Positions 1 to 58,834 of a stretch of DNA of 58,834 nt are shown piece by piece. Source of the stretch: a virus (lineage: Duplodnaviria; Caudoviricetes); the IMG/VR virus record IMGVR_UViG_3300044983_000128, positions 1 to 58,834 of that record. One strand, given 5' to 3'. Each line of letters begins with the position of its first letter. Positions within the stretch are counted from its first letter, which is position 1. The notes under the pieces are model-generated. The model did no database searches. It saw nothing but the letters and a program-made list of their open reading frames with translations, and was not told the origin of the DNA. The translations under genes were made by a program, and so were the position numbers.

Positions 1-127
1 GTGTCGGCGGGCACGGCGACCTATGTACGGACCAACCTACGGCGGAAGAACGACTACGCCTATCGCATAAGGGCGACGAAGAATGGTCTCGTATCGGATT
101 ATTCCAACGTCGTGCTCAGGCCGGCGA
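1..127. repeat. 127-bp exact end overlap with 58708-58834 (circular contig)
   Basis: Bases 1-127 are identical to 58708-58834; the FN3 ORF reads in frame across the junction. Confidence 0.97.
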
Positions 128-132
128 TGTAG
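1..132 (+). CDS. C-terminal end of the FN3-domain protein that starts at 57769
   Basis: Frame 1 reads VSAGTATYVRTNLRRKNDYAYRIRATKNGLVSDYSNVVLRPAM*, a typical FN3 ending (Y.YRI.A...G.S.YSN). Confidence 0.85.
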   Translation: MSAGTATYVRTNLRRKNDYAYRIRATKNGLVSDYSNVVLRPAM

Positions 133-134
133 CC

Positions 135-419
135 ATGAAAAAGATCATCCCAATCCTGTTGCTGGCGCTCGTCACAGGCGGGTGCGCTCGATTTCACTCA
201 GAGCAAGTCGAGATGGCTCAGGACGGCACCAAGCGCACCACCCACATTTACGTTCTGACCCTCTTTGATGCTCAGAGCAACTTGACCAAGCTGCGGGCCA
301 CCACAACGGACAAATCACAATCGACTTCCTTGGCGGGCTTGAGCGAGAGCGCGTCGAGCACAAATTTTGTGGAGATCTTACGCCTCATTGCTTCCATCGC
401 TGCCGCTACAGCGAAGTAG
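135..419 (+). CDS. Small lipoprotein (possible lysis/spanin-like or envelope protein)
   Basis: MKK + hydrophobic core + VTGGC lipobox-like Cys; last gene of the plus-strand arm, converging on the minus arm. Confidence 0.7.
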   Translation: MKKIIPILLLALVTGGCARFHSEQVEMAQDGTKRTTHIYVLTLFDAQSNLTKLRATTTDKSQSTSLAGLSESASSTNFVEILRLIASIAAATAK

Positions 420-737
420 TCAGTCCCCCACGATACGGCGCATTTCCTCGCACGCCGCACCGAGTTGGTCGCGGTGCCACTCCCAACCGAGCCGATTAGC
501 GTGTTCGGCGCACTTCTCCATCAGCAGCAATTCCCGTTTGGCGACATCTTCGACGTGGCGGAAGCGGCGTTCGACGTTGGCCTTGTGCAAGGCGCGGCCA
601 GCGAACACGCCGCAAAGTGAAGCAATCGCGGTAAACAGCCACGTCACGGGATGCGGCGCGAACGCCACGGCCAAAGCGAGGTCAACGGCGGCGAGCACCG
701 CCCACGACGTGAATATGGCGAACCAGGTGAAGGTCAT
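420..737 (-). CDS. Hypothetical membrane protein
   Basis: ATGA overlap with upstream gene; two N-terminal hydrophobic segments. Confidence 0.6.
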   Translation of the reverse strand: MTFTWFAIFTSWAVLAAVDLALAVAFAPHPVTWLFTAIASLCGVFAGRALHKANVERRFRHVEDVAKRELLLMEKCAEHANRLGWEWHRDQLGAACEEMRRIVGD

Positions 738-1090
738 GGCTCTGATGGCTCGTCGCGCCACAAGCCCAGCGTGCGCAGCAGGGCTTCGCATCTTTGGGCG
801 GCGGTGGCGTTAATCAACAGCATCTCCGTTGTCGTATCGCGCTCTCGGCAACCGTCTTCGATATGGCCCAAATTCATCCGATGCTCAAGCCACCAAATCC
901 ACTTGCGCCAAGAGCCGTTGGATTCTAGCCGTGCGAGCACCTCGTGCATCGCGTTCAGGTCGCGGGTGTAGTCGGGCATTGGCATGACCGTGGAACCTTG
1001 CGCGACGTACTTGCCTTCAACATTACCGCCGTGCGACACGACATAGCCCATCCACTCCGCAATCGCCACGCGCTGTTCGTGCTCGGTCAT
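734..1090 (-). CDS. Phage protein, ABA-sandwich/NinX-like
   Basis: AIAEWMG...PDYTRDLNAMHE...ATAAQRCEA motif typical of this phage family. Confidence 0.6.
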   Translation of the reverse strand: MTEHEQRVAIAEWMGYVVSHGGNVEGKYVAQGSTVMPMPDYTRDLNAMHEVLARLESNGSWRKWIWWLEHRMNLGHIEDGCRERDTTTEMLLINATAAQRCEALLRTLGLWRDEPSEP

Positions 1091-1311
1091 GGCTCTGGTG
1101 TAGGCGCGGGTGCGCCGGTTGTTGTTGGTGCTTGTTTCCGCTCTATGTCAATGTGCAGAAGCCAGATCAAAAGTATCGTCATGACGAAGCACCATAGACT
1201 GCCGTACGGATCGGTATCACCGTGCGTCCAGAAGTATCCGACGTTCATTATCGCCATCCACCACGAGAACCCGCGCAGGCCATTGTCGTTGATAAGCGGT
1301 TCCTTATTCAT
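1087..1311 (-). CDS. Hypothetical membrane protein
   Basis: Coupled ORF with two hydrophobic stretches. Confidence 0.5.
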   Translation of the reverse strand: MNKEPLINDNGLRGFSWWMAIMNVGYFWTHGDTDPYGSLWCFVMTILLIWLLHIDIERKQAPTTTGAPAPTPEP

Positions 1312-1585
1312 GCGGTACGGTTTGCTTTGCTTCTTCTAAAGAAGCGGTTGTTTGTTGTGCGCGCCGAACCATCATGGCGTCAGCGAGATTATAAGCAGAT
1401 TCAGCGAGAGGCCCGCAGAGTGGTTCGTGTAGGGTGTCGCCCGCGAGCAATCCCGTTAGCGCCGCGCAGGCGAACCTGTCGCGCAAGCCGTCCAGCGCGT
1501 CCGCCTGGATAGCGGCAATGTCTGCTTCGGTAGCGCCACCACTACGCTGGTACAGTTCGCGATACCATTCGAGGGCGGTTTTCAT
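1304..1585 (-). CDS. Conserved phage hypothetical protein
   Basis: LRDRFACAALTGLL...AYNLADAMM, a common phage motif. Confidence 0.7.
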   Translation of the reverse strand: MKTALEWYRELYQRSGGATEADIAAIQADALDGLRDRFACAALTGLLAGDTLHEPLCGPLAESAYNLADAMMVRRAQQTTASLEEAKQTVPHE

Positions 1586-1806
1586 GGCTTTCGTTTAAGC
1601 TCGCGCTGTGGCGCTACCTCGCGCAACAACTCGCGCAGAGCGGCATTTGTTTCGCGCAGGTCAGTGAGTTCGGCTTCGAGGCGTTTTTGCTCAGCAATGA
1701 ACTCTACCATGAGCGCGTTCGCTTCGGCGTTCAAATCAGCGACTTCCTTTGCGTGATTTACCAACGCTCGCACAGCGGCGGGATCCATTGGTATTTCGAG
1801 GTTCAT
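1582..1806 (-). CDS. Hypothetical coiled-coil protein
   Basis: ATGA-coupled at both ends; heptad pattern. Confidence 0.6.
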   Translation of the reverse strand: MNLEIPMDPAAVRALVNHAKEVADLNAEANALMVEFIAEQKRLEAELTDLRETNAALRELLREVAPQRELKRKP

Positions 1807-2291
1807 AGAACGCGAATGTTGGCGGTGCGGTGTCGGTGGACAATATCGCGATTCTTGGACTTCGGCACGCGCCGGATCTTGCGTCCGCTGGTCAAATGCA
1901 GCGTTGGCGGAATGGCGCTGAGCGTGTAGGAACTGCCCGGTTGAAACTCGCCGTGCCGGTCGAAGCTCACAATCTCGCGTCCGACCGCCGCCGAAGTCAG
2001 GAACCTGGTGGCCACGTTATCCTTGATGACGTAGCTGGTGCCGATACCGATAATCGCGCCCTCAGCGCCTTCCTGCCGTTTACACGCCCGCGCCAGAGCG
2101 CAGTTCTTCGGATCTTTCTTCGAGGCTTTGGCGAGATCCTTGTCCGTCACTTCGAGGAAGATTGATTCCTTCGCGTCAATCACCTTCTTGACGTTCGGGA
2201 AATACTTGTGGACCCGTTGCAAGGCGTTTCGGCCATGAACGAGTTGCTTACGGTTGTTACGGTTCTTTGCTACTGGTGGGTTTGTTTTCAT
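1803..2291 (-). CDS. Hypothetical basic protein
   Basis: Start moved to the ATGA overlap at 2291 (MKTNPP); globular core VIDAKE...KDPKNCALARAC. Confidence 0.7.
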   Translation of the reverse strand: MKTNPPVAKNRNNRKQLVHGRNALQRVHKYFPNVKKVIDAKESIFLEVTDKDLAKASKKDPKNCALARACKRQEGAEGAIIGIGTSYVIKDNVATRFLTSAAVGREIVSFDRHGEFQPGSSYTLSAIPPTLHLTSGRKIRRVPKSKNRDIVHRHRTANIRVL

Positions 2292-2722
2292 AATCCAAGG
2301 CACCGACGCACAAGATCGGCAGTGGCGGCAGTGCAAAGCGTTTGAGGCGTGCAGAACAAAATCCGCCAACCTCGGGCCGTGCCTTCGTTCCACTTCTCGT
2401 ATTCCTTGAGCATTCTCGCCGGCCGTACGTGAGCACCGCCACTCCACAATCCTCCGTTGCACTCCAAAGCAATGCCACGAACGCCTTTGTGGTCGTTTAT
2501 GAACCAAGCCAAATCCCAACGCCAGCGGCGGTCTGGATCAAATTGATACTCGTATCGCGGCTCTGGAATTTCATGCTCGCGAAAGAACGCCGTCACGACC
2601 GCCGTGTTGTAGCCCGGCGCATAGCCGCTGCGCGTGCCGGCCATCTTCGCCCGCGCAGGCTCCTCTTGCTTCAGCCGGCGCTGCGCGTATTCCTTGAACT
2701 GCTCTGGCGTCCAGTTGCTCAT
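2288..2722 (-). CDS. PD-(D/E)XK endonuclease, DUF559/Vsr-like
   Basis: EYQFDPDRRWRWDLAW...ALECNGG...H...EKWNE...GWRIL motif. Confidence 0.8.
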   Translation of the reverse strand: MSNWTPEQFKEYAQRRLKQEEPARAKMAGTRSGYAPGYNTAVVTAFFREHEIPEPRYEYQFDPDRRWRWDLAWFINDHKGVRGIALECNGGLWSGGAHVRPARMLKEYEKWNEGTARGWRILFCTPQTLCTAATADLVRRCLGL

Positions 2723-2744
2723 GGTGCCTTATGCGCCGTGGTCC

Positions 2745-3035
2745 TCAATACCCTTGTGCCTCCAGCCAGTCGGCGCACTGGGCGCGCGTCATGCGGTCAG
2801 TGAAGTGCTCGCGTGATACCACTTCCAACATCGAGCGCGGAACTTGGAAGCGTTGTGCGACCGATGTGAATAAGATGTCTGACCCAGGGTAAACAGATGT
2901 TTCGGTATCGACACATGCGAGATAAGCGGTGCCGATAGCGCAGCCGCATTCCCGCCCTATCATAAACTGCGGCACCTCTTTGATGAACGTGCTGCCGTAC
3001 CGTATCGCCGCGCTGAGTGTTTTGATTTTGTCCAT
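2745..3035 (-). CDS. Hypothetical protein
   Basis: LSAAIRYG...CAIGTA...TRAQCADWLEAQG phage-type motif. Confidence 0.65.
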   Translation of the reverse strand: MDKIKTLSAAIRYGSTFIKEVPQFMIGRECGCAIGTAYLACVDTETSVYPGSDILFTSVAQRFQVPRSMLEVVSREHFTDRMTRAQCADWLEAQGY

Positions 3036-3038
3036 AAT

Positions 3039-3299
3039 TTATTTGTGCGCCGTGGCGCTCGCGGGTTTCTTCACCGGCCAGATTTGTTTGCAGGTCGGGC
3101 AACGCATCGGGACATTGCTCCACTCCAAAATTTGCTGCTGCATTTTCACGCCGATATTGCGCCACTTAATCGGCTTGAGCATTCCAGACGCGATGCAATG
3201 CCGCAACTCGTCCTCGCTCAGCTTGGTGGATCTCATGATTTCATTGAGGCAATTGCGAGCGCGTGGATGCAAGCTCTCAATGGATTTACCGTCGCTCAT
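3039..3299 (-). CDS. RNA polymerase alpha-CTD-like (HhH) protein with C-terminal CxxC
   Basis: LHPRARNCL...RNIGVKMQQQILEW resembles alpha-CTD LSVRSxNCL...xNLGKKSLxEI; ends RCPTCKQ. Confidence 0.55.
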   Translation of the reverse strand: MSDGKSIESLHPRARNCLNEIMRSTKLSEDELRHCIASGMLKPIKWRNIGVKMQQQILEWSNVPMRCPTCKQIWPVKKPASATAHK

Positions 3300-3340
3300 A
3301 TCAATCCCCTAAAGGTGCTCAGGTGAGTGCGCCAGCAAGG

Positions 3341-3613
3341 TCATGGTTTGTTGATCGTCACGCTCTGGTCACTGGACTGCGGAAAGGTGACGACAAAATT
3401 GCCGTTGGTAGCCTGCTCGACATGCACCCATGCGTTCAGGTTGGTGCGCCAACGCCATTGCCTTTGGTGCTCGGCGTCGAGGTAATATTCGGCATGACCA
3501 AGATTCACGGCTTCGCGTTCCCATGACCCACGAGTTGCAAAGAACGTAATCGCACTGAACACGATGCCGACAACAGCGCAGCAGAAAAAATTAAACTTAT
3601 CGTCGTCGTTCAT
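3341..3613 (-). CDS. Hypothetical protein with N-terminal TM segment
   Basis: Hydrophobic N-terminus then EAVNLGHAEY..QWRW motif. Confidence 0.6.
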   Translation of the reverse strand: MNDDDKFNFFCCAVVGIVFSAITFFATRGSWEREAVNLGHAEYYLDAEHQRQWRWRTNLNAWVHVEQATNGNFVVTFPQSSDQSVTINKP

Positions 3614-3682
3614 TACTGGAAATTGTTAAACGCCTTGATAACGCGATTCACGATCTCGCGAGCGTCGGTCTCGCTCTCAATC

Positions 3683-4819
3683 TCAATCCGGTTCCTCGAA
3701 TTTGTAGAAGACGCCAGCTTTATCCAGCATCACGCGGAACGTGCGATCAGTCTCAATCTTGTCCTTGGGACGTGGCTTGCCCTTATACTCGCGTTCGACC
3801 GTGAAGTTGGCCCACCACCCAAAAAGCGTGTTCTTTTCCAGTTCACCAAGCATCTTGCCCGCGTCCTTGCCAAACGGCACAGGGAATTGATACCAGTCGG
3901 CGTCGTGGTGGTCCGTCTCGCTCTGCGCCGGCTGCGGGGCGGCGGCGGCGGGCGGTGGCGGCGACATTGGCTCGACCTGGGTGAATATCGCGCAATTCTG
4001 GATCGTGGCTTCGAGACCGCCTTTGCTCGTAGGCACGCAACCCAACGCCCAATCCTCAAGGCTTTCGTTGGTCATCAGCGCGTAAGGTGGCCCGAAGTCC
4101 ATGCCGTACATCAGGAGCGTGGCGTCCTTGAACCGCTTACGCATCTCAGCCAGGAACCATGCGCGGGTCTTCTCGGTAGCGACCTGCGCGGGCGCGGAAG
4201 GTGACGCGCCCGCGGCAGGCGCTTGGGTGGCGGTTTGTGGAACATTTGTTCCACGGGATTGAGAAACATTGGCTGGTTTGGCTCTGGAAGCCCTTGCGTT
4301 ATCGTCAAACCCGCCATCCGGCACCTCCTCGGCGGGCGTTGTGGACAGGCCAGCGTCTATTAGGACCACGACATGAGCGAAAACTCCTCGGCATGTGCGG
4401 CTTATGGCGCGAGTCTGAGCCATAGCTTTCCCGGCATATTCGGCCCGGTTCTTCCAAGTCGGGTTGCCTTTGCGGTCTTTCTCGTCAAAACCAACATAGC
4501 CTTCCCCGGTGGCAATCACCTCGCCGCGAGAGTTGCGCAACACGCCTTTAGCCTTGTAGCCGATATGGTTGCCTTGAGTATCGTAAACACGGTCGGCGTC
4601 TTCGGCGCCGGCAAAGCAACCGTGGGCGGTGGCGATTGATTCCCAGCCTTCGACCCGGACGAACTTGCGCCCTTGGATCTCGCAGGCGGTCTTCAGGACA
4701 ATCTCGCGGCATATCCCGGCCACGTCCGTCGCTCGCCGCATAAGGGCTTGGGGGCTACGCGGTTCGTCCATGACGGACGGCATTGGTTCGATCTTTGCGA
4801 GCTGTTGATTGTCATTCAT
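3683..4819 (-). CDS. Putative single-strand annealing/recombination protein
   Basis: KFVRVEGW...AMAQTRAISR...STTPAEEV N-terminal domain, low-complexity linker, adjacent to an exonuclease. Confidence 0.6.
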   Translation of the reverse strand: MNDNQQLAKIEPMPSVMDEPRSPQALMRRATDVAGICREIVLKTACEIQGRKFVRVEGWESIATAHGCFAGAEDADRVYDTQGNHIGYKAKGVLRNSRGEVIATGEGYVGFDEKDRKGNPTWKNRAEYAGKAMAQTRAISRTCRGVFAHVVVLIDAGLSTTPAEEVPDGGFDDNARASRAKPANVSQSRGTNVPQTATQAPAAGASPSAPAQVATEKTRAWFLAEMRKRFKDATLLMYGMDFGPPYALMTNESLEDWALGCVPTSKGGLEATIQNCAIFTQVEPMSPPPPAAAAPQPAQSETDHHDADWYQFPVPFGKDAGKMLGELEKNTLFGWWANFTVEREYKGKPRPKDKIETDRTFRVMLDKAGVFYKFEEPD

Positions 4820-4997
4820 GGGGTTCTCCATCATTCCCGCGTTGTGATTCTTCCCGCTCGCGGCGCTCCGAGGCGTAGAGCCAGTAATCCCGCCAGAAAT
4901 CATCGTCCTCGTCGCGGTCGCGGCGGCGCTCGGGCGGGTCCAGATCATTGAGCGAGCAGCCTGGCGGCAAATCGTCTCTACCAGAAAGGGGGTTCAT
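4812..4997 (-). CDS. Small acidic hypothetical protein
   Basis: LPPGC...DP motif; coupled at both ends. Confidence 0.5.
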   Translation of the reverse strand: MNPLSGRDDLPPGCSLNDLDPPERRRDRDEDDDFWRDYWLYASERREREESQRGNDGEPHE

Positions 4998-5308
4998 ATT
5001 GAAGATTTCCTCTTACGGAAGGCATTTAGGCTGTCCTGAGCCTTTTCAGCCAGTGCAGTTCTCACAGCAAGGGGTTTTTTGAGATATGCCTGTGTATTAC
5101 CCCATTCAGCCCGCGTTAAACCAAGCATGGGGAGCAATTCGGGGAACTGGTTTCCAATCCTGCTTCGGACGCCCTTTTCCATCGGGCATTTCTTTTCCTT
5201 ATCGCCGATGTCAATGAACAGGTTCGGGTAATTCGGGTCCAAAGGGCAATTATTGACCGAACAACGGTCAAAACGCGGGCAGAGTGAAGGCGGATAGGTT
5301 TGGTTCAT
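4994..5308 (-). CDS. Cys-rich hypothetical protein
   Basis: CPRFDRCSVNNCPLDP...KKC; start at ATGA overlap. Confidence 0.6.
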   Translation of the reverse strand: MNQTYPPSLCPRFDRCSVNNCPLDPNYPNLFIDIGDKEKKCPMEKGVRSRIGNQFPELLPMLGLTRAEWGNTQAYLKKPLAVRTALAEKAQDSLNAFRKRKSSI

Positions 5309-6072
5309 AACTCGTTGGCTAGGTAGAAGTAATCGACGAGCGCCTTGAACGCCTGCCAAGCCCGGTCCCAATCCTCTTGAATGCAGACCTTCACTTTGCC
5401 CGGTTCAATGGTCGAAACGTAAAGGTTCGCCGTCCAGATCCGCTTATCACCTGTGTTGCCAAGCGCCTTGGCGTACGAAGCGGTTTGGCACTGATGCTCC
5501 CACCAGCTATCGGTTTTCGGAAGGGATTTACTTGTTTTTGTGTCCCATAGGACAATCGCCTCGCCTTCGGTGAGCGCATCGAACTTGCCGGCGTAACGGT
5601 CCCCGACCACGATCTTTTCGGTTTCCAGCACGCGGCCCATGCCGTTAATCGCGTTCAGCGCCGGGGTGACGAATGCGTTCAGGCTTTCGTCATAGGTCCG
5701 TTGGTTCAACCCTTCCTCGATTGCAGCGTGAATTCGGGTGCCCAGGTCGCGGGCAGCTTGCGCTTCTTGGTCCTGCTGGCGTTCCTCGTGCAGCACCCGG
5801 CGCACAAAAGCGTCCAGTGCCTCGCCATCGCGCCGCGGCGTCGTGAGCACTGCCAATGCACTTTGCTCTGCTATCCAATCTACGAGCGCCTGTTTATGCA
5901 GGCACTTTAGGATTGTCGTGGTCGATGGAAGCAAATCGCTCTCTCTGGCGTCTCGGATCGTGGTCGGGCGTGGGCGTCCTGTGCTCTTGCCAATGACTTC
6001 GTAGCACGCTTCGCCAGCACGCGAATACCAATGCGCCGAATCGCTCCGTTGCACTCGCGCGGCGGTGGTCAT
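5305..6072 (-). CDS. PD-(D/E)XK exonuclease (phage recombination type)
   Basis: HWY...PSTTTIL...GTRIH...YAGKFD...WDTKT...QTASY motifs. Confidence 0.85.
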   Translation of the reverse strand: MTTAARVQRSDSAHWYSRAGEACYEVIGKSTGRPRPTTIRDARESDLLPSTTTILKCLHKQALVDWIAEQSALAVLTTPRRDGEALDAFVRRVLHEERQQDQEAQAARDLGTRIHAAIEEGLNQRTYDESLNAFVTPALNAINGMGRVLETEKIVVGDRYAGKFDALTEGEAIVLWDTKTSKSLPKTDSWWEHQCQTASYAKALGNTGDKRIWTANLYVSTIEPGKVKVCIQEDWDRAWQAFKALVDYFYLANEL

Positions 6073-6482
6073 AGCTTTGATTGGTTGGCTTTGGCAACGA
6101 AGTCTTCCAGCGTGACGATGTGGACGTTCTCGCTGCCGTTGATGTATTGGCGCAAGCCGCCTTCGGTGAAGAATCGGCGCAAGCTCCAGCCGGGCCCTCC
6201 CAAAATCAGGTAAGCGCGTTCGTAGTCCTGCGATTCCAGCGCGGCAATCAGGCAAATAACTTCCCACGGCACTTTAGCCTCGGCGGTGCCGCTCACCTCT
6301 TGCCATTTGGATGACACGAGGATTAAGCACCCGTCCTTGGTTGCGATGGCGTCAACGATATGGCGACCGCCACCGGGACGCCGCCCAATCTTTACCTGCG
6401 TTCGCCATTGATACCCGCCTTGTTTCAATGCCGGGAAAATCATGTTTTCCATCACACCGCCAGTCCGCGTGTCTCGACTCAT
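6069..6482 (-). CDS. Small restriction-endonuclease-like PD-(D/E)XK protein
   Basis: HIVDAI...VSSKWQEVSGTAEAKVP...LILGGPGW; directly downstream of the MTase. Confidence 0.7.
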   Translation of the reverse strand: MSRDTRTGGVMENMIFPALKQGGYQWRTQVKIGRRPGGGRHIVDAIATKDGCLILVSSKWQEVSGTAEAKVPWEVICLIAALESQDYERAYLILGGPGWSLRRFFTEGGLRQYINGSENVHIVTLEDFVAKANQSKL

Positions 6483-6489
6483 AGGTTCC

Positions 6490-7044
6490 TTATTTGCAGG
6501 GCAGAACCTTTCCGAATGCTGAGAAAACGCGGCTGAACAAAGCGATGTCTGGACGTTTTGCCACATAGAAAAAGGCTTGGCCTCTTGTGTTTCCCGATAT
6601 GCGTTTGCCGTCCGCGTTGTAGAATGAAATCCGGTGATTCGTAAAACAGACCGCGCTTGAGACCTCGATGAGCAACTGGAACATGCGCGTTTCGGTTGCA
6701 TTGTTCACGAGGACGATGCCCGCCTTGAAATGCCCGGAACCAAATTCGTAAACAAACTTCTCAATCGCAGGCCGACATAGCCGACCATAAGGCGGGTTCA
6801 TCCAGACAGTTTTCGCTAGCCAGCTTTGTTTGAATCCATCTTGGGCCTCGGTGTAATACAACTTCGCGCCCACCGTCAGGTTGGCCACATCGCTTGAGAA
6901 CGGGTCCAGATAGACTTTGCCCAGCACCGACCTCGCGGCCTCGATGTATTGCGATGGCGTAAACCATGAATCACTGTCTCGCCTGCCGGGTTGCCGGCCA
7001 ACATAGCCAAGCCGTAAAACGTCCGCTTCAAATAGATTTCTCAT
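6490..7044 (-). CDS. DNA N6-adenine methyltransferase (phage Dam-like)
   Basis: DSWFTP, LDPFSS, VWMNPPYG, RISF motifs. Confidence 0.9.
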   Translation of the reverse strand: MRNLFEADVLRLGYVGRQPGRRDSDSWFTPSQYIEAARSVLGKVYLDPFSSDVANLTVGAKLYYTEAQDGFKQSWLAKTVWMNPPYGRLCRPAIEKFVYEFGSGHFKAGIVLVNNATETRMFQLLIEVSSAVCFTNHRISFYNADGKRISGNTRGQAFFYVAKRPDIALFSRVFSAFGKVLPCK

Positions 7045-7295
7045 GGCTTCTCCAATCGTGCTTTGAGCGCAATCAATTCGTCCAGCTTCGCCGTAATCGC
7101 GGCGGCTTGCGCGGCTAGATACTTCTCCGGTGTGCTTAGGTCCGTGCCTGCGACGCAAATGCTGGTGTTCAGCGCGGCCAATCGCCATGCCTCGCACTCG
7201 GCCAGGAGCGCGTTGCGGTCGGCTACAATCGCGGCGATGCGCTCGTTGGCAACGTCGCTCTCGTCCATGCAAGGCGTTTCGCGTTCGGTGCTCAC
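7041..7295 (-). CDS. Hypothetical protein
   Basis: GTGA/ATGA coupling at both ends. Confidence 0.5.
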   Translation of the reverse strand: MSTERETPCMDESDVANERIAAIVADRNALLAECEAWRLAALNTSICVAGTDLSTPEKYLAAQAAAITAKLDELIALKARLEKP

Positions 7296-7528
7296 GCTGC
7301 CACCGTCGCTTCCTGCGCTTTGGCCGCGAGGCACGCCGCAAGCGATTGCGCCATCCCATGCACCTGTGACCATTCCTGCACCAGCGCGTCGTAAACGTCT
7401 TTGAACGGTTTCATTTCAGCCTCGGCGACCTTCAGTCGTTCCCAAAGCTCATCGGCTCTGGCCTGCGCTTTGGCCTGTTCCCGGCGCATGATTTCGAGCA
7501 CGCGCGGCTCGTCTAGTGTGGTTGTCAT
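7292..7528 (-). CDS. Hypothetical coiled-coil protein
   Basis: AAGGAG SD upstream; helical composition. Confidence 0.65.
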   Translation of the reverse strand: MTTTLDEPRVLEIMRREQAKAQARADELWERLKVAEAEMKPFKDVYDALVQEWSQVHGMAQSLAACLAAKAQEATVAA

Positions 7529-7554
7529 TGCTCCTTAGTTGATTTGGTTTCCGA

Positions 7555-7740
7555 TTATGCGGGCACGCTCCAGTCGTGCCGTGGTTTCTGGCTGGGCAAC
7601 GCCTGTTTCTGCTTCTCCAGCTTCGGCCACGAGGTGTTGCCCATGCGAACCGCGTACGCCGCCGATTGGTAATGCGCGTTACACAAGCCGCGAGAATATC
7701 GCCTGGCTTTGCAACCGTTCTGAATACAGGTCTTGCTCAT
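7555..7740 (-). CDS. Small C3H zinc-finger protein, first gene of leftward operon (possible regulator)
   Basis: CxxxGC...RGLCNAHY motif; directly behind the leftward promoter. Confidence 0.6.
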   Translation of the reverse strand: MSKTCIQNGCKARRYSRGLCNAHYQSAAYAVRMGNTSWPKLEKQKQALPSQKPRHDWSVPA

Positions 7741-7749
7741 CGCGGAAGA

Positions 7750-7817
7750 AAATTACCACGACACGCAAAAGATCGTCAATTATTTATTTGACATATTTTC
7801 AGCGGTGTGCGAAAGAT
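7750..7817. promoter_or_regulatory. Back-to-back divergent sigma70-type promoters
   Basis: Minus: TTGACG(7779-7774)-18-TAATTT; plus: TTGACA(7788-7793)-18-AAAGAT; AT-rich core GTCAAttatttatTTGAC. Confidence 0.7.
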
Positions 7818-7828
7818 AGCGCGTGAAC

Positions 7829-7922
7829 GTGAATGCTCACCCATCAAATCAACTCCATTTGCCCCGTTGTTCGCCTGCCCCGTGTCCAGTTGACGCGGGC
7901 ATTCACCGGGCGGGCACGGGGC
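7829..7922 (+). ncRNA. Structured leader 1 (C4/CI-like architecture)
   Basis: Outer stem 7861-7877/7907-7922, inner hairpin, bulge GCATTCAC complementary to 5' GTGAATGC. Confidence 0.55.
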
Positions 7923-7933
7923 TCTTTAATCCA

Positions 7934-8263
7934 ATGAACAGACATAACGACTATCAAGCCCGCATACCAACGCCGTGGGGCGTTTCGGACTGCGGCACAC
8001 ACTACGGCAAAGGCATCGTGTTCTATTCGACGCCAAGCCACGGCGGATTCTTCGTCGCCGACGAACAACTCACGCAACTCCACGCCGTTCATGGCCCGGT
8101 GAAAACCTTCTGCGGTTGCCCGGAATGGTTCGAGGAAGATTGCGATTGGGCTTACGTCGCAACCGCGTTCCCGGACCTGTTCACTGCCGACGAGCTTGAA
8201 CACGCCAAAGCGACGCTTGCTTGGAGCAAACAACGCCAAGCACAGAAAGAAGGTGCTCTGTGA
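7934..8263 (+). CDS. DUF7007-like protein
   Basis: TPWG...STPSHGG...WFEEDCDW motif. Confidence 0.75.
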   Translation: MNRHNDYQARIPTPWGVSDCGTHYGKGIVFYSTPSHGGFFVADEQLTQLHAVHGPVKTFCGCPEWFEEDCDWAYVATAFPDLFTADELEHAKATLAWSKQRQAQKEGAL

Positions 8264-8580
8264 ACGCGCACACTCCGGGACCGTGGAAAAACACTCCGTG
8301 GAAAGTAAACGATTATCACGCGCATTGCGTAATTGACGAGTGGGGTCATTACGTCTGCACGTGCCAAGGCGAGTTAATGAAAGAAAACGCCGCGCTAATC
8401 GCTCAAGCCCCTGACCTGCTCAAAGAACGCGACGCACTCAAAGCAGACAACGCCAAACTCCGCGCGGCGCTGGAGGCCATGCTGAAATTGTCGTTCACGC
8501 ACCCGGTAGATCCTCAGTATCGTGTCTCGGTCCACGAACAAGCCCGCATCGCCCTCAACTCAACCCAGCCCGCACCATGA
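8260..8580 (+). CDS. Conserved phage hypothetical protein
   Basis: HTPGPW...NAALIAQAPDLL motif; GTGA overlap start. Confidence 0.75.
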   Translation: MNAHTPGPWKNTPWKVNDYHAHCVIDEWGHYVCTCQGELMKENAALIAQAPDLLKERDALKADNAKLRAALEAMLKLSFTHPVDPQYRVSVHEQARIALNSTQPAP

Positions 8581-8798
8581 ATGCTCAACCAGACAAAGCC
8601 TGCACACTCACAGACCAAGAATTGAGCGCAAACGCCACTTGGGTGCGCCAGCAAATCGAAGCCATTGCCCCTTACACCAGCAAAGAGCTGTTCGCGTTGC
8701 GCCGTGTCTATGCCAACGAGTTTGAACGGCGCCGCAAACTCAAGGCCACCGCTAAACCTTGGAACCAAGATTTCCCCCAAAACGATAACTCTTGGTAA
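8577..8798 (+). CDS. Hypothetical protein
   Basis: ATGA-coupled; followed by terminator. Confidence 0.55.
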   Translation: MNAQPDKACTLTDQELSANATWVRQQIEAIAPYTSKELFALRRVYANEFERRRKLKATAKPWNQDFPQNDNSW

Positions 8799-8819
8799 TC
8801 CCCTCACCCCTCCCACCAA

Positions 8820-8849
8820 CGCCCGGCCTTAAACCGGGCGCTTTTCTTT
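8820..8849 (+). terminator. Intrinsic terminator
   Basis: CGCCCGG-ccttaaa-CCGGGCG then CTTTTCTTT. Confidence 0.7.
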
Positions 8850-8901
8850 CCGATTGTCGTTGCGCTCAATCGCGACATGTGCGACAAGTAATCCGTTCAA
8901 C

Positions 8902-8996
8902 GTGAAAACTGAACTGCTAAACCAAACTCCCTTTGCCGCGCGCGCTGTTGTCTGCGCATCGCTCCGATGCGTAGTTTTCACCAACGGCCGCGCGGC
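8902..8996 (+). ncRNA. Structured leader 2 (C4/CI-like architecture)
   Basis: Outer stem 8935-8950/8982-8996, inner hairpin, AGTTTTCAC complementary to 5' GTGAAAACT. Confidence 0.55.
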
Positions 8997-9009
8997 TCTT
9001 TAGGACAAA

Positions 9010-9741
9010 ATGAAACCAATCAAATGGCAGTATAACGGCGATGCGAACATGCTCGACTATGGCGGCACCAACTCACGCTGCATCGGCGCCCGTAAATTCC
9101 AGTTCGTCGAACTGATAAACATGGACGATGCGTGCGGCCGCGACAACGAAGGCCAGCCAAAGTACGTGGTCGAACTGCGCTTGGTCGCTCTCAACGAACT
9201 CTCACCCGATAACATTCAATCCGCTCTCAAATGCTGCGGGCAGGAGCACATTGAAAATCCGTCTGATGAAGTTATTGCTGAGTGTTGCAATTCCTACGGG
9301 TGCCACGCGCCGCTTGACTCGTGGTCCGGCGGCAACGCCCGCAAACTCCTGAGAGCCGCTTACAAGCTCGCCAACGAACTGCGCGACGAGGACAAACTCA
9401 ACGATCGCCTCGACAATCGGCCCGTGAACAAAATCGGCTCAACCGCCCGCGAGTTTATGACCGGTGACATCACAAGCGCCATGCAACGTGGCGTTGAATC
9501 CGGTGATCCAAGCGCCCGGATTATGGCAAAGATGTATGGTGTGCCTCAAGACACCATAGACAACGTGCGGCCGGCCGATTGGCTGCCCTACGTCTTTGGT
9601 TACATGGCGGCTCTCAACGGCGGCACCAAAGCAACCGATCCAGATACAAGCCCCGAATACTTCAGAGGCTTCGAGCGCGGTCTCAATGTCAAAGCCGGCA
9701 AAGCACCCGCACCAGCTTGGATTCAGCAGCAACCCGCCTGA
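9010..9741 (+). CDS. Hypothetical early protein
   Basis: 243-aa ORF with phage codon usage between leader 2 and a terminator. Confidence 0.8.
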   Translation: MKPIKWQYNGDANMLDYGGTNSRCIGARKFQFVELINMDDACGRDNEGQPKYVVELRLVALNELSPDNIQSALKCCGQEHIENPSDEVIAECCNSYGCHAPLDSWSGGNARKLLRAAYKLANELRDEDKLNDRLDNRPVNKIGSTAREFMTGDITSAMQRGVESGDPSARIMAKMYGVPQDTIDNVRPADWLPYVFGYMAALNGGTKATDPDTSPEYFRGFERGLNVKAGKAPAPAWIQQQPA

Positions 9742-9760
9742 TTCACCCCCTCTCCCTCAA

Positions 9761-9791
9761 GGCCATTGCTCACCCAATGGCCTTTTTCTTT
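9761..9791 (+). terminator. Intrinsic terminator
   Basis: GGCCATTG-ctcacc-CAATGGCC then TTTTTCTTT. Confidence 0.75.
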
Positions 9792-9908
9792 CCCCTCACG
9801 CCCCAAGCCAGCCCCTGACTCAGCTCCACCGACCCTTAACTGGCGCCTAGAACGCCCCGCATTCGCGCTTGCGTGCCTCGCCACGAGGCTTTAGCGTTCA
9901 ATCGCGAT

Positions 9909-10271
9909 ATGGCCTCAGAATCCGCCACAGCAGCTGCCACAGACCCGATTGATGGCCAAGTGCGCGGAAACGCCGCTCGCATGCAGGCCTATCGCTTGCG
10001 TGAAGTTGCCTTCAGGTTCGCCCTCGACGTTGCTGGTGTGACTGTTCTCAATCCCTCAGAAGACCTCTGTGCGCGTGCCCGTGACTTCGCTGCGTGCGTC
10101 AAAGCCTGGTCAGAAGCCGACGAACGCGGGCGTATCGCTCGAGGCCGCCCATTGCCCGGCTCACTGCGCCCCGAGCGCAAGCCCAAGACCAAGCGCCGCC
10201 CCGCCGTATCGCCCGTCCGAGTCGCGCCAGTCTCCGACGCGCCTAAGCCTCCGACCGAGCCGACGCCCTGA
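9909..10271 (+). CDS. Hypothetical helical protein, candidate terminase small subunit
   Basis: Own promoter TTGCGT(9869)-17-TAGCGT; helical core, basic Pro-rich tail; lies next to a strand-skew switch. TerS call is inference. Confidence 0.45.
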   Translation: MASESATAAATDPIDGQVRGNAARMQAYRLREVAFRFALDVAGVTVLNPSEDLCARARDFAACVKAWSEADERGRIARGRPLPGSLRPERKPKTKRRPAVSPVRVAPVSDAPKPPTEPTP

Positions 10272-10787
10272 TCGGTTGCACCACGCACCTGGTCGCGAGT
10301 CTTCCGCCGGCCGTTGCGCTCCTCTAGGCTCGCTGCCCTGGCCTCGAAGGAAAGCATGCTTCAGGAGTCTCCTTGCGCGCCTGACCGTCCCGGCGGGGTC
10401 GGGCGTAGGGGGCGCTAATAGGCTTTCGGTCATTTCATGAGACTCCCGTTTAAGAGAGGACTGGGTTTCTGGAAGAGCCTTCGAATCCTGAGCCAAGTTG
10501 GTCGCACTGAACGATGTAGAGATGTCGCACGTCGCAGGCTATGGCCTGCTCGACACCAGAAGCAATTGGGAAAGGCACTGGACCGCGATGTCCAGGGGGA
10601 TTCTTAAGGGGGAATTGGGGTTTCTGTCGAGCAAAAAGGTTTCGGTGAGTATTTGCTTACCATGTGTGATTTTGTGGAAAGGCCAATGAAGTTGAGTATT
10701 GAGCATACCTAAAAAGTATAGTCAGGGTGTGAGTATGCGAAAAGAGTATAGTGGGATTGGGTGGAACTGGTTTAGAGTTATTGGACT

Positions 10788-11300
10788 ATGACCCAACGTC
10801 AGAAGGCTTACCGGGAATTTCTAAAAACGGACTTCTGGAAGGCGCTGAGCGAACAGGCCAAGGCGCGGGATGGCGGGTGTTTGCGGTGCGGTGGAGCTAA
10901 GGGATTGAACGCCCATCACAAGGTTTACCGAAAGCGGTGGGAAGACACGTTGCTGGAGGACTTGGAAACGCTGTGCCGGGATTGTCACCGTAGCGAACAC
11001 GGGTATGCGCCGAGTTACGTGAGGGAGTTCCAAAAGAGACACAGGGAGATTCTGAATGAAATCCGAAGCCAACGCCGTCCTACTGTGGTCATGTGGCGGG
11101 AATTCAAAGCGATGGTGGCTACGCAATACGACTGGGAGGAATTCTCGGAACTGATTTTCGAGTACGTGCGATTTCAACTGGCGGACGAACGGGAGGGGCA
11201 CGTCAAGGACTGGTGGATGGACAGAGAAAAGAACTGGGGTTGGATTTGCAAAGCAAAACGAGTCAGGAGCATGATTCAAGAACACTGGATGGCGCCATGA
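10788..11300 (+). CDS. HNH endonuclease
   Basis: CLRCG...AHHKVY...LETLCRDCH..EH. Confidence 0.85.
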   Translation: MTQRQKAYREFLKTDFWKALSEQAKARDGGCLRCGGAKGLNAHHKVYRKRWEDTLLEDLETLCRDCHRSEHGYAPSYVREFQKRHREILNEIRSQRRPTVVMWREFKAMVATQYDWEEFSELIFEYVRFQLADEREGHVKDWWMDREKNWGWICKAKRVRSMIQEHWMAP

Positions 11301-11347
11301 CCGGCCTGCGCATCATCTGCGGGGAGGCGGTGGGGGAATTACTCTTT

Positions 11348-12136
11348 TTACTTGGAACCATCGCACTGGTTGTGCCAGACGCGGTTTCCTCCGTTGCCGA
11401 TCACAGATTCGCCCCAGTGAAATTCTTTACCGCACTTGGCGCATCGGTCGAAAGCCCAGCGTTTGAATGATTGCCAAGGGTGAATCTGGAATCGCCAATG
11501 CCAGAAATGCCAGCGCGGGAACTTATACCAGGGACGCAGCTCGTAAAGAACGCCGCGCGCCACGCCGCACAGGATGCCGCGAAAATGTTCCTGCCGCCTT
11601 TCCTCGGTGTCTTCCTCGAAGTTTGTGTGGTACCCGGGCAGAAAGCAAAATATTCCGCCGGGATTAACGCAGTCGGCATGATGAATCGAACGCACGGCGT
11701 AACGACGCACAAAATCCATGCCGACTTTTATATTCAACGCCTCGACCACCAACAGAACCATTCCTTCGTAAAGGCTGACCGCTTCAATGTTCGTGCCGCT
11801 CCATTCCTTGGATTTGCAGGCTAGGAAATGCGGATGCCGAGATTCGCTCCAGGCGACATTGTGGAGGCGTTCGATCTGTTTCTTGGTGAGCTTTGGGTAG
11901 GTGAACCCGCAAGAGTCGTCCGAACCGTCGCGCTCAGGATCTTTGTGCCAGATCGTGATGAAAGATTCCCGGTAGCCTTCCGGCCAGTGACGGTCGCACC
12001 TGGATTTTTCCTCGTCCGTCATTCGATGTTCCCATGCGAATCTTTTCTCATGGCCGTAGCGATGTTTCTTCGGCCACGGCTTGTATTTGAACCAAGGATT
12101 TCGGATTTCAAAGGCGACCGTCAGTGGATCGTGCAT
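11348..12136 (-). CDS. Hypothetical Trp/Cys-rich protein
   Basis: TIWHKDPERDGSDDSCG...RWHFWHWR...CAKCG..HNQC. Confidence 0.75.
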   Translation of the reverse strand: MHDPLTVAFEIRNPWFKYKPWPKKHRYGHEKRFAWEHRMTDEEKSRCDRHWPEGYRESFITIWHKDPERDGSDDSCGFTYPKLTKKQIERLHNVAWSESRHPHFLACKSKEWSGTNIEAVSLYEGMVLLVVEALNIKVGMDFVRRYAVRSIHHADCVNPGGIFCFLPGYHTNFEEDTEERRQEHFRGILCGVARGVLYELRPWYKFPRWHFWHWRFQIHPWQSFKRWAFDRCAKCGKEFHWGESVIGNGGNRVWHNQCDGSK

Positions 12137-12266
12137 AGGATTTAATTTTGATCTAGATCATTCACAGGTCAAACTCAAAGGTCACTCCCGGCGTGGCCGA
12201 GCGCCGATGCGCCGCCGTGACGCCGGGCTTGCCCTTGGCGTGAGGTTAATCCCCTACCCGCCCCGG

Positions 12267-12533
12267 TCAAGTCTCACGCGAAAGCTCGTTAGCGATTTTG
12301 GTGGCAGCACGGGCGAGTGCGTTGTTCATTTGGGATATGCGTTTAGGCAGATTGGAATCATCGTTGGTATCGTGCATCATTTGCATCACCAGCATGGAGG
12401 ACACCGAAAGCAGGAAGACCCGTTCGATGGATGAGTTGCCCGGTTCGCTTTCAATCCAGGACTCGCCGAACTGCTGCAACCGGGCGCAGCACTCGACCCA
12501 TTCAGCGAGCACGTTGGCTTGGTGGGTGGTCAC
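12267..12533 (-). CDS. Hypothetical protein bracketed by an 18-bp direct repeat
   Basis: 88-aa ORF with GTG start. Confidence 0.5.
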   Translation of the reverse strand: MTTHQANVLAEWVECCARLQQFGESWIESEPGNSSIERVFLLSVSSMLVMQMMHDTNDDSNLPKRISQMNNALARAATKIANELSRET

Positions 12534-12554
12534 AGCTCAAGTCTCACGCGAAAG
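12267..12554. repeat. 18-bp direct repeat TCAAGTCTCACGCGAAAG at 12267-12284 and 12537-12554
   Basis: Two identical copies 270 bp apart. Confidence 0.85.
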
Positions 12555-12561
12555 GGATGGG

Positions 12562-12900
12562 TCATGGGCGTGCCGGGAATCCCGGTGCGACCGGAACCCA
12601 GTCGTGTGACGTGGTTGTTGGCCAGTCCGCAGACTGGATGAATCTGGCAAACCTATCTAGCATCGGTTCCATTGGCCATTCTCCGGTGGTTACCTGCCCA
12701 ATCCAAGAATGTTCGTTGGAAGAAAGTTCTTCGAGGAAATTCTTTACTTTCAGCCACTCTAGGTAGCGTTTGGACGGACCCTCTTTGAACCCTATGATGG
12801 GCAACGCGCCGTGGCCATATTCACGGTCGTTGTCTCGTCCGTGGGCTTCGCACAATGTGGGAATTGGAATGCCGCGCCGGCGTTTGGTGCGTTTCCTCAT
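12562..12900 (-). CDS. Hypothetical protein
   Basis: ATGA-coupled ORF. Confidence 0.55.
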   Translation of the reverse strand: MRKRTKRRRGIPIPTLCEAHGRDNDREYGHGALPIIGFKEGPSKRYLEWLKVKNFLEELSSNEHSWIGQVTTGEWPMEPMLDRFARFIQSADWPTTTSHDWVPVAPGFPARP

Positions 12901-13085
12901 GGCTTCGGTGGAGTGCCGTTAAGTGCGGATTCGAGTTGTTCAGCGCAATAGCAAAGCGTAATGGCCTTGAAATCGTTTACGCGCGAAGGCGTATCGTCAG
13001 CTTCCTCTCGCCACTTCTTCACTAGCTTAACCGCCCGTTTCAGAGCGTCGAGTCGGCGGTGAGAGCGTTTTGCAAGTGCGCTCAT
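12897..13085 (-). CDS. Hypothetical protein
   Basis: KWREEA...CAEQLE phage motif; coupled. Confidence 0.6.
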   Translation of the reverse strand: MSALAKRSHRRLDALKRAVKLVKKWREEADDTPSRVNDFKAITLCYCAEQLESALNGTPPKP

Positions 13086-13375
13086 GGCTTGAACGTGGCA
13101 TCGAGGGCGTCAAGAGCGGTGTAATGACTTTGGTGGTTGTTGCTCAGTTCTTGTGTAATCTTTTTCAACGCGCCCCTGAGCTTGGCCACGTCAGCGCGTG
13201 CTTGACCGAGTTGGTCGCGCAACAGCCTGTTTTCCTCAGCCATCACAGCCGTCGCATCGAAGCTGCCTTTGGCCACGGTTTCCATCTGCGCCCGCAACGC
13301 CGCGCATTCCTCTCGCGCATTGAACAGATCGGACACGGCTCGTTTCAGATCCGCGATAAGTGCTTGATCGTTCAC
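13082..13375 (-). CDS. Hypothetical coiled-coil protein
   Basis: GTGA overlap start (MNDQAL). Confidence 0.6.
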   Translation of the reverse strand: MNDQALIADLKRAVSDLFNAREECAALRAQMETVAKGSFDATAVMAEENRLLRDQLGQARADVAKLRGALKKITQELSNNHQSHYTALDALDATFKP

Positions 13376-13536
13376 GGCATTTGCTCCTGCCTGCGCCAAT
13401 CCCGCAGCCATTGGTCGGCGCAGGATTTGGCGGCGGCGTCTTCCTCAGCGGTCGGGTCGCGGTCGCCATCAATGAGCAATCCAAGCCGTTCGTGATAACG
13501 CATCATCCACTCGGCGCGAATCTCTTTCTCGGTCAT
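13372..13536 (-). CDS. 54-aa hypothetical protein (not in ORF track)
   Basis: MTEKEIRAEWMMRYHERLGLL...; coupled at both ends. Confidence 0.6.
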   Translation of the reverse strand: MTEKEIRAEWMMRYHERLGLLIDGDRDPTAEEDAAAKSCADQWLRDWRRQEQMP

Positions 13537-13718
13537 GGCTTAGCCTCTGGCGCGGTCTTGCGCACTCGCGCAGGCTCTTTCCCGGCCCACACAATCGGCG
13601 CCGCGGCCGGGTCGGAGCGGACGCTCAGCCAGCCACGCGCTTTGCCGAGTGCGACCAGTTCCTTCATGTCGGCGTAAGTGAGCCGTCGATCAACGAGCGG
13701 TGCATTTCGGGTAATCAT
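13533..13718 (-). CDS. Hypothetical protein
   Basis: MITRNAP...; ATGA coupling. Confidence 0.5.
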   Translation of the reverse strand: MITRNAPLVDRRLTYADMKELVALGKARGWLSVRSDPAAAPIVWAGKEPARVRKTAPEAKP

Positions 13719-13807
13719 TTTCCAGTCAGCAGATATACGACGATGATGATAGCGATGCAAATAACGGTGCAGCACCAAGCAGCGCCTTCTTCGATTTCGA
13801 TCTTCAT
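13715..13807 (-). CDS. 30-aa single-TM peptide (not in ORF track)
   Basis: MKIEIEEGAAWCCTVICIAIIIVVYLLTGK; coupled at both ends. Confidence 0.5.
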   Translation of the reverse strand: MKIEIEEGAAWCCTVICIAIIIVVYLLTGK

Positions 13808-14007
13808 GGCTCTTTCAGCGCCGCCCATTTGGACTTCTCATTGATATTGTTTTGGTCCCAAGACTCGCCGGCAATCCATTTCTTCGCGTCGTGCTCCACA
13901 ATGCTCCGGTTCCTAACCGTCGTGCTCACAGCTCGACCTGAATCATTGCGCAGGCTGTAAATCATGTGCCGCGCCCAGTCCAAATTGTGCTCGGAGAGAT
14001 TGTTCAC
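13804..14007 (-). CDS. Hypothetical protein
   Basis: GTGA overlap start (MNNLSEH). Confidence 0.5.
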   Translation of the reverse strand: MNNLSEHNLDWARHMIYSLRNDSGRAVSTTVRNRSIVEHDAKKWIAGESWDQNNINEKSKWAALKEP

Positions 14008-14225
14008 GGTCGCGGGCGCAGGAGCGCGGCGAGCTGATTGGCGCAGCGACGTAGCGTCGCGATGCGAGTACGCAATTCGGCGCGAAGTGTGGGTGCGGTA
14101 GCCGCGCCCAGGTTCACGTCGGCGAGGTCGGCAGCTGCGCGCCACCGGATGACGAGGTGTTCGGCGCGTGCCGCTATGCGGGTGGCTTCTTCGAGCAAAG
14201 CGAGGCGATTGGTGCGGGTGGTCAT
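14004..14225 (-). CDS. Hypothetical protein
   Basis: Coupled; CANQL motif similar to 12897 ORF. Confidence 0.55.
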   Translation of the reverse strand: MTTRTNRLALLEEATRIAARAEHLVIRWRAAADLADVNLGAATAPTLRAELRTRIATLRRCANQLAALLRPRP

Positions 14226-14716
14226 GCGGGTGCGGATTGTCGTCTTGCCTTGGCTTTGGCTTCGAATTCGATCTTGTAATTTGCCTTACGGCGAAGTTCC
14301 GGCACGCACTTTTCAACAGCGGCGGCGTCCTTGGTTTCGTCGTAAGACCACGGAAGCTCAACGAGTGTGCTCGCCGAATTGTAGCAATCGTCTTTCATCA
14401 GCTCGTCCTGAGTGGAAATAAGTCCGTAATCTACGTCTAGCACGAGTGCGCTTATGACGGTTTCGACTCCATCATCTCTCCAACCTTGATCTAATCGTTC
14501 ATCTGGATTGTTTGGTAAATCAGGAAATCCTGAGGAATAGATATAATAACGCTGCCTGAATTCCGTTTGAATTGCGAGCACGGGTATAGTCACGCACCAC
14601 CATGAATCTTCATTTTCAGGATCTCTGCCAGCGGTGACTTGAACCATTCGTACCGCAGGAGCGCATAAAGCCAGAGCGGTGGTGACGTATTGTCGGTGAA
14701 TATCGTCTCGTTTCAT
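14222..14716 (-). CDS. Hypothetical protein
   Basis: 164-aa ORF preceded by structured leader 3. Confidence 0.7.
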   Translation of the reverse strand: MKRDDIHRQYVTTALALCAPAVRMVQVTAGRDPENEDSWWCVTIPVLAIQTEFRQRYYIYSSGFPDLPNNPDERLDQGWRDDGVETVISALVLDVDYGLISTQDELMKDDCYNSASTLVELPWSYDETKDAAAVEKCVPELRRKANYKIEFEAKAKARRQSAPA

Positions 14717-14808
14717 AAAAGATTCGTCGCAGTTGTAAATCCAAGTCGGTGCTTGTGGGCGGGTAGCCCCTGCGACGAACCAAATCAGACACCGAATCGG
14801 ATTTACGT
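14717..14808 (-). ncRNA. Structured leader 3 (C4/CI-like architecture)
   Basis: Minus strand: GTAAATCC..TCGGTG 5' of stem TTCGTCGCAG/CTGCGACGAA whose loop carries CACCGA..GGATTTAC. Confidence 0.55.
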
Positions 14809-15045
14809 GGCACTTCTACGCCCGCTATCTCGTTCTGTCAACTCTTTCACCACAAGAATACCGCGAGTCGCGTGGAGCTTCGCTAGGTGCTCAGCAATCT
14901 CCCCAATCCTGCGTTCGGTCGCGTCGTCCAGCGCGTAATACCGCACCGTGTCCGTGCCACGCTTCCGGTGCCAGTGCTTGCGATTCTCGCGACGGAATTC
15001 TAGACGCGCAGATTCGATCTCAACGGTAATGCTGGCAAGGTTCAT
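14803..15045 (-). CDS. Hypothetical protein
   Basis: ATGA-coupled to the PAPS-family gene. Confidence 0.5.
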   Translation of the reverse strand: MNLASITVEIESARLEFRRENRKHWHRKRGTDTVRYYALDDATERRIGEIAEHLAKLHATRGILVVKELTERDSGRRSAT

Positions 15046-15833
15046 CTTGCGCACCATGCACACATTGTTGGTCGTTGCGAAGCGTCCAGTTTAAGCGTCA
15101 TTTGTGCCGCACCTTTGGGAACGTAGCCAGCCTCGAATTTCTTGCCTAAATCCTCGATGCTCACAGGCCATGAATCTTTGCCTTCGGTCCTGAACGTGTG
15201 CCCGGACCATTTCTCAAGAGCAATCACTTCTCGCCAGCGGTCGGGGTGATTCTTCCAGAGCCGCCACCATTCCGAGATGCGCTGGAAAAAGCAACAATCG
15301 CAATCTGTCCTTGCAGGAACTTCTACACCGCGTTTTGCAAGATACCCAAGCACGTCGTTTATGCCCCAACCCCACCGCACCAACGGACAGTCCTGCTTCA
15401 CGCCTTCAACGCCTTTCCAGTCCGTGCCTGCGCGCTCGCTTGTCTCGTCTGCACGAATTCCCACGTAACAAATCGCTGGCGATAGTGACGCCGCATAGAC
15501 GATAAATGGCTCAATCTTCACTTGGCGCGTGCAGAAGCGCATCCGGAAGTTCGGTAGAGCGTTGTTTGCCACAATCGCATCCACGAGCGATGGCCCTGGA
15601 ACCCGTACCAATGGCCGTTCCAACAAACACTCAAGGCGTTTCCAGTGCGCGTCCATCTCTGGCAATTCGCGACCCGTGGGCGTAATACAGAAACGGTAAT
15701 CGCGCGGCTCGATTTCCATGAGCCGAAGCGCCATAGCTGACGAGTCTTTTCCGCCTGACAACGCAACGATATGCGACCCAGCACGGGCCACGTCAATCTC
15801 GCGGCGCATGGTCTCGACGGTGGGCGTGGTCAT
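15042..15833 (-). CDS. PAPS-reductase-family (PP-loop) protein
   Basis: ALSGGKDS, RFCTRQVKIEP, GIRADE, DCDCCF motifs. Confidence 0.85.
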   Translation of the reverse strand: MTTPTVETMRREIDVARAGSHIVALSGGKDSSAMALRLMEIEPRDYRFCITPTGRELPEMDAHWKRLECLLERPLVRVPGPSLVDAIVANNALPNFRMRFCTRQVKIEPFIVYAASLSPAICYVGIRADETSERAGTDWKGVEGVKQDCPLVRWGWGINDVLGYLAKRGVEVPARTDCDCCFFQRISEWWRLWKNHPDRWREVIALEKWSGHTFRTEGKDSWPVSIEDLGKKFEAGYVPKGAAQMTLKLDASQRPTMCAWCAR

Positions 15834-16069
15834 TTGATTTGTGCTGTCATTCGCCATGCCTCGTTGTTCAGCATCACGGCAATCGGAACCTCCGATCCAC
15901 AAGAATTGCAGTGCACGCGCCATACGGCTATCGGAGGACGGACCAACGCCACCAATAAATCACTACCGCAACACAGGCATAATGGCCTCGTAGAAGTGAA
16001 TATGTCGGCTTCCGACTTGGACGTTGGAACGCCGAACCATTTGTTCTGAAGTGCTTGTTGCTTAGTCAT
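15830..16069 (-). CDS. Zn-ribbon (Lar-like) protein
   Basis: CLCCGS...VHCNSCG...EAW. Confidence 0.55.
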   Translation of the reverse strand: MTKQQALQNKWFGVPTSKSEADIFTSTRPLCLCCGSDLLVALVRPPIAVWRVHCNSCGSEVPIAVMLNNEAWRMTAQIK

Positions 16070-16305
16070 CCCTCACGTCCTTCCCGCGCCGTGGTCTTTG
16101 GCGAGCGCATGTTCATGGCCGCGATGTGCGCCAAGAGGAATCGCACGTCGAGCGCGGCTTGCGTTGGTTCGCCGTACGGAATCTCATAGCCTTCGCGATT
16201 CAAAGTCTCCGCCGCATGCTCAATCGCCCGTAACATGCTGGCAACCTGTTCGTCAGTCATAGGATTTGTGCGCCCGCCCGCCGCCCTTCCACCGCGCCGA
16301 TTCAT
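16066..16305 (-). CDS. Hypothetical protein
   Basis: Coupled ORF; DVRFLL motif. Confidence 0.5.
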   Translation of the reverse strand: MNRRGGRAAGGRTNPMTDEQVASMLRAIEHAAETLNREGYEIPYGEPTQAALDVRFLLAHIAAMNMRSPKTTAREGREG

Positions 16306-16586
16306 GCGTCGAGGTCATGGTTATTCATTGCCTCCCGGTGGTATCTCCGAATGCTCTCAGAAAGGCGCATTGCCTCGTTCCGTTCGTCCGCTCTTAGCTC
16401 ATGCAACGGTTGCGGGATAAGCTGCAAGCCCGGTGTGAATTGATTGATTGCGCCGCACTGCCAGCAAACGGAAATGTCGCCTGGAACCGGATTCCTCGAC
16501 TCCGATTTCTGTGGATTGTTCGATGCCCGGTCCACCACGTATCCGCAGGTCGGGCATGAGGACGTATGAACTAGATGCGTGTTCAT
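16302..16586 (-). CDS. Zn-finger hypothetical protein
   Basis: CPTCG...PGDISVCWQCG. Confidence 0.7.
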   Translation of the reverse strand: MNTHLVHTSSCPTCGYVVDRASNNPQKSESRNPVPGDISVCWQCGAINQFTPGLQLIPQPLHELRADERNEAMRLSESIRRYHREAMNNHDLDA

Positions 16587-17239
16587 GGTGCCTTTCTCAG
16601 CGCGTAATCCGGCACGTCCACGTCCACCAGCAGGTTCTCGTCGCGAATGATTCGGCTGCTGATTCGGGCGTCAATGTCGCGCTCGATGTCGCCAAGCGTC
16701 TTGTTGCTCGTGAGAACGGTCCACTTTCCAACCCGGGCGGAAAGCAATCGCGCAAGACAATCTCGAACGTGGCCGCTTGGGTCTCGGTCAGCTCCAATCT
16801 CATCGAGCACCACGAACTTTTCATTCTTCAAATCTTCCAGTTGTCCGTAACCGGAATTGCTCAAAAGGTCTGAAGCCAAGTTGGGCCAGAACACCCACGA
16901 ACCTGGATAGTAAATTTCCTTTGTCGAAGGATTCACTTCTGCGTTAAAAAACGACGACCCTTTGAACCACAACCAGACCTTTCGGGCCAGATGGGTTTTG
17001 CCAGCCCCCGAGGTGCCAAGGAAACTCAACCAGCGTGGCGACCGTTGCGCTTTAATTGCCTTCATAAATCGCGCCGTCATTTCCACCATTCGGGTCAACT
17101 GCGCCTCTGTTCGTGAATCGCCCTCGATTTTGAACTCAAGGAACTTTGCCCACTCCGTCGTATTGACCACTTCGCTTTGCGTTGGCGGTTCCTGCATTAC
17201 GGTCAACGCCCCTTCCACCAGTTTTTGCATTGGTTCCAT
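16583..17239 (-). CDS. DnaC/IstB-like AAA+ helicase loader
   Basis: GTSGAGKTHLA Walker A, VVLDEIG Walker B, LTSN, RISSRI. Confidence 0.9.
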   Translation of the reverse strand: MEPMQKLVEGALTVMQEPPTQSEVVNTTEWAKFLEFKIEGDSRTEAQLTRMVEMTARFMKAIKAQRSPRWLSFLGTSGAGKTHLARKVWLWFKGSSFFNAEVNPSTKEIYYPGSWVFWPNLASDLLSNSGYGQLEDLKNEKFVVLDEIGADRDPSGHVRDCLARLLSARVGKWTVLTSNKTLGDIERDIDARISSRIIRDENLLVDVDVPDYALRKAP

Positions 17240-17834
17240 TTTTTTGCCTGTCAGTTTGGATTTGTCTCTCTAAAGCAGCCCGAGGGTCAGCTATCGGATT
17301 CCTGCCCCACATCCATCCGTTTGCTTGCAGAGCGAGAAAAGCCCCCCGGGTCTCATATTCGGTGTAGGTCGCACCGTTCTTAATCCAGTCGGCTAACCAG
17401 CCTTTTGCTTGGTCAAATGTCGGTCCGGTCTGTACTGGCACTGGCTTGGCTATGGCTATGGCTAGGCGGGATGCCGCAGTCTCGACAAAGGAGAGACCGT
17501 GTCTCGACAGATATTTTGTAACTGCCTCATCTGCATGGTCACACCAGTCATGCACTATTAGTCTGTGAACTGGACACGTATCCAGCCACCCGGCTTCCAC
17601 TAGGGCTGCACTCAGCTTGCACTCAGCCTTCACTCCCCTCTCACCTGTGGGCCTCTCCCAGTACACTGCCTTTGCGATGACTGAATCAGGGTGTTTTCCA
17701 ATGTCCCCTTGTGGGGCGTACCTGGCCGCAAAGTGCCATAGTGCTTCGAGGATACCAATGGCCCAAGCGCGGTTGATGTTAAGTAGGGTTGCGAGGTGCG
17801 AAACTTTAGGATGGTCTGGTGTTCCGCGCTTCAT
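17136..17834 (-). CDS. Replication initiator (lambda O-like)
   Basis: DHPKV..LA...AIGILEALW, GWL, VHDW winged-helix pattern; upstream of DnaC-like gene; internal short repeats. Confidence 0.75.
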   Translation of the reverse strand: MKRGTPDHPKVSHLATLLNINRAWAIGILEALWHFAARYAPQGDIGKHPDSVIAKAVYWERPTGERGVKAECKLSAALVEAGWLDTCPVHRLIVHDWCDHADEAVTKYLSRHGLSFVETAASRLAIAIAKPVPVQTGPTFDQAKGWLADWIKNGATYTEYETRGAFLALQANGWMWGRNPIADPRAALERQIQTDRQKNGTNAKTGGRGVDRNAGTANAKRSGQYDGVGKVP

Positions 17835-17844
17835 GGAAAAGAAG

Positions 17845-17972
17845 TGCGCTCGGCCTTGCACGCCCGTTGAGCGAGGAAGGATGCTACCTGGGCCGAGGCC
17901 AAAGCCCCAGCCGAGCGCAAAAGTATGATGGCTGAAGTAAACCGCAAGTGCAACTCAGAGCGAACGTGCAAG
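17845..17972 (-). ncRNA. Structured leader 4 of the replication operon (C4/CI-like architecture)
   Basis: Stem TGCGCTCGGC/GCCGAGCGCA; CGGGCGTGCAAG before the closing strand pairs with 5' CTTGCACGTTCG. Confidence 0.55.
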
Positions 17973-17990
17973 CTCGTTCAGAGCACCAAA

Positions 17991-18019
17991 ATCATGCGCC
18001 GAGGGCCGCGCCGTGTCAA
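17991..18019 (-). promoter_or_regulatory. sigma70-type promoter of the replication operon
   Basis: TTGACA-17-CATGAT. Confidence 0.65.
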
Positions 18020-18025
18020 TAGATA

Positions 18026-18134
18026 TTCGCGAGCGCAGCGCATGGAGGACCGTCATGAGACCTTTCGGCCAGGCAGTGTCCGCCCTGCGTCTCTGCCACG
18101 TCCGCCCGCCAAAGCGGGTCGCTGCGCCCGCGAA
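18026..18134 (-). ncRNA. Candidate multibranched RNA
   Basis: 15-bp closing stem TTCGCGGGCGCAGCG/CGCTGCGCTCGCGAA enclosing CCCGC-tttg-GCGGG, GGCAG/CTGCC and GGCC-gaaa-GGTC hairpins. Confidence 0.45.
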
Positions 18135-18135
18135 A

Positions 18136-18180
18136 TTACACCCAAGGATCTCCCGGCACCGGATACTGGGTTTTGTCCAT
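18136..18180 (-). CDS. 14-aa micropeptide MDKTQYPVPGDPWV
   Basis: Strong SD GGAGGTGA 6 nt upstream of ATG. Confidence 0.35.
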   Translation of the reverse strand: MDKTQYPVPGDPWV

Positions 18181-18689
18181 TGCACATCACCTCCGATCAA
18201 TTCAACGTGAGCAACGCAATCCTCTCGGCCACTTCCTTGGCGCGGTTCGCGAATATCACGCTCACCCACACGACCGGCCCGGGGAACGGCGACGGCTCTT
18301 TATACGCGCCTGAGCACCAGATTACCGCGTTGCGCTTGGGCGTCACGAATAGAGCGGGGCAGGCGCATGGCCCGAATAGATTATGTATACCCATTCGGGC
18401 GGCGAATCGCCTTGTAACCGTAGCTTTGCAACCAATCTGGAAGCAGAACCATTGTTCGTTTTTCTAGACTTGTCGTGCGATTGCTGGATTCGGGAGAGTG
18501 GACATTTGTTCTCGCCACTGCTCGCGGTGCGATTATGAGCCGCCGACGCGAACTGTCCTGGGCAGGAGAGATGCAATGACGAGAACGAATGCCCAAGAAC
18601 ATGCCCGCTTGTAGCAAATCTGGTTGACGAAGCGCAATGGAAATGTGAGCTTCGAGACAGTTCATTGCAGTGTGGTTAGTCCTATGGTT

Positions 18690-18720
18690 CCCCACCCGCA
18701 TCGCGTCGGGTGGGGTTTTT
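18690..18720. terminator. Hairpin/terminator just after the portal stop
   Basis: CCCCACCC..GGGTGGGG followed by TTTTT on plus strand. Confidence 0.55.
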
Positions 18721-21010
18721 ATTCCTCGGAGGTCTTGTTCGCAGCTTCGGCCTCAGCGCGTTTCTCAATCGCTCGCACTTCCGCTGCGGTCTTGGCGTGG
18801 ACGCCTTGCGCTTCGGTAACGCCTTCTACACCGGAAACGAATATGTCGGCGCGCGTCTTTTCCATCTCGTGCTGCTGCTTCTGCCGGAACGCGGCGTCTT
18901 TCTGCTGGAGTTTCATTGCGTCTGCCGCTGCCTTCGCCTGTAGCTTCTGTTGCGTGAGTGCGGCTTGACCTGCAATCTTGGCTTTGGTTTCTTCGTCCAA
19001 ACCCCCGTTCTGTTGCGCGGCCATCTCCTGCTGGCGTTGCGCCATCGCTTTGACTTCGTTCCCGATTTTCCCGAGTACATCACCGTATTGTTTTACACGC
19101 TGTGCCTCAGATTCGTCCTGGGCGAGCAACTGAATGTGTTGCCCGACATACGCCGCCGCGTTGCTCAATCCTGCCACGTCCTGCGGTGTGCCGACGCCTC
19201 CGCTCTGCATGATCTGCTGCATGCGCATCATCATCATCCGTAGCACCGTCTCGATGACCTCGCGATGACTGTCGCCTTCTCGCACCGGCATCGGCTGCCC
19301 GGTCATCAGCGTCCCCCACGCCAACGCTGCATCAAACACCGTGTCGGTAATCTTGTTCGGTTTGATCGGCGCAAGCTCGTCCGCTTCGCCATCGTCATCT
19401 GTCAACGCCAGCACCATTTTATGCAGCGCCCGTTGCTGTCCGCTCGGTTCAAGGAACGGTCGCAGTTCCATCAACCCGCGAGCGCTCGCCAATTCAAGCT
19501 GCTTGCTGCCCCCGCCGATAACTTGTTCTGACCGGATTTCCCAACGCTCAACGTCCAGCCATTTCTCGGGCACGCCCTGTTCCTTGCATTTCCTCTGAAA
19601 TTCCTTGGCGTCCTTGTCGCGCGTGCCCTTCAAGCACAGCCGCCGGCAAATCTCGCGGTATTCAAATTCTGCCTGGATATAGGCGTTGTTTAACAGCGAA
19701 CTGAGCAGCGCGCTGGTCTGCGCCAGGAGCGCCTGCACCTCGAATTTTGTGCGCTCTTTCTCTGTGCCGGTGTCGATGTCCTGCGTGTAGCTGGAGGCGC
19801 TCTCGCCCATGTGCTGCTTCAACTGCGCCATGAGTAACTGGCTCAACTGTGGGTCGAACTGATAACGCTCCTCACGTTTGACGAAGCCGATTCCTTCAGG
19901 TAGCAAGCCGTAGCGCAGTCCGAAATAAATCTTGTCCACCGCTGCCTTGTCTGAAGGATCTTGCACCCTTAAAAGCAGCATCATGTCCTCGAAAACTTTT
20001 CCGATGAATCGGCACAACGTCATGTCCTGCACTTGGCACAGGTCGAACAGCATCCAGGCGAGCGACCGGATGCTGTGGTAAAAGTACGGGGGTTTAACAT
20101 TTCCGTCTCCGAATTGGACGTGCAGGATTTTGTCGAGCGAATCTGCTACCGGATTCTTGCTGTTGTAAACGAAATCCAGCGGTTCGTTCGCTGTGCCATA
20201 GCTCGCCGTCCAATTTTCGTCCGGTATAATCTGCAAGTTCCAGTCGCCCGTCTCGTCGTCGCGACTGTAAAAGTCCCATAACCAAATCTTCGGGATGGCG
20301 TCGCTGTTCCAATATGTCGCGTTTTGCTTGATGAGTTCAGCGGCTTTCTCTGGTGCATTGGTCCAATCCCATTGCTGTTCGGTTGTCTCCCGGTCCTTGA
20401 TTGAGGCCAGCATGGATTTTACCACTTTCACGTTCCAACCGGGATCAATATTCTTGCCTTTCTTCAGCGTCTTGCTGAACAGGCTCCAATAACTCATCCC
20501 GCGGCGCACTGCGAAGTGTTCCATATCCATCGTCACCTCGGTATCGCTCGGTATCAGCAAATCTTCGATGGCGACGAAGTACGGGCACCAGCAATCGTCG
20601 AACGCGGTCCACAGCTTTGGCCCTACGCCGGTCAGCATCACGCCACCGCCCGTCGAGCGCACCTGATGGAAGTAATGGCGGCTGCGCTTGAGGATTTTGT
20701 TGCTCTCTTTGGTGATGGTCGTTGACCAGCCTGGCCCTTTGTCCACCGGAGCGTCCTCAAGAGAGACGTGGAAATATCGAGCGGGCTTCGTGAAGGCGTT
20801 GCACCATTGGCGATTCCCTTGAAGCAGAAGATTTGTGCCGGTCTTGGTGTTCAGGTTTACATCTATTTTATTTTCCGACACCTGACCGGGAGTATAAGGA
20901 GGTTCCCCGTTAAATTGACGTTGGATTACGGCACGATTGGGCGCACGGATCTCGTCCGCCCTTTTCATATCAGCCACCAAATCATTCACGCGTTGCGCGG
21001 TTGCACTCAT
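18719..21010 (-). CDS. Portal protein
   Basis: 763 aa, near TerL, KERTKFEVQA clip/stem-like motif, long Q/A-rich coiled C-terminal barrel as in P22-like portals. Confidence 0.85.
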   Translation of the reverse strand: MSATAQRVNDLVADMKRADEIRAPNRAVIQRQFNGEPPYTPGQVSENKIDVNLNTKTGTNLLLQGNRQWCNAFTKPARYFHVSLEDAPVDKGPGWSTTITKESNKILKRSRHYFHQVRSTGGGVMLTGVGPKLWTAFDDCWCPYFVAIEDLLIPSDTEVTMDMEHFAVRRGMSYWSLFSKTLKKGKNIDPGWNVKVVKSMLASIKDRETTEQQWDWTNAPEKAAELIKQNATYWNSDAIPKIWLWDFYSRDDETGDWNLQIIPDENWTASYGTANEPLDFVYNSKNPVADSLDKILHVQFGDGNVKPPYFYHSIRSLAWMLFDLCQVQDMTLCRFIGKVFEDMMLLLRVQDPSDKAAVDKIYFGLRYGLLPEGIGFVKREERYQFDPQLSQLLMAQLKQHMGESASSYTQDIDTGTEKERTKFEVQALLAQTSALLSSLLNNAYIQAEFEYREICRRLCLKGTRDKDAKEFQRKCKEQGVPEKWLDVERWEIRSEQVIGGGSKQLELASARGLMELRPFLEPSGQQRALHKMVLALTDDDGEADELAPIKPNKITDTVFDAALAWGTLMTGQPMPVREGDSHREVIETVLRMMMMRMQQIMQSGGVGTPQDVAGLSNAAAYVGQHIQLLAQDESEAQRVKQYGDVLGKIGNEVKAMAQRQQEMAAQQNGGLDEETKAKIAGQAALTQQKLQAKAAADAMKLQQKDAAFRQKQQHEMEKTRADIFVSGVEGVTEAQGVHAKTAAEVRAIEKRAEAEAANKTSEE

Positions 21011-21663
21011 AGATTCAAAAGTTGTTGCGAGGCGTACGTTCTAGCCCATTCAATCATTGGCTTTGCGCCTTTGCTCAAGTTGCATGCGCTGCATGCCACG
21101 CACAAATTTTCAACCGCGTGTGCGCCACCCTTTGAGAGCGGTATGATATGGTCAAAATGGATTCGCTTCAGTGGCACTCGTTCATGGCAGTAATAACAAA
21201 TCGAGAAAGGTTTTGCCTTAACAGCGCGAACGAATTCTTGGATGCCAGCGAGATTAACGGCGGCGGCCTTTTTCAACGCCCTGCGTATTCGAGCAGCGGC
21301 AAAGAATCGCTCTTTGTTCTTGCGATAATAAGCGCGGAGACTGGCTCGTATTTTTGGCCTTCGAGTATCGCGTTTTTCACGCATTTTTACTGGGTCGTAT
21401 GAAGCACGAACTCTGGCAAGTTGTTGGGTTTTATAGTCTGGATGAGCGGCAAGCCAGTCTTTGTGATATTGCGTATTTTTCTGCTTCTGTGCTGCACTGC
21501 GATTGTGCCAGCATTTTCGTTGACATTCATTGTGTTTAGCTCGGAAAGAAGGATCTTTTCGTTTCTCTCGTTTTCTCGCGGCGTCTTGCATGCGAACTTT
21601 TTCTATGTTCGCTTGTATCCATGCCCGTATGTACGCTTTTCTGCGTTCCGTAGTAGCGCTCAT
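21007..21663 (-). CDS. HNH endonuclease
   Basis: CYYC...HFDHIIPLSKGGAH..NLCVAC..CN.SK. Confidence 0.92.
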   Translation of the reverse strand: MSATTERRKAYIRAWIQANIEKVRMQDAARKREKRKDPSFRAKHNECQRKCWHNRSAAQKQKNTQYHKDWLAAHPDYKTQQLARVRASYDPVKMREKRDTRRPKIRASLRAYYRKNKERFFAAARIRRALKKAAAVNLAGIQEFVRAVKAKPFSICYYCHERVPLKRIHFDHIIPLSKGGAHAVENLCVACSACNLSKGAKPMIEWARTYASQQLLNL

Positions 21664-22610
21664 GCGGTGGCCAATTCAGGTTCTTTCTTTCTCCAATTCG
21701 GGTTTCCTTTACGTTTTGGTGCGCTGATGGTTGGGCCAAGTGCCTTGTCAATCGCCGCGCTGGATTCGCCCGGTTGCCGTATCGAATCCACGAGGACTGC
21801 CTTCTGATATTCAAGGCGCGTTCGCCAGAGCGCCAAGAATCCCGCGAGGTCTTTGACTCGGTGAAACAGCACCGCCTCTTTCCGAACGAGATCGAGTGTC
21901 ACCGCGTTCACCGGATCAGCCTCGGTGCGAAGTGTGACGAATTTCGGGGCCATACCGTATTCTGTTCCCCACCAGTGCTGAATGAGCGGCGTGTTGTGCG
22001 CCCGAGGAACCAGTGTTTCGGAGAATACCATGTCCCACGCTCGTACGTTCAGCGCCCGTTGTTCCATCGAGAGCTTTGGATTCGGTTTGGTGGGGCCGGT
22101 GAACATCGGATTGGTCCATTGCTTCGAGAGAATCGCAAACAAGTCCTGCGGATAAACGGCCACGCCTGCCACGTATCGGTCGGGCAATCCGTCGATGTGT
22201 CGCTCAGCGTCTAGGATGTGTCCGAGCACCGGGCGAGGGCTGCGCTGATACGCTTCCCCAATCGCGTCCAGCCAACCCTCGCGTAACGGTACTGCGTCCG
22301 GTTCTAGCCAAAGCCACGGAAGTTTGTAACGGTCCCAAATCTGCCTTGCTGTCGCCCGGAACATGAGGTTGGCGGCGGCGGGCCAGCCTTTGATTCCGGT
22401 TTGCACGATCATGGCCACGACGCTGTTGAAATGCGGCCGGGCCACGTCCAGCAACGCCTTCACGCGTTCTTGCGGCACTTCGCCGTCAGCGGAGAGCAAC
22501 AGGTTGTGCTCGCGCATCGGGCCAAGCTCAATCATCCATTTCATCAACGATTCGGCTTGGTCGAAGTCGCCAAGGTGACATGGAAGGGCTACCAGCAGGG
22601 ATTGGGTCAT
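21660..22610 (-). CDS. Glycosyltransferase-like protein (paralogue of 43051-43791)
   Basis: GWPAAANLMF, PWLWLEPDAVP, GVAVYP, AWD, AVLFHRVKD motifs. Confidence 0.6.
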   Translation of the reverse strand: MTQSLLVALPCHLGDFDQAESLMKWMIELGPMREHNLLLSADGEVPQERVKALLDVARPHFNSVVAMIVQTGIKGWPAAANLMFRATARQIWDRYKLPWLWLEPDAVPLREGWLDAIGEAYQRSPRPVLGHILDAERHIDGLPDRYVAGVAVYPQDLFAILSKQWTNPMFTGPTKPNPKLSMEQRALNVRAWDMVFSETLVPRAHNTPLIQHWWGTEYGMAPKFVTLRTEADPVNAVTLDLVRKEAVLFHRVKDLAGFLALWRTRLEYQKAVLVDSIRQPGESSAAIDKALGPTISAPKRKGNPNWRKKEPELATA

Positions 22611-23272
22611 ACGGTTTGGGTGGGTTGTTCGGTAACTATCCAGCAATGATTTGGGAATGCGTTCAATGTTTCTTCGTCAGTGTGTTCGAGAATCGTTTTC
22701 AATGGCACATGCACTTTTAGAGGCAGAGGGCATAGACAAATTTCGCAGGCGTGCAGTTTTTCTTCGTCTTGAACGCGCAGTTTCAACTGTTCTTTTTCGT
22801 GCATCTGTTCAGCGATAGCTCTCACGGTGTCGGCGGTCAGTCGAAGGAAGCTATGACCGTCGCGATTATGCTCGCAGTCAAAGCAGACGTTTGCTCGTCG
22901 TTGCGCGATTCCGATGGTGACTGGTTTTGCGCCTGTGCCAAGCCAGTCAACGAGGATTCTTTTTCCTCTTCCCACAGCCTTTACACTGTTTGACAGGCGG
23001 TCGATTGCTGCCCGGACCATTGTTTTTTTTTGAGCAGGGACACACCAGTTCGGATCGTCATGCAATCGTTGGCAGGTAGCTTCCTCGATGTCGTGTAACG
23101 CTTCCTTGGGTGTTGCTCTAGCCAACCCGTTGCCGGTGCGGAAGTCCGCAATCTCTTTAGCCACGCTCCACGCATCGTTCATCGACGCCCAGGATTTCAC
23201 CGTGCCGTTGGGTGCCGTTTGTGTGTAGCGCCACCCGCCTGGTGGCACCGTGTTGAAATTCCTAAGAGGCAC
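22607..23272 (-). CDS. Cys-rich protein between TerL and portal, with a slippery A9 run
   Basis: PPGGWRY N-domain; RANVCFDC, CEICLCPL.LKVH, HCW C-domain. Confidence 0.8.
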   Translation of the reverse strand: MPLRNFNTVPPGGWRYTQTAPNGTVKSWASMNDAWSVAKEIADFRTGNGLARATPKEALHDIEEATCQRLHDDPNWCVPAQKKTMVRAAIDRLSNSVKAVGRGKRILVDWLGTGAKPVTIGIAQRRANVCFDCEHNRDGHSFLRLTADTVRAIAEQMHEKEQLKLRVQDEEKLHACEICLCPLPLKVHVPLKTILEHTDEETLNAFPNHCWIVTEQPTQTV

Positions 23273-23302
23273 AATGCCTTATCCTTCCTTTGCGAGCATT
23301 TA

Positions 23303-25066
23303 TCAAGCGGCATATTTCAGGCGCTTCTCGGCCATCATCTTTTGGTGCTTGGCGTTTAGATCGGCCAACCACGAGGGACCGGACTCAGTGAACTTGTCTG
23401 CGCCGAGTTTCTGGATCTGCAACCCGCGCTGGCGCGCGCCTTCGATTGCCGTGGCCAACCAATCAGCTTCGTCGGGGCTGCGCCCAATGCGTTGCTTGGT
23501 TTTATCCTTCGGTTCAACGTCGCGTTTGCTGCCTGCCACGTAGCCCCACTCGCGCATGTAGAATTCCTTGGCGACACTCTCTGGAAGCTCTCGAAGCTGT
23601 TCGCTCTCGACCAACCAACGCACTGAAAACCAAAATTCCGTGACGCGCTTGCCGTATTCTTCATCGCACCGCTTTAATCGGCGCTGTCCGGTCTGTTGAT
23701 CCACGATGTAAAGGTCCAGGCGCACTGGCCTCGTGCTTGGGCGACCACCGAACTCGACCGGAACCGGGATGATATTCCCGAACACACGGGCAAACGCGGC
23801 CCCGAGCGTGCCGCGCCCAGTTGAATCGTAGAATATGTTCTCAACCGGGATGCCTTCAGCCAAGCAATCGGCTTGAACCTGCGCCGCGATCTCGTCCTCC
23901 GGTTCCGCGCCGCGTTTCATGCCGACCTTGATGACATGCGGATGCTCAACGCGCACGATTTGGCGACCATCGGCATCCTCTCCGAACTCAATCCAGCCGC
24001 CCACGCATCGGTCCCCGCCGTACGCGGCGTCAATCGCATAAATCTTGATGCGTTTCACGCCTTTCCACATCGCTTTATCGAATGCCTTGTGGATCTCGCA
24101 CAGTTGCTTGGTCAAAACGCGCTGCGAATCCTCGCCTGGGCGCATGACCCCGATGCACATTGCATTAAATTCCTCGGAATGAGGTCCGTAGAACTTGAGC
24201 GTGTCGTTTATTCGCTCTTGGTCGATCAGGAAAGGATATTTGATTCCTTGTGTGTTGAAATTCGGTGAATCAGTGCCGACGAAGTTGATACACCTTCCTT
24301 TTGGATATTTCGCGTCCCACACCGTTGTCACTATGATGTCTTTGACGCTTGCCCAACCCCCGTCCGGTTCGCATGCCTGCCCAAGTGGAGTATGCTCTCC
24401 ATTGACAGGGTTGCCGATGGGTACGAAATAGAAATGTTCGTTTTGTCCCAAGTTCGCCGTCGCTCGAAGGTAGCTGATGTCGCATAGACTGGCCTCGTCT
24501 GCGATGAGGAATACGTATTTGTTCTTGATTCCTACAAATGGACCAATACCAATCCACTGGTCGCCTTTATAGCATGCAATCCCGATGATGCCCTTACGTA
24601 TGTCTCGAACGTCGGAATCTGTTGTGATGCACCGCTTATAATCCAACACCACACCTGGCACTCCTTCCCACTGGTCTCGCGCTTGCGTGAACAGTTTCTT
24701 CGCTTCACCAAATATGCCCAAGTCCAGCTTTTGTATTGTTGTCGTCGTGATAAGCACCGCGGTTTCTTCCGGGTAAACAAAATAATGCGATAGCGCAAAT
24801 TTGATCGCGCTGAAAGTTTTTCCGGTGCTTGCGGGACCAATCAGCCCAACCATGCCGCGTTTGCGTTTCTCGATGAGATCAGTGAATTCCTTGATGACAA
24901 GATCGGTCCATTTGTGCTCGGCGTGGTCTGCCCATAGTAATCGGTGAAGTTCGCGGTAATGGTGGAACAGGTTTTTGCTCTCGCGGATCATGTACATCTC
25001 GATCTCCAGCGCGTCCGTGCCTACGTTCCAATCGAAGCCGTATTTCTCGAAGGTCGCTTGTGCCAT
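23303..25066 (-). CDS. terL: Terminase large subunit
   Basis: GPASTGKT Walker A, LIADEA Walker B, IGNP motif III, AIDAAYGGD and SPDEAD nuclease acidic residues. Confidence 0.92.
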   Translation of the reverse strand: MAQATFEKYGFDWNVGTDALEIEMYMIRESKNLFHHYRELHRLLWADHAEHKWTDLVIKEFTDLIEKRKRGMVGLIGPASTGKTFSAIKFALSHYFVYPEETAVLITTTTIQKLDLGIFGEAKKLFTQARDQWEGVPGVVLDYKRCITTDSDVRDIRKGIIGIACYKGDQWIGIGPFVGIKNKYVFLIADEASLCDISYLRATANLGQNEHFYFVPIGNPVNGEHTPLGQACEPDGGWASVKDIIVTTVWDAKYPKGRCINFVGTDSPNFNTQGIKYPFLIDQERINDTLKFYGPHSEEFNAMCIGVMRPGEDSQRVLTKQLCEIHKAFDKAMWKGVKRIKIYAIDAAYGGDRCVGGWIEFGEDADGRQIVRVEHPHVIKVGMKRGAEPEDEIAAQVQADCLAEGIPVENIFYDSTGRGTLGAAFARVFGNIIPVPVEFGGRPSTRPVRLDLYIVDQQTGQRRLKRCDEEYGKRVTEFWFSVRWLVESEQLRELPESVAKEFYMREWGYVAGSKRDVEPKDKTKQRIGRSPDEADWLATAIEGARQRGLQIQKLGADKFTESGPSWLADLNAKHQKMMAEKRLKYAA

Positions 25067-25072
25067 TGACTA

Positions 25073-25101
25073 ACGGTGCTTTAAGACGGATAAGAGAGCA
25101 A
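25073..25101 (-). promoter_or_regulatory. Probable leaderless promoter of terL
   Basis: TTGCTC-17-CACCGT-6-ATG. Confidence 0.45.
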
Positions 25102-25132
25102 CCCCGGAATACCGGGATTGAGAAAGACTTTT

Positions 25133-25954
25133 ATGATTGGAATTGAATCGTGCTGCACCCCGTGCCCGTGTCCCGAGACAGAAATTGTGAACGTGCCCGG
25201 CGCGGAGGGTCCAGCGGGCACCGACGGCGCCGACGGCCAGAACGGCACGAGCGCCTTCACCGTCACGACCGACGATTTCGTCATCCCGCCCGCCGACGGC
25301 ACGACACCCGTCACGGTCGAAGTCGCTGACACCTCATGGATGGCCGTGGGCGAGCCGCTGTTCATGCCCGGTGGCCTGTTCTTCCTCGTTGATGCCATCA
25401 TCGACGGCACGCACGTCAGCGTTGTATCGCCGGCTTGGGAAGCGAACGTCAATGCAGGCAACACCATCACTGCGGGGGCGATAGTAACGCCGTCCGGGTG
25501 GCAGCCTGCCGCGCCGTCGCTGCCTGCTGTTGACGCCATCTCCGCTTACGGCGTCGGCGCGGCCTACGCCATCACCACGTCTTCTGCCGTCGTCACATTT
25601 GGCACAAGCGGCGCTCTGCAAATCACACTGACCACCGCTGGCACGTGGTTGCTTCAAGCCCGCGCGCGAGTGGATTACACCAACAGCACCTTCGCCGCCG
25701 AGCAGACCGTTACGCTCAAGCTCCAGAAGGTGGCAGGCACAGTTGACGTGGCCAATTCACAGAACGCCTTCAAGACGGCCATTGTCACCACCGCCGATCA
25801 CACCGCGATGATCATGGCGTTTCCCGCCGTCCAATACGTCACCGCTGGCGTCACCGACGTAATCCGAATGATGGCCGTGATTGGTGTCGATTCGAGCGCC
25901 GACCCGCTCACTATCGTTGAAGCCAACATCATCGCCACTTACCTGCACGCATAA
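25133..25954 (+). CDS. Virion fibre protein with short collagen-like repeat
   Basis: SCCTPCPCP N-terminus, (GXY)5 PGAEGPAGTDGADGQNG, beta-rich BclA/C1q-like C-domain. Confidence 0.7.
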   Translation: MIGIESCCTPCPCPETEIVNVPGAEGPAGTDGADGQNGTSAFTVTTDDFVIPPADGTTPVTVEVADTSWMAVGEPLFMPGGLFFLVDAIIDGTHVSVVSPAWEANVNAGNTITAGAIVTPSGWQPAAPSLPAVDAISAYGVGAAYAITTSSAVVTFGTSGALQITLTTAGTWLLQARARVDYTNSTFAAEQTVTLKLQKVAGTVDVANSQNAFKTAIVTTADHTAMIMAFPAVQYVTAGVTDVIRMMAVIGVDSSADPLTIVEANIIATYLHA

Positions 25955-26181
25955 TGGCCAAACCAAATCAATCGGTAATGAAGTGCGGTCCTTTTTTCGG
26001 GCTGCGAGTTCGCATCGCGAATGGGTTAATAAATGCAGGTCTGAATAATCGTGAAGATGTTCTTCGACTTATTCACAGTCATCCTTACGCACTTCTAAAA
26101 CTGCGAGACTTCGGTCCTAAAAGTCTTTTGTTAGTGCATCGCTGGCTCGGTTTACCAAAACCCAAACGACGACATTTGTAA
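25954..26181 (+). CDS. Stand-alone RNA polymerase alpha-CTD-like protein
   Basis: GLRVRIANGLINAGL...LLKLRDFGPKSL; AT-richer insert between tail genes. Confidence 0.7.
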   Translation: MAKPNQSVMKCGPFFGLRVRIANGLINAGLNNREDVLRLIHSHPYALLKLRDFGPKSLLLVHRWLGLPKPKRRHL

Positions 26182-28175
26182 TGGCCGATAAGCCCAACTG
26201 GCTCTACGACAGCATCGGCCCGTTTCCTTCGGGCATGAACAGCGGGCTTTTGCCCAGTCAGCTTCCGCACGATACTCTCGCCTACGCCACCAATGCCACG
26301 GTGCGGGGTGGCTACGCTCATCCCCGTCAACCGAATCGTCGCCTCGCCTTGGATTACGGCGGTGATGGCGTGCTTCAAGAGCGCGTTGAATCCGGGCGAT
26401 TCCAAGGTAGCGCCTTTTACCGCGCTGACGATGGCACTGGTTCTTTGATTGCGTCTATCGGCGGGCGTCTGTTCCAGTTCACGCCCAACGGAAAGACCGC
26501 AACGGTGCGCGAAATCACCATCGCACATAACACCATCGTTCAGGTCGGATTCGCTGTGCCGGCGCAGGGCGCTACGGTGACGATTCAGGTTCTCTCGACG
26601 GTCAATCTCGCGGCGAATTATGAAATCAAGATCGGGCCATACAACTACATCATCGCGTCCGTAGATTCAGCAACCGTGCTCACCGTGGAAAACGTTGATG
26701 ACCCAGGCCCGCTCGTGGCCGCTGGTGCCGTTCTCACTTTTTGGGACGTTAATCCGGCATCGCGCACTCAAGCGTGGCTTTGGCAAGCCGAGAAGTGGAT
26801 GATAATTAACGACGGCCAGTCCGTGCCCATCTTCTTCGACGGCGCAACGTCCCGACGCTCAATTCTCGTGGGCGTGAATCCTGAGCTTCCGATTGCTCGC
26901 ATGGGCACGTATTGGATGGGGCGCGTGTGGCAGGCTGGTCCTGACGGGCGCACGTTCCTCGCGGGAGATGCCGTGGGCGGTGCATCCGGTACAGCCGCAT
27001 ATCAGTTCCGTGACGCGGTGCTGCACGTCACCGAGAACACTTATCTCGCCAGCAACAAGGTCTTCTACGTGCCAGGCAACGTTGGCGACATCACCGCCAT
27101 CATCGGCGTGCCCACACTCGACACATCGCTTGGTCAAGGCCCGGTGCAAATTTACACGCCGCAGTTGGTGTTCTCCTGCAACGCGCCCACCACGCTCGCG
27201 GATTGGGCCACCGTCACTAACCCTATCCTTACCGTGTCCGCACAGACCGGCGCATCCGGTCAATACTCCACCGTGCTTTCCAACAGCGATGTTATCTCGC
27301 GCCCGCATTACGGCGTGGCGTCGCTCATCCTCGGGCGGCGCGAATTTCAGACGTGGGGCAATGTGCCGATAAGCCGTGAAGTCAGCGCCGTGCTCGACCG
27401 TGACGACCCCGCCCTGCTCGCCTACTCCACCGCCGCCGTGTTCGACAATCGCCTGCTCATGTCCGCTTCGCCTGTGTTCACGCAACACGGCGTTTATCAC
27501 CGCGGATGGGTGGCGCTCAATTTTGATCTCGTCAGTTCGCTTCGTGGAAAATCTCCGAGTGTTTGGGAATCGGTGAATACAGGCATCGAGATATTGCAAT
27601 TCGTCAAAGGATTGTTCAACGGCGTCGAACGATGCTTCACCTTCGTCCTCTACCTCGGGGAACAAATCCAACTATGGGAAGTGCTGCCCACCATGACCGA
27701 GTCCATCGACGACAACGACGCCAACCCGATTATTTGGTCGCTGGAGACGCCGGGCATGTTCAAGCAGCCCGACCCGCGCAATCCAATCTATCAACGCATC
27801 GAGGACGGATTTATTTGGGTGCAGGACGTGCGTGGGCGCGTTGATTTCGAGATTCTGTGGCGTCCCATCGAGTACCCCTGCTGGCAGCGCTGGACGCGTT
27901 TCTCCATCTGCGCCGACCGCGTCGCCTGCGCCACCGACCCGCTCACCGGCTGCGCTGATATTCGCAACGTCCCGCCACAGAGCCGCACCGAGCTTGGGTT
28001 TGGAAAACCTGAGGGCGCTTGCGATGAAATTGAGGACAGACCATTGGTTGATGCCAAAGAATTTCAATTCAGGATTGTTATTCAGGGGCATTGTCGTATT
28101 ATGGCGCTCAATTTCATGGCGTCCAAAGTACCGCCTCCAAGATTTTCAAAACCTGTTTGCACGCTGCTTGCTTGA
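26181..28175 (+). CDS. Tail tubular B/nozzle (stabilisation) protein
   Basis: 664-aa beta-propeller-like; F..GMNS...P..L..ATN..RGG N-terminus; position in podovirus tail module. Confidence 0.75.
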   Translation: MADKPNWLYDSIGPFPSGMNSGLLPSQLPHDTLAYATNATVRGGYAHPRQPNRRLALDYGGDGVLQERVESGRFQGSAFYRADDGTGSLIASIGGRLFQFTPNGKTATVREITIAHNTIVQVGFAVPAQGATVTIQVLSTVNLAANYEIKIGPYNYIIASVDSATVLTVENVDDPGPLVAAGAVLTFWDVNPASRTQAWLWQAEKWMIINDGQSVPIFFDGATSRRSILVGVNPELPIARMGTYWMGRVWQAGPDGRTFLAGDAVGGASGTAAYQFRDAVLHVTENTYLASNKVFYVPGNVGDITAIIGVPTLDTSLGQGPVQIYTPQLVFSCNAPTTLADWATVTNPILTVSAQTGASGQYSTVLSNSDVISRPHYGVASLILGRREFQTWGNVPISREVSAVLDRDDPALLAYSTAAVFDNRLLMSASPVFTQHGVYHRGWVALNFDLVSSLRGKSPSVWESVNTGIEILQFVKGLFNGVERCFTFVLYLGEQIQLWEVLPTMTESIDDNDANPIIWSLETPGMFKQPDPRNPIYQRIEDGFIWVQDVRGRVDFEILWRPIEYPCWQRWTRFSICADRVACATDPLTGCADIRNVPPQSRTELGFGKPEGACDEIEDRPLVDAKEFQFRIVIQGHCRIMALNFMASKVPPPRFSKPVCTLLA

Positions 28176-28178
28176 GTT

Positions 28179-28733
28179 ATGAACAGACACCTATGGATAA
28201 CCTTGCACTGCGCTCATTGCGGTAAACAGTTCTTGTCGCAAAAGAGACAGACGCGATTTTGTTCGCCTGTTTGTAGGGGCGAAGCCTTCAGTGGCGCCAA
28301 TAATCCAAGATGGAAAGGCGGCAGACAGCTCACAACAGAGGGCTACGTAAAGCAGTGGACGGGCAACAAAAAAAGGGTGCCAGAACACCGACTGCTCGCG
28401 GAGAAAGCACTTGGTCTCCCACTTCCCAAAAAAGCTGTAATTCATCACGTTGATGGGAACGGTCGAAACAACGCTCCGGGTAATTTGGTACTGTGCGAAG
28501 ACACTGCGTATCACAATCTTTTGCACGCCCGCTTGCTCAGGCTTAGAGACAGTGGCTCGTTGGAGTTAAAGCGATGCGACTTGTGCAAAGTGGTAAAGCC
28601 CCTATCCGATTTTTCGCCACATCGAGGCAGATGGGATAAACGGGGTCAAAACTGTATGCCCTGTGATGCAGAGAGGGCGCGTCGTTACCGACAGCAAAAA
28701 CAATTTCAGCGTGCCTCCGCGTTCATCGTATGA
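28179..28733 (+). CDS. HNH homing endonuclease
   Basis: NNPRWKGG, EHRLLAE, IHHVDGN..NN...NLVLC. Confidence 0.9.
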   Translation: MNRHLWITLHCAHCGKQFLSQKRQTRFCSPVCRGEAFSGANNPRWKGGRQLTTEGYVKQWTGNKKRVPEHRLLAEKALGLPLPKKAVIHHVDGNGRNNAPGNLVLCEDTAYHNLLHARLLRLRDSGSLELKRCDLCKVVKPLSDFSPHRGRWDKRGQNCMPCDAERARRYRQQKQFQRASAFIV

Positions 28734-30064
28734 GCGTGCCCGCCGCCGTCGTCTGCGAACCGCAAGTGCCGCCCTGTTGCGAAGGCGCGCTTGTCTTCTA
28801 CGGGCAGGGCAAGACCTACCTTTCGGCGCAGACCGGATTCTTGCTCACGTGCCCGCCGGGGTTCTCGTGTGACGCAGGCTTCTATCCGCATCCCATCATC
28901 GTGCCCGACGGCACAATCCCCTTCACGCCGCCGACCGGCAGCAACCCGCTCCGCATCACCTGTTGCGACGGCGTCGTGCTCGCCTCTTATCTGCCCGACG
29001 GCTTCACGCAGGCGCAGTTCGACGCTGCGGCACAGAGCCTAGTCGATCAGGCCGCGCAACATCTCGCGCAGTGCATGGCGGCTGATTACAACGCAGAGAA
29101 CGCTCATCGCCGGCTGAAGTTCGCCGCCACCAAGTTCACGGTCTGCTTCAACGCGGCGGACAATTCCATCCCGCTCGTCGTCGAGGGCGGCATCGCGCCA
29201 TACACCTTCACCATCGTAGGCGGTGGGTTGCCGCCCGGCATGGTTCTATCATTGGACGGCATCATCAGCGGCGGCACATTTACCGCTGGCTCTTACGTAT
29301 CACAGATCCAAGCCGTAGATGTGCGCGGCAACTCGGCCAACAGCACCTTTACGATTCGCGTTGTGGGCATTACCAACGTCTTCCTTCCACCCATGTCTCC
29401 GCGCGTGGCCTACAACGAGCCGCTCGTGTCGCTATTCACCACCGGGCAGGACACTTGGTCCATAGTCGCGGGCGCATTGCCTGAAGGTTTGTCGCTCGAC
29501 GCCGCCACGGGCGTCATCAGCGGCACGCCAACCGACAACGACGTTGTGCCATTCCCGTTTACCGTCCAGCTCACCGACGAGAGCGACCCGCCATGCCTCT
29601 GCACCGCCGACTTCGTCATAAATTGGTTCTGCGACGGCGAAACTACCCAAGTCATAGATCTCGTATGGGGCAACGTCGGCAACGGCACCGCCGCTATCAC
29701 CAATGGCAACGGCACCTTCAACTATGCCGGCGCTTCCGGTCTAACCGGCCCGCGCATGGTCTCAAACCAACTCTGCACTGATTTTACCTACCCGCTCGTC
29801 GTCAGCATTGACTTCAACGCATCCGGCATCCGTGCCCCGAGCACCTTCGATCTCCAATGGGATTTGCGCTTTAATGGAGTCATCGTCGATACCGTCCAAG
29901 TCGGCGGTGGCGGTGCGGGCGCATGGGCGCTCAACGGCAACGTCCAGCTTACTTGGCCGCTGCCCGTTCAGTCCCTGACGCAAATCCGTATCGACCTCAC
30001 TTTCCAGGGTCTCACCACATCCGTCACGGGCACTTACCAAGTGCGCCCGCTTATACGTCCTTGA
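28730..30064 (+). CDS. Virion protein with Cys-rich N-terminus and two He_PIG-type Ig domains
   Basis: GGIAPYTF...GGLPPGM.LS.DG.ISG and GALPEGLSLDAATGVISGTP repeats. Confidence 0.8.
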   Translation: MSVPAAVVCEPQVPPCCEGALVFYGQGKTYLSAQTGFLLTCPPGFSCDAGFYPHPIIVPDGTIPFTPPTGSNPLRITCCDGVVLASYLPDGFTQAQFDAAAQSLVDQAAQHLAQCMAADYNAENAHRRLKFAATKFTVCFNAADNSIPLVVEGGIAPYTFTIVGGGLPPGMVLSLDGIISGGTFTAGSYVSQIQAVDVRGNSANSTFTIRVVGITNVFLPPMSPRVAYNEPLVSLFTTGQDTWSIVAGALPEGLSLDAATGVISGTPTDNDVVPFPFTVQLTDESDPPCLCTADFVINWFCDGETTQVIDLVWGNVGNGTAAITNGNGTFNYAGASGLTGPRMVSNQLCTDFTYPLVVSIDFNASGIRAPSTFDLQWDLRFNGVIVDTVQVGGGGAGAWALNGNVQLTWPLPVQSLTQIRIDLTFQGLTTSVTGTYQVRPLIRP

Positions 30065-30096
30065 CCTTTCGCCATTAACGGGCGACAAGCTACAGT

Positions 30097-30648
30097 GTGG
30101 CCATACCAGACATCATCCTGCGCACTGAGGTAACGCCCTTCCCGCCCGGTTACTGCCCCGCGTCGCAGCAACAGTTCGCCGACGACATCGCTACTGCCTT
30201 GCAGGTGTTCTTCCCCGCCGAGTTTACGCCCATCATCAAGTCGCCCAACCAGCCGACCGTCGAGCAGCGCGGCTACACTTGGAACAAGGTGGATGCCAGC
30301 ACCGGACAGACCGTGGGCTACTTCGAGTGGAACATCGTCGTCGGGCAATGGACGAGGAATCACTGGCCGCTGGGCGTCATCCCGACGTTTGAGCGGCGCA
30401 TCTTTGTGGGGACGTTGGCACAGCTCGAAGTTTACGACGGTGGCGAGTCTGGCACCGTGTCGCAGAGCACTGGACCGTTCTGGCAGCGCGACACCGCCTT
30501 CACCGACGTGTGGCCGTTGGGCGTCGGTGCGCTCATCGTAGCACCACTCACCACGACCGCTTTCTTTACCACGGCTGCGAACGACCCCAAAGCCATCGGC
30601 GTCTATTTCATCAAACCTACAACCCGCATTTGGGACCGCGCTGTATGA
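30097..30648 (+). CDS. Putative tail protein
   Basis: Position; PPGYCP N-terminus and GVYFIK.T.R collar-like end. Confidence 0.6.
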   Translation: MAIPDIILRTEVTPFPPGYCPASQQQFADDIATALQVFFPAEFTPIIKSPNQPTVEQRGYTWNKVDASTGQTVGYFEWNIVVGQWTRNHWPLGVIPTFERRIFVGTLAQLEVYDGGESGTVSQSTGPFWQRDTAFTDVWPLGVGALIVAPLTTTAFFTTAANDPKAIGVYFIKPTTRIWDRAV

Positions 30649-31685
30649 TTACGTTTGGCGAATTTAAAGAACGTCGCGCTAACGAGGTCGTGGGCGTGTG
30701 CACCGACAAGCCCGCTTTTCGCGACCTGACCAACGAAGCGACCGAGCGTCTCATGGTCCGGGGCAACTTCTGGAGCACGGTAACGAAGTTGCGGACTTGC
30801 GTACGTTGTAATTCATTGGTTTGGCCAAGGGCCGTGGATCAAGTTTTAGCTGTTAACATCTGCGGTATTCCGATTGTTAATAGCAATTATTATTATCAAT
30901 TCCTTCCGATGAACGGCGCTGACTATCGCATGGCGCGTGGGTTCGGGCTGTTCGGCTACGGCGGCATGGGTCGCGGCGTGGGTTGCGGCAATGTGGTCAT
31001 CGCGCACGATGGGACTGTGCCCGTCCAAGCCAACATCAAGTGCAACGAACCGCGCTACATCCGCGCCTTCATCGCTTACCAAGCGGACATCGGCAAGACC
31101 GTCACCATCTTCGGCGTGGACTCGGGCGGCAACGAGATATTCACCAAGCGCGCGGACGGCACATGGCAACCGGGCGTCGTGCTCACCTTCGCGGCGCCCT
31201 ACGTCGGCACTCCCATGCTCATCCGGCAAGTGACCCGTGTGCTGAAGGACGCCACAATGGGTCCGGTGCGTCTCTACGCCTACGACGCCACCAACGACGT
31301 GCTCGAAGATATGGCCTTCTATCAGCCCAGCGAACGCAGCCCTACCTTCCTTCACAGCCAAGTGCGCGGCGCGCGCGGCATGACCGGAAACTCGTGCAAC
31401 GGGCTGACGCAGGTCGAAGCGCTCGTGAAGCTGAGGTTCATCCCGGTTGAGACTGACGAGAACGAGGTGCTCATCGACAACTGGGTTGCCTTGAAACTCC
31501 AAATGTTAAGTATCAGAGCAGAAGACGCCGGAGATAATGCTTCAGCAGAGGTGTTTCAAGCCAAAGCGGTGCGGGAGCTAAATAGGGAGCTCCGGGTGCA
31601 TTGTCCAGAAGATCAAATCCCAATTTCCATAGAAGTGTTTGGAACCGCAACACCACGCGCCTGTGGCATCGGCTGCATCATTTAG
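30645..31685 (+). CDS. Putative head-tail adaptor (tail tubular A-like)
   Basis: LTNEATERL..G.W N-terminus, helical C-terminus; precedes ejection proteins. Confidence 0.6.
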   Translation: MITFGEFKERRANEVVGVCTDKPAFRDLTNEATERLMVRGNFWSTVTKLRTCVRCNSLVWPRAVDQVLAVNICGIPIVNSNYYYQFLPMNGADYRMARGFGLFGYGGMGRGVGCGNVVIAHDGTVPVQANIKCNEPRYIRAFIAYQADIGKTVTIFGVDSGGNEIFTKRADGTWQPGVVLTFAAPYVGTPMLIRQVTRVLKDATMGPVRLYAYDATNDVLEDMAFYQPSERSPTFLHSQVRGARGMTGNSCNGLTQVEALVKLRFIPVETDENEVLIDNWVALKLQMLSIRAEDAGDNASAEVFQAKAVRELNRELRVHCPEDQIPISIEVFGTATPRACGIGCII

Positions 31686-31687
31686 TT

Positions 31688-32644
31688 ATGCCACGCACAT
31701 CTTCACGCCGCACCGGACTTGACGAGACGTTCTACACGCCGCCAACAGGCACCCCACCCTTCAGCCTCAACCCCACGTCGCACGGCGGGCAAGGCCCGTA
31801 CGGCACCGTGCCCGGCGCCATCGGTCTTCCTCCGATTTACAACGACATCGCGGGCGTGTTCCCCGGCTTAGCGGGCAACCTCGCCACTTACTCTGGCAAT
31901 ATTGCGAGCGAACTGGCCGGCGAACTGGACCCGTCCACGATTGCGATGCTTCAGAACACCGCCGCGCAGTTCGGCATTGGGTCGGGGTCGCCCTTGTCAC
32001 CCTACAGCGGTGCCGCCGGCCTTCGTCACGTCGCTGAAGCGTCTGAAGCAGTGAAGGCTAAGGGCGGCGAGCATCTCCTGTCCGCTCTACCTACCATCGC
32101 CAAGACCCTAACCGTATCGCCCGAGACGCAACTCGATCTGGCCAACCGCAACGCGACACTCAACGCCGCGCCTGACCCGCGCCAAGCCGCGCTCGAAGCT
32201 CAACGCCTGTTCGACCTTTACCTCGCCAAGACGCAGCGCGGCGGTGGTGGAAGCCTTTCCTACAGTCCCGGCCCGACCGCACCGCGCAACCTCAACGCGG
32301 GCGCGACGTTCTCGCCTTGGGCCACGTCGCCCATCAACTCATTCGCCGGCACTCTCCAGCAGAACCCGTATCAGGGCATCCTTGGCGGTCAGCAACGCGC
32401 GCCGCAGGATATGTGGGGCGACTTCGCGGGCGGCTTTCGTGGTCCTGAAGGCGGCACTACCGCAACGCCCGGTGGCGGTGGATTCAACGAATGGTTTAAC
32501 GAACCGTTTCTTGGCGGTGGCGGCGGCATGTTCGGCATTGGCGGTGGTGCCCAAGGCGCGGGCAACGATGTGGGGAATCTAGCCGACTGGTTCAACTGGG
32601 ACCAGAACCCAACGCTACCGGACTTTCCTGAATGGGGGGATTAA
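31688..32644 (+). CDS. Ejection (internal virion) protein 1
   Basis: Gly/Ala-rich, helical core, low-complexity tail; first of three. Confidence 0.6.
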   Translation: MPRTSSRRTGLDETFYTPPTGTPPFSLNPTSHGGQGPYGTVPGAIGLPPIYNDIAGVFPGLAGNLATYSGNIASELAGELDPSTIAMLQNTAAQFGIGSGSPLSPYSGAAGLRHVAEASEAVKAKGGEHLLSALPTIAKTLTVSPETQLDLANRNATLNAAPDPRQAALEAQRLFDLYLAKTQRGGGGSLSYSPGPTAPRNLNAGATFSPWATSPINSFAGTLQQNPYQGILGGQQRAPQDMWGDFAGGFRGPEGGTTATPGGGGFNEWFNEPFLGGGGGMFGIGGGAQGAGNDVGNLADWFNWDQNPTLPDFPEWGD

Positions 32645-32647
32645 CGT

Positions 32648-33757
32648 ATGGCACTGCTCGACATCCCGCCCTGGCTAAACGTCCAGCCGTCGTTCTTCAC
32701 GTCGGCGCTGGAAGCTGGCGCACGCACCGGCATCGCCCTGTCTGAGCAGGCACAACGCGCTCAGCAACTCGCCGAAGCGCGGGCAGAGCGCCAAGCGCAA
32801 CAGGCTCAGCGAGCGCAGGAGTTTCAGGACACGCAACTGCTCAACATGCAGAAGCTCTCGCAGGATTATGCGGATCTTCAGGAGCGCAACCGTCACCAGA
32901 CCGCGCTCGAAGCTGGTCAGACCGCGCAGGAATCTCGCCTGCTCGGTTACAACTTGGGCCAGCTTGGCATTCAGCAGCAGCAAGCCGATACTGCACGTCA
33001 ACGCGCCGACACGGAACTAGAAAAGCTCGGGCTTGGATCGGAATACGTGCCCGGTGAGGAAAGCGGCGCGCCCGCGCACTTCTACAACCAGCGCACGGGC
33101 GGTGTTACCATCGTCCCGGCGAGCCTAAGCGGGGCGCAGCACGAACTAGGCGAATACATCCCGGTCAATGATCCTGTCAGCAACGAGCAACTCGGGTTCG
33201 TCACGACGACTGGGCCGAACACAGGCCACTTCACGCCGCTCAAGAAGGAAGGGCTGACGCTCGGCCAACAGATACAGGTGCAGAACTCACGCGCACGCAT
33301 TCTCACCGCGCAGATTCGTGATTCGTTGACCGCACCATTCACCAATAACGCAGCACGCGCCGACTACGTTAAGGTGCGTCGTGACGCCCTAGAAGACGTG
33401 ACCAAGAAACTCGACCAGTTGACGGGTGGCACCGCCGCACCAACGGTGCTTGCGCCGACTAACGCCGTGCCCACCGTAGCGGCGACCAAAGCAGCGCCCA
33501 CCATCGCTCCAGCTACGCCCATGCGTGGCCCGATGACCAATGCGGTCCAAGTGCCGCACCGACCGTTGATTGCACCCGGCACGTTCGAGCCGTCGCTTGC
33601 TGGTGTTACGCCGGGGTCGATTGCGCCGACTGTGTTATCTCCGTCAGCGCCCATCAGCGCAGGCCCAGTGCGCGTCCGCACCAAAGCTGAACGTGACGCT
33701 CTCCCGCGCGGCACACGTTACATCGGTCCAGACGGTCGCGTAGCCGTCAAACAGTGA
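32648..33757 (+). CDS. Ejection (internal virion) protein 2
   Basis: Q/A coiled coil; C-terminal ERDALPRGTRYIGPDG motif typical of ejection proteins. Confidence 0.7.
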   Translation: MALLDIPPWLNVQPSFFTSALEAGARTGIALSEQAQRAQQLAEARAERQAQQAQRAQEFQDTQLLNMQKLSQDYADLQERNRHQTALEAGQTAQESRLLGYNLGQLGIQQQQADTARQRADTELEKLGLGSEYVPGEESGAPAHFYNQRTGGVTIVPASLSGAQHELGEYIPVNDPVSNEQLGFVTTTGPNTGHFTPLKKEGLTLGQQIQVQNSRARILTAQIRDSLTAPFTNNAARADYVKVRRDALEDVTKKLDQLTGGTAAPTVLAPTNAVPTVAATKAAPTIAPATPMRGPMTNAVQVPHRPLIAPGTFEPSLAGVTPGSIAPTVLSPSAPISAGPVRVRTKAERDALPRGTRYIGPDGRVAVKQ

Positions 33758-33758
33758 A

Positions 33759-36700
33759 ATGCCAACTGCAACCAACGAGTTTGGTGACGCCGTTCTCGAC
33801 GCGCCCGCCACGAACGAGTGGGGCGATGCTGTTGCTGCGCCCACGCCTGTAGAGCCTACCGTTCTACCACGCAGTCCTGAAGGATGGTCGCCCGTTGGCG
33901 AAGAAACCGTCCTCACCCCGAAGCAGCAAGCAAGCACCGACGAAATCGCCAATAGACTGCGCCTCAAGGAGCAGATTGAACGTGTCGAATCGCCTGTGTC
34001 CACTGGCTTGCGCGAGAGCGCTCTCGAAGGCGTGCATGCTGTCACTTCCCCACAAGGCTTAGCGTGGGGCGCTGGACTCGTGGCTGCACCGGAAGTTGCT
34101 GGCCCGTTGCTGTTCGGCGTCACCGCTTCGCAGGTAAAACCGACGTTGCAAGAGATTCAACGCGCTCGCGAATCGGGCGACCGTGCGGCGTATTACAAAG
34201 GTATAGGCAATCTCGCGCAACTGGCATACGTGCTCAAAGGCACTGGGCGAAGCGTAACCGACCTACGCCCGCCACTCGCCTCAGACCTGCCGCCGATCAT
34301 TGAGCAGCCGACCGTGCTGCGCCCGCCGTTCCGCCCGACGCCCGTTGCACCTACGGGACCGACGCGATTACCGGGACGACCCGTGCCACCAGAGGCGCCC
34401 GCCCCTGCCGCCGCGCCTGCACCGAAACCAGCGCCTGCTACTGAGACGCCTACGCTAACGGTGCCCGACTACGACCCGCAAGGCATCGGCGCACGTGAAC
34501 GCATCAAGCGCCGTCAAGAGGCTGGCCAAACTCGCGATGAAGCGATTGCTGGTGATGCCGCAGACGTACAATCTACCCGTGATTGGGCCGAAAAGAACAC
34601 GCGCGAAGGTGATGTCATCGAGACACCAATCGGGAGGCGTTATAGGCGCGATGAGTTTGGCGACTGGTATGATGTGTTTGACGGCAAGCAACGCGGTACT
34701 CGAATAGGCGACCCGTCAGGACTGCGCGGCGGTAAGATTGTGCAGCGCGGCACCAAGGTTCGCGGCAGTGACGATGCCGTAATCGTAGGCGAAGAATCGC
34801 CCGCACCCGCCGAGGCACCGAAACCCGCGCCACCCGCGACGATTGAGGCGTTCAACAAGGCGCTTGGCCCGTTGGTGCGAGCGTCTATGAACCAGAAACC
34901 GGGGGACTACGCGCCGTGGCGTGCCTTGCAGCAATGGTTCAAGGACACCTACGGCGTGAGCGATGCCGAAGCGGTTCGCTACGCTAAGGAAGCCGAACTC
35001 GCGCCCGAAAGCAGTCCTGCGAACGCCGGCTTGTTCTACGGCTTGCAGTCGCGCACCGCACCGAAGCCCGCGCCGCTCACGCCCGCCGAGCAAGCCGCTG
35101 CATCCGCGCCCGTCACGACTCCGCTTACGCCAGAAGAACTTGCTGTAATAGATGCTAAGATTGCTCGCGGCGAAGGATTATCGAATGAGGAAGTGACGCG
35201 ATTAAAGAAAGAGGCGAGTGCCGGATTAGGCACAGCGCCCACCACCGAATCGACCGCCGCGCCCGCCGCCCGCGCCGAGGAAGCGCCCGCCGCGCCCCCG
35301 GTCGAGCCGCCCAAGCCAGCCGTCGAGCGTCGCTGGAAGAACCTCGGCGAAGGCCCGTGGGACACTTACGAGGACGCACTACAGTTCGCGGAGAACGAAG
35401 TTGGCGTGGACTACCGCATTACGCAGCGCAAGAACGGCGATTGGATAATCGAAACGCCGGTCGTGCCGCGTGGTCAGCGCAAAGTGGGGCAGCAAGTAGC
35501 GACTGTAACGCCGACGACGCCTGAACAACTCCCCGTCTCCAAGGTCACTGGCGCAGTAGGACTAAGCAAAGACTTGTCAGGCGGCGTGCGCGTAAAGTGG
35601 ACTGGTGCGAGCGGCAAGGAGTATCACGGCGTCACCATCGGAAAGCCGAAGCCCATCAAGATCGGCGGCGTTGACACCTTCGAGGTGATGGTCGAGGAAG
35701 TCGGCGGCGAGCAACTCGTTGACCCGTTTGGCAACATCGACCCGCACGCTCGCAACATCTCGCATCTCGACATCCGCCAGCTTTCCCGCGACGAGAAGAA
35801 CATCACGCCGAAGGGCGCACCAACGGAGCGTCAACTTGAGTCGCCCAAGCCAGCGGCGGCACCCGCACCCGCGCCTGAGCCTGCGCCCGGTGCTGCCGAA
35901 GCGTTACCCCCTATCCAGCGCAAGTCGCCCACGCTTGGCACGCCTGAGCGCGAGGCTATTGAGTCCGCCTTCAACGCCGCCGACGCTAAGCGCACCGAAG
36001 CCTACGAGAAGATCATCAAGGCACAAGGAGAGCGCGACAAGATGGGGCGCTACACGAATGCACGCGAGCGCAAGGAGAAGCAGCTTGAGCGGCTCGAAGA
36101 AGCCTATCGCAAGGTCAAAGCTGACACGGAAGAAGTGATCCAGCAAGGCATTCAAGCGCACCGTGAGGACCGCGCTGGTGACGTCAACCCGCTGGCCGCA
36201 ATTGACGCTCGCGAGCAGCTTAAGCTGATAAGCTCCAATGACGCGTACAATCTCAAGAAGCGATTGCTGGTCGAAGAAGGGCGTCGGCAAGGATTGTCGC
36301 CTGCGGAAGCGGAGTCCGTCGCAATCGAGGCGATTACGTTCACTGCTTTTAAGCCGGATGAACCGCTCTCCAAGATCGTCGAATACCGTACAGGGCGCAC
36401 CCGCTTCGAGACGGTCAAGCGCGAGGCGCAACGCGAGATGGAGACGGTGCTGGAAGAATCTCGCGCGGCTGGAGGCTATGCCCATCGTGGCGTTTCGGAT
36501 TCGCGCATCCGACAAGCGATGTCCAACGCGCACGACAAAGCTGGCGTTGATAAGGCGCTGGCAGAAGCGAAGGAGTTGGCTAGGGAACGCAATGCCGAAA
36601 CCGCTCGCACCACCAAAGCTCGTGCGGACGCCGACAAGGAACGCCAGCAGCGCGAGTTGGAATTGGCGCGTAAGCTACAGTCCGAGGGCAAGCTGTTCTG

Positions 36701-39700
36701 GATATGGACGGCGCAGAAGCGGTGGGTGCCCGTTGACGCAAAGCCCGTGAAGATCGAAGGATTCCCGTGGCTCAAAGCGTTCATCCGTAAAGTTGAAGGC
36801 GAGTGGGTCGTGTCGGAGGAAACGAGCGGTTCGTCTATCGGCTCGGCACCTATCCGCGCCGACGCGATAAAGTCAGCCGCTCAACGTGCGGCTACGGCGG
36901 GCGATCAAAGGTTGCGAGAGCTAATCGCTAATGCCAGCAAGACGCTGCCCGGAAAGCCGTCACTCACAGAGCCACCCGCCCCCCCGCCAGCGCCCGGTGC
37001 CGAGCCATCTGAGCAAGCCCGCACCACCCCGGCCACCGACCCTTTTGATCGTGCCCGCCGCGGTGACGACACCGCCTTTGACGATCTCGACGCGCAGTTC
37101 CGCGAAATCTACCCTGAGCCAGAGGAGCAGGCGCATCGCGGTCGCCCTGACCCCAACCAAGTCTATACCGCCAAGCAGTTCGCCGACCGTTTCAACACCG
37201 CTTTTGCCGCACGCGACTTCCAGACCGTACTCGACACGATCAAGGCGACGAGTAACGTGAGCATCTGGAAGCCGTTCCTAAAGGATTTGTTCGCGACTCA
37301 GGCGAAAGACCCAATCGCAGCCAAGAAAGCTGAGTGGTTCCGCCACGTATTCAACGGTACGGTGCCGCCAGACGCCATTCCGCGAGCGCCACGACCAGCT
37401 CCCGCACAACCGCAACCACAGCCAACGCCGAAGCCGCAACCCGGCGCGCAACCCGGCGCGCAACCCAGTGGTGGACCCGGCGCAGGCCCATCGACACCGC
37501 CACCACAGCCACCCGCACCACCACCGCCGCGCATCGAAGTCGAGCCTATCGTCGGCGGTAAAGCCAAGTCGCCATACCAGATCATCGAGGACTTCTCTGC
37601 CGCCATTAAGAAATCTATCCGCGTGCTTCGCCTGAAGCGGAACACCCTTGGCACCTACACGCCCGGTTCGACGCGCACCGCCGAGCGATTCGCTGGCGAC
37701 CTCGACACCGCCGCGCACGAACTGGCCGGCCACTGGACCGATGACCGCTACGGCATCGGTAAGCCGTGGATTGCGCCTCGCGTCCGATCCCCTTACGATG
37801 CCGAACTGGCAAAGTTCTGGATTCACGGTTCCGTTACGCCCACCAGCACGCTCCGTTATCGCCGCGCTGAGGGCATCGCCGAGTTCATCCGCGCTTACGT
37901 CGTCAACCCGGTCAAAGCAAAGGCCGAAGCGCCCAACTTCGCTGCTTATTTCGAGCGCACGCTACCTACCGATGCGCTCAAAGCCATCAACGATTTCGGC
38001 ATCGATGTCCGCACTTGGGCAGGTGAAGACCCGCTTATCCGGGCTGGCCTCAACATCCGCATGGAACCGCCGTCGCTTACTGAGCGCCTATGGAAAGGCA
38101 TCCGTGGCCGCGGATTCGGCTTCGAGATAAATCCTATCGACAAACTGCGCCTGTGGTTCGATGACCCCTATCATTACGCCGTAAAAGCCTTCCATGAAAT
38201 GCGTTCAGTGCGCGGCGGCACGCTGCTGCCGAAGGACAACTTCGAGCTTCAAGCGCGTCTGCTCGCCACGCACGACGCACGTATGTCCGACCAGTTCGAG
38301 AATGGCCTTACGCCATTGCGCCCGACGCAGAGCCGCAGCCCCACTGGCGAACTCGTCGTTGACCGCATCGTTGACCCAGTGACGCGAGAACCCATGTCAA
38401 TGAAGTGGATGCTCGACCCGCTCGACAAGGCCAGCAAAGCGAAGATGAACCAGGATATGCGTGACGCGAGCGCCTATATGGTCGCCCAGCGCACGCTTGA
38501 GAAAGGCGCACAGACCGGGCGAGAGTCTCAGATTTCTGGTATTGGCGCGGGGATAATGACGGACAAGAAAGCCGCGCTCGAACTGCTCAACCGCGTGGCG
38601 CAAGACCCGCCGCGTGAAGCGCGCCTGAAGGAAGCGGCACGCCGTTACCGTCTGTGGGCCGATTCAAATATCGACATGCTGGTGGATTCTGGTCGGTTAA
38701 GCCCTGAACAAGCGCGTGAGATACGAAAGAACAATCAGCAGTACGTGGACATGCACCGTCTCTCGCAGGAGTTCGAGATGGGATTCCGTGGTCAGCACGG
38801 TCGCAATATCGGCACGGCTCGCAATGTCATCAAACGCTTCAAGGGCAGCACGCTTGAACTAGACAATGTTTACTCGAACCTGCTGGAACAGACCGACGCA
38901 ATCCAGAAAGAGGCATTCCGCAACGTGACGATGAACACGTTCACCGACCAGCTCCGCAACGTGCGCGCCTTGCATGGTCCTGACCTTAAGGATTTCGACC
39001 AGTTCGGCACGCGCGTCACCAGCGAGGACAAGAACACCATCCGAGTATTCAAGGACGGCAAAGGTGAGTATTGGAAATTCGATCCCGATATTTACGAATC
39101 CCTCAAGGGACTTGGTGAATTGGGCACACATCCTTTCATTGACCTTGCATCAAAGCCGTCGCAGTTCGTGCGCTACATGATTACGCACGGGCCGCAGTTC
39201 ATCCTTCGCAACACCGTACGCGACACCTTTGAGCGTAGCGTCGTCAGCCGCAGTGGTTCGCGTCCTTGGGACATCCTGCAAGGTTACACGCCCGCCGAGC
39301 TATCGCGTTATGAGGTGTTCGGAGGTGGCCAGTTCGGCAATTACATCGTGGACCGCCATGTGTGGAATCGTGAGTTGAAAAAAGCCGTCGCAGAGATGAG
39401 CAAAGATCCGAAGAACATCTTCCTATCGCCGCTCAAGTTGAAGACCGCATGGGAGCGCCTGTCGGAGAACAGCGAGAAGCTGGGCCGCATCGCTGAGTTT
39501 CGACGTGCCTTCGAGCACGGTCAGAAGCAACTCGGTTACGACGATTACAACGCCGCTCTTTACGCCGCTGGTGAGGCTCGCGGTCTGCTGGACTTTGCCA
39601 AAGCAGGAACGGTAATGCGTTCCATAAATCGCCTCGTGCCGTTCTCCAACGCTCGCATCCGTGGTCTTGCCCGCGCCACGTCCTCAATGGCTGAGAATCC

Positions 39701-40511
39701 CGGCCGATTCGCAATGCGCTGGGGAATGTTTGTCCTCGTGCCGACGCTCGCCAACCTCCTGTGGAACCGTAAGGACAAGGAGACGTGGGACGAATACCAA
39801 CAACTGCCCGCCTACCAGAAGGACTTCTTCTGGAATTTCAAGGTTGGTGATTACTGGTTGCGCGTGCCAAAGCCGCATGAGCTTGGCGTTATGGCTGGTG
39901 GTGTTACCCGCGCCATCGACCGAATGCTGGGCGACAAACGCGCAATGGAGGGCTGGTGGGGCAGCGCCGCCAATGCCGTAACGCCACTGAATACGCCTGT
40001 CGAGAGTACTGGCCCGTTAAGGTCGTTCCTCGAACTCTACTTCAACAAGGACTCGTTCCAAGGGCGCGAGATTGTGCCCGCATGGGAGAAGGATTTGAAG
40101 CTGGAACTTCGTAAAGGCGTCACACACGCCAGCGGTGCAGGTCAAGCCATCGCCAAGGCAATCAACGTCACTGGACTCGGCGTTGACCCGCGCCAAGTAG
40201 ATTACGTGTTGCAGAACTTCGGTGGCCTCGGACAGATTGCGACCGACCTCACACGACGGTCGCCTGGGGAAGCCGCGCTTCGCGCTACGGGCTACATCGC
40301 ACAGAGCCCCGGCGCATCCGCTCGCGACGTTCAATGGGTGTTCAGTTGGGCTCGCGAGAACGGCAAGATGAACGCGGCTTATATCCGAGACCTGACAGCA
40401 TTGCGGAAGCTGGCACTTGATGCTAAGACTGTCGAAGAACGAAATGCGCTCAACAAGCGCCTACGCGAAGCGTCCACCTATCTGCGGAATGCGCTGGAGC
40501 CAACGAAGTAA
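33759..40511 (+). CDS. Large polyvalent ejection protein with metallopeptidase-like and LPD38-like domains
   Basis: 2250 aa; AHELAGH...AEGIAE; C-terminal LDF...VPFSNA...FFWNF...LRVPKPHELG...VDP..VDY. Confidence 0.8.
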   Translation: MPTATNEFGDAVLDAPATNEWGDAVAAPTPVEPTVLPRSPEGWSPVGEETVLTPKQQASTDEIANRLRLKEQIERVESPVSTGLRESALEGVHAVTSPQGLAWGAGLVAAPEVAGPLLFGVTASQVKPTLQEIQRARESGDRAAYYKGIGNLAQLAYVLKGTGRSVTDLRPPLASDLPPIIEQPTVLRPPFRPTPVAPTGPTRLPGRPVPPEAPAPAAAPAPKPAPATETPTLTVPDYDPQGIGARERIKRRQEAGQTRDEAIAGDAADVQSTRDWAEKNTREGDVIETPIGRRYRRDEFGDWYDVFDGKQRGTRIGDPSGLRGGKIVQRGTKVRGSDDAVIVGEESPAPAEAPKPAPPATIEAFNKALGPLVRASMNQKPGDYAPWRALQQWFKDTYGVSDAEAVRYAKEAELAPESSPANAGLFYGLQSRTAPKPAPLTPAEQAAASAPVTTPLTPEELAVIDAKIARGEGLSNEEVTRLKKEASAGLGTAPTTESTAAPAARAEEAPAAPPVEPPKPAVERRWKNLGEGPWDTYEDALQFAENEVGVDYRITQRKNGDWIIETPVVPRGQRKVGQQVATVTPTTPEQLPVSKVTGAVGLSKDLSGGVRVKWTGASGKEYHGVTIGKPKPIKIGGVDTFEVMVEEVGGEQLVDPFGNIDPHARNISHLDIRQLSRDEKNITPKGAPTERQLESPKPAAAPAPAPEPAPGAAEALPPIQRKSPTLGTPEREAIESAFNAADAKRTEAYEKIIKAQGERDKMGRYTNARERKEKQLERLEEAYRKVKADTEEVIQQGIQAHREDRAGDVNPLAAIDAREQLKLISSNDAYNLKKRLLVEEGRRQGLSPAEAESVAIEAITFTAFKPDEPLSKIVEYRTGRTRFETVKREAQREMETVLEESRAAGGYAHRGVSDSRIRQAMSNAHDKAGVDKALAEAKELARERNAETARTTKARADADKERQQRELELARKLQSEGKLFWIWTAQKRWVPVDAKPVKIEGFPWLKAFIRKVEGEWVVSEETSGSSIGSAPIRADAIKSAAQRAATAGDQRLRELIANASKTLPGKPSLTEPPAPPPAPGAEPSEQARTTPATDPFDRARRGDDTAFDDLDAQFREIYPEPEEQAHRGRPDPNQVYTAKQFADRFNTAFAARDFQTVLDTIKATSNVSIWKPFLKDLFATQAKDPIAAKKAEWFRHVFNGTVPPDAIPRAPRPAPAQPQPQPTPKPQPGAQPGAQPSGGPGAGPSTPPPQPPAPPPPRIEVEPIVGGKAKSPYQIIEDFSAAIKKSIRVLRLKRNTLGTYTPGSTRTAERFAGDLDTAAHELAGHWTDDRYGIGKPWIAPRVRSPYDAELAKFWIHGSVTPTSTLRYRRAEGIAEFIRAYVVNPVKAKAEAPNFAAYFERTLPTDALKAINDFGIDVRTWAGEDPLIRAGLNIRMEPPSLTERLWKGIRGRGFGFEINPIDKLRLWFDDPYHYAVKAFHEMRSVRGGTLLPKDNFELQARLLATHDARMSDQFENGLTPLRPTQSRSPTGELVVDRIVDPVTREPMSMKWMLDPLDKASKAKMNQDMRDASAYMVAQRTLEKGAQTGRESQISGIGAGIMTDKKAALELLNRVAQDPPREARLKEAARRYRLWADSNIDMLVDSGRLSPEQAREIRKNNQQYVDMHRLSQEFEMGFRGQHGRNIGTARNVIKRFKGSTLELDNVYSNLLEQTDAIQKEAFRNVTMNTFTDQLRNVRALHGPDLKDFDQFGTRVTSEDKNTIRVFKDGKGEYWKFDPDIYESLKGLGELGTHPFIDLASKPSQFVRYMITHGPQFILRNTVRDTFERSVVSRSGSRPWDILQGYTPAELSRYEVFGGGQFGNYIVDRHVWNRELKKAVAEMSKDPKNIFLSPLKLKTAWERLSENSEKLGRIAEFRRAFEHGQKQLGYDDYNAALYAAGEARGLLDFAKAGTVMRSINRLVPFSNARIRGLARATSSMAENPGRFAMRWGMFVLVPTLANLLWNRKDKETWDEYQQLPAYQKDFFWNFKVGDYWLRVPKPHELGVMAGGVTRAIDRMLGDKRAMEGWWGSAANAVTPLNTPVESTGPLRSFLELYFNKDSFQGREIVPAWEKDLKLELRKGVTHASGAGQAIAKAINVTGLGVDPRQVDYVLQNFGGLGQIATDLTRRSPGEAALRATGYIAQSPGASARDVQWVFSWARENGKMNAAYIRDLTALRKLALDAKTVEERNALNKRLREASTYLRNALEPTK

Positions 40512-40516
40512 AGCCT

Positions 40517-40696
40517 ATGCCAAAAGGAACCAGAGTCAGTAATTGCGTCGAGAAGGTGAAACGCAAGGGCGGCAACGTAAATCCCTACGCTGTCTGCCAA
40601 GCATCCACCGGCCAAAGCTACGCCACCGGCAAGCCGCTTCACGCCAGCGCCGACCGCGCTCGCGCACGGCGCAACGCCAAGCACTGGAACAAATGA
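40517..40696 (+). CDS. 59-aa basic protein (not in ORF track)
   Basis: MPKGTRVSNCVEKVK..NPYAVCQASTG, a recurrent small phage protein pattern; ATGA-coupled to next gene. Confidence 0.65.
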   Translation: MPKGTRVSNCVEKVKRKGGNVNPYAVCQASTGQSYATGKPLHASADRARARRNAKHWNK

Positions 40697-40977
40697 TTTC
40701 CCTTCAACCGACCGAACTGTTCAAGCAGGACGAGGCGCTCGCCCGCTCGTGGCGCGATGAGGTGCGCAAACGCGCATTCCACGAAGCGGCCACCTATTCT
40801 CTGGCTAAGCTCGCGATGGACGGCGCGACCACCGAGCAACTGGCTGGTGCAAAGAAGTTCCTGCAAATATTCATGAACGCCGCCGAACCGGTGGAAGCGA
40901 TAAGCGTTGCCACACCAGCACGATTGGATTATGACGTTGAGGCGAAAGTAGCCGCACGCCACGCAAAGAAAGAATAA
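40693..40977 (+). CDS. Small protein upstream of scaffold
   Basis: MISLQP start at ATGA overlap; helical. Confidence 0.65.
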   Translation: MISLQPTELFKQDEALARSWRDEVRKRAFHEAATYSLAKLAMDGATTEQLAGAKKFLQIFMNAAEPVEAISVATPARLDYDVEAKVAARHAKKE

Positions 40978-40980
40978 GTT

Positions 40981-42249
40981 ATGGCAGTAGAAGCACCTCT
41001 CGCACCCGCTCCTGTAGCCTCAGCCCCGCCACCCAAACCCGCCGCTGCGCCTGCGCCTTCGCCTGCTGCCGCAGCGCCTAAGCCAGCGGCGGCACCGCCT
41101 CCAGCGATTCCGAACAGGCTGGGCGAGCGCAGCAGTTTCTTCTCGGATGAAGATGAGTTGCCAGCAGCGGTGGATGCGGAACAGGATAAGCCTGAACCGG
41201 ATGCCGCACCGCTCAAAGACGACGATGAGACACCGAAGCCCGACGCCAAAGCGGACGACAAGCCAACGGACACGAAGCTCGATGAACCGCAGTACCGCAC
41301 CAATCGGGAACTGAAGAAGGCGTACGAGGCGAACAAGAAAGAGTTGAAGCGCGTGCAGGATGAGCACGCCCAAACACAAGTGCGCCTCGCAGAACTTGAG
41401 CAGGTGGCCAACAACGCCAAGGGCGACACCGGGCCACTCGCTGAACAACTCGCTGCCGCGCAGAAACGCATCGAGGATTACGAGGGCAAGCTGCGTCTTA
41501 CGTCCTACCAGCAGAGCGATGAGTTTCGCACCAAGTATTTCGACCCGTTCAAGCGCGCCGAGACCCGCGCCTTCCGCGACGTGAAGCAGCTCGAATACAT
41601 CGAGGGCATCGACGAGGACACGCAACAGCCGCGTATTCGCCCGGCGACCGACGAGGATTTCATCGAACTTTACAACTTGCCCACCGGCAAAGCCTACGCC
41701 TTCGCCAAGCGCGCCTTTGGCGATTCGGCGCAGCTCATGATGAATCATTACCACGCGCTGCATCAGCAGAAGGAGGACATGGACACGGCTGTTGCAGAAT
41801 ATCGCACTCGTGGCGCTCAGGAAGAACAACAGACCCAAGCTCGCACCGCACAGGAACGCGAAGCCGCCGACCGCATGTGGCGCACGGCCAACCAAGACCT
41901 TCAGTCGAAGTATTTCAAAGAACTGGGCGTGAATCCCGATGACGCTGAGATGAAGGAACTGTTGGGCAAGAGCTACGGCACTGTGGACAAATTGTTCGGC
42001 GGTAATGGAAATCTAACGATGGCCGAGAAGGTCGGGTTGCAGGCGAGCGTGCGCCAACGGGCCGCGCTGTTCGGTGTGACCCGAAAGCAACTGCTCAAGG
42101 CACAGTCGGATCTCGCTGAAGCCAACAAGACCATCGAGGAACTTCGCGGGAGCGGCCCCGGCAAGCCGAAGCCAAAGGCTGATGCTGCGCCGACCGGAAA
42201 GTACAACAGTCTTGAGGAAGAAATGGCGGCGTACCCGATGGAGACGTGA
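40981..42249 (+). CDS. Capsid scaffolding protein
   Basis: P/A-rich then acidic N-terminus, long coiled coil, short C-terminal helix. Confidence 0.75.
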   Translation: MAVEAPLAPAPVASAPPPKPAAAPAPSPAAAAPKPAAAPPPAIPNRLGERSSFFSDEDELPAAVDAEQDKPEPDAAPLKDDDETPKPDAKADDKPTDTKLDEPQYRTNRELKKAYEANKKELKRVQDEHAQTQVRLAELEQVANNAKGDTGPLAEQLAAAQKRIEDYEGKLRLTSYQQSDEFRTKYFDPFKRAETRAFRDVKQLEYIEGIDEDTQQPRIRPATDEDFIELYNLPTGKAYAFAKRAFGDSAQLMMNHYHALHQQKEDMDTAVAEYRTRGAQEEQQTQARTAQEREAADRMWRTANQDLQSKYFKELGVNPDDAEMKELLGKSYGTVDKLFGGNGNLTMAEKVGLQASVRQRAALFGVTRKQLLKAQSDLAEANKTIEELRGSGPGKPKPKADAAPTGKYNSLEEEMAAYPMET

Positions 42250-42276
42250 CGTTAAGTTGCGACACGAAGGAATGAG

Positions 42277-42459
42277 ATGAATGACAAGCATTTCGGTTGG
42301 GGAATGACTCGCAAAAGCTATGTGGTTAAGCATCGCCCTGATGGTTCTGTGTATTGGCTTTGCAGTGACGGCAGAGAAATGGAACCCTTACCACCACCTG
42401 TAATTCTTTCTGACGATGAAGTGAAGGAAATATGGGGTCGAAATGAGATGGAGACATAG
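42277..42459 (+). CDS. Hypothetical protein (cassette-like island)
   Basis: Short ORF in AT-richer insert. Confidence 0.45.
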   Translation: MNDKHFGWGMTRKSYVVKHRPDGSVYWLCSDGREMEPLPPPVILSDDEVKEIWGRNEMET

Positions 42460-42462
42460 CGT

Positions 42463-42738
42463 ATGGATCGAAGCATAGGTTGGGGCACTTCACATAACCG
42501 CGTTACTGACGATGGCGCGAAGCTCATCATCGAAATTGAAACATTCGACTTCGGTATGAGCGAGACGCACCAGAAGCTAGCCAAATGGCGTGCGCTCAAA
42601 GCCGCCACTCGCGCCATTGACGAAGTGGCACGGATGCCGAAAGAGGAAGTGGAGCGCGTTTGGAAAGAAATCGCCGCGCACCACTTTGCACCTTGGAAAT
42701 ATAACGACCAAGCTGAGACACCGGAGAAAAAGATATGA
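42463..42738 (+). CDS. Hypothetical protein (cassette-like island)
   Basis: Ends NDQAETP, read through a decayed attC left arm. Confidence 0.55.
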   Translation: MDRSIGWGTSHNRVTDDGAKLIIEIETFDFGMSETHQKLAKWRALKAATRAIDEVARMPKEEVERVWKEIAAHHFAPWKYNDQAETPEKKI

Positions 42739-43010
42739 GCAATAACCTGAAATCGTGGACCATGCGAGCAATTGGAGCAGCAACGGCATATATGATATGG
42801 TCGTTGTTACAGCGGCGATGGAATCCCCAAACAACCGAAGAAGAACTGTGGATAATAGCAGCAACATTCCTGTTATCGATTCCTCTACTCGTTTTTGCAG
42901 CCATTTTAGTAGCATTGACAGATCCATGGGATTTAACACCTAACGACAAGCTCAGCGACCGGAAGGACGTGCAAGGTACTGGCGAGAAGGCTAAGCCCGG
43001 TTCGCTATAG
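42735..43010 (+). CDS. Hypothetical two-TM protein (cassette-like island)
   Basis: Ends PNDKLSDR, read through the attC site. Confidence 0.55.
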   Translation: MSNNLKSWTMRAIGAATAYMIWSLLQRRWNPQTTEEELWIIAATFLLSIPLLVFAAILVALTDPWDLTPNDKLSDRKDVQGTGEKAKPGSL

Positions 43011-43023
43011 CGATTGGTTAGGG
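42938..43023 (+). mobile_element. Integron attC-like recombination site
   Basis: ACCTAAC-5-GCTCAGC-GACCGG ... CCGGTTC-GCTATAGC-5-GTTAGGG: R''/L''/L'/R' boxes with correct spacing and extrahelical positions. Confidence 0.7.
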
Positions 43024-43050
43024 TATGGATACCCGATGGAGACCTAATGT

Positions 43051-43791
43051 GTGATATGTGTTGCTTTACATTTCTGCACCAAGGATTTCAGCACAATGAT
43101 CGACACCCTGAAGTGGATGGCGTCATTGCATGGAACACTGGAATCTGATGCCCTTTTGGTTTTCCCGTCGGATACATCAACCAAGATTGTCGCGTCTGTT
43201 CACGACGCGGCCAAAGCGGTATTTCAAACTAAAAAACATTCTTATTCATGTCCCGCAAGAGCGGGGTGGCCCCTCGGACCTAATCTGGCATGGCAGGCGA
43301 CTGCGCGGCACATGTTGACCGGGCATGCCCCGTGGCTGTGGCTCGAAGCAGACGCAATACCGATCAAGGCCGATTGGTTGATTCAACTGGAAAAGGTTTA
43401 CGCGCATTGTGGAAAATCATTCATGGGACCAATCGTTCCACACATGGGCCACTGCAACGGCGTGGCCATCTATCCGGCAAACTCCGCGTCGAGATGTCCC
43501 AAAGCAATGGCAGCAACCAATCAGGCGTGGGATTATTTAATGCGAGAGGAGATGATTCATGATTGTCACGACGCGAGCGATTTGATGTTTCACTTTTGGG
43601 GGCTGGTCAACGGACGACCGCACCATCAGAGCGGAAATGCGCCTCACTTTTCCTCCATCAACGATGTTAAGCGTTGGATACCCGAAAGCGCAGTTCTAAT
43701 GCACCGCTGCAAAGACAGAAGCCTCACGAAAATTCTAAATGAAAGTCTCAATCTTAATCGTAAGCTGGTTGCAAGACCTCAAGTGGCTTGA
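43051..43791 (+). CDS. Glycosyltransferase-like protein
   Basis: GWPLGPN, PWLWLEADAIP, GVAIYP, AWD, AVLMHRCKD; paralogue of 21660-22610. Confidence 0.6.
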   Translation: MICVALHFCTKDFSTMIDTLKWMASLHGTLESDALLVFPSDTSTKIVASVHDAAKAVFQTKKHSYSCPARAGWPLGPNLAWQATARHMLTGHAPWLWLEADAIPIKADWLIQLEKVYAHCGKSFMGPIVPHMGHCNGVAIYPANSASRCPKAMAATNQAWDYLMREEMIHDCHDASDLMFHFWGLVNGRPHHQSGNAPHFSSINDVKRWIPESAVLMHRCKDRSLTKILNESLNLNRKLVARPQVA

Positions 43792-44503
43792 GTATTGTCT
43801 TCGGAGCATAACCAAGTTTGCCTCTGGATTTCACCAGACAGTTGTGCTGGTTCCAGAGCAGGAGGTGTCCGAGTTTCGCGCGCAATTACCTTTGTCTAAC
43901 GACGTGAGTTTTGCGACTTATCACCGCACGTCCGACAAATCAAAGTGGCATTTACATCATCAAGTGATGAAGTGCCACGCTGATTTGTGGTGTCCCGATG
44001 CTGACTTCGTTTTACATACGGATAGCGATTGCGTGTTCAGCAATACCGTTACCCCAAGTGATTATTTCATCGAAGAAAAACCCGTGATGCTCATGGAACC
44101 GTATGTAAGGTTGAAGAATAATCCCTGGCAAATTCCAACCCAAAACACGTTGAAACGACTGGTGCCGCACGAATTCATGCGACGGCATCCGCAGGTCAAT
44201 CCTATCTCAGTTTATCCAGGTTTGCGTGAGCGTGTCCGAGAACTTCACGATCAGCCGTTTGACGATTACGTTTTGTCTCTAAAACCGGATTTCCCTTGGG
44301 GGTTCAGCGAACATAATGTCATCGGCGCGTATGCGTGGTTCGAGCATCATGATCAATACCATTGGATTGACGTGAGCAAACAGCCTCGCCCAGCAGACAG
44401 GCTGATTCAGTTTTGGTCTCACGGTCCAATGGATAAACCGCAACAGACACCATTTGGATTGAATCTGACTCCGCGAGCTGTGTTCGATAAACTCAGACTA
44501 TGA
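43739..44503 (+). CDS. GT-A fold glycosyltransferase (DUF6492-like)
   Basis: VSILIVS...CLRSI, HTDSDCVF DxD motif, FSEHN..G. Confidence 0.75.
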   Translation: MKVSILIVSWLQDLKWLEYCLRSITKFASGFHQTVVLVPEQEVSEFRAQLPLSNDVSFATYHRTSDKSKWHLHHQVMKCHADLWCPDADFVLHTDSDCVFSNTVTPSDYFIEEKPVMLMEPYVRLKNNPWQIPTQNTLKRLVPHEFMRRHPQVNPISVYPGLRERVRELHDQPFDDYVLSLKPDFPWGFSEHNVIGAYAWFEHHDQYHWIDVSKQPRPADRLIQFWSHGPMDKPQQTPFGLNLTPRAVFDKLRL

Positions 44504-45054
44504 ACATCACCAAGAATTTGACACACAGAGAATGCCTTGGTTGGTGGCTGAATGAAAATGGTCTGATCGGAGAAGGAGCGGAAATCGGTTCTGCTTTTGG
44601 GCAATTCGCGAATCGAATATTGACGACGTGGCAGGGCAAGAAGCTCTACATGGTAGATCCCTGGAGAGAGCAACCGGATGCTGATTATCCAGAAGCGACA
44701 AATAAGGTAGCTCCTTGGGATGACTGGTATAAATCGTGCGCCAGTATCGCCGAACACGATTCGCGAGCATCGTTGATCCGAAAGCTCTCGTCTGAAGCTG
44801 TGAAAGAGTTTGATTCGTGTTCGCTGGATTTTTGTTACATCGACGCAAACCATGATTATCGAAATGTAATGGAGGATTTGGACACTTGGTTTTCCAAGAT
44901 CAAACCGGGAGGATTACTTGGAGGTCACGATTGTTATGACAACAGCACAGGTGGTCAAAACTGTCATGTGTTTTCGGCGTTGCGCCGGTGGACCAACGAA
45001 CGAAATCTTATCTTCACCGTAACGCCTTGCACGAGCTTCTGGATTTTGAAGTGA
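44500..45054 (+). CDS. Class I SAM methyltransferase (Methyltransf_24-like)
   Basis: GAEIG...VDPW...YIDANHDY...KPGGLLGGHD. Confidence 0.9.
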   Translation: MNITKNLTHRECLGWWLNENGLIGEGAEIGSAFGQFANRILTTWQGKKLYMVDPWREQPDADYPEATNKVAPWDDWYKSCASIAEHDSRASLIRKLSSEAVKEFDSCSLDFCYIDANHDYRNVMEDLDTWFSKIKPGGLLGGHDCYDNSTGGQNCHVFSALRRWTNERNLIFTVTPCTSFWILK

Positions 45055-45752
45055 TAAAACTCATTCAAAACAACGATGGCTACACGTTGGCTGTTCTTAA
45101 AAACGACAGCCACATGAGCACTTGGGTTGAGCAGTGCAAATCTATCGTAACGGACCAGACCGTGCCGCTCTCAATCCTGCCGTTGTTCAAGGAAGGAGCC
45201 ACCGTGGTCGATGCGGGAGCAAACATCGGCACGCACACTGTCGAATACGCGCGCAGAGTTGGACCGAATGGAAAGGTGCTGGCATTTGAGCCGTATATGC
45301 CGTCCTTCGTTTGTCTCGCCGTAAACTGTCGCGACTTTCCGCAGGTGGAATTGTTCAATTATGCGTTGGGCAACTTTCGCGGCACCGCGGGTCTGCGCCT
45401 GCCCGAAGACATAAACATGGGAACGGTGTCCGTGCAGAGGAGCGGCGGCGGCACGTTCGTTCGGCCACTGGACGAGCTGGCGCTAGTCGCATGCGACTTC
45501 ATAAAGATCGACGTGGAAGGTTTCGAGCCGGATGTAATCGACGGAGCCTTACAAACCATAACCCGGTTCAAGCCGGTGCTGTTCGTGGAGCTTAACGACA
45601 GTGCGCTGAGAAGGTATGGCTACAGCAAGAATAGCGTGCTGAAGCCGCTGTTTGACTTGGGCTACACGCTGCACTTCCACGATCCGAAGCACACATTGAA
45701 GGAAGTCCAACTGGACGTGATTATGAAACCGCCGGGCGCCATTGCTTTATGA
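45051..45752 (+). CDS. FkbM-family methyltransferase
   Basis: VDAGANIG, AFEP, LD, FIKIDVEGFE. Confidence 0.92.
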   Translation: MIKLIQNNDGYTLAVLKNDSHMSTWVEQCKSIVTDQTVPLSILPLFKEGATVVDAGANIGTHTVEYARRVGPNGKVLAFEPYMPSFVCLAVNCRDFPQVELFNYALGNFRGTAGLRLPEDINMGTVSVQRSGGGTFVRPLDELALVACDFIKIDVEGFEPDVIDGALQTITRFKPVLFVELNDSALRRYGYSKNSVLKPLFDLGYTLHFHDPKHTLKEVQLDVIMKPPGAIAL

Positions 45753-45976
45753 AAATACTCGTCGTCACATACGAACCGTTCCACGACAACAGCTCTGTGG
45801 TCGGAGCCTTCTCATCACTGGATGCGGTCAAAAAGGCGTTCCCCAACCTCCAATTCTCGACTGAGGGTTATTATGTTAGCGGCCCAGTCGTGGCTCAACA
45901 GGTCATACCTAAAGGCTCCGACGAACTTCTGATCGTTACGGAACTGGAACTGGACGGCGAACCTCTTAACCTATGA
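45749..45976 (+). CDS. Hypothetical protein
   Basis: VVGAFSS...ELELD phage motif; coupled. Confidence 0.6.
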   Translation: MKILVVTYEPFHDNSSVVGAFSSLDAVKKAFPNLQFSTEGYYVSGPVVAQQVIPKGSDELLIVTELELDGEPLNL

Positions 45977-46179
45977 ATACCTGCGACACATGCAAACATT
46001 GGGCTGATACTCGGAAAGACGGCACGCCGTATAAGCCGGATGATGTTCAGCGGTTGTGCAACAATCCGAAAATCGACGGAGCAGATTGTTACGCAGAGGA
46101 TGCGCTGAACTCAAATGCGGATTATGATTATGGCCTCACTACCGGCCCGAAGTTCGGCTGCGTTCATCACGCCACATGA
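45973..46179 (+). CDS. Small Cys-rich phage protein
   Basis: TCDTCKHW...TGPKFGCVHH. Confidence 0.7.
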   Translation: MNTCDTCKHWADTRKDGTPYKPDDVQRLCNNPKIDGADCYAEDALNSNADYDYGLTTGPKFGCVHHAT

Positions 46180-46856
46180 GCAAAACGCTGCTGACTATCG
46201 ACACGCACGCCGGCATCCAGGATTTTCTTCCGGCGATGTGGCCGCATTACGAACGGGCTGGCGTGGATATTCTTGGCGTCGAGAGATCCAACAAGCCAAC
46301 ACGCTGGCCGAAGCCGGTTCCGACAATCGCCGTTGGCGAGGATCTTTTCTTGCGTTATTGCCAGCACAAGCATCCGACCCTGTTACCGGAACGGTTCCTG
46401 GATACCATTCAGGCGTTGCTTGAAAATTCACAGTTCTCTGGATATACCGATTTTTGCGTGTCCACATGGAGCGTGTTTTTTCCAAAGCCACTTCCACCAC
46501 CTCCATCAAATCTGGTTCTTCATTTGGCTGGTGGACCGCAATTCAACAGAGGATTTACTGCGCCATATTTATTTCATCATCCGCGTTGGTTTGATAGAGC
46601 TATGGGCGCGACGATCCTTGAAACGGGTCGAAAGCTCATCTCTGAAGGGCGAACCGAGCAGGGGGCTGACGATTATTTTTTTGGACTGATCGTTCATGTG
46701 GCTGAATTGAAATGGCACAATGTTACCACTGTCACGATGAATAGTATGCAAGATCCTGGTCAAATACGCGCTGCCAGAAAAGCAATCTCTGATGGAGCGT
46801 GGTGGGTTGGAAACGTCAAGAATGAGGTTGAACTGGCCAATTTAACTGCCCCGTGA
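46176..46856 (+). CDS. Putative GT-A-like protein (degenerate DxD position)
   Basis: Alpha/beta pattern, HHPRW, DDYFFG, GNVK; context in glycosylation cluster. Confidence 0.45.
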   Translation: MSKTLLTIDTHAGIQDFLPAMWPHYERAGVDILGVERSNKPTRWPKPVPTIAVGEDLFLRYCQHKHPTLLPERFLDTIQALLENSQFSGYTDFCVSTWSVFFPKPLPPPPSNLVLHLAGGPQFNRGFTAPYLFHHPRWFDRAMGATILETGRKLISEGRTEQGADDYFFGLIVHVAELKWHNVTTVTMNSMQDPGQIRAARKAISDGAWWVGNVKNEVELANLTAP

Positions 46857-47410
46857 TTGCGGTCAGTTCCTTCAGGCTATTCGCCGATTCACCCGATATC
46901 GCCCTGAACCAAGCCCGCGCGTTCGCGTCGTGGTTGCCAGTGTTCGACAGTATCTTCTACATGGGCGCAACAGAACGCCGACTGGCTTCGCCAAAGACGG
47001 TATTCATCGCGTCGCCAGATCCGCCTTCGGTTCAATTACTCGTTCAGATGGCCTCAATCCAAGGTTCTCCGGTCTGCATTATCAACGCTGACATCGTGCT
47101 GGCAGCACACGCCCGCGCCGTACTTCACAATGCTATGCGCAGGTTCCAAGTCGCCACATCATTCCGATTGGAGTTCTCGGGCGATATGCGCAAGGCCCGG
47201 CGCGTGGATAACGGTCTGGACTTGTTCATCGCGCACCCGAACGTGTGGCGCAGATGCTGGCCGCTCGTGCCGACCGAGTTCCGCATCGGCCGTCCGGTAT
47301 GGGATTCTTGGCTCAACGCTTGGCTCCGAGACGAATATCGCATGGCCTACACCGACCTCAGTAATCATCGAATCGTGTTTCATCCAAAGCACACACGACC
47401 AGGTTCGTAA
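46853..47410 (+). CDS. Putative glycosyltransferase
   Basis: IINADIVL, GLDLF, IGRPVWDSW, FHPKH motifs. Confidence 0.6.
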   Translation: MIAVSSFRLFADSPDIALNQARAFASWLPVFDSIFYMGATERRLASPKTVFIASPDPPSVQLLVQMASIQGSPVCIINADIVLAAHARAVLHNAMRRFQVATSFRLEFSGDMRKARRVDNGLDLFIAHPNVWRRCWPLVPTEFRIGRPVWDSWLNAWLRDEYRMAYTDLSNHRIVFHPKHTRPGS

Positions 47411-47420
47411 AAAGAAACGG

Positions 47421-47630
47421 TTGACGGCGTAACGTTACGGTGCTTACTTGTCACCGTAGCTGTAAGGCTTCAAATCTGGCTTTGTAGTTCCGCTGGCCAG
47501 TCGGACGAGCGAGACATCGACACAGTTTCAGGCTTGCGGTTCTCACCGCTAAAGCAACGAACGTTGCAGGAGACGGCCTCCCAAATCACAAACTCTGTGC
47601 GCTTACCCGCACATAACCGATTGATTTTGT
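47421..47630 (+). promoter_or_regulatory. Promoter and ~170-nt structured 5' leader of the capsid gene
   Basis: TTGACG at 47421; at least six short hairpins before the ATG. Confidence 0.55.
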
Positions 47631-48950
47631 ATGGCCTGGAACTGTACCGCATATTTTGATTTCTTGTTCGACCGCACTCCGCATTTCGACGACCGCGTAG
47701 AACGCGACTGGTGGCCCATCGACGATGCATGGGTTGGCCAGATCGAAATGATGAAATGGGAGCCGCGCACCGGCACCGAACACACATGGGACCGCGTGCA
47801 TGTCGGCGCACCGGACCTGACGGGCTGCTGGGAGGAAGTCAGTTTCCAAGACGAGACGTGCGTGGACAACGCGTGTAATCCAGCGAGCAAGACGGTTAGC
47901 TGGGGCAGCACGCGCAAGACCTACACGTATTCCAGGCAGCGCGTGAAGACCATTCCGCTGTGCTTTGATCAGATCAACACACGAGCCAAGGCGAACGAAC
48001 AGGTGAGCAGCATCGTGGACGGGTTGAAGGACATCGTGAAGATGTACAAGAGCGATTTCTTCCGGCGCAACTCGCTGCAAAAGGCGGACTTCATCTACAT
48101 CGCTGGGGATGCGAACGCGAGCGTGCCAATCGTATCGGACACGTTCAACGTGGATTGCACCGAGATTGACTTGGGCAGTGCGGACAATGTGCCGACCTCA
48201 CAACTCACGATTCCGTATCTGCAACGGCAATGGGCACCGCTGCAGTACAACGGTTATTTTCGGAGCAAATTCGTGCCGGCTGGCATGATGAAGCTCATCA
48301 CCGACCCGATTGTGGCGTGGCAACTTGAGCAGGGCAACCCGGCGTTGGTCGAGAAGTACCGCTTCACCGATTTCACCAAGGGCGGCGAGTTGTTCAAGTA
48401 CGGCATGAGCACAGCCGTTGGCAACTTCGGCATCGCTTACGACGCATACCCGATGCGGTTCAATCACATTGGCGGCGGCGTGCTTCGGCGCGTGTTCCCC
48501 TACGTCAACGCGAATGCGACCATTGGCATCAAACGACAATTCGATCAGGCGTATGAAGAAGCCTGCATCCAATATTCACCGATCTGGCATCCGAGCGCCA
48601 TGCAGGCGTTGGTGCCGACTTTGCAGAGCGTGTCGCCGGAAGCGCCGTTCTTCAACCGCGACCTGTTCGGGAAATGGTACTTCCTCGGGGGGAACAGGGA
48701 CAGGACGTTTATTGCCACTGACCCCGCCACCGGTGATTCGTGCACGATTGATAATACCGCAGGGAACCAGGGCTTATGGTGGACCGACATGAACGCCGGC
48801 ATCAAGTTCGTTCGGCCTGAACTGGTCCGCGGCATTCTGCACCTGCGCGAACCGGGCTGCATCGTGAACGATCCTCGTTGCACGCCTTGCCCGACGACCT
48901 ACGCACCGCAAAACTTCGATCAGTTGGTGCCTTGCCAGGAAATCACGTAA
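47631..48950 (+). CDS. Major capsid protein (Cys-rich)
   Basis: 439 aa, downstream of scaffold, long leader and 3' hairpin, ends GILHLR; 12 Cys. Confidence 0.8.
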   Translation: MAWNCTAYFDFLFDRTPHFDDRVERDWWPIDDAWVGQIEMMKWEPRTGTEHTWDRVHVGAPDLTGCWEEVSFQDETCVDNACNPASKTVSWGSTRKTYTYSRQRVKTIPLCFDQINTRAKANEQVSSIVDGLKDIVKMYKSDFFRRNSLQKADFIYIAGDANASVPIVSDTFNVDCTEIDLGSADNVPTSQLTIPYLQRQWAPLQYNGYFRSKFVPAGMMKLITDPIVAWQLEQGNPALVEKYRFTDFTKGGELFKYGMSTAVGNFGIAYDAYPMRFNHIGGGVLRRVFPYVNANATIGIKRQFDQAYEEACIQYSPIWHPSAMQALVPTLQSVSPEAPFFNRDLFGKWYFLGGNRDRTFIATDPATGDSCTIDNTAGNQGLWWTDMNAGIKFVRPELVRGILHLREPGCIVNDPRCTPCPTTYAPQNFDQLVPCQEIT

Positions 48951-48959
48951 TTGGTTTAA

Positions 48960-48987
48960 GGCGCGGGGTTGTGGTCAGCCTCGCGCC
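48960..48987 (+). terminator. Hairpin after the capsid gene
   Basis: GGCGCGGGGTT-gtggtc-AGCCTCGCGCC; weak U-tract. Confidence 0.5.
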
Positions 48988-48998
48988 AACCTAATTTT

Positions 48999-49229
48999 AT
49001 GGCTGATGAAATGATGGATGAAGGCCAAGATTCAATCACGATTCCCCGAAGCGTTTTGGGGGATCGTAAGTGCAAACCTGGAGAGAAACTGACATTCACC
49101 GTGACCGATGTTGACCCGGACACGGGCGACGTAGAGGCCACACTCGGTGGCTACGCTGAAAAGGGCGGCTCGTCGAATGGCGGTAGCACCGACATGAGCG
49201 ACGAGATGGCCAGTTACCCAATGGATTAA
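48999..49229 (+). CDS. Small acidic protein sharing the scaffold C-terminal motif
   Basis: Small beta domain CKPGEKLTFTV; ends DEMASYPMD. Confidence 0.7.
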   Translation: MADEMMDEGQDSITIPRSVLGDRKCKPGEKLTFTVTDVDPDTGDVEATLGGYAEKGGSSNGGSTDMSDEMASYPMD

Positions 49230-49232
49230 CCT

Positions 49233-49604
49233 ATGCCACTTACCTGCACACCTAGCGACATTGCCGAAGCCGCGAAATGTTTCCAAAACCCGTGCATCAA
49301 CGAAAATGATCGTCTCGCCATCGGCGTTTATCTGAAAGCGCAACAGTTGGTGACGGCGGGAGGAACCGATTACACCGACAACTTTGACCTGCTGATGGCC
49401 GATTCTACGGGCTTCACGCTTATCACCATCGGGACATGGACGCTCTCGGCCGAAGAAGTGGCGTTGCTCTTGGACGCGACTACTGGCGCACCGACCACGG
49501 CGGAAGAACTACTCGCGGCGGTGGCGTGCTTGCGCTGCAACTCGCTAAAGGATCTTCGAGCGGCTTTCATGTTCCTCAACTGCGCGATCAACGCGGAGGG
49601 GTAA
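49233..49604 (+). CDS. Cys-repeat virion protein
   Basis: AEAAKCFQNPCI and EELLAAVACLRC units. Confidence 0.7.
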   Translation: MPLTCTPSDIAEAAKCFQNPCINENDRLAIGVYLKAQQLVTAGGTDYTDNFDLLMADSTGFTLITIGTWTLSAEEVALLLDATTGAPTTAEELLAAVACLRCNSLKDLRAAFMFLNCAINAEG

Positions 49605-49610
49605 ACCTGT

Positions 49611-49994
49611 GTGGCCGTCATTGATCCACAAGAAGTAGTTGACGCCGCCCAACCCTGGTGCTGCATCCCCGAGGGCGATCTTTGGTATGCGGTGCTTGGC
49701 GCGTTAATCGTCACTGGAAACGGAGATCCTATGCCTACCGCAAGCGAACTCATGGCACAAATCGCGTGTTTGAAGTGCGGGATTCAACCGGGCGACGTGC
49801 CGTTCTTGATACTGGGCGCGATTGCCAATGGTGGCGGCGGCGGTGGTGGCGGCACGATCCAAGTTTATCAAGGCGCGTTCACCGACCCCAACGGCAATCT
49901 CGTGCCGGATGACCCGACGAAGCCTGCGTTGTACTTCATCACCGGCGGCGGTACACTTTGGCAATGGGACGTGCCCTCGCAGACGTGGGTCTAA
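49611..49994 (+). CDS. Cys-repeat virion protein with poly-Gly linker
   Basis: VDAAQPWCCI, ELMAQIACLKC, G7, DPTKPALY..GTLWQW. Confidence 0.7.
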   Translation: MAVIDPQEVVDAAQPWCCIPEGDLWYAVLGALIVTGNGDPMPTASELMAQIACLKCGIQPGDVPFLILGAIANGGGGGGGGTIQVYQGAFTDPNGNLVPDDPTKPALYFITGGGTLWQWDVPSQTWV

Positions 49995-49998
49995 CCCT

Positions 49999-51564
49999 AT
50001 GCGCAAACTCCTTCTCCTGCTCGCGCTTCTGCCAATGGTGGCGCGGGCGGCGAATCCCGGTTTTCAGGACTTCAACGCGACGCAATTCGCAACAAACGGC
50101 TTCAAGGTGGCGCTGACCAACGGCGTCATCGCGACGAACTTGACGGGTAGAGGCTCGATGACGTTGAACACTTCGCCTGTGCTGACCAACGTGCCCGCTG
50201 GCACCGCGAGCGCGAGTGGCACCGCAGGAAAAGTGCCCGTGTTCAATTCCTCGACGGGCCTTGTGGATTCGGCATTCAGCAGCACCGGGACGAACGGGTC
50301 GTTGTCCGGCGTGTTCTCCGCTAACGGTGGCGCGTTCAGCAACACTCTTACGCTCAGCGGTTCGACAGTGCTCACCAACGTCCCGGCAGGCACCGCGTCG
50401 GCGAGTGGCACGGCAAACACCGTCGCGAAGTTCACGAGCACAACGAACCTCGGCAATGCCAGCTTCACGGACAACGGCACGGCCGTCACGATGACCGAGC
50501 CGCTCCTGTTCAGCGCGGACAACACGCTGGACATCGGGGCGACGAACGCGACGAGGCCGAGGACCGTATGGGCAGGCAATGCGTTCCTTGCGCCGCGCGG
50601 CACAAACTCTGCGCCTGGATTTGCGTTCGCACCGTCAACGAACACCGGGCTTTACTTGGATGGCACTAGCCTCGGGTTCACGACGGCGAATGCTTTCGCC
50701 TACCGCGGTAACGGCAGCACCGAATTTGCACAGTTAAGCTCGTCGGCGTGGCGCTTGCGGAGCGATGCGTTCTTGACGTTTTATTCCAGCACGACGCCGG
50801 TGACGGGCGGCGGCAGCGACGACACCATTATTGGGCGTGAGTCGGCAGCGGTGCTTCAGTTCGGGCAGGACTCAGCAACGCCCATCGTGCAGATGCTCAA
50901 AGGACCGGACGGCAGCGGCACCGACAAGCCGGGCACGAACTTCACGGTCGCACCTGGCCGCGGCACAGGCACAGGCGGCGGCGGCACGTTCTACATAGCC
51001 ACGGCAGGACCGGGTGCAGCGAGCGCCGCAACACAGAATGTGCTCACCAATCGCCTGAGCGTGGACAACCAAGGCAGTGTGGCCATCAGCAACTTCAACG
51101 GCACGGCGACGGCGTTGGTGGGCAGCAGCGCGAGCAATACGCTATCCACGGTAACGCTGGGTAGTGGTCTTACGCTATCGGCAGGCACCTTGACATCAGC
51201 TGGGGATTCCAGCGGGACCAACATCGTTACGCTCGCGCAGACTGGTACGAATGTTACGGCGATGGATTTTTCCCTCGTGCAAAATGGAGGGTTGTTCAAG
51301 CTCAGCTTGACGAATAACGCCTTCATTCCGACGCCATCGAATGTGGGCACCACCACGTTTAAGCATTGCTGGCTGGCGGTGCAGCAGCCATCGACCGGGA
51401 CATGCTTTGTGACTTGGACCAATGCCTCATTTGGAGCACCAGAAGGACAATCACTCATAAACGACACCAACAATGGGTCCGTCGTTTATTATGAGATGGT
51501 GACTGATCCATTTACAAACATGGTGCAGGTCTGGATGAGCACCCGAATGAAGTTGATGCCGTGA
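49999..51564 (+). CDS. Tail-fibre-like protein with Sec signal peptide
   Basis: MRKLLLLLALLPMVARA-A; fibre motifs DNTLDIGA..TRPR and GTNSAPGFAF...NTGLY; 16-aa internal duplication. Confidence 0.75.
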   Translation: MRKLLLLLALLPMVARAANPGFQDFNATQFATNGFKVALTNGVIATNLTGRGSMTLNTSPVLTNVPAGTASASGTAGKVPVFNSSTGLVDSAFSSTGTNGSLSGVFSANGGAFSNTLTLSGSTVLTNVPAGTASASGTANTVAKFTSTTNLGNASFTDNGTAVTMTEPLLFSADNTLDIGATNATRPRTVWAGNAFLAPRGTNSAPGFAFAPSTNTGLYLDGTSLGFTTANAFAYRGNGSTEFAQLSSSAWRLRSDAFLTFYSSTTPVTGGGSDDTIIGRESAAVLQFGQDSATPIVQMLKGPDGSGTDKPGTNFTVAPGRGTGTGGGGTFYIATAGPGAASAATQNVLTNRLSVDNQGSVAISNFNGTATALVGSSASNTLSTVTLGSGLTLSAGTLTSAGDSSGTNIVTLAQTGTNVTAMDFSLVQNGGLFKLSLTNNAFIPTPSNVGTTTFKHCWLAVQQPSTGTCFVTWTNASFGAPEGQSLINDTNNGSVVYYEMVTDPFTNMVQVWMSTRMKLMP

Positions 51565-52424
51565 GAAACTTGTTGGCGATTATTTTACTATTCATTTGCC
51601 TTCCGGTTCGTGCGGCTTTTATAAACAGTTGCTCGGATTGGGAGGCAATACGCTGGCAAACCAGGATTGCGACCAACGGCGGCACTATCAGCGGCTCATC
51701 TTACATCGTTGGAACAAGGTTTCTTCAGTATTCTAAAGTGTGGGGCATTCGTCAGTACCTTGGGCGCGTCGGACTCTACATCGGCACCGGGACGAACGCG
51801 ATGCTGTGCCCGATCATCGTGGATTGGTTCACCACGACAGTCGCACCGGACCAGTTAATCTCGTTCGTGAGCACCGACTACAGCGAGGCGACCGGGCTGA
51901 CCGGCAACACCACTACCAAATCGCTGGCGATAAACTCGCTGACGCCGGGATTCAGCATGCCGGGACAGACCAGCATCACCAACCTGCACCTCGCCGTGTA
52001 TAACCGGACGGCATCGTCGCAATCCGGCTACTGCATCGGCGTGGCCTATACGGTTGGCCCAACCATCGTGGGGCTGCCCATCTCGTACGCGAACGTGACG
52101 TATCTGGAGATTGGCACGGTGGCGAATCAGGTGTCAGTTGCGGACACGACTGGGACGGGGTTTTATGTGGCGACGCGGCGCTCAGACAGCCGTGCGATTT
52201 ACAAGAACGGATCTTCGATTCTTACCAGTTCGGCGGCGGCTGCTGGCACGCTCAGTGGCGGGCAGCCATTCGTTCACGCGGAAGGGGCAGCAAGCGGAAG
52301 CCCTTCGCTGTGGACCGACCGCGCTTTATCGTATTACTGCTACGGCTTCGGAGTGCCTGATGAGAGGGAATCGGCTTATTATGTATTAGTGCTGAATGTT
52401 CAGAAGGCTTACAACCGCCAGTGA
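51561..52424 (+). CDS. Secreted beta-sandwich (ConA/LamG-like) protein
   Basis: MRNLLAIILLFICLPVRA-A signal; GFYVATR...IYKNG pattern. Confidence 0.65.
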   Translation: MRNLLAIILLFICLPVRAAFINSCSDWEAIRWQTRIATNGGTISGSSYIVGTRFLQYSKVWGIRQYLGRVGLYIGTGTNAMLCPIIVDWFTTTVAPDQLISFVSTDYSEATGLTGNTTTKSLAINSLTPGFSMPGQTSITNLHLAVYNRTASSQSGYCIGVAYTVGPTIVGLPISYANVTYLEIGTVANQVSVADTTGTGFYVATRRSDSRAIYKNGSSILTSSAAAAGTLSGGQPFVHAEGAASGSPSLWTDRALSYYCYGFGVPDERESAYYVLVLNVQKAYNRQ

Positions 52425-52609
52425 GCGAGTTTAAGGAATTGCGCGACGCCCTGTCGGAATGCAATGTGGGCGATGCGGTGCTCGAATCGGTCTATGAACG
52501 CGAGTTGCTGGAGCGGCGCAAGGTGGCGCTGATGAGCTTCGAGCGAGTGCCACTCAGAGGCGATGACCCGACGTGGCGCTCTGGTTGGATATGGCGGCGA
52601 TGTAAATGA
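52421..52609 (+). CDS. Hypothetical protein
   Basis: 62 aa, overlap-coupled at both ends. Confidence 0.45.
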   Translation: MSEFKELRDALSECNVGDAVLESVYERELLERRKVALMSFERVPLRGDDPTWRSGWIWRRCK

Positions 52610-54282
52610 AAACATTCCTTGTGATGCTGGTGATGCTGGCCTGTTGGACGGTGCAGGCGGCGAATCCCGCATTCACCGATTTCAACACAAACGAGTTCCT
52701 GACGACCGGCAACAGGGTGTTCTTCAAGCGCATGACCAACAACGCGGGCGTGATGTCGATTGCCTTCGACGCAGCGAACATCCCTAACACCAGCGGCATC
52801 ACCAACAGCACGGATGTGATAGGCATCGGCGACATGACGCTGGATTCAAGCTCCATCGTTGGCAGTGCGAGCCTCTTTGCCGTGGGCATCTCTACAATGG
52901 CGGGGTCTTCCATCACGAACGGCAACAGGTTGTATGCGTTCGGCGATTCTTCTTTGGGCGCTGGCGCAGTCGTGAATGACGCTACCTTCATGTTCGCTAT
53001 GGGCAACAGTGCGTTGAACGGCGTAAACAGCGGCAGCGACTCAGACATCTATGCTTTTGGCACATCTGTGTTTGCCGCGGCGGGCATGACTGGCAACACG
53101 GGACTCTATGGCTTTGGCAATCTCATTGGCCTTAGTGCTTTGCTGACGAACAACACCGACATCTACGGCATCGGCGAGAGCGTCCTAAACGCGGCCACCC
53201 TCGTAAACAATCAGAAAGTCGTCGGCATTGGTTCGCAAGTGCTGGACACCGCCGATGTGCGAAGCAGTGACAATATGTTCGGCTACGGCTCCCGTCCGTT
53301 TGCTTCAAGCACACTGACGAACGTTTCGCAAATCTACGGCTATGGCGAGAACGTCGGCTCATCGGCCTTTATGCGAAATTCATCGGACGTATTCGGCTAC
53401 GGCGTCGGTGCTCTCGACAGCGCGACGATTACGAACTTCAGTCAGTACATATTTGCGTACGGCAGTTCGTCGATGCTCGGCTTCAAATCAGATGGCGCGA
53501 CTGATGTTTACGGCTTCGGCGGTAGCACGCTGGCAACGGCCACACTGGCCCCGTTCAGCGGGCAGATTTACGCCTACGGCGAGAGCGCGTTGAGCGGCGC
53601 AACACTCACGAACGCAGTGCAACTTTATGCCTACGGCGAGTCGGCGGGAGCAAGCATGATCGGCGGCGGTCTCAACGCCGTTTACACATTCGGCAAGCAG
53701 GGATTAGGCGGCGCTTCGATAAACGGCAGCGGCACCATCTATGCGATTGGAGAGTTGGCTATGGACTCGGCTAGCCTCGATAATGCCGTGGGTGTCTATG
53801 CTTTCGGCACAAGTGCGCTGAGAAGCACGACGCTGACGAACATTTCGGACATCTATGCCATTGGCGACAACGCAGGCATCAGCATGTCCGGCATTAACAA
53901 GAGCCACATATTCATCTTGGGCAGCGGCGGGCTGGCGACGAACAGCAACGACTACGTGTTCGGCGACACGGCTTACAATTACTACTTCCCTGGTGCGAGC
54001 TCGACGTTCGCATCCAAGGTGACGGCGAGCAGCGGCGTGTCTAGCACAGCGTCGGATGCCGCTGTGTCCATCGCCGCGACGGGCTGGACGAACACATTCT
54101 CGAAGAACGCCGTCGTTTACTTCTCGGGCACGGCGGTCACGGCGACGGTGTTCAACGATGCGGGCACCAGCGTCTTCACCAACGCCGTCGCGCAGACTGG
54201 CATGGGCACGGTTATCTTGCAGCCGTCGGGCAAGGTGATACTCTCGGGCACTGGCGTAACCGGACAAGCGACGCCGTTCTAA
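52606..54282 (+). CDS. Secreted beta-solenoid fibre/adhesin-like protein
   Basis: MKTFLVMLVMLACWTVQA-A signal; many ~19-aa IY[AG]xGxxxLxxAxLTN repeats. Confidence 0.75.
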   Translation: MKTFLVMLVMLACWTVQAANPAFTDFNTNEFLTTGNRVFFKRMTNNAGVMSIAFDAANIPNTSGITNSTDVIGIGDMTLDSSSIVGSASLFAVGISTMAGSSITNGNRLYAFGDSSLGAGAVVNDATFMFAMGNSALNGVNSGSDSDIYAFGTSVFAAAGMTGNTGLYGFGNLIGLSALLTNNTDIYGIGESVLNAATLVNNQKVVGIGSQVLDTADVRSSDNMFGYGSRPFASSTLTNVSQIYGYGENVGSSAFMRNSSDVFGYGVGALDSATITNFSQYIFAYGSSSMLGFKSDGATDVYGFGGSTLATATLAPFSGQIYAYGESALSGATLTNAVQLYAYGESAGASMIGGGLNAVYTFGKQGLGGASINGSGTIYAIGELAMDSASLDNAVGVYAFGTSALRSTTLTNISDIYAIGDNAGISMSGINKSHIFILGSGGLATNSNDYVFGDTAYNYYFPGASSTFASKVTASSGVSSTASDAAVSIAATGWTNTFSKNAVVYFSGTAVTATVFNDAGTSVFTNAVAQTGMGTVILQPSGKVILSGTGVTGQATPF

Positions 54283-54283
54283 T

Positions 54284-54523
54284 ATGAAAACGAAACTATT
54301 AGCGTTATTGGCGCTGTGCAGCATGTGCTTCGCGGCGGACCCACCAAAGCAGGATGCGGCGGCGGTCGCGAAGGAGCGCCATGACCGTTCGCAGTTGGCC
54401 GGTGAATTTCGGCGCAAGGTTGAAGTGCTCACGGCGGAAGAAATCGCGACGGTCAAGGCGATACTCGCCAAGCACCCGGACAAAATCGCGCCGGTACCAG
54501 CGAAGCCCGCGCCGAAACCGTAA
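54284..54523 (+). CDS. Small secreted protein
   Basis: MKTKLLALLALCSMCFA-A signal. Confidence 0.65.
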   Translation: MKTKLLALLALCSMCFAADPPKQDAAAVAKERHDRSQLAGEFRRKVEVLTAEEIATVKAILAKHPDKIAPVPAKPAPKP

Positions 54524-54524
54524 C

Positions 54525-54553
54525 TTGCCCATCCCGCGCGGCACGCCTACGCT
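54525..54553 (+). promoter_or_regulatory. Leaderless sigma70-type promoter
   Basis: TTGCCC-17-TACGCT-6-ATG. Confidence 0.55.
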
Positions 54554-54559
54554 TCGCGG

Positions 54560-56197
54560 ATGAAACGATTCTTCGCCCTGCTTCTGGCGGCACTTCCCGC
54601 CTTCGGCCAGAGTAATTTACCTTCCAGCGTTTACGACGATTGGGCTGGTACAAATTCGGTCATCACCATGCCTCAGGGCACGTACACGCTGCCAGGCACC
54701 GCACCGCTGTGGCTGCATCGGTCGGGCGTCACGATAGAGTTCGCCGGATGTACGCTGCTGGTCAACCCCGCCGACAAGGCGAACGACGGCTTCTATCCCA
54801 TCCAAGTCGCGAGCTTGCCCGGCACGAACGCCTGGGTCACAGGCGGCAACACGCGGCACATCTCGCATCTCTCTGGAAGTATCTCGGAATGCACGACGCA
54901 GCTCACGATGGACCCCGCCGAGGTGATGCCGCTGACGGCCGGTGAGCGCGTGCTGATATGGGCGGGCGCAACGCCGAGCGACCCGGTTGAGCCAGCGGCG
55001 TTCATCCCGGCAACGGTGGCCGGCGTGACCAACGGCGTCGTGACGTTCGCGGCACCCCTGGGCAAGCTCATCCCGAACTACGGCTCGCTGGCGGGCATGA
55101 GCAACGTCACCGAGGCGGGCCTGCAATGGAAGATTGGCGCATGGGGGACGTGGCCGTCCGGTGCGAACTTCAGCAAGGGCTACGGCGTTGACCACGGCCT
55201 CGAGCGATTCGTCGGCGGCATGGTGCATGATATCACGCTGAACGACGTGACGCTCCAGAACGCCCTCGTGGACGCCGCGCACAGCCCGAATGCGATGTGG
55301 GACATCTCGGCGGTGGCGGTGCAGGGCTTCACGCTGCGGAACGCGAGAATCACCAATCCGCACGGCAACACCATCCATCTATGGCGCAGCTTCGACACGC
55401 TCGTGGACGGGGCGCACTTCTGCGGCGCAGGTCGGTCGAAGATAAACAACTCGCTCGTGAGCGAGGCGTTCGCGCTCACGGCTTGGGGCGGGGACCGGCT
55501 GACCTACACGAACATCAATATCGGCGGCACTGACACGACGGCGTTCAACACCGAGGTCGGCAGCGACAACATAGCGGTCAACGGCCTGACCGTGGACGTG
55601 GAGTTCACGAGCGCGAGGAACTATCCAAGCTCGCCGACCCTCTTGAACTTCCATGCGACGCATTGGCCGCGGGTGACGGACACAAGCCTGCGGGCGGTGA
55701 CGACGGGTGGCTCGGCGCACAGCTATTACAGCTACGACCCCGTCGCGTTCTACGGTGGGCTGACGTTCCCCGGCACGAGCCTCACGTCATGGTTCGACTT
55801 CGGCTATCAGAAGTTCCCGACGTTGAACGGCACGGTGACGCTGGGCGGCGTGACGTACGGGCCTGCGGTGGCGCTCAGCACCAACGTGACGCTGCTGCAT
55901 GGCGCGGGCTTCCGCGACTTGACACCGCCCGAAGGCGTCTATCCAGCAGGCAGGTTCCGGCTCACGACGGTCGGCTCGCTGCGCTCGGCTACCGATTCGC
56001 AGGGTGGCACGTACAACTGGGCGGCATTGACCAACGGCCAGTGGGTCGTGGTGCTGCCCAACGTGTGGCACTCCATCGCGCCGGGCGACACCGCGCTGGC
56101 CAGCTACATGAGCAAGTACATCCGGTTCTGGTTCAACTCGCCGAGCGTAAACGATGCTGTCGTGGAGTTCGAGGCGACGGTGCTGCCGCGGCAATAA
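54560..56197 (+). CDS. Secreted pectin-lyase-like beta-helix (tailspike-like) protein
   Basis: MKRFFALLLAALPAFG-Q signal; ITMPQGTY..L.RSGVTIE and DITLNDVTL rungs. Confidence 0.65.
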   Translation: MKRFFALLLAALPAFGQSNLPSSVYDDWAGTNSVITMPQGTYTLPGTAPLWLHRSGVTIEFAGCTLLVNPADKANDGFYPIQVASLPGTNAWVTGGNTRHISHLSGSISECTTQLTMDPAEVMPLTAGERVLIWAGATPSDPVEPAAFIPATVAGVTNGVVTFAAPLGKLIPNYGSLAGMSNVTEAGLQWKIGAWGTWPSGANFSKGYGVDHGLERFVGGMVHDITLNDVTLQNALVDAAHSPNAMWDISAVAVQGFTLRNARITNPHGNTIHLWRSFDTLVDGAHFCGAGRSKINNSLVSEAFALTAWGGDRLTYTNINIGGTDTTAFNTEVGSDNIAVNGLTVDVEFTSARNYPSSPTLLNFHATHWPRVTDTSLRAVTTGGSAHSYYSYDPVAFYGGLTFPGTSLTSWFDFGYQKFPTLNGTVTLGGVTYGPAVALSTNVTLLHGAGFRDLTPPEGVYPAGRFRLTTVGSLRSATDSQGGTYNWAALTNGQWVVVLPNVWHSIAPGDTALASYMSKYIRFWFNSPSVNDAVVEFEATVLPRQ

Positions 56198-56235
56198 GAA
56201 TTGGCAGGCAAGGAGCAGGCGGGGTAAATTGGGCG

Positions 56236-56586
56236 ATGGAAAATAGGGAAATTGCAGGCTGGTCGGTTGACAAGCTCCACGAGCATATCCGCACCCTTAT
56301 CGACGAGCGCGACAAACGGTATGAACAGGGTGCGAAAGCGCAAAAGGAAGCGGTGGAAACCGCCTTGGCATCAGCGGAGCGCGCAGTCGAGAAGGCGGAA
56401 GCCATCAACACCGCATGGCGCATTAACGCAAACGAGTGGCGCGCCGCAATGAGCGACAAGGACAAGTTGTATCTGACCAAAGCCGAGGCCAGGAGCGACT
56501 TCCGCACGATGCTGGCACTCACCGGGCTCATGGTGACGATCATGTCGGTGGTCGTTGGAATCGTCATACAGCTGTTTAAGCATTGA
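56236..56586 (+). CDS. Coiled-coil protein with C-terminal TM (lysis-region)
   Basis: ERDKRYEQ...ALASAERAVEKAE..NEWR; promoter TTGGCA-18-TAAATT-5-ATG. Confidence 0.65.
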   Translation: MENREIAGWSVDKLHEHIRTLIDERDKRYEQGAKAQKEAVETALASAERAVEKAEAINTAWRINANEWRAAMSDKDKLYLTKAEARSDFRTMLALTGLMVTIMSVVVGIVIQLFKH

Positions 56587-56611
56587 CGCTGCAAGCGGGG
56601 TGAATCCCCCA

Positions 56612-56640
56612 TTGCCTCAGCGCACCGCGACTGGTATGTT
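56612..56640 (+). promoter_or_regulatory. Leaderless sigma70-type promoter
   Basis: TTGCCT-17-TATGTT-5-ATG. Confidence 0.6.
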
Positions 56641-56645
56641 GTGCT

Positions 56646-56876
56646 ATGGCTAAGGATCACGACCACGGACAAGATGATGGAATCGCAAGATTGCTCGTCG
56701 AAATCCGCAATGTGTTAAGCGACACTGAGCGCCGGAACAACGAACGGCACCACGAGTTGCTTGTAGCACTTGCGGGCCGCATCTCGGAGGCGGACCAGCG
56801 GTTGCTCACTGGGCTGCTGAAGCGGTCAGAGATGATCGCGAAGAAGCTCGAAGCTCTGGACGCCAAGACACCATAA
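56646..56876 (+). CDS. Small helical protein
   Basis: C-terminal DQRLL...KLEALDAKTP matches the next gene. Confidence 0.65.
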   Translation: MAKDHDHGQDDGIARLLVEIRNVLSDTERRNNERHHELLVALAGRISEADQRLLTGLLKRSEMIAKKLEALDAKTP

Positions 56877-56911
56877 ACCGCCCGAGTGGGCACAACGAAA
56901 GAGAAATACAA

Positions 56912-57157
56912 ATGTCAGCTATCTCTGACTACGCAGCGAAAGCAAACGCATTTAACGACCGCATTGACAGCGCTGTAACCGGCCTGCAAGGCGACGTTCA
57001 GGCGTTAAACGACCTAATCGTCAAATTGCAAGGGACGCAGGGCCAAGTGACGCCGGAAGACCAAGCGCTCCTGGACCAGTTGCAGGCCCGTGCGGAAACC
57101 ATCGCCACCAAGGTTGAGGCACTCGATGCCCTGACCCCGCCGACACCTCCGGTCTAA
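56912..57157 (+). CDS. Small coiled-coil protein
   Basis: DQALL...KVEALDALTP; followed by terminator. Confidence 0.75.
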   Translation: MSAISDYAAKANAFNDRIDSAVTGLQGDVQALNDLIVKLQGTQGQVTPEDQALLDQLQARAETIATKVEALDALTPPTPPV

Positions 57158-57178
57158 CTAACCTCAGTACCAAACATG

Positions 57179-57207
57179 CCCGTCACAGTGTCCCTGTGGC
57201 GGGTTTT
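57179..57207 (+). terminator. Intrinsic terminator
   Basis: CCCGTCACAG-tgtcc-CTGTGGCGGG-TTTT. Confidence 0.7.
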
Positions 57208-57254
57208 GGGGATTGAGCGTTGACGGCACCCGAAGCGGAGCACACCATGCCAGC

Positions 57255-57611
57255 ATGAACATTATTATCGCAGCCATCCTTGCTCAAACCAACATCCCGC
57301 CAGTTGTGCCCGACCCGCTGCACACCAGCCAAACCGAGCTTTGGAAGTATGCCATTGCTGTCGTCACACCATTGGCAATTTCCCTCGTAAAATGGGGCGT
57401 ACCGAAAGTGCCGAAATTGCTGCTCCCATCGCTGGCACCATTCGTCGGCATCGCCTTGGGGTTCGCTTTGAACGCGGTCGGCATGGCGCATGTGACGTGG
57501 GTTGACGGCGCTTTGCTAGGCGGCTTCGGCGTGGCGATTCGCGAGGTGCTGGATCAGGCGGTCAAACTTCAGCAAAGCCAAGGCTCGAAGGCGGGCATCT
57601 CAGGAGACTGA
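57255..57611 (+). CDS. Holin-like membrane protein
   Basis: Three hydrophobic segments, LPSLAPFVGIALG, charged tail; promoter TTGACG(57220)-17-CACCAT-6-ATG. Confidence 0.6.
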   Translation: MNIIIAAILAQTNIPPVVPDPLHTSQTELWKYAIAVVTPLAISLVKWGVPKVPKLLLPSLAPFVGIALGFALNAVGMAHVTWVDGALLGGFGVAIREVLDQAVKLQQSQGSKAGISGD

Positions 57612-57727
57612 TGGGGTGGATTACCATGACCCCGCGCCAACGACTCGCCCGCTGGATTACCGATGGTGTTTGCATCCTCGCGGTGGCTCTGTTCATTTTG
57701 GTAGTGCTCTTGGCATTGCGCCATTGA
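57611..57727 (+). CDS. 38-aa single-TM peptide (not in ORF track)
   Basis: MGWITMTPRQRLARWITDGVCILAVALFILVVLLALRH; TGATG coupling. Confidence 0.45.
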   Translation: MGWITMTPRQRLARWITDGVCILAVALFILVVLLALRH

Positions 57728-57768
57728 CAATGTGCTCTGCCCCGGCGCTTATCTCTACGCACCCACAA

Positions 57769-58834
57769 ATGAAGACACACTCTACATTGCCGTGGTCGGT
57801 CGCAGGCTCACGCGCTTCTTCACGATGGACGGCGGTGAAGCGGGCACTTGGGCCATCAACACGACGTTCGCTATGCGTCACGGCTTTTTTATGCGCCTGC
57901 ATGTGGCTCCCCGGAAACTGCGTAGCCGACATCGTGACGTTAACATTGGCATGGGACCCCTCGCAGGTAACGGCCAACAACCCAGCGGCGGTGAGTTATC
58001 GCCTGTACATGGCGATAGGCTCAGGCTCTTTCAACCTTACTACGACTGTTCAAGCGACCCCAACGCCGACGGTACAGGTCGCTGGTGTGGACACGAGCGT
58101 CCAAACAAGGTTCTTCGTGACGGGCGTGGGGGCCAACGGCAACGAGAGCGGCCAGAGCAACACGCTGACGAACGCACCAACGGTAGTGCCACCGCCAACG
58201 GGAGTCATCGGCATATCGACGCCAATCCTGACGGCGACCAACCTCGTGCGGGGTGCAACAATAACGGGCACGGCGCGCTTCACCAACGGCACAACGGCGA
58301 CGGTGCAGGTCAACCAAGGCTGGCTGACGGCGCGGCAACCGGGCGCGTCAAACCAAAGCGGGCCGTTCGACGATTGGAGTCCGGGCATACCGTCGCAGGC
58401 CGTGAATCCAGGCCAAATCGTGACGCTGACAGCATCGTGGGTCGTGCGGGCCGACGCGCCGTTCGGGACGTGGCAGGTGCACTTAGCCGTGCAGGTCGGC
58501 GGCGTCTATAACGACGGGCCAACAACGCCGTTCAACGTGGTGACGAACGTGCCGCCACCGACACAGCCTCCGTTGCCTCCAAGCAACTTGAGAATTGTTC
58601 CAGTGACGAGCACGCGCGTGGACTTGTTCTGGACCAACGGCGACTCGCAGGCGAGGACCGAGGTTGAGGAACGCAAGGAGCAGGACGCCTTCAAGCGCAT
58701 TGTCACGGTGTCGGCGGGCACGGCGACCTATGTACGGACCAACCTACGGCGGAAGAACGACTACGCCTATCGCATAAGGGCGACGAAGAATGGTCTCGTA
58801 TCGGATTATTCCAACGTCGTGCTCAGGCCGGCGA
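57769..58834 (+). CDS. Secreted FN3-domain protein (~356 aa, continues to position 132; absent from ORF track)
   Basis: Signal-like RRSLCVTAFLCACMWLPGNCVA; LTLAWDPS..SYRLY..NESGQSN and PPSNL..VDLFWTN FN3 motifs; open across the circular junction. Confidence 0.85.
   Translation, partial: MKTHSTLPWSVAGSRASSRWTAVKRALGPSTRRSLCVTAFLCACMWLPGNCVADIVTLTLAWDPSQVTANNPAAVSYRLYMAIGSGSFNLTTTVQATPTPTVQVAGVDTSVQTRFFVTGVGANGNESGQSNTLTNAPTVVPPPTGVIGISTPILTATNLVRGATITGTARFTNGTTATVQVNQGWLTARQPGASNQSGPFDDWSPGIPSQAVNPGQIVTLTASWVVRADAPFGTWQVHLAVQVGGVYNDGPTTPFNVVTNVPPPTQPPLPPSNLRIVPVTSTRVDLFWTNGDSQARTEVEERKEQDAFKRIVTVSAGTATYVRTNLRRKNDYAYRIRATKNGLVSDYSNVVLRPA
58708..58834. repeat. 127-bp copy of bases 1-127
   Basis: Exact match to the window start. 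Confidence 0.97.

What the first reader, a model, noticed from the sequence alone, without database searches (positions are those of the whole stretch)
49999..56197. Tail-fibre/tailspike-like proteins with Sec signal peptides and Thr-Asn enrichment: candidate exported virion-appendage system
Seen: five genes directly after the capsid/decoration genes (49999, 51561, 52606, 54284, 54560), plus the FN3 gene (57769) and lipoprotein (135), begin with signal peptides. Yet 49999 carries phage tail-fibre motifs (DNTLDIGA..TRPR; GTNSAPGFAF...NTGLY), 52606 is a beta-solenoid and 54560 looks like a tailspike beta-helix. By manual count about 18 of ~41 Asn in 49999 follow Thr, with about 12 TN in 52606, 7 in 54560 and 6 in the FN3 protein, against none in the 439-aa capsid protein. 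Established: tailed-phage fibres normally fold and attach in the cytoplasm and lack signal peptides. Inference: these appendages are exported to the periplasm, possibly modified at T-N sites by host machinery (I recall a TN bias in extracytoplasmic proteins of some Verrucomicrobia), and dock on virions at lysis. Alternatively they remodel the infected cell surface.
Basis: partly seen in the sequence, partly recalled or inferred. Interest (0 to 1): 0.85.

Follow-up and report, generated by a model that had tools for sequence, protein, structure and literature searches.

The report
Signal-peptide-bearing phage fibre and spike proteins
An uncultured soil phage carries a fast-evolving block of tail-fibre-like and tailspike-like genes that all begin with secretion signals, so these parts appear to be exported out of the cytoplasm where virions are built, which is unusual for tailed phages.

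Summary
The window is a complete circular phage genome of about 58.7 kb. Genes at 49999, 51561, 52606, 54284 and 54560 all start with textbook Sec-type signal peptides, as do the FN3 gene and a lipoprotein-like gene.

The signals are kept in every related phage contig that reaches this position (10 of 10 loci). The mature proteins there are only 27-48% identical or replaced, although the capsid is 85-89% identical.

- **49999:** a mosaic fibre with a swappable C-terminal knob. The knob model resembles phage spike and fibre domains, with middling scores.
- **52606:** 18 tandem repeats of 19-20 residues.
- **54560:** its Atlas model resembles pectate-lyase-like right-handed beta-helices.

In two of the families the signal is optional, because distant relatives lack it. 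In some relatives of 49999 the signal sits directly in front of a T4 gp9-like baseplate-attachment N-terminus.

The Thr-Asn excess is real. It is 46 observed against 18.3 expected (z 7.1), is directional, and recurs in six related records. Non-exported proteins and canonical fibres do not show it. It remains unexplained.

Export is well supported. Docking on virions and modification at Thr-Asn sites are untested. Best guess (0.4): receptor-binding appendages that mature in the periplasm. Main rival (0.3): exported proteins that act on the envelope and never join the virion.

The parts
47631..48950 (+). Putative major capsid protein (439 aa). It is context and the anchor used to find relatives.
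   Evidence: 13 IMG/VR loci are 85-89% identical. There are no Pfam or PHROG hits. Atlas neighbours are viral clusters, and in one of them 13% of members carry PF13252 Phage_capsid_3. TN count is 0.
48969..49994 (+). Three small conserved genes without signal peptides (86, 123 and 127 aa) between the capsid gene and the cassette.
   Evidence: They are 47-79% identical in G001-G004. 49233 and 49611 are weak paralogues, and 49233 resembles the C-terminus of the collagen-like 25118. 49611 has a conserved N-terminal 70 residues and a variable C-terminus.
49999..51564 (+). P0001, a 521-aa exported mosaic fibre. Signal peptide is residues 1-17, followed by an extended shaft and a C-terminal beta-sandwich knob at about residues 405-515.
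   Evidence: signal peptide; 32 homologues, of which 29 have signal-like N-termini. AF2 is confident only in the knob. The knob scores Z 7.4 to the phage Pa223 capsid spike and 6.2-6.8 to tailspike parts. BFVD gives tail-fibre hits. TN is 18 against 6.2.
51561..52424 (+). P0002, a 287-aa exported protein of unknown fold that always follows the fibre gene.
   Evidence: GTG start overlapping the stop of P0001. Matches phrog_17104, unknown function, E 3e-6. Homologues with signal peptides are present in G001-G004 and L014. The family has 27 hits; closer ones carry Sec signals, two look Tat-like and six have none.
52421..52609 (+). 62-aa ORF without a signal peptide, overlapping both neighbours by 4 bases. 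Its status as a gene is uncertain.
   Evidence: GC3 is 0.70. No homologue in G001-G004. No Pfam hit.
52606..54282 (+). P0003, a 558-aa exported repeat protein and probable beta-solenoid. Signal peptide is residues 1-18. It has 18 tandem repeats of 19-20 residues (residues 109-454) and a C-terminal domain of about 100 aa.
   Evidence: repeat spacings are 19 or 20 throughout. It shares the signal peptide and the ANPxFxDFN N-terminus with P0001. 14 homologues; 9 of the 10 new ids have signal-like N-termini. TN is 12 against 4.0. No structure was predicted.
54284..54523 (+). P0004, a 79-aa exported protein with a Pro/Lys-rich tail.
   Evidence: No family hit. No homologue in G001-G004. It contains no Asn.
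54560..56197 (+). P0005, a 545-aa exported right-handed parallel beta-helix, pectate-lyase-like or tailspike-like.
   Evidence: Signal peptide MKRFFALLLAALPAFG|Q. The Atlas's own model (pTM 0.74) aligns at TM 0.62 over 407 residues to a cluster carrying Beta_helix and Gp49_Pectate_lyase_like. 64 homologues. Of 41 with N-terminal coverage, 12 have signal- or TM-like N-termini, 24 have none and 5 have other extensions. No Pfam hit at E<=0.1. My own AF2 job failed.
56236..57611 (+). Possible lysis region: a 116-aa protein with a C-terminal membrane helix (56236-56586), two small paralogues (56646, 56912) and a weakly holin-like membrane protein (57255-57611).
   Evidence: phrog_1129 holin at E 0.009 only; paralogy. 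No endolysin was recognised in the proteins scanned.
57769..58834 (+). P0006, an FN3-domain protein with a signal-like segment. It runs over the circle's junction and stops at base 129. The start is 57769 (ATG) or 57835 (GTG).
   Evidence: fn3 at E 6e-5; phrog_4971 'major tail protein' at E 8e-6, covering the FN3 part only. Relatives have clear signal peptides.
135..419 (+). 94-aa lipoprotein-like protein (MKKIIPILLLALVTGGC...), the last gene of the + strand late block.
   Evidence: Homologues in G002 and G004 are 60-69% identical. phrog_8801, unknown function, at E 0.0013.

Best explanation
The block 49999-56197, together with the FN3 gene, is the hypervariable host-interaction cassette of a new lineage of tailed soil phages. 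Its products are assembled from tail-fibre, tailspike and Ig-like modules: a mosaic fibre with an exchangeable knob, a 19-residue-repeat solenoid, a pectate-lyase-like beta-helix, and a conserved 287-aa companion protein. Each one carries a cleavable Sec signal peptide.

**Shown:** the signals exist, are clustered, and are kept across relatives while the mature parts are swapped. The modules are shared with ordinary, signal-less phage fibres and spikes.

**Inferred:**
- The genes are transcribed late with the capsid gene. They are tightly packed or overlapping, and no promoter or terminator signal rises above shuffled sequence.
- The proteins are exported through Sec and cleaved by signal peptidase I.
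- They fold, and possibly become modified, in the periplasm.
- They meet the finished, fibre-less virions only when holin lesions merge cytoplasm and periplasm, and dock then through short mature N-terminal motifs.

The Thr-Asn excess marks this exported set but has no established meaning.
For: - **Signals:** 6 of 76 ORFs are signal-like, five of them consecutive.
- **Conservation:** the first large gene after the conserved capsid block has a signal peptide in 10 of 10 related loci that reach it. So do the P0002-like and FN3-like genes.
- **Homologues:** 29 of 32 P0001 homologues and 9 of 10 further P0003 homologues have signal-like N-termini.
- **Divergence pattern typical of receptor-binding proteins:** capsid 87-89% and other core genes 50-82% identical, against 27-48% or absent for the cassette in four near-complete relatives. 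Modules recombine: P0016 joins a P0003-type solenoid to a P0001-type knob at 69% identity, and P0008-P0010 keep the P0001 shaft but end in another C-terminal domain.
- **Fold:** the P0001 knob gives Z 7.4 (rmsd 2.8, 95 aligned) to the Pa223 capsid spike and Z 6.2-6.8 to two tailspike entries. There are 189 BFVD hits at E<=1e-3, and the named ones are mostly tail fibres. The P0005 Atlas model aligns at TM 0.62 to Beta_helix/Gp49-like clusters.
- **Virion-type N-terminus behind a signal:** in homologue P0013 the residues right after the signal peptide match the N-terminus of T4-like gp9, the baseplate wedge tail fibre connector. Identity is 48-52% over about 64 residues, E down to 2e-8, across 1634 records. 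In S-SSM5 the match starts at gp9 residue 2.
- **Signal-less relatives in structural settings:** a signal-less P0005 relative with an N-terminal extension lies about 4.3 kb upstream of the terminase small subunit gene and 5.2 kb upstream of the large one. Signal-less fibre-like and P0002-like genes follow the coat gene in cyanophage KBS-S-2A.
Against: - No tool here shows that the proteins are exported, cleaved or present in virions.
- I know of no tailed phage whose fibres are added after export, and three literature searches found none.
- The mature N-termini of fibres from closely related phages differ (ANPGFQDFN, IFNNTFTTQ, NFDNAFTTN, NFPDTSTDQ), and so do their C-termini. A common docking domain is therefore not evident.
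- The genome has signal-less candidates with the classical pattern of conserved N-terminus and variable C-terminus: 28730 with Ig-like He_PIG domains, and 32648.
- The cassette also holds small exported proteins with no fibre features (P0004; 134-141-aa proteins in relatives).
- One signal-bearing P0005 relative sits beside a serine recombinase or invertase with no fibre-like ORF among the + strand ORFs read; the other strand was not read.
- The AF2 model of P0001 is poor overall (mean pLDDT 56.6, pTM 0.28). All structural Z-scores are in the range the tool calls middling.
Confidence: 0.4

Rival explanations
1. The proteins are exported but never become part of the virion. They act on the envelope of the infected cell. 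The beta-helix enzyme would cut nascent or outgoing surface polysaccharide in the periplasm, and the fibre-like and FN3 proteins would bind glycans. This would strip or mask receptors, giving superinfection exclusion and sparing progeny from being lost on debris, or it would ease release.
For: - Export signals only make sense for a job outside the cytoplasm.
- WceF of Pantoea is a Tat-exported, trimeric, tailspike-like beta-helix that trims exopolysaccharide. That paper also cites a periplasmic capsule depolymerase (PMC7949094, passages read).
- Porphyromonas phages encode signal-bearing proteins of unknown function, read there as envelope modifiers (PMC10367356, passages read).
- No conserved virion anchor is seen among relatives.
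- Other signal-less receptor-binding candidates exist.
- Small non-fibre exported proteins share the cassette.
- A sugar-modification module lies just upstream.
- P0005-type genes occur alone beside a recombinase.
Against: - In a diderm host a Sec signal alone ends in the periplasm, where surface receptors cannot be masked. No outer-membrane translocation signal was found (no Pfam or NCBIfam hit).
- Long modular fibres with exchangeable knobs, and gp9-like attachment N-termini in homologues, are hard to explain for a non-virion role.
- About 10% of the genome is a heavy investment for an accessory function.
Confidence: 0.3
2. The N-terminal hydrophobic segments are uncleaved signal anchors. 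The proteins stay tethered to the inner membrane, facing the periplasm, as a membrane-bound assembly platform or lysis-linked complex.
For: Some homologues have longer hydrophobic stretches that look more like membrane anchors (P0024, P0056). The cassette abuts membrane proteins of a putative lysis region.
Against: Nearly every N-terminus ends in a small-x-small motif 15-25 residues in (ARA|A, VRA|A, VQA|A, CFA|A, AFG|Q, and the same in relatives). An anchor has no reason to conserve this.
Confidence: 0.1
3. The genes are lysogenic-conversion 'morons'. They would be adhesin-like surface proteins expressed from a prophage for the benefit of the host, not late virion or lysis functions.
For: The gene content is variable. 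Signal-bearing proteins are typical of morons. One relative lies next to an integrase- or invertase-like gene.
Against: - The genes are packed without gaps behind the capsid gene on the same strand, with overlapping start and stop codons.
- The promoter and terminator scan is not above shuffled sequence.
- No integrase was seen in the window proteins that were scanned.
- The capsid and P0005 found no relative in 185,579 species genomes.
Confidence: 0.1
4. The apparent signal peptides, the TN excess or both are chance or gene-calling artefacts.
For: Only a home-made signal-peptide rule was used. A looser version gives many false hits in short ORFs.
Against: - Five consecutive long genes with GC3 of 0.69-0.85 are involved.
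- The signals are conserved in six distinct fibre types and in dozens of database homologues.
- TN has z 7.1 and the excess recurs in six other records.
Confidence: 0.03

Closest known systems
Phage tail fibres and baseplate connectors (T4 gp9, gp34-37; cyanophage fibres)
   Same: Extended, low-complexity shafts, mosaic module exchange and a small C-terminal beta-sandwich knob. Homologue P0013 carries a gp9-like N-terminus.
   Different: All known examples are made and assembled in the cytoplasm without signal peptides. T4 gp34-37 and two other canonical fibres show no TN excess. The window's own mature N-terminus and its central domain find nothing in 50,697 phage records.
Tailspike depolymerases with a right-handed parallel beta-helix (Pfam Beta_helix, Gp49_Pectate_lyase_like)
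   Same: The Atlas model of P0005 aligns to such clusters at TM 0.62 over 407 residues. Its family includes members with N-terminal adaptor-like extensions near terminase genes.
   Different: P0005 has a Sec signal where a particle-binding domain would normally be. No Pfam model matches at E<=0.1. Catalytic residues were not examined.
WceF of Pantoea stewartii, a Tat-exported tailspike-like exopolysaccharide hydrolase (PMC7949094)
   Same: A tailspike fold behind an export signal, with activity in or beyond the periplasm (passages read).
   Different: WceF is a chromosomal gene in an exopolysaccharide cluster and uses Tat. The genes here are phage late genes with Sec-type signals. No sequence similarity was tested.
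Signal-bearing proteins of Porphyromonas gingivalis phages that obey the Bacteroidetes Q-rule (PMC10367356; PMC5837995)
   Same: Phage-encoded proteins predicted to use the host Sec pathway (passages read; abstract seen). Many homologues here also expose Gln after the predicted cleavage site.
   Different: Those are a few genes of unknown function and are not fibre-like. In this window only 1 of 5 predicted cleavage sites exposes Gln.
Exported phage lysis and exclusion proteins: Sec- or SAR-type endolysins, spanins, T5 Llp (recalled, from no call)
   Same: These are precedents that phages route some late proteins through Sec.
   Different: They are small lysis or exclusion factors, not 500-900-aa modular fibres and spikes.

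Membership tests
Sec/signal peptidase I signal peptide | Positively charged n-region, uncharged hydrophobic h-region of about 7-15 residues, and a c-region with small residues at -3 and -1 | tested here: met
   My own heuristic rule, not SignalP. All five genes pass. So do 29 of 32 P0001 homologues and 9 of 10 further P0003 homologues.
Sec/signal peptidase I signal peptide | Actual export and cleavage | not testable with these tools
   Needs reporter fusions or N-terminal proteomics.
Phage tail fibre / receptor-binding protein | Mosaic evolution with exchangeable distal domain; the most variable gene among close relatives | tested here: met
Phage tail fibre / receptor-binding protein | Conserved virion-attachment domain among phages with conserved tails | tested here: inconclusive
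   No conserved terminus among the fibres of the window and G001-G004. There are only short shared motifs, and a gp9-like N-terminus in more distant homologues.
Phage tail fibre / receptor-binding protein | Homotrimeric fibrous structure | not tested
   The complex prediction queue was full at all eight tries. The monomer model is mostly low-confidence coil.
Phage tail fibre / receptor-binding protein | Presence in the virion | not testable with these tools
   No cultured relative: no match in 50,697 phage records for the capsid, P0001, P0002 or P0005.
Right-handed parallel beta-helix (pectate-lyase-like tailspike) | Beta-helix fold | tested here: met
   Atlas model of P0005 with pTM 0.74 and mean pLDDT 0.66. 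It aligns at TM 0.62 over 407 residues to a cluster where 100% carry Beta_helix and 99% carry Gp49_Pectate_lyase_like. My own AF2 job failed.
Right-handed parallel beta-helix (pectate-lyase-like tailspike) | Match to the Pfam sequence models | tested here: not met
   0 Pfam families at E<=0.1 and 0 NCBIfam families.
Outer-membrane or surface sorting signals (T9SS C-terminal domain, autotransporter, PEP-CTERM) | Recognisable C-terminal sorting domain | tested here: not met
   No Pfam hit for P0001-P0006 and no NCBIfam hit for P0001 or P0005. The C-termini read ...RMKLMP...GQATPF and ...VLPRQ.
Bacteroidetes Q-rule substrates | Gln at +1 of the cleavage site in most signal peptidase I substrates | tested here: not met
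   By my reading of the cleavage sites, 1 of 5 in the window (P0005). Gln at +1 is common in several homologues.
N-glycosylation sequon carriers | Enrichment of N-x-S/T | tested here: not met
   Not enriched in 4 of 5 proteins; P0001 has 15 against 10.0, p=0.045.
Bacterial lipoprotein (gene at 135) | Lipobox [LVI][ASTVI][GAS]C | tested here: inconclusive
   The sequence is LALVTGGC. The Cys is in a plausible place but the -3 residue is Thr.

The most novel reading that the evidence does not exclude
This phage lineage uses a two-compartment assembly route. Heads and tails are built in the cytoplasm. The receptor-binding fibres, the spike and their companion proteins are exported by Sec. They mature in the periplasm, possibly with a host-dependent modification aimed at [L/G]-Thr-Asn sites. 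They are fitted to the virion only after holin lesions join the two compartments. The Thr-Asn excess would then be the footprint of that extracytoplasmic maturation.
Probability: 0.25. Interest if true: 0.9.

Novelty: new variant of a known kind. Interest (0 to 1): 0.7.

Why it matters
Tail fibres and tailspikes are the textbook case of cytoplasmic virion assembly. A whole lineage, with scattered members of two further families, has placed Sec, Tat-like or lipoprotein-type signals in front of these modules.

One reading is an unknown assembly route, in which the periplasm serves as a maturation compartment for host-range determinants. The other is that phages routinely redeploy fibre and spike modules as exported effectors that act on the envelope of the infected cell.

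Either reading bears on how receptor-binding proteins are predicted from metagenomes, because signal-bearing hits are usually discarded as non-structural. It also bears on engineering phage host range. The export-specific Thr-Asn bias is a concrete, testable lead to a modification or folding rule in an uncultured host group.

Tried and rejected
- **Family scans.** Pfam, PHROGs and NCBIfam scans of the cassette proteins gave nothing beyond fn3 and two PHROGs. Ten other large proteins gave no PHROG hit and only He_PIG in Pfam.
- **Solved structures.** Profile searches against Protein Data Bank sequences with A1 and A2 gave only chance-level hits.
- **Cultured relatives.** The phage collection has no match to the capsid, P0001, P0002, P0005, P0027, the mature N-terminus of P0001 or its central domain.
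- **Host.** The capsid and P0005 found nothing in the species genomes. There are no tRNA genes. Relatives cannot be drawn for a virus record. The Atlas's 'Verrucomicrobiota/Planctomycetota' labels on P0005 neighbours are only a lead.
- **TN as a DNA motif: rejected.** The hexamers are spread over ACGAAC 19, ACCAAC 17 and four others.
- **TN as a general fibre property: rejected.** Controls are T4 gp34-37, MW202545 and KBS-S-2A.
- **TN as a property of every signal-bearing protein: rejected.** P0004 has no Asn. In the P0005 family, signal-bearing members have 29 against 33.8 expected.
- **TN bias in print.** One search found nothing relevant.
- **Printed precedent for exported fibres.** Searches found none. 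One search gave WceF.
- **Structure prediction.** The P0001 trimer test was never accepted because the queue was full (eight tries). P0003 and P0002 were not folded.
- **Other.** Scans for signal-less P0005 relatives with P0063 and P0050 found nothing, and alignment A2 was too diverse to scan with.

Full report
**What the window is.** The window is the whole record held for this genome, a single contig of 58,834 bases. Its first and last 127 bases are identical. It is therefore a circularly closed phage genome of about 58,707 bp. The FN3 gene that runs off the 3' end stops at base 129, just before the lipoprotein-like gene at 135.

Genes lie on the minus strand up to about 25 kb and on the plus strand from 25,118 round to 419. 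The lineage is far from anything described:
- Ten large proteins have no PHROG hit, and only one Pfam domain (He_PIG) was found.
Its Atlas neighbours are viral clusters, and in one of them 13% of members carry Phage_capsid_3.
- It has no relative in 50,697 GenBank phage records or in 185,579 species genomes.
- It has 13 loci at 85-89% identity in IMG/VR.

**The signal peptides.** No signal-peptide predictor was available, so I wrote a rule: charged n-region, uncharged hydrophobic window, and small residues at -3 and -1.
- The strict form, applied to 76 greedy-called ORFs with GC3 of at least 0.6, picks six. These are the five genes and the lipoprotein-like gene at 135.
- A looser form also picks short or wrong-frame ORFs, so the rule alone is weak evidence. 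Conservation is the strong evidence.
- The genes are packed. The P0002 start overlaps the P0001 stop, two further 4-base overlaps follow, and then gaps of 1 and 36 bases.
- The promoter and terminator scan is not above shuffled sequence. I infer that they are co-transcribed with the capsid gene.

**Conservation in relatives.** In each of the 10 related loci that extend past the three small conserved genes, the next gene is a large protein of 356-995 aa with a signal peptide. Nine were flagged automatically and L010 by reading.
- These loci hold six distinct fibre types.
- The P0002-like and FN3-like genes also carry signals.
- A further contig, L014, has the same order, all with signals: solenoid fibre, P0002-like, P0005-like at 72% identity, FN3.

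Identity to four near-complete relatives, G001-G004:

| Gene | Identity |
|---|---|
| capsid | 87-89% |
| 664-aa protein | 72-75% |
| 587-aa P-loop protein | 76-80% |
| 763-aa protein | 63-82% |
| P0001 | 37-48%, over 31-95% of its length |
| P0002 | 27-45% |
| P0003 | found in one of four |
| P0004, P0005 | found in none |
| FN3 protein | 29-37% |

The signals are kept while the mature parts are replaced.

**What the proteins are.**

*P0001.* It has 32 database homologues. They are mosaics: shared blocks appear in different orders and with different ends.
- P0016 joins a P0003-type solenoid to a P0001-type C-terminal domain at 69% identity.
- P0008-P0010 keep the P0001 shaft but end in another domain.
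- AF2 with 23 sequences gave a poor model (mean pLDDT 56.6, pTM 0.28). Only residues about 405-515 form a confident beta-sandwich, and the rest is mostly coil.
- That domain's best matches among 48,161 representative chains are the Pa223 capsid spike (Z 7.4, rmsd 2.8, 95 aligned), a tailspike depolymerase of phage Solidus (Z 6.8), a chaperone-substrate complex (Z 6.8), a Klebsiella phage baseplate chain (Z 6.4) and CBA120 TSP4 (Z 6.2).
- Seven chains reach Z 5 and none reaches Z 8, which the tool itself rates as middling.
- Foldseek against viral models gave 189 hits at E<=1e-3. The named ones are mostly tail fibres, collagen-repeat or YadA-domain phage proteins, but TM-scores are only 0.12-0.21 by query.

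*P0003.* It has 18 tandem repeats of 19 or 20 residues between residues 109 and 454. I infer a beta-solenoid. It was not modelled.

*P0005.* The Atlas holds a model (pTM 0.74). It aligns at TM 0.62 over 407 residues to a cluster carrying Beta_helix and Gp49_Pectate_lyase_like. The feature search gives Beta_helix/NosD clusters at 0.91. My own AF2 job failed.

*P0002.* It matches only phrog_17104, of unknown function.

**The signal is optional in two families.**

For P0005, 64 homologues were found in 1.84 billion representatives. I examined the 41 whose alignment reaches the N-terminus. The other 23 are fragments or partial matches and were left out.
- 12 have signal- or membrane-like N-termini.
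- 24 start directly at the mature motif LPQSVYDD.
- 5 have other N-terminal extensions.

One signal-less relative with a 50-residue extension ends about 4.3 kb upstream of the terminase small subunit gene and 5.2 kb upstream of the large subunit gene. One signal-bearing relative lies beside a serine recombinase or invertase.

In the P0002 family, the 17 closer full-length members (30-99% identical) have Sec signals, two look twin-arginine (Tat-like) and six have none. The signal-less ones reach cyanophage proteins. In cultured cyanophage KBS-S-2A, a signal-less fibre-like gene and two P0002-like genes follow the coat gene.

Homologue P0013, and by eye P0027 and P0041, has a stretch directly behind its signal peptide that matches the very N-terminus of T4-like gp9, the baseplate wedge tail fibre connector. 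Identity is 48-52% over about 64 residues, E down to 2e-8, across 1634 records. In S-SSM5 the match starts at gp9 residue 2. Export signals have thus been placed in front of modules that elsewhere attach to virions. The window's own mature N-terminus finds nothing.

**Thr-Asn.**
- It is directional, since NT is not enriched.
- It is spread over several codon pairs.
- TN is most often preceded by Leu or Gly.
- It is family-wide: 494 against 185.0 expected in 29 signal-bearing P0001 homologues, and 156 against 49.1 in nine P0003 homologues.
- In an automated split of ORFs of at least 100 aa with GC3 of at least 0.62, across the window and six related records, the signal class has 195 against 74.9 (per record 1.84-3.06 fold). 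The rest has 159 against 133.5, or 1.04-1.46 fold. Some FN3 genes are misfiled in the second class.
- Small non-fibre exported proteins share the excess, for example 5 against 1.0 and 5 against 0.9.
- Sec-bearing P0002 relatives have 53 against 29.8. Tat-like and signal-less relatives have 2 against 4.8 and 8 against 12.8. These sequences are related, so the p-values overstate the case.
- Canonical fibres show nothing: T4 gp34 8 against 10.2, gp37 8 against 6.8, MW202545 fibre 14 against 10.5.
- The P0005 family shows none, even in its signal-bearing members (29 against 33.8).

The bias belongs to the exported proteins of this phage lineage. It does not belong to fibres or signal peptides in general. 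Its cause is open.

**Mechanism.** Export is the well-supported step. What happens afterwards is inference.

I rank first (0.4) the reading that these are the phage's exchangeable receptor-binding appendages, matured in the periplasm and joined to particles once holin lesions merge the compartments. The reasons are their fibre and spike architecture, their knob swapping, their place at the end of the structural block before a weakly holin-like gene, and the gp9-like N-termini in homologues.

The main rival (0.3) is that they never join the virion and instead act on the infected cell's envelope glycans. This is supported by WceF, by the missing common anchor, and by signal-less proteins with the classical conserved-N, variable-C pattern (28730).

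Uncleaved anchors, morons and artefact rank lower.

**Comparison and novelty.** The modules are those of known fibres and tailspikes. The consistent Sec signals, their conservation across a lineage and the export-linked TN bias are not described in the papers my four searches returned. I rate this a new variant of a known kind. It would be categorically new only if post-export docking were shown. No supplementary files were consulted.

**Limits.** No SignalP, no trimer model, no own model of P0005, P0003 or P0002, no host, and no expression or proteomic data.

Noticed in passing
window 1-127 and 58708-58834: The two ends are identical over 127 bases, so the contig is a closed circle of about 58,707 bp. 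The FN3 gene spans the junction.
   Followed up: yes
window 43051-47410: A sugar- or methyl-modification module lies just upstream of the capsid gene. It holds Methyltransf_24 (E 4e-16), an FkbM methyltransferase (E 6e-14) and weak DUF6492/Stealth hits. Most of it is present in only one of four relatives (G001). 43051 is a paralogue of minus-strand gene 21660 (26% identity, E 4e-21).
   Followed up: partly
window 33759-40511: A 2250-aa protein carries an LPD38 'large polyvalent protein' domain (E 2e-28) and matches phrog_9854. It is almost entirely unconserved in relatives whose neighbouring genes are 60-75% identical.
   Followed up: partly
window 28730-30064: A 444-aa protein without a signal peptide has He_PIG Ig-like domains. 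Its N-terminal 200 residues or so are 47-53% conserved and its C-terminal half is variable. This is the classical receptor-binding-protein pattern and makes it an alternative host-range candidate.
   Followed up: partly
window 28179-28733: An HNH endonuclease (HNH_3, E 4e-9) is inserted among the structural genes. HNH-like ORFs sit at other places, after the capsid gene, in some relatives.
   Followed up: no
window, upstream of late-gene starts (e.g. 47631, 49233, 49999, 54284): No Shine-Dalgarno-like AGGAG is visible before most late genes. Many starts follow the previous stop by a few bases. This may say something about the host's translation initiation.
   Followed up: no
window 25118-25954, 49233-49604, 49611-49994: The collagen-like 278-aa protein shares a Cys-containing segment with the small protein at 49233, which is itself a weak paralogue of 49611. 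49611 has a poly-Gly linker and a variable C-terminus.
   Followed up: no
window 56236-57611: No endolysin was recognised among the proteins scanned. The only lysis-like signal is a weak holin PHROG at E 0.009 for 57255-57611. 56646 and 56912 are paralogues (55% over 33 residues).
   Followed up: partly
proteins P0134, P0138 (P0002 family) and P0052 (P0005 family): Some relatives carry other export signals. P0134 and P0138 have a twin-arginine-like KRRAFLTTLALAAGAKA. P0052 has a lipoprotein-like ...VVAAC. This suggests repeated, independent recruitment of export signals to these families.
   Followed up: no
L033 9140-9961 (next to a signal-bearing P0005 relative): A serine recombinase or DNA invertase (phrog_95 integrase at E 2e-28, phrog_125 DNA invertase at E 7e-23) lies directly downstream of the beta-helix gene. 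This recalls the invertible fibre cassettes of other phages (recalled, not tested).
   Followed up: no
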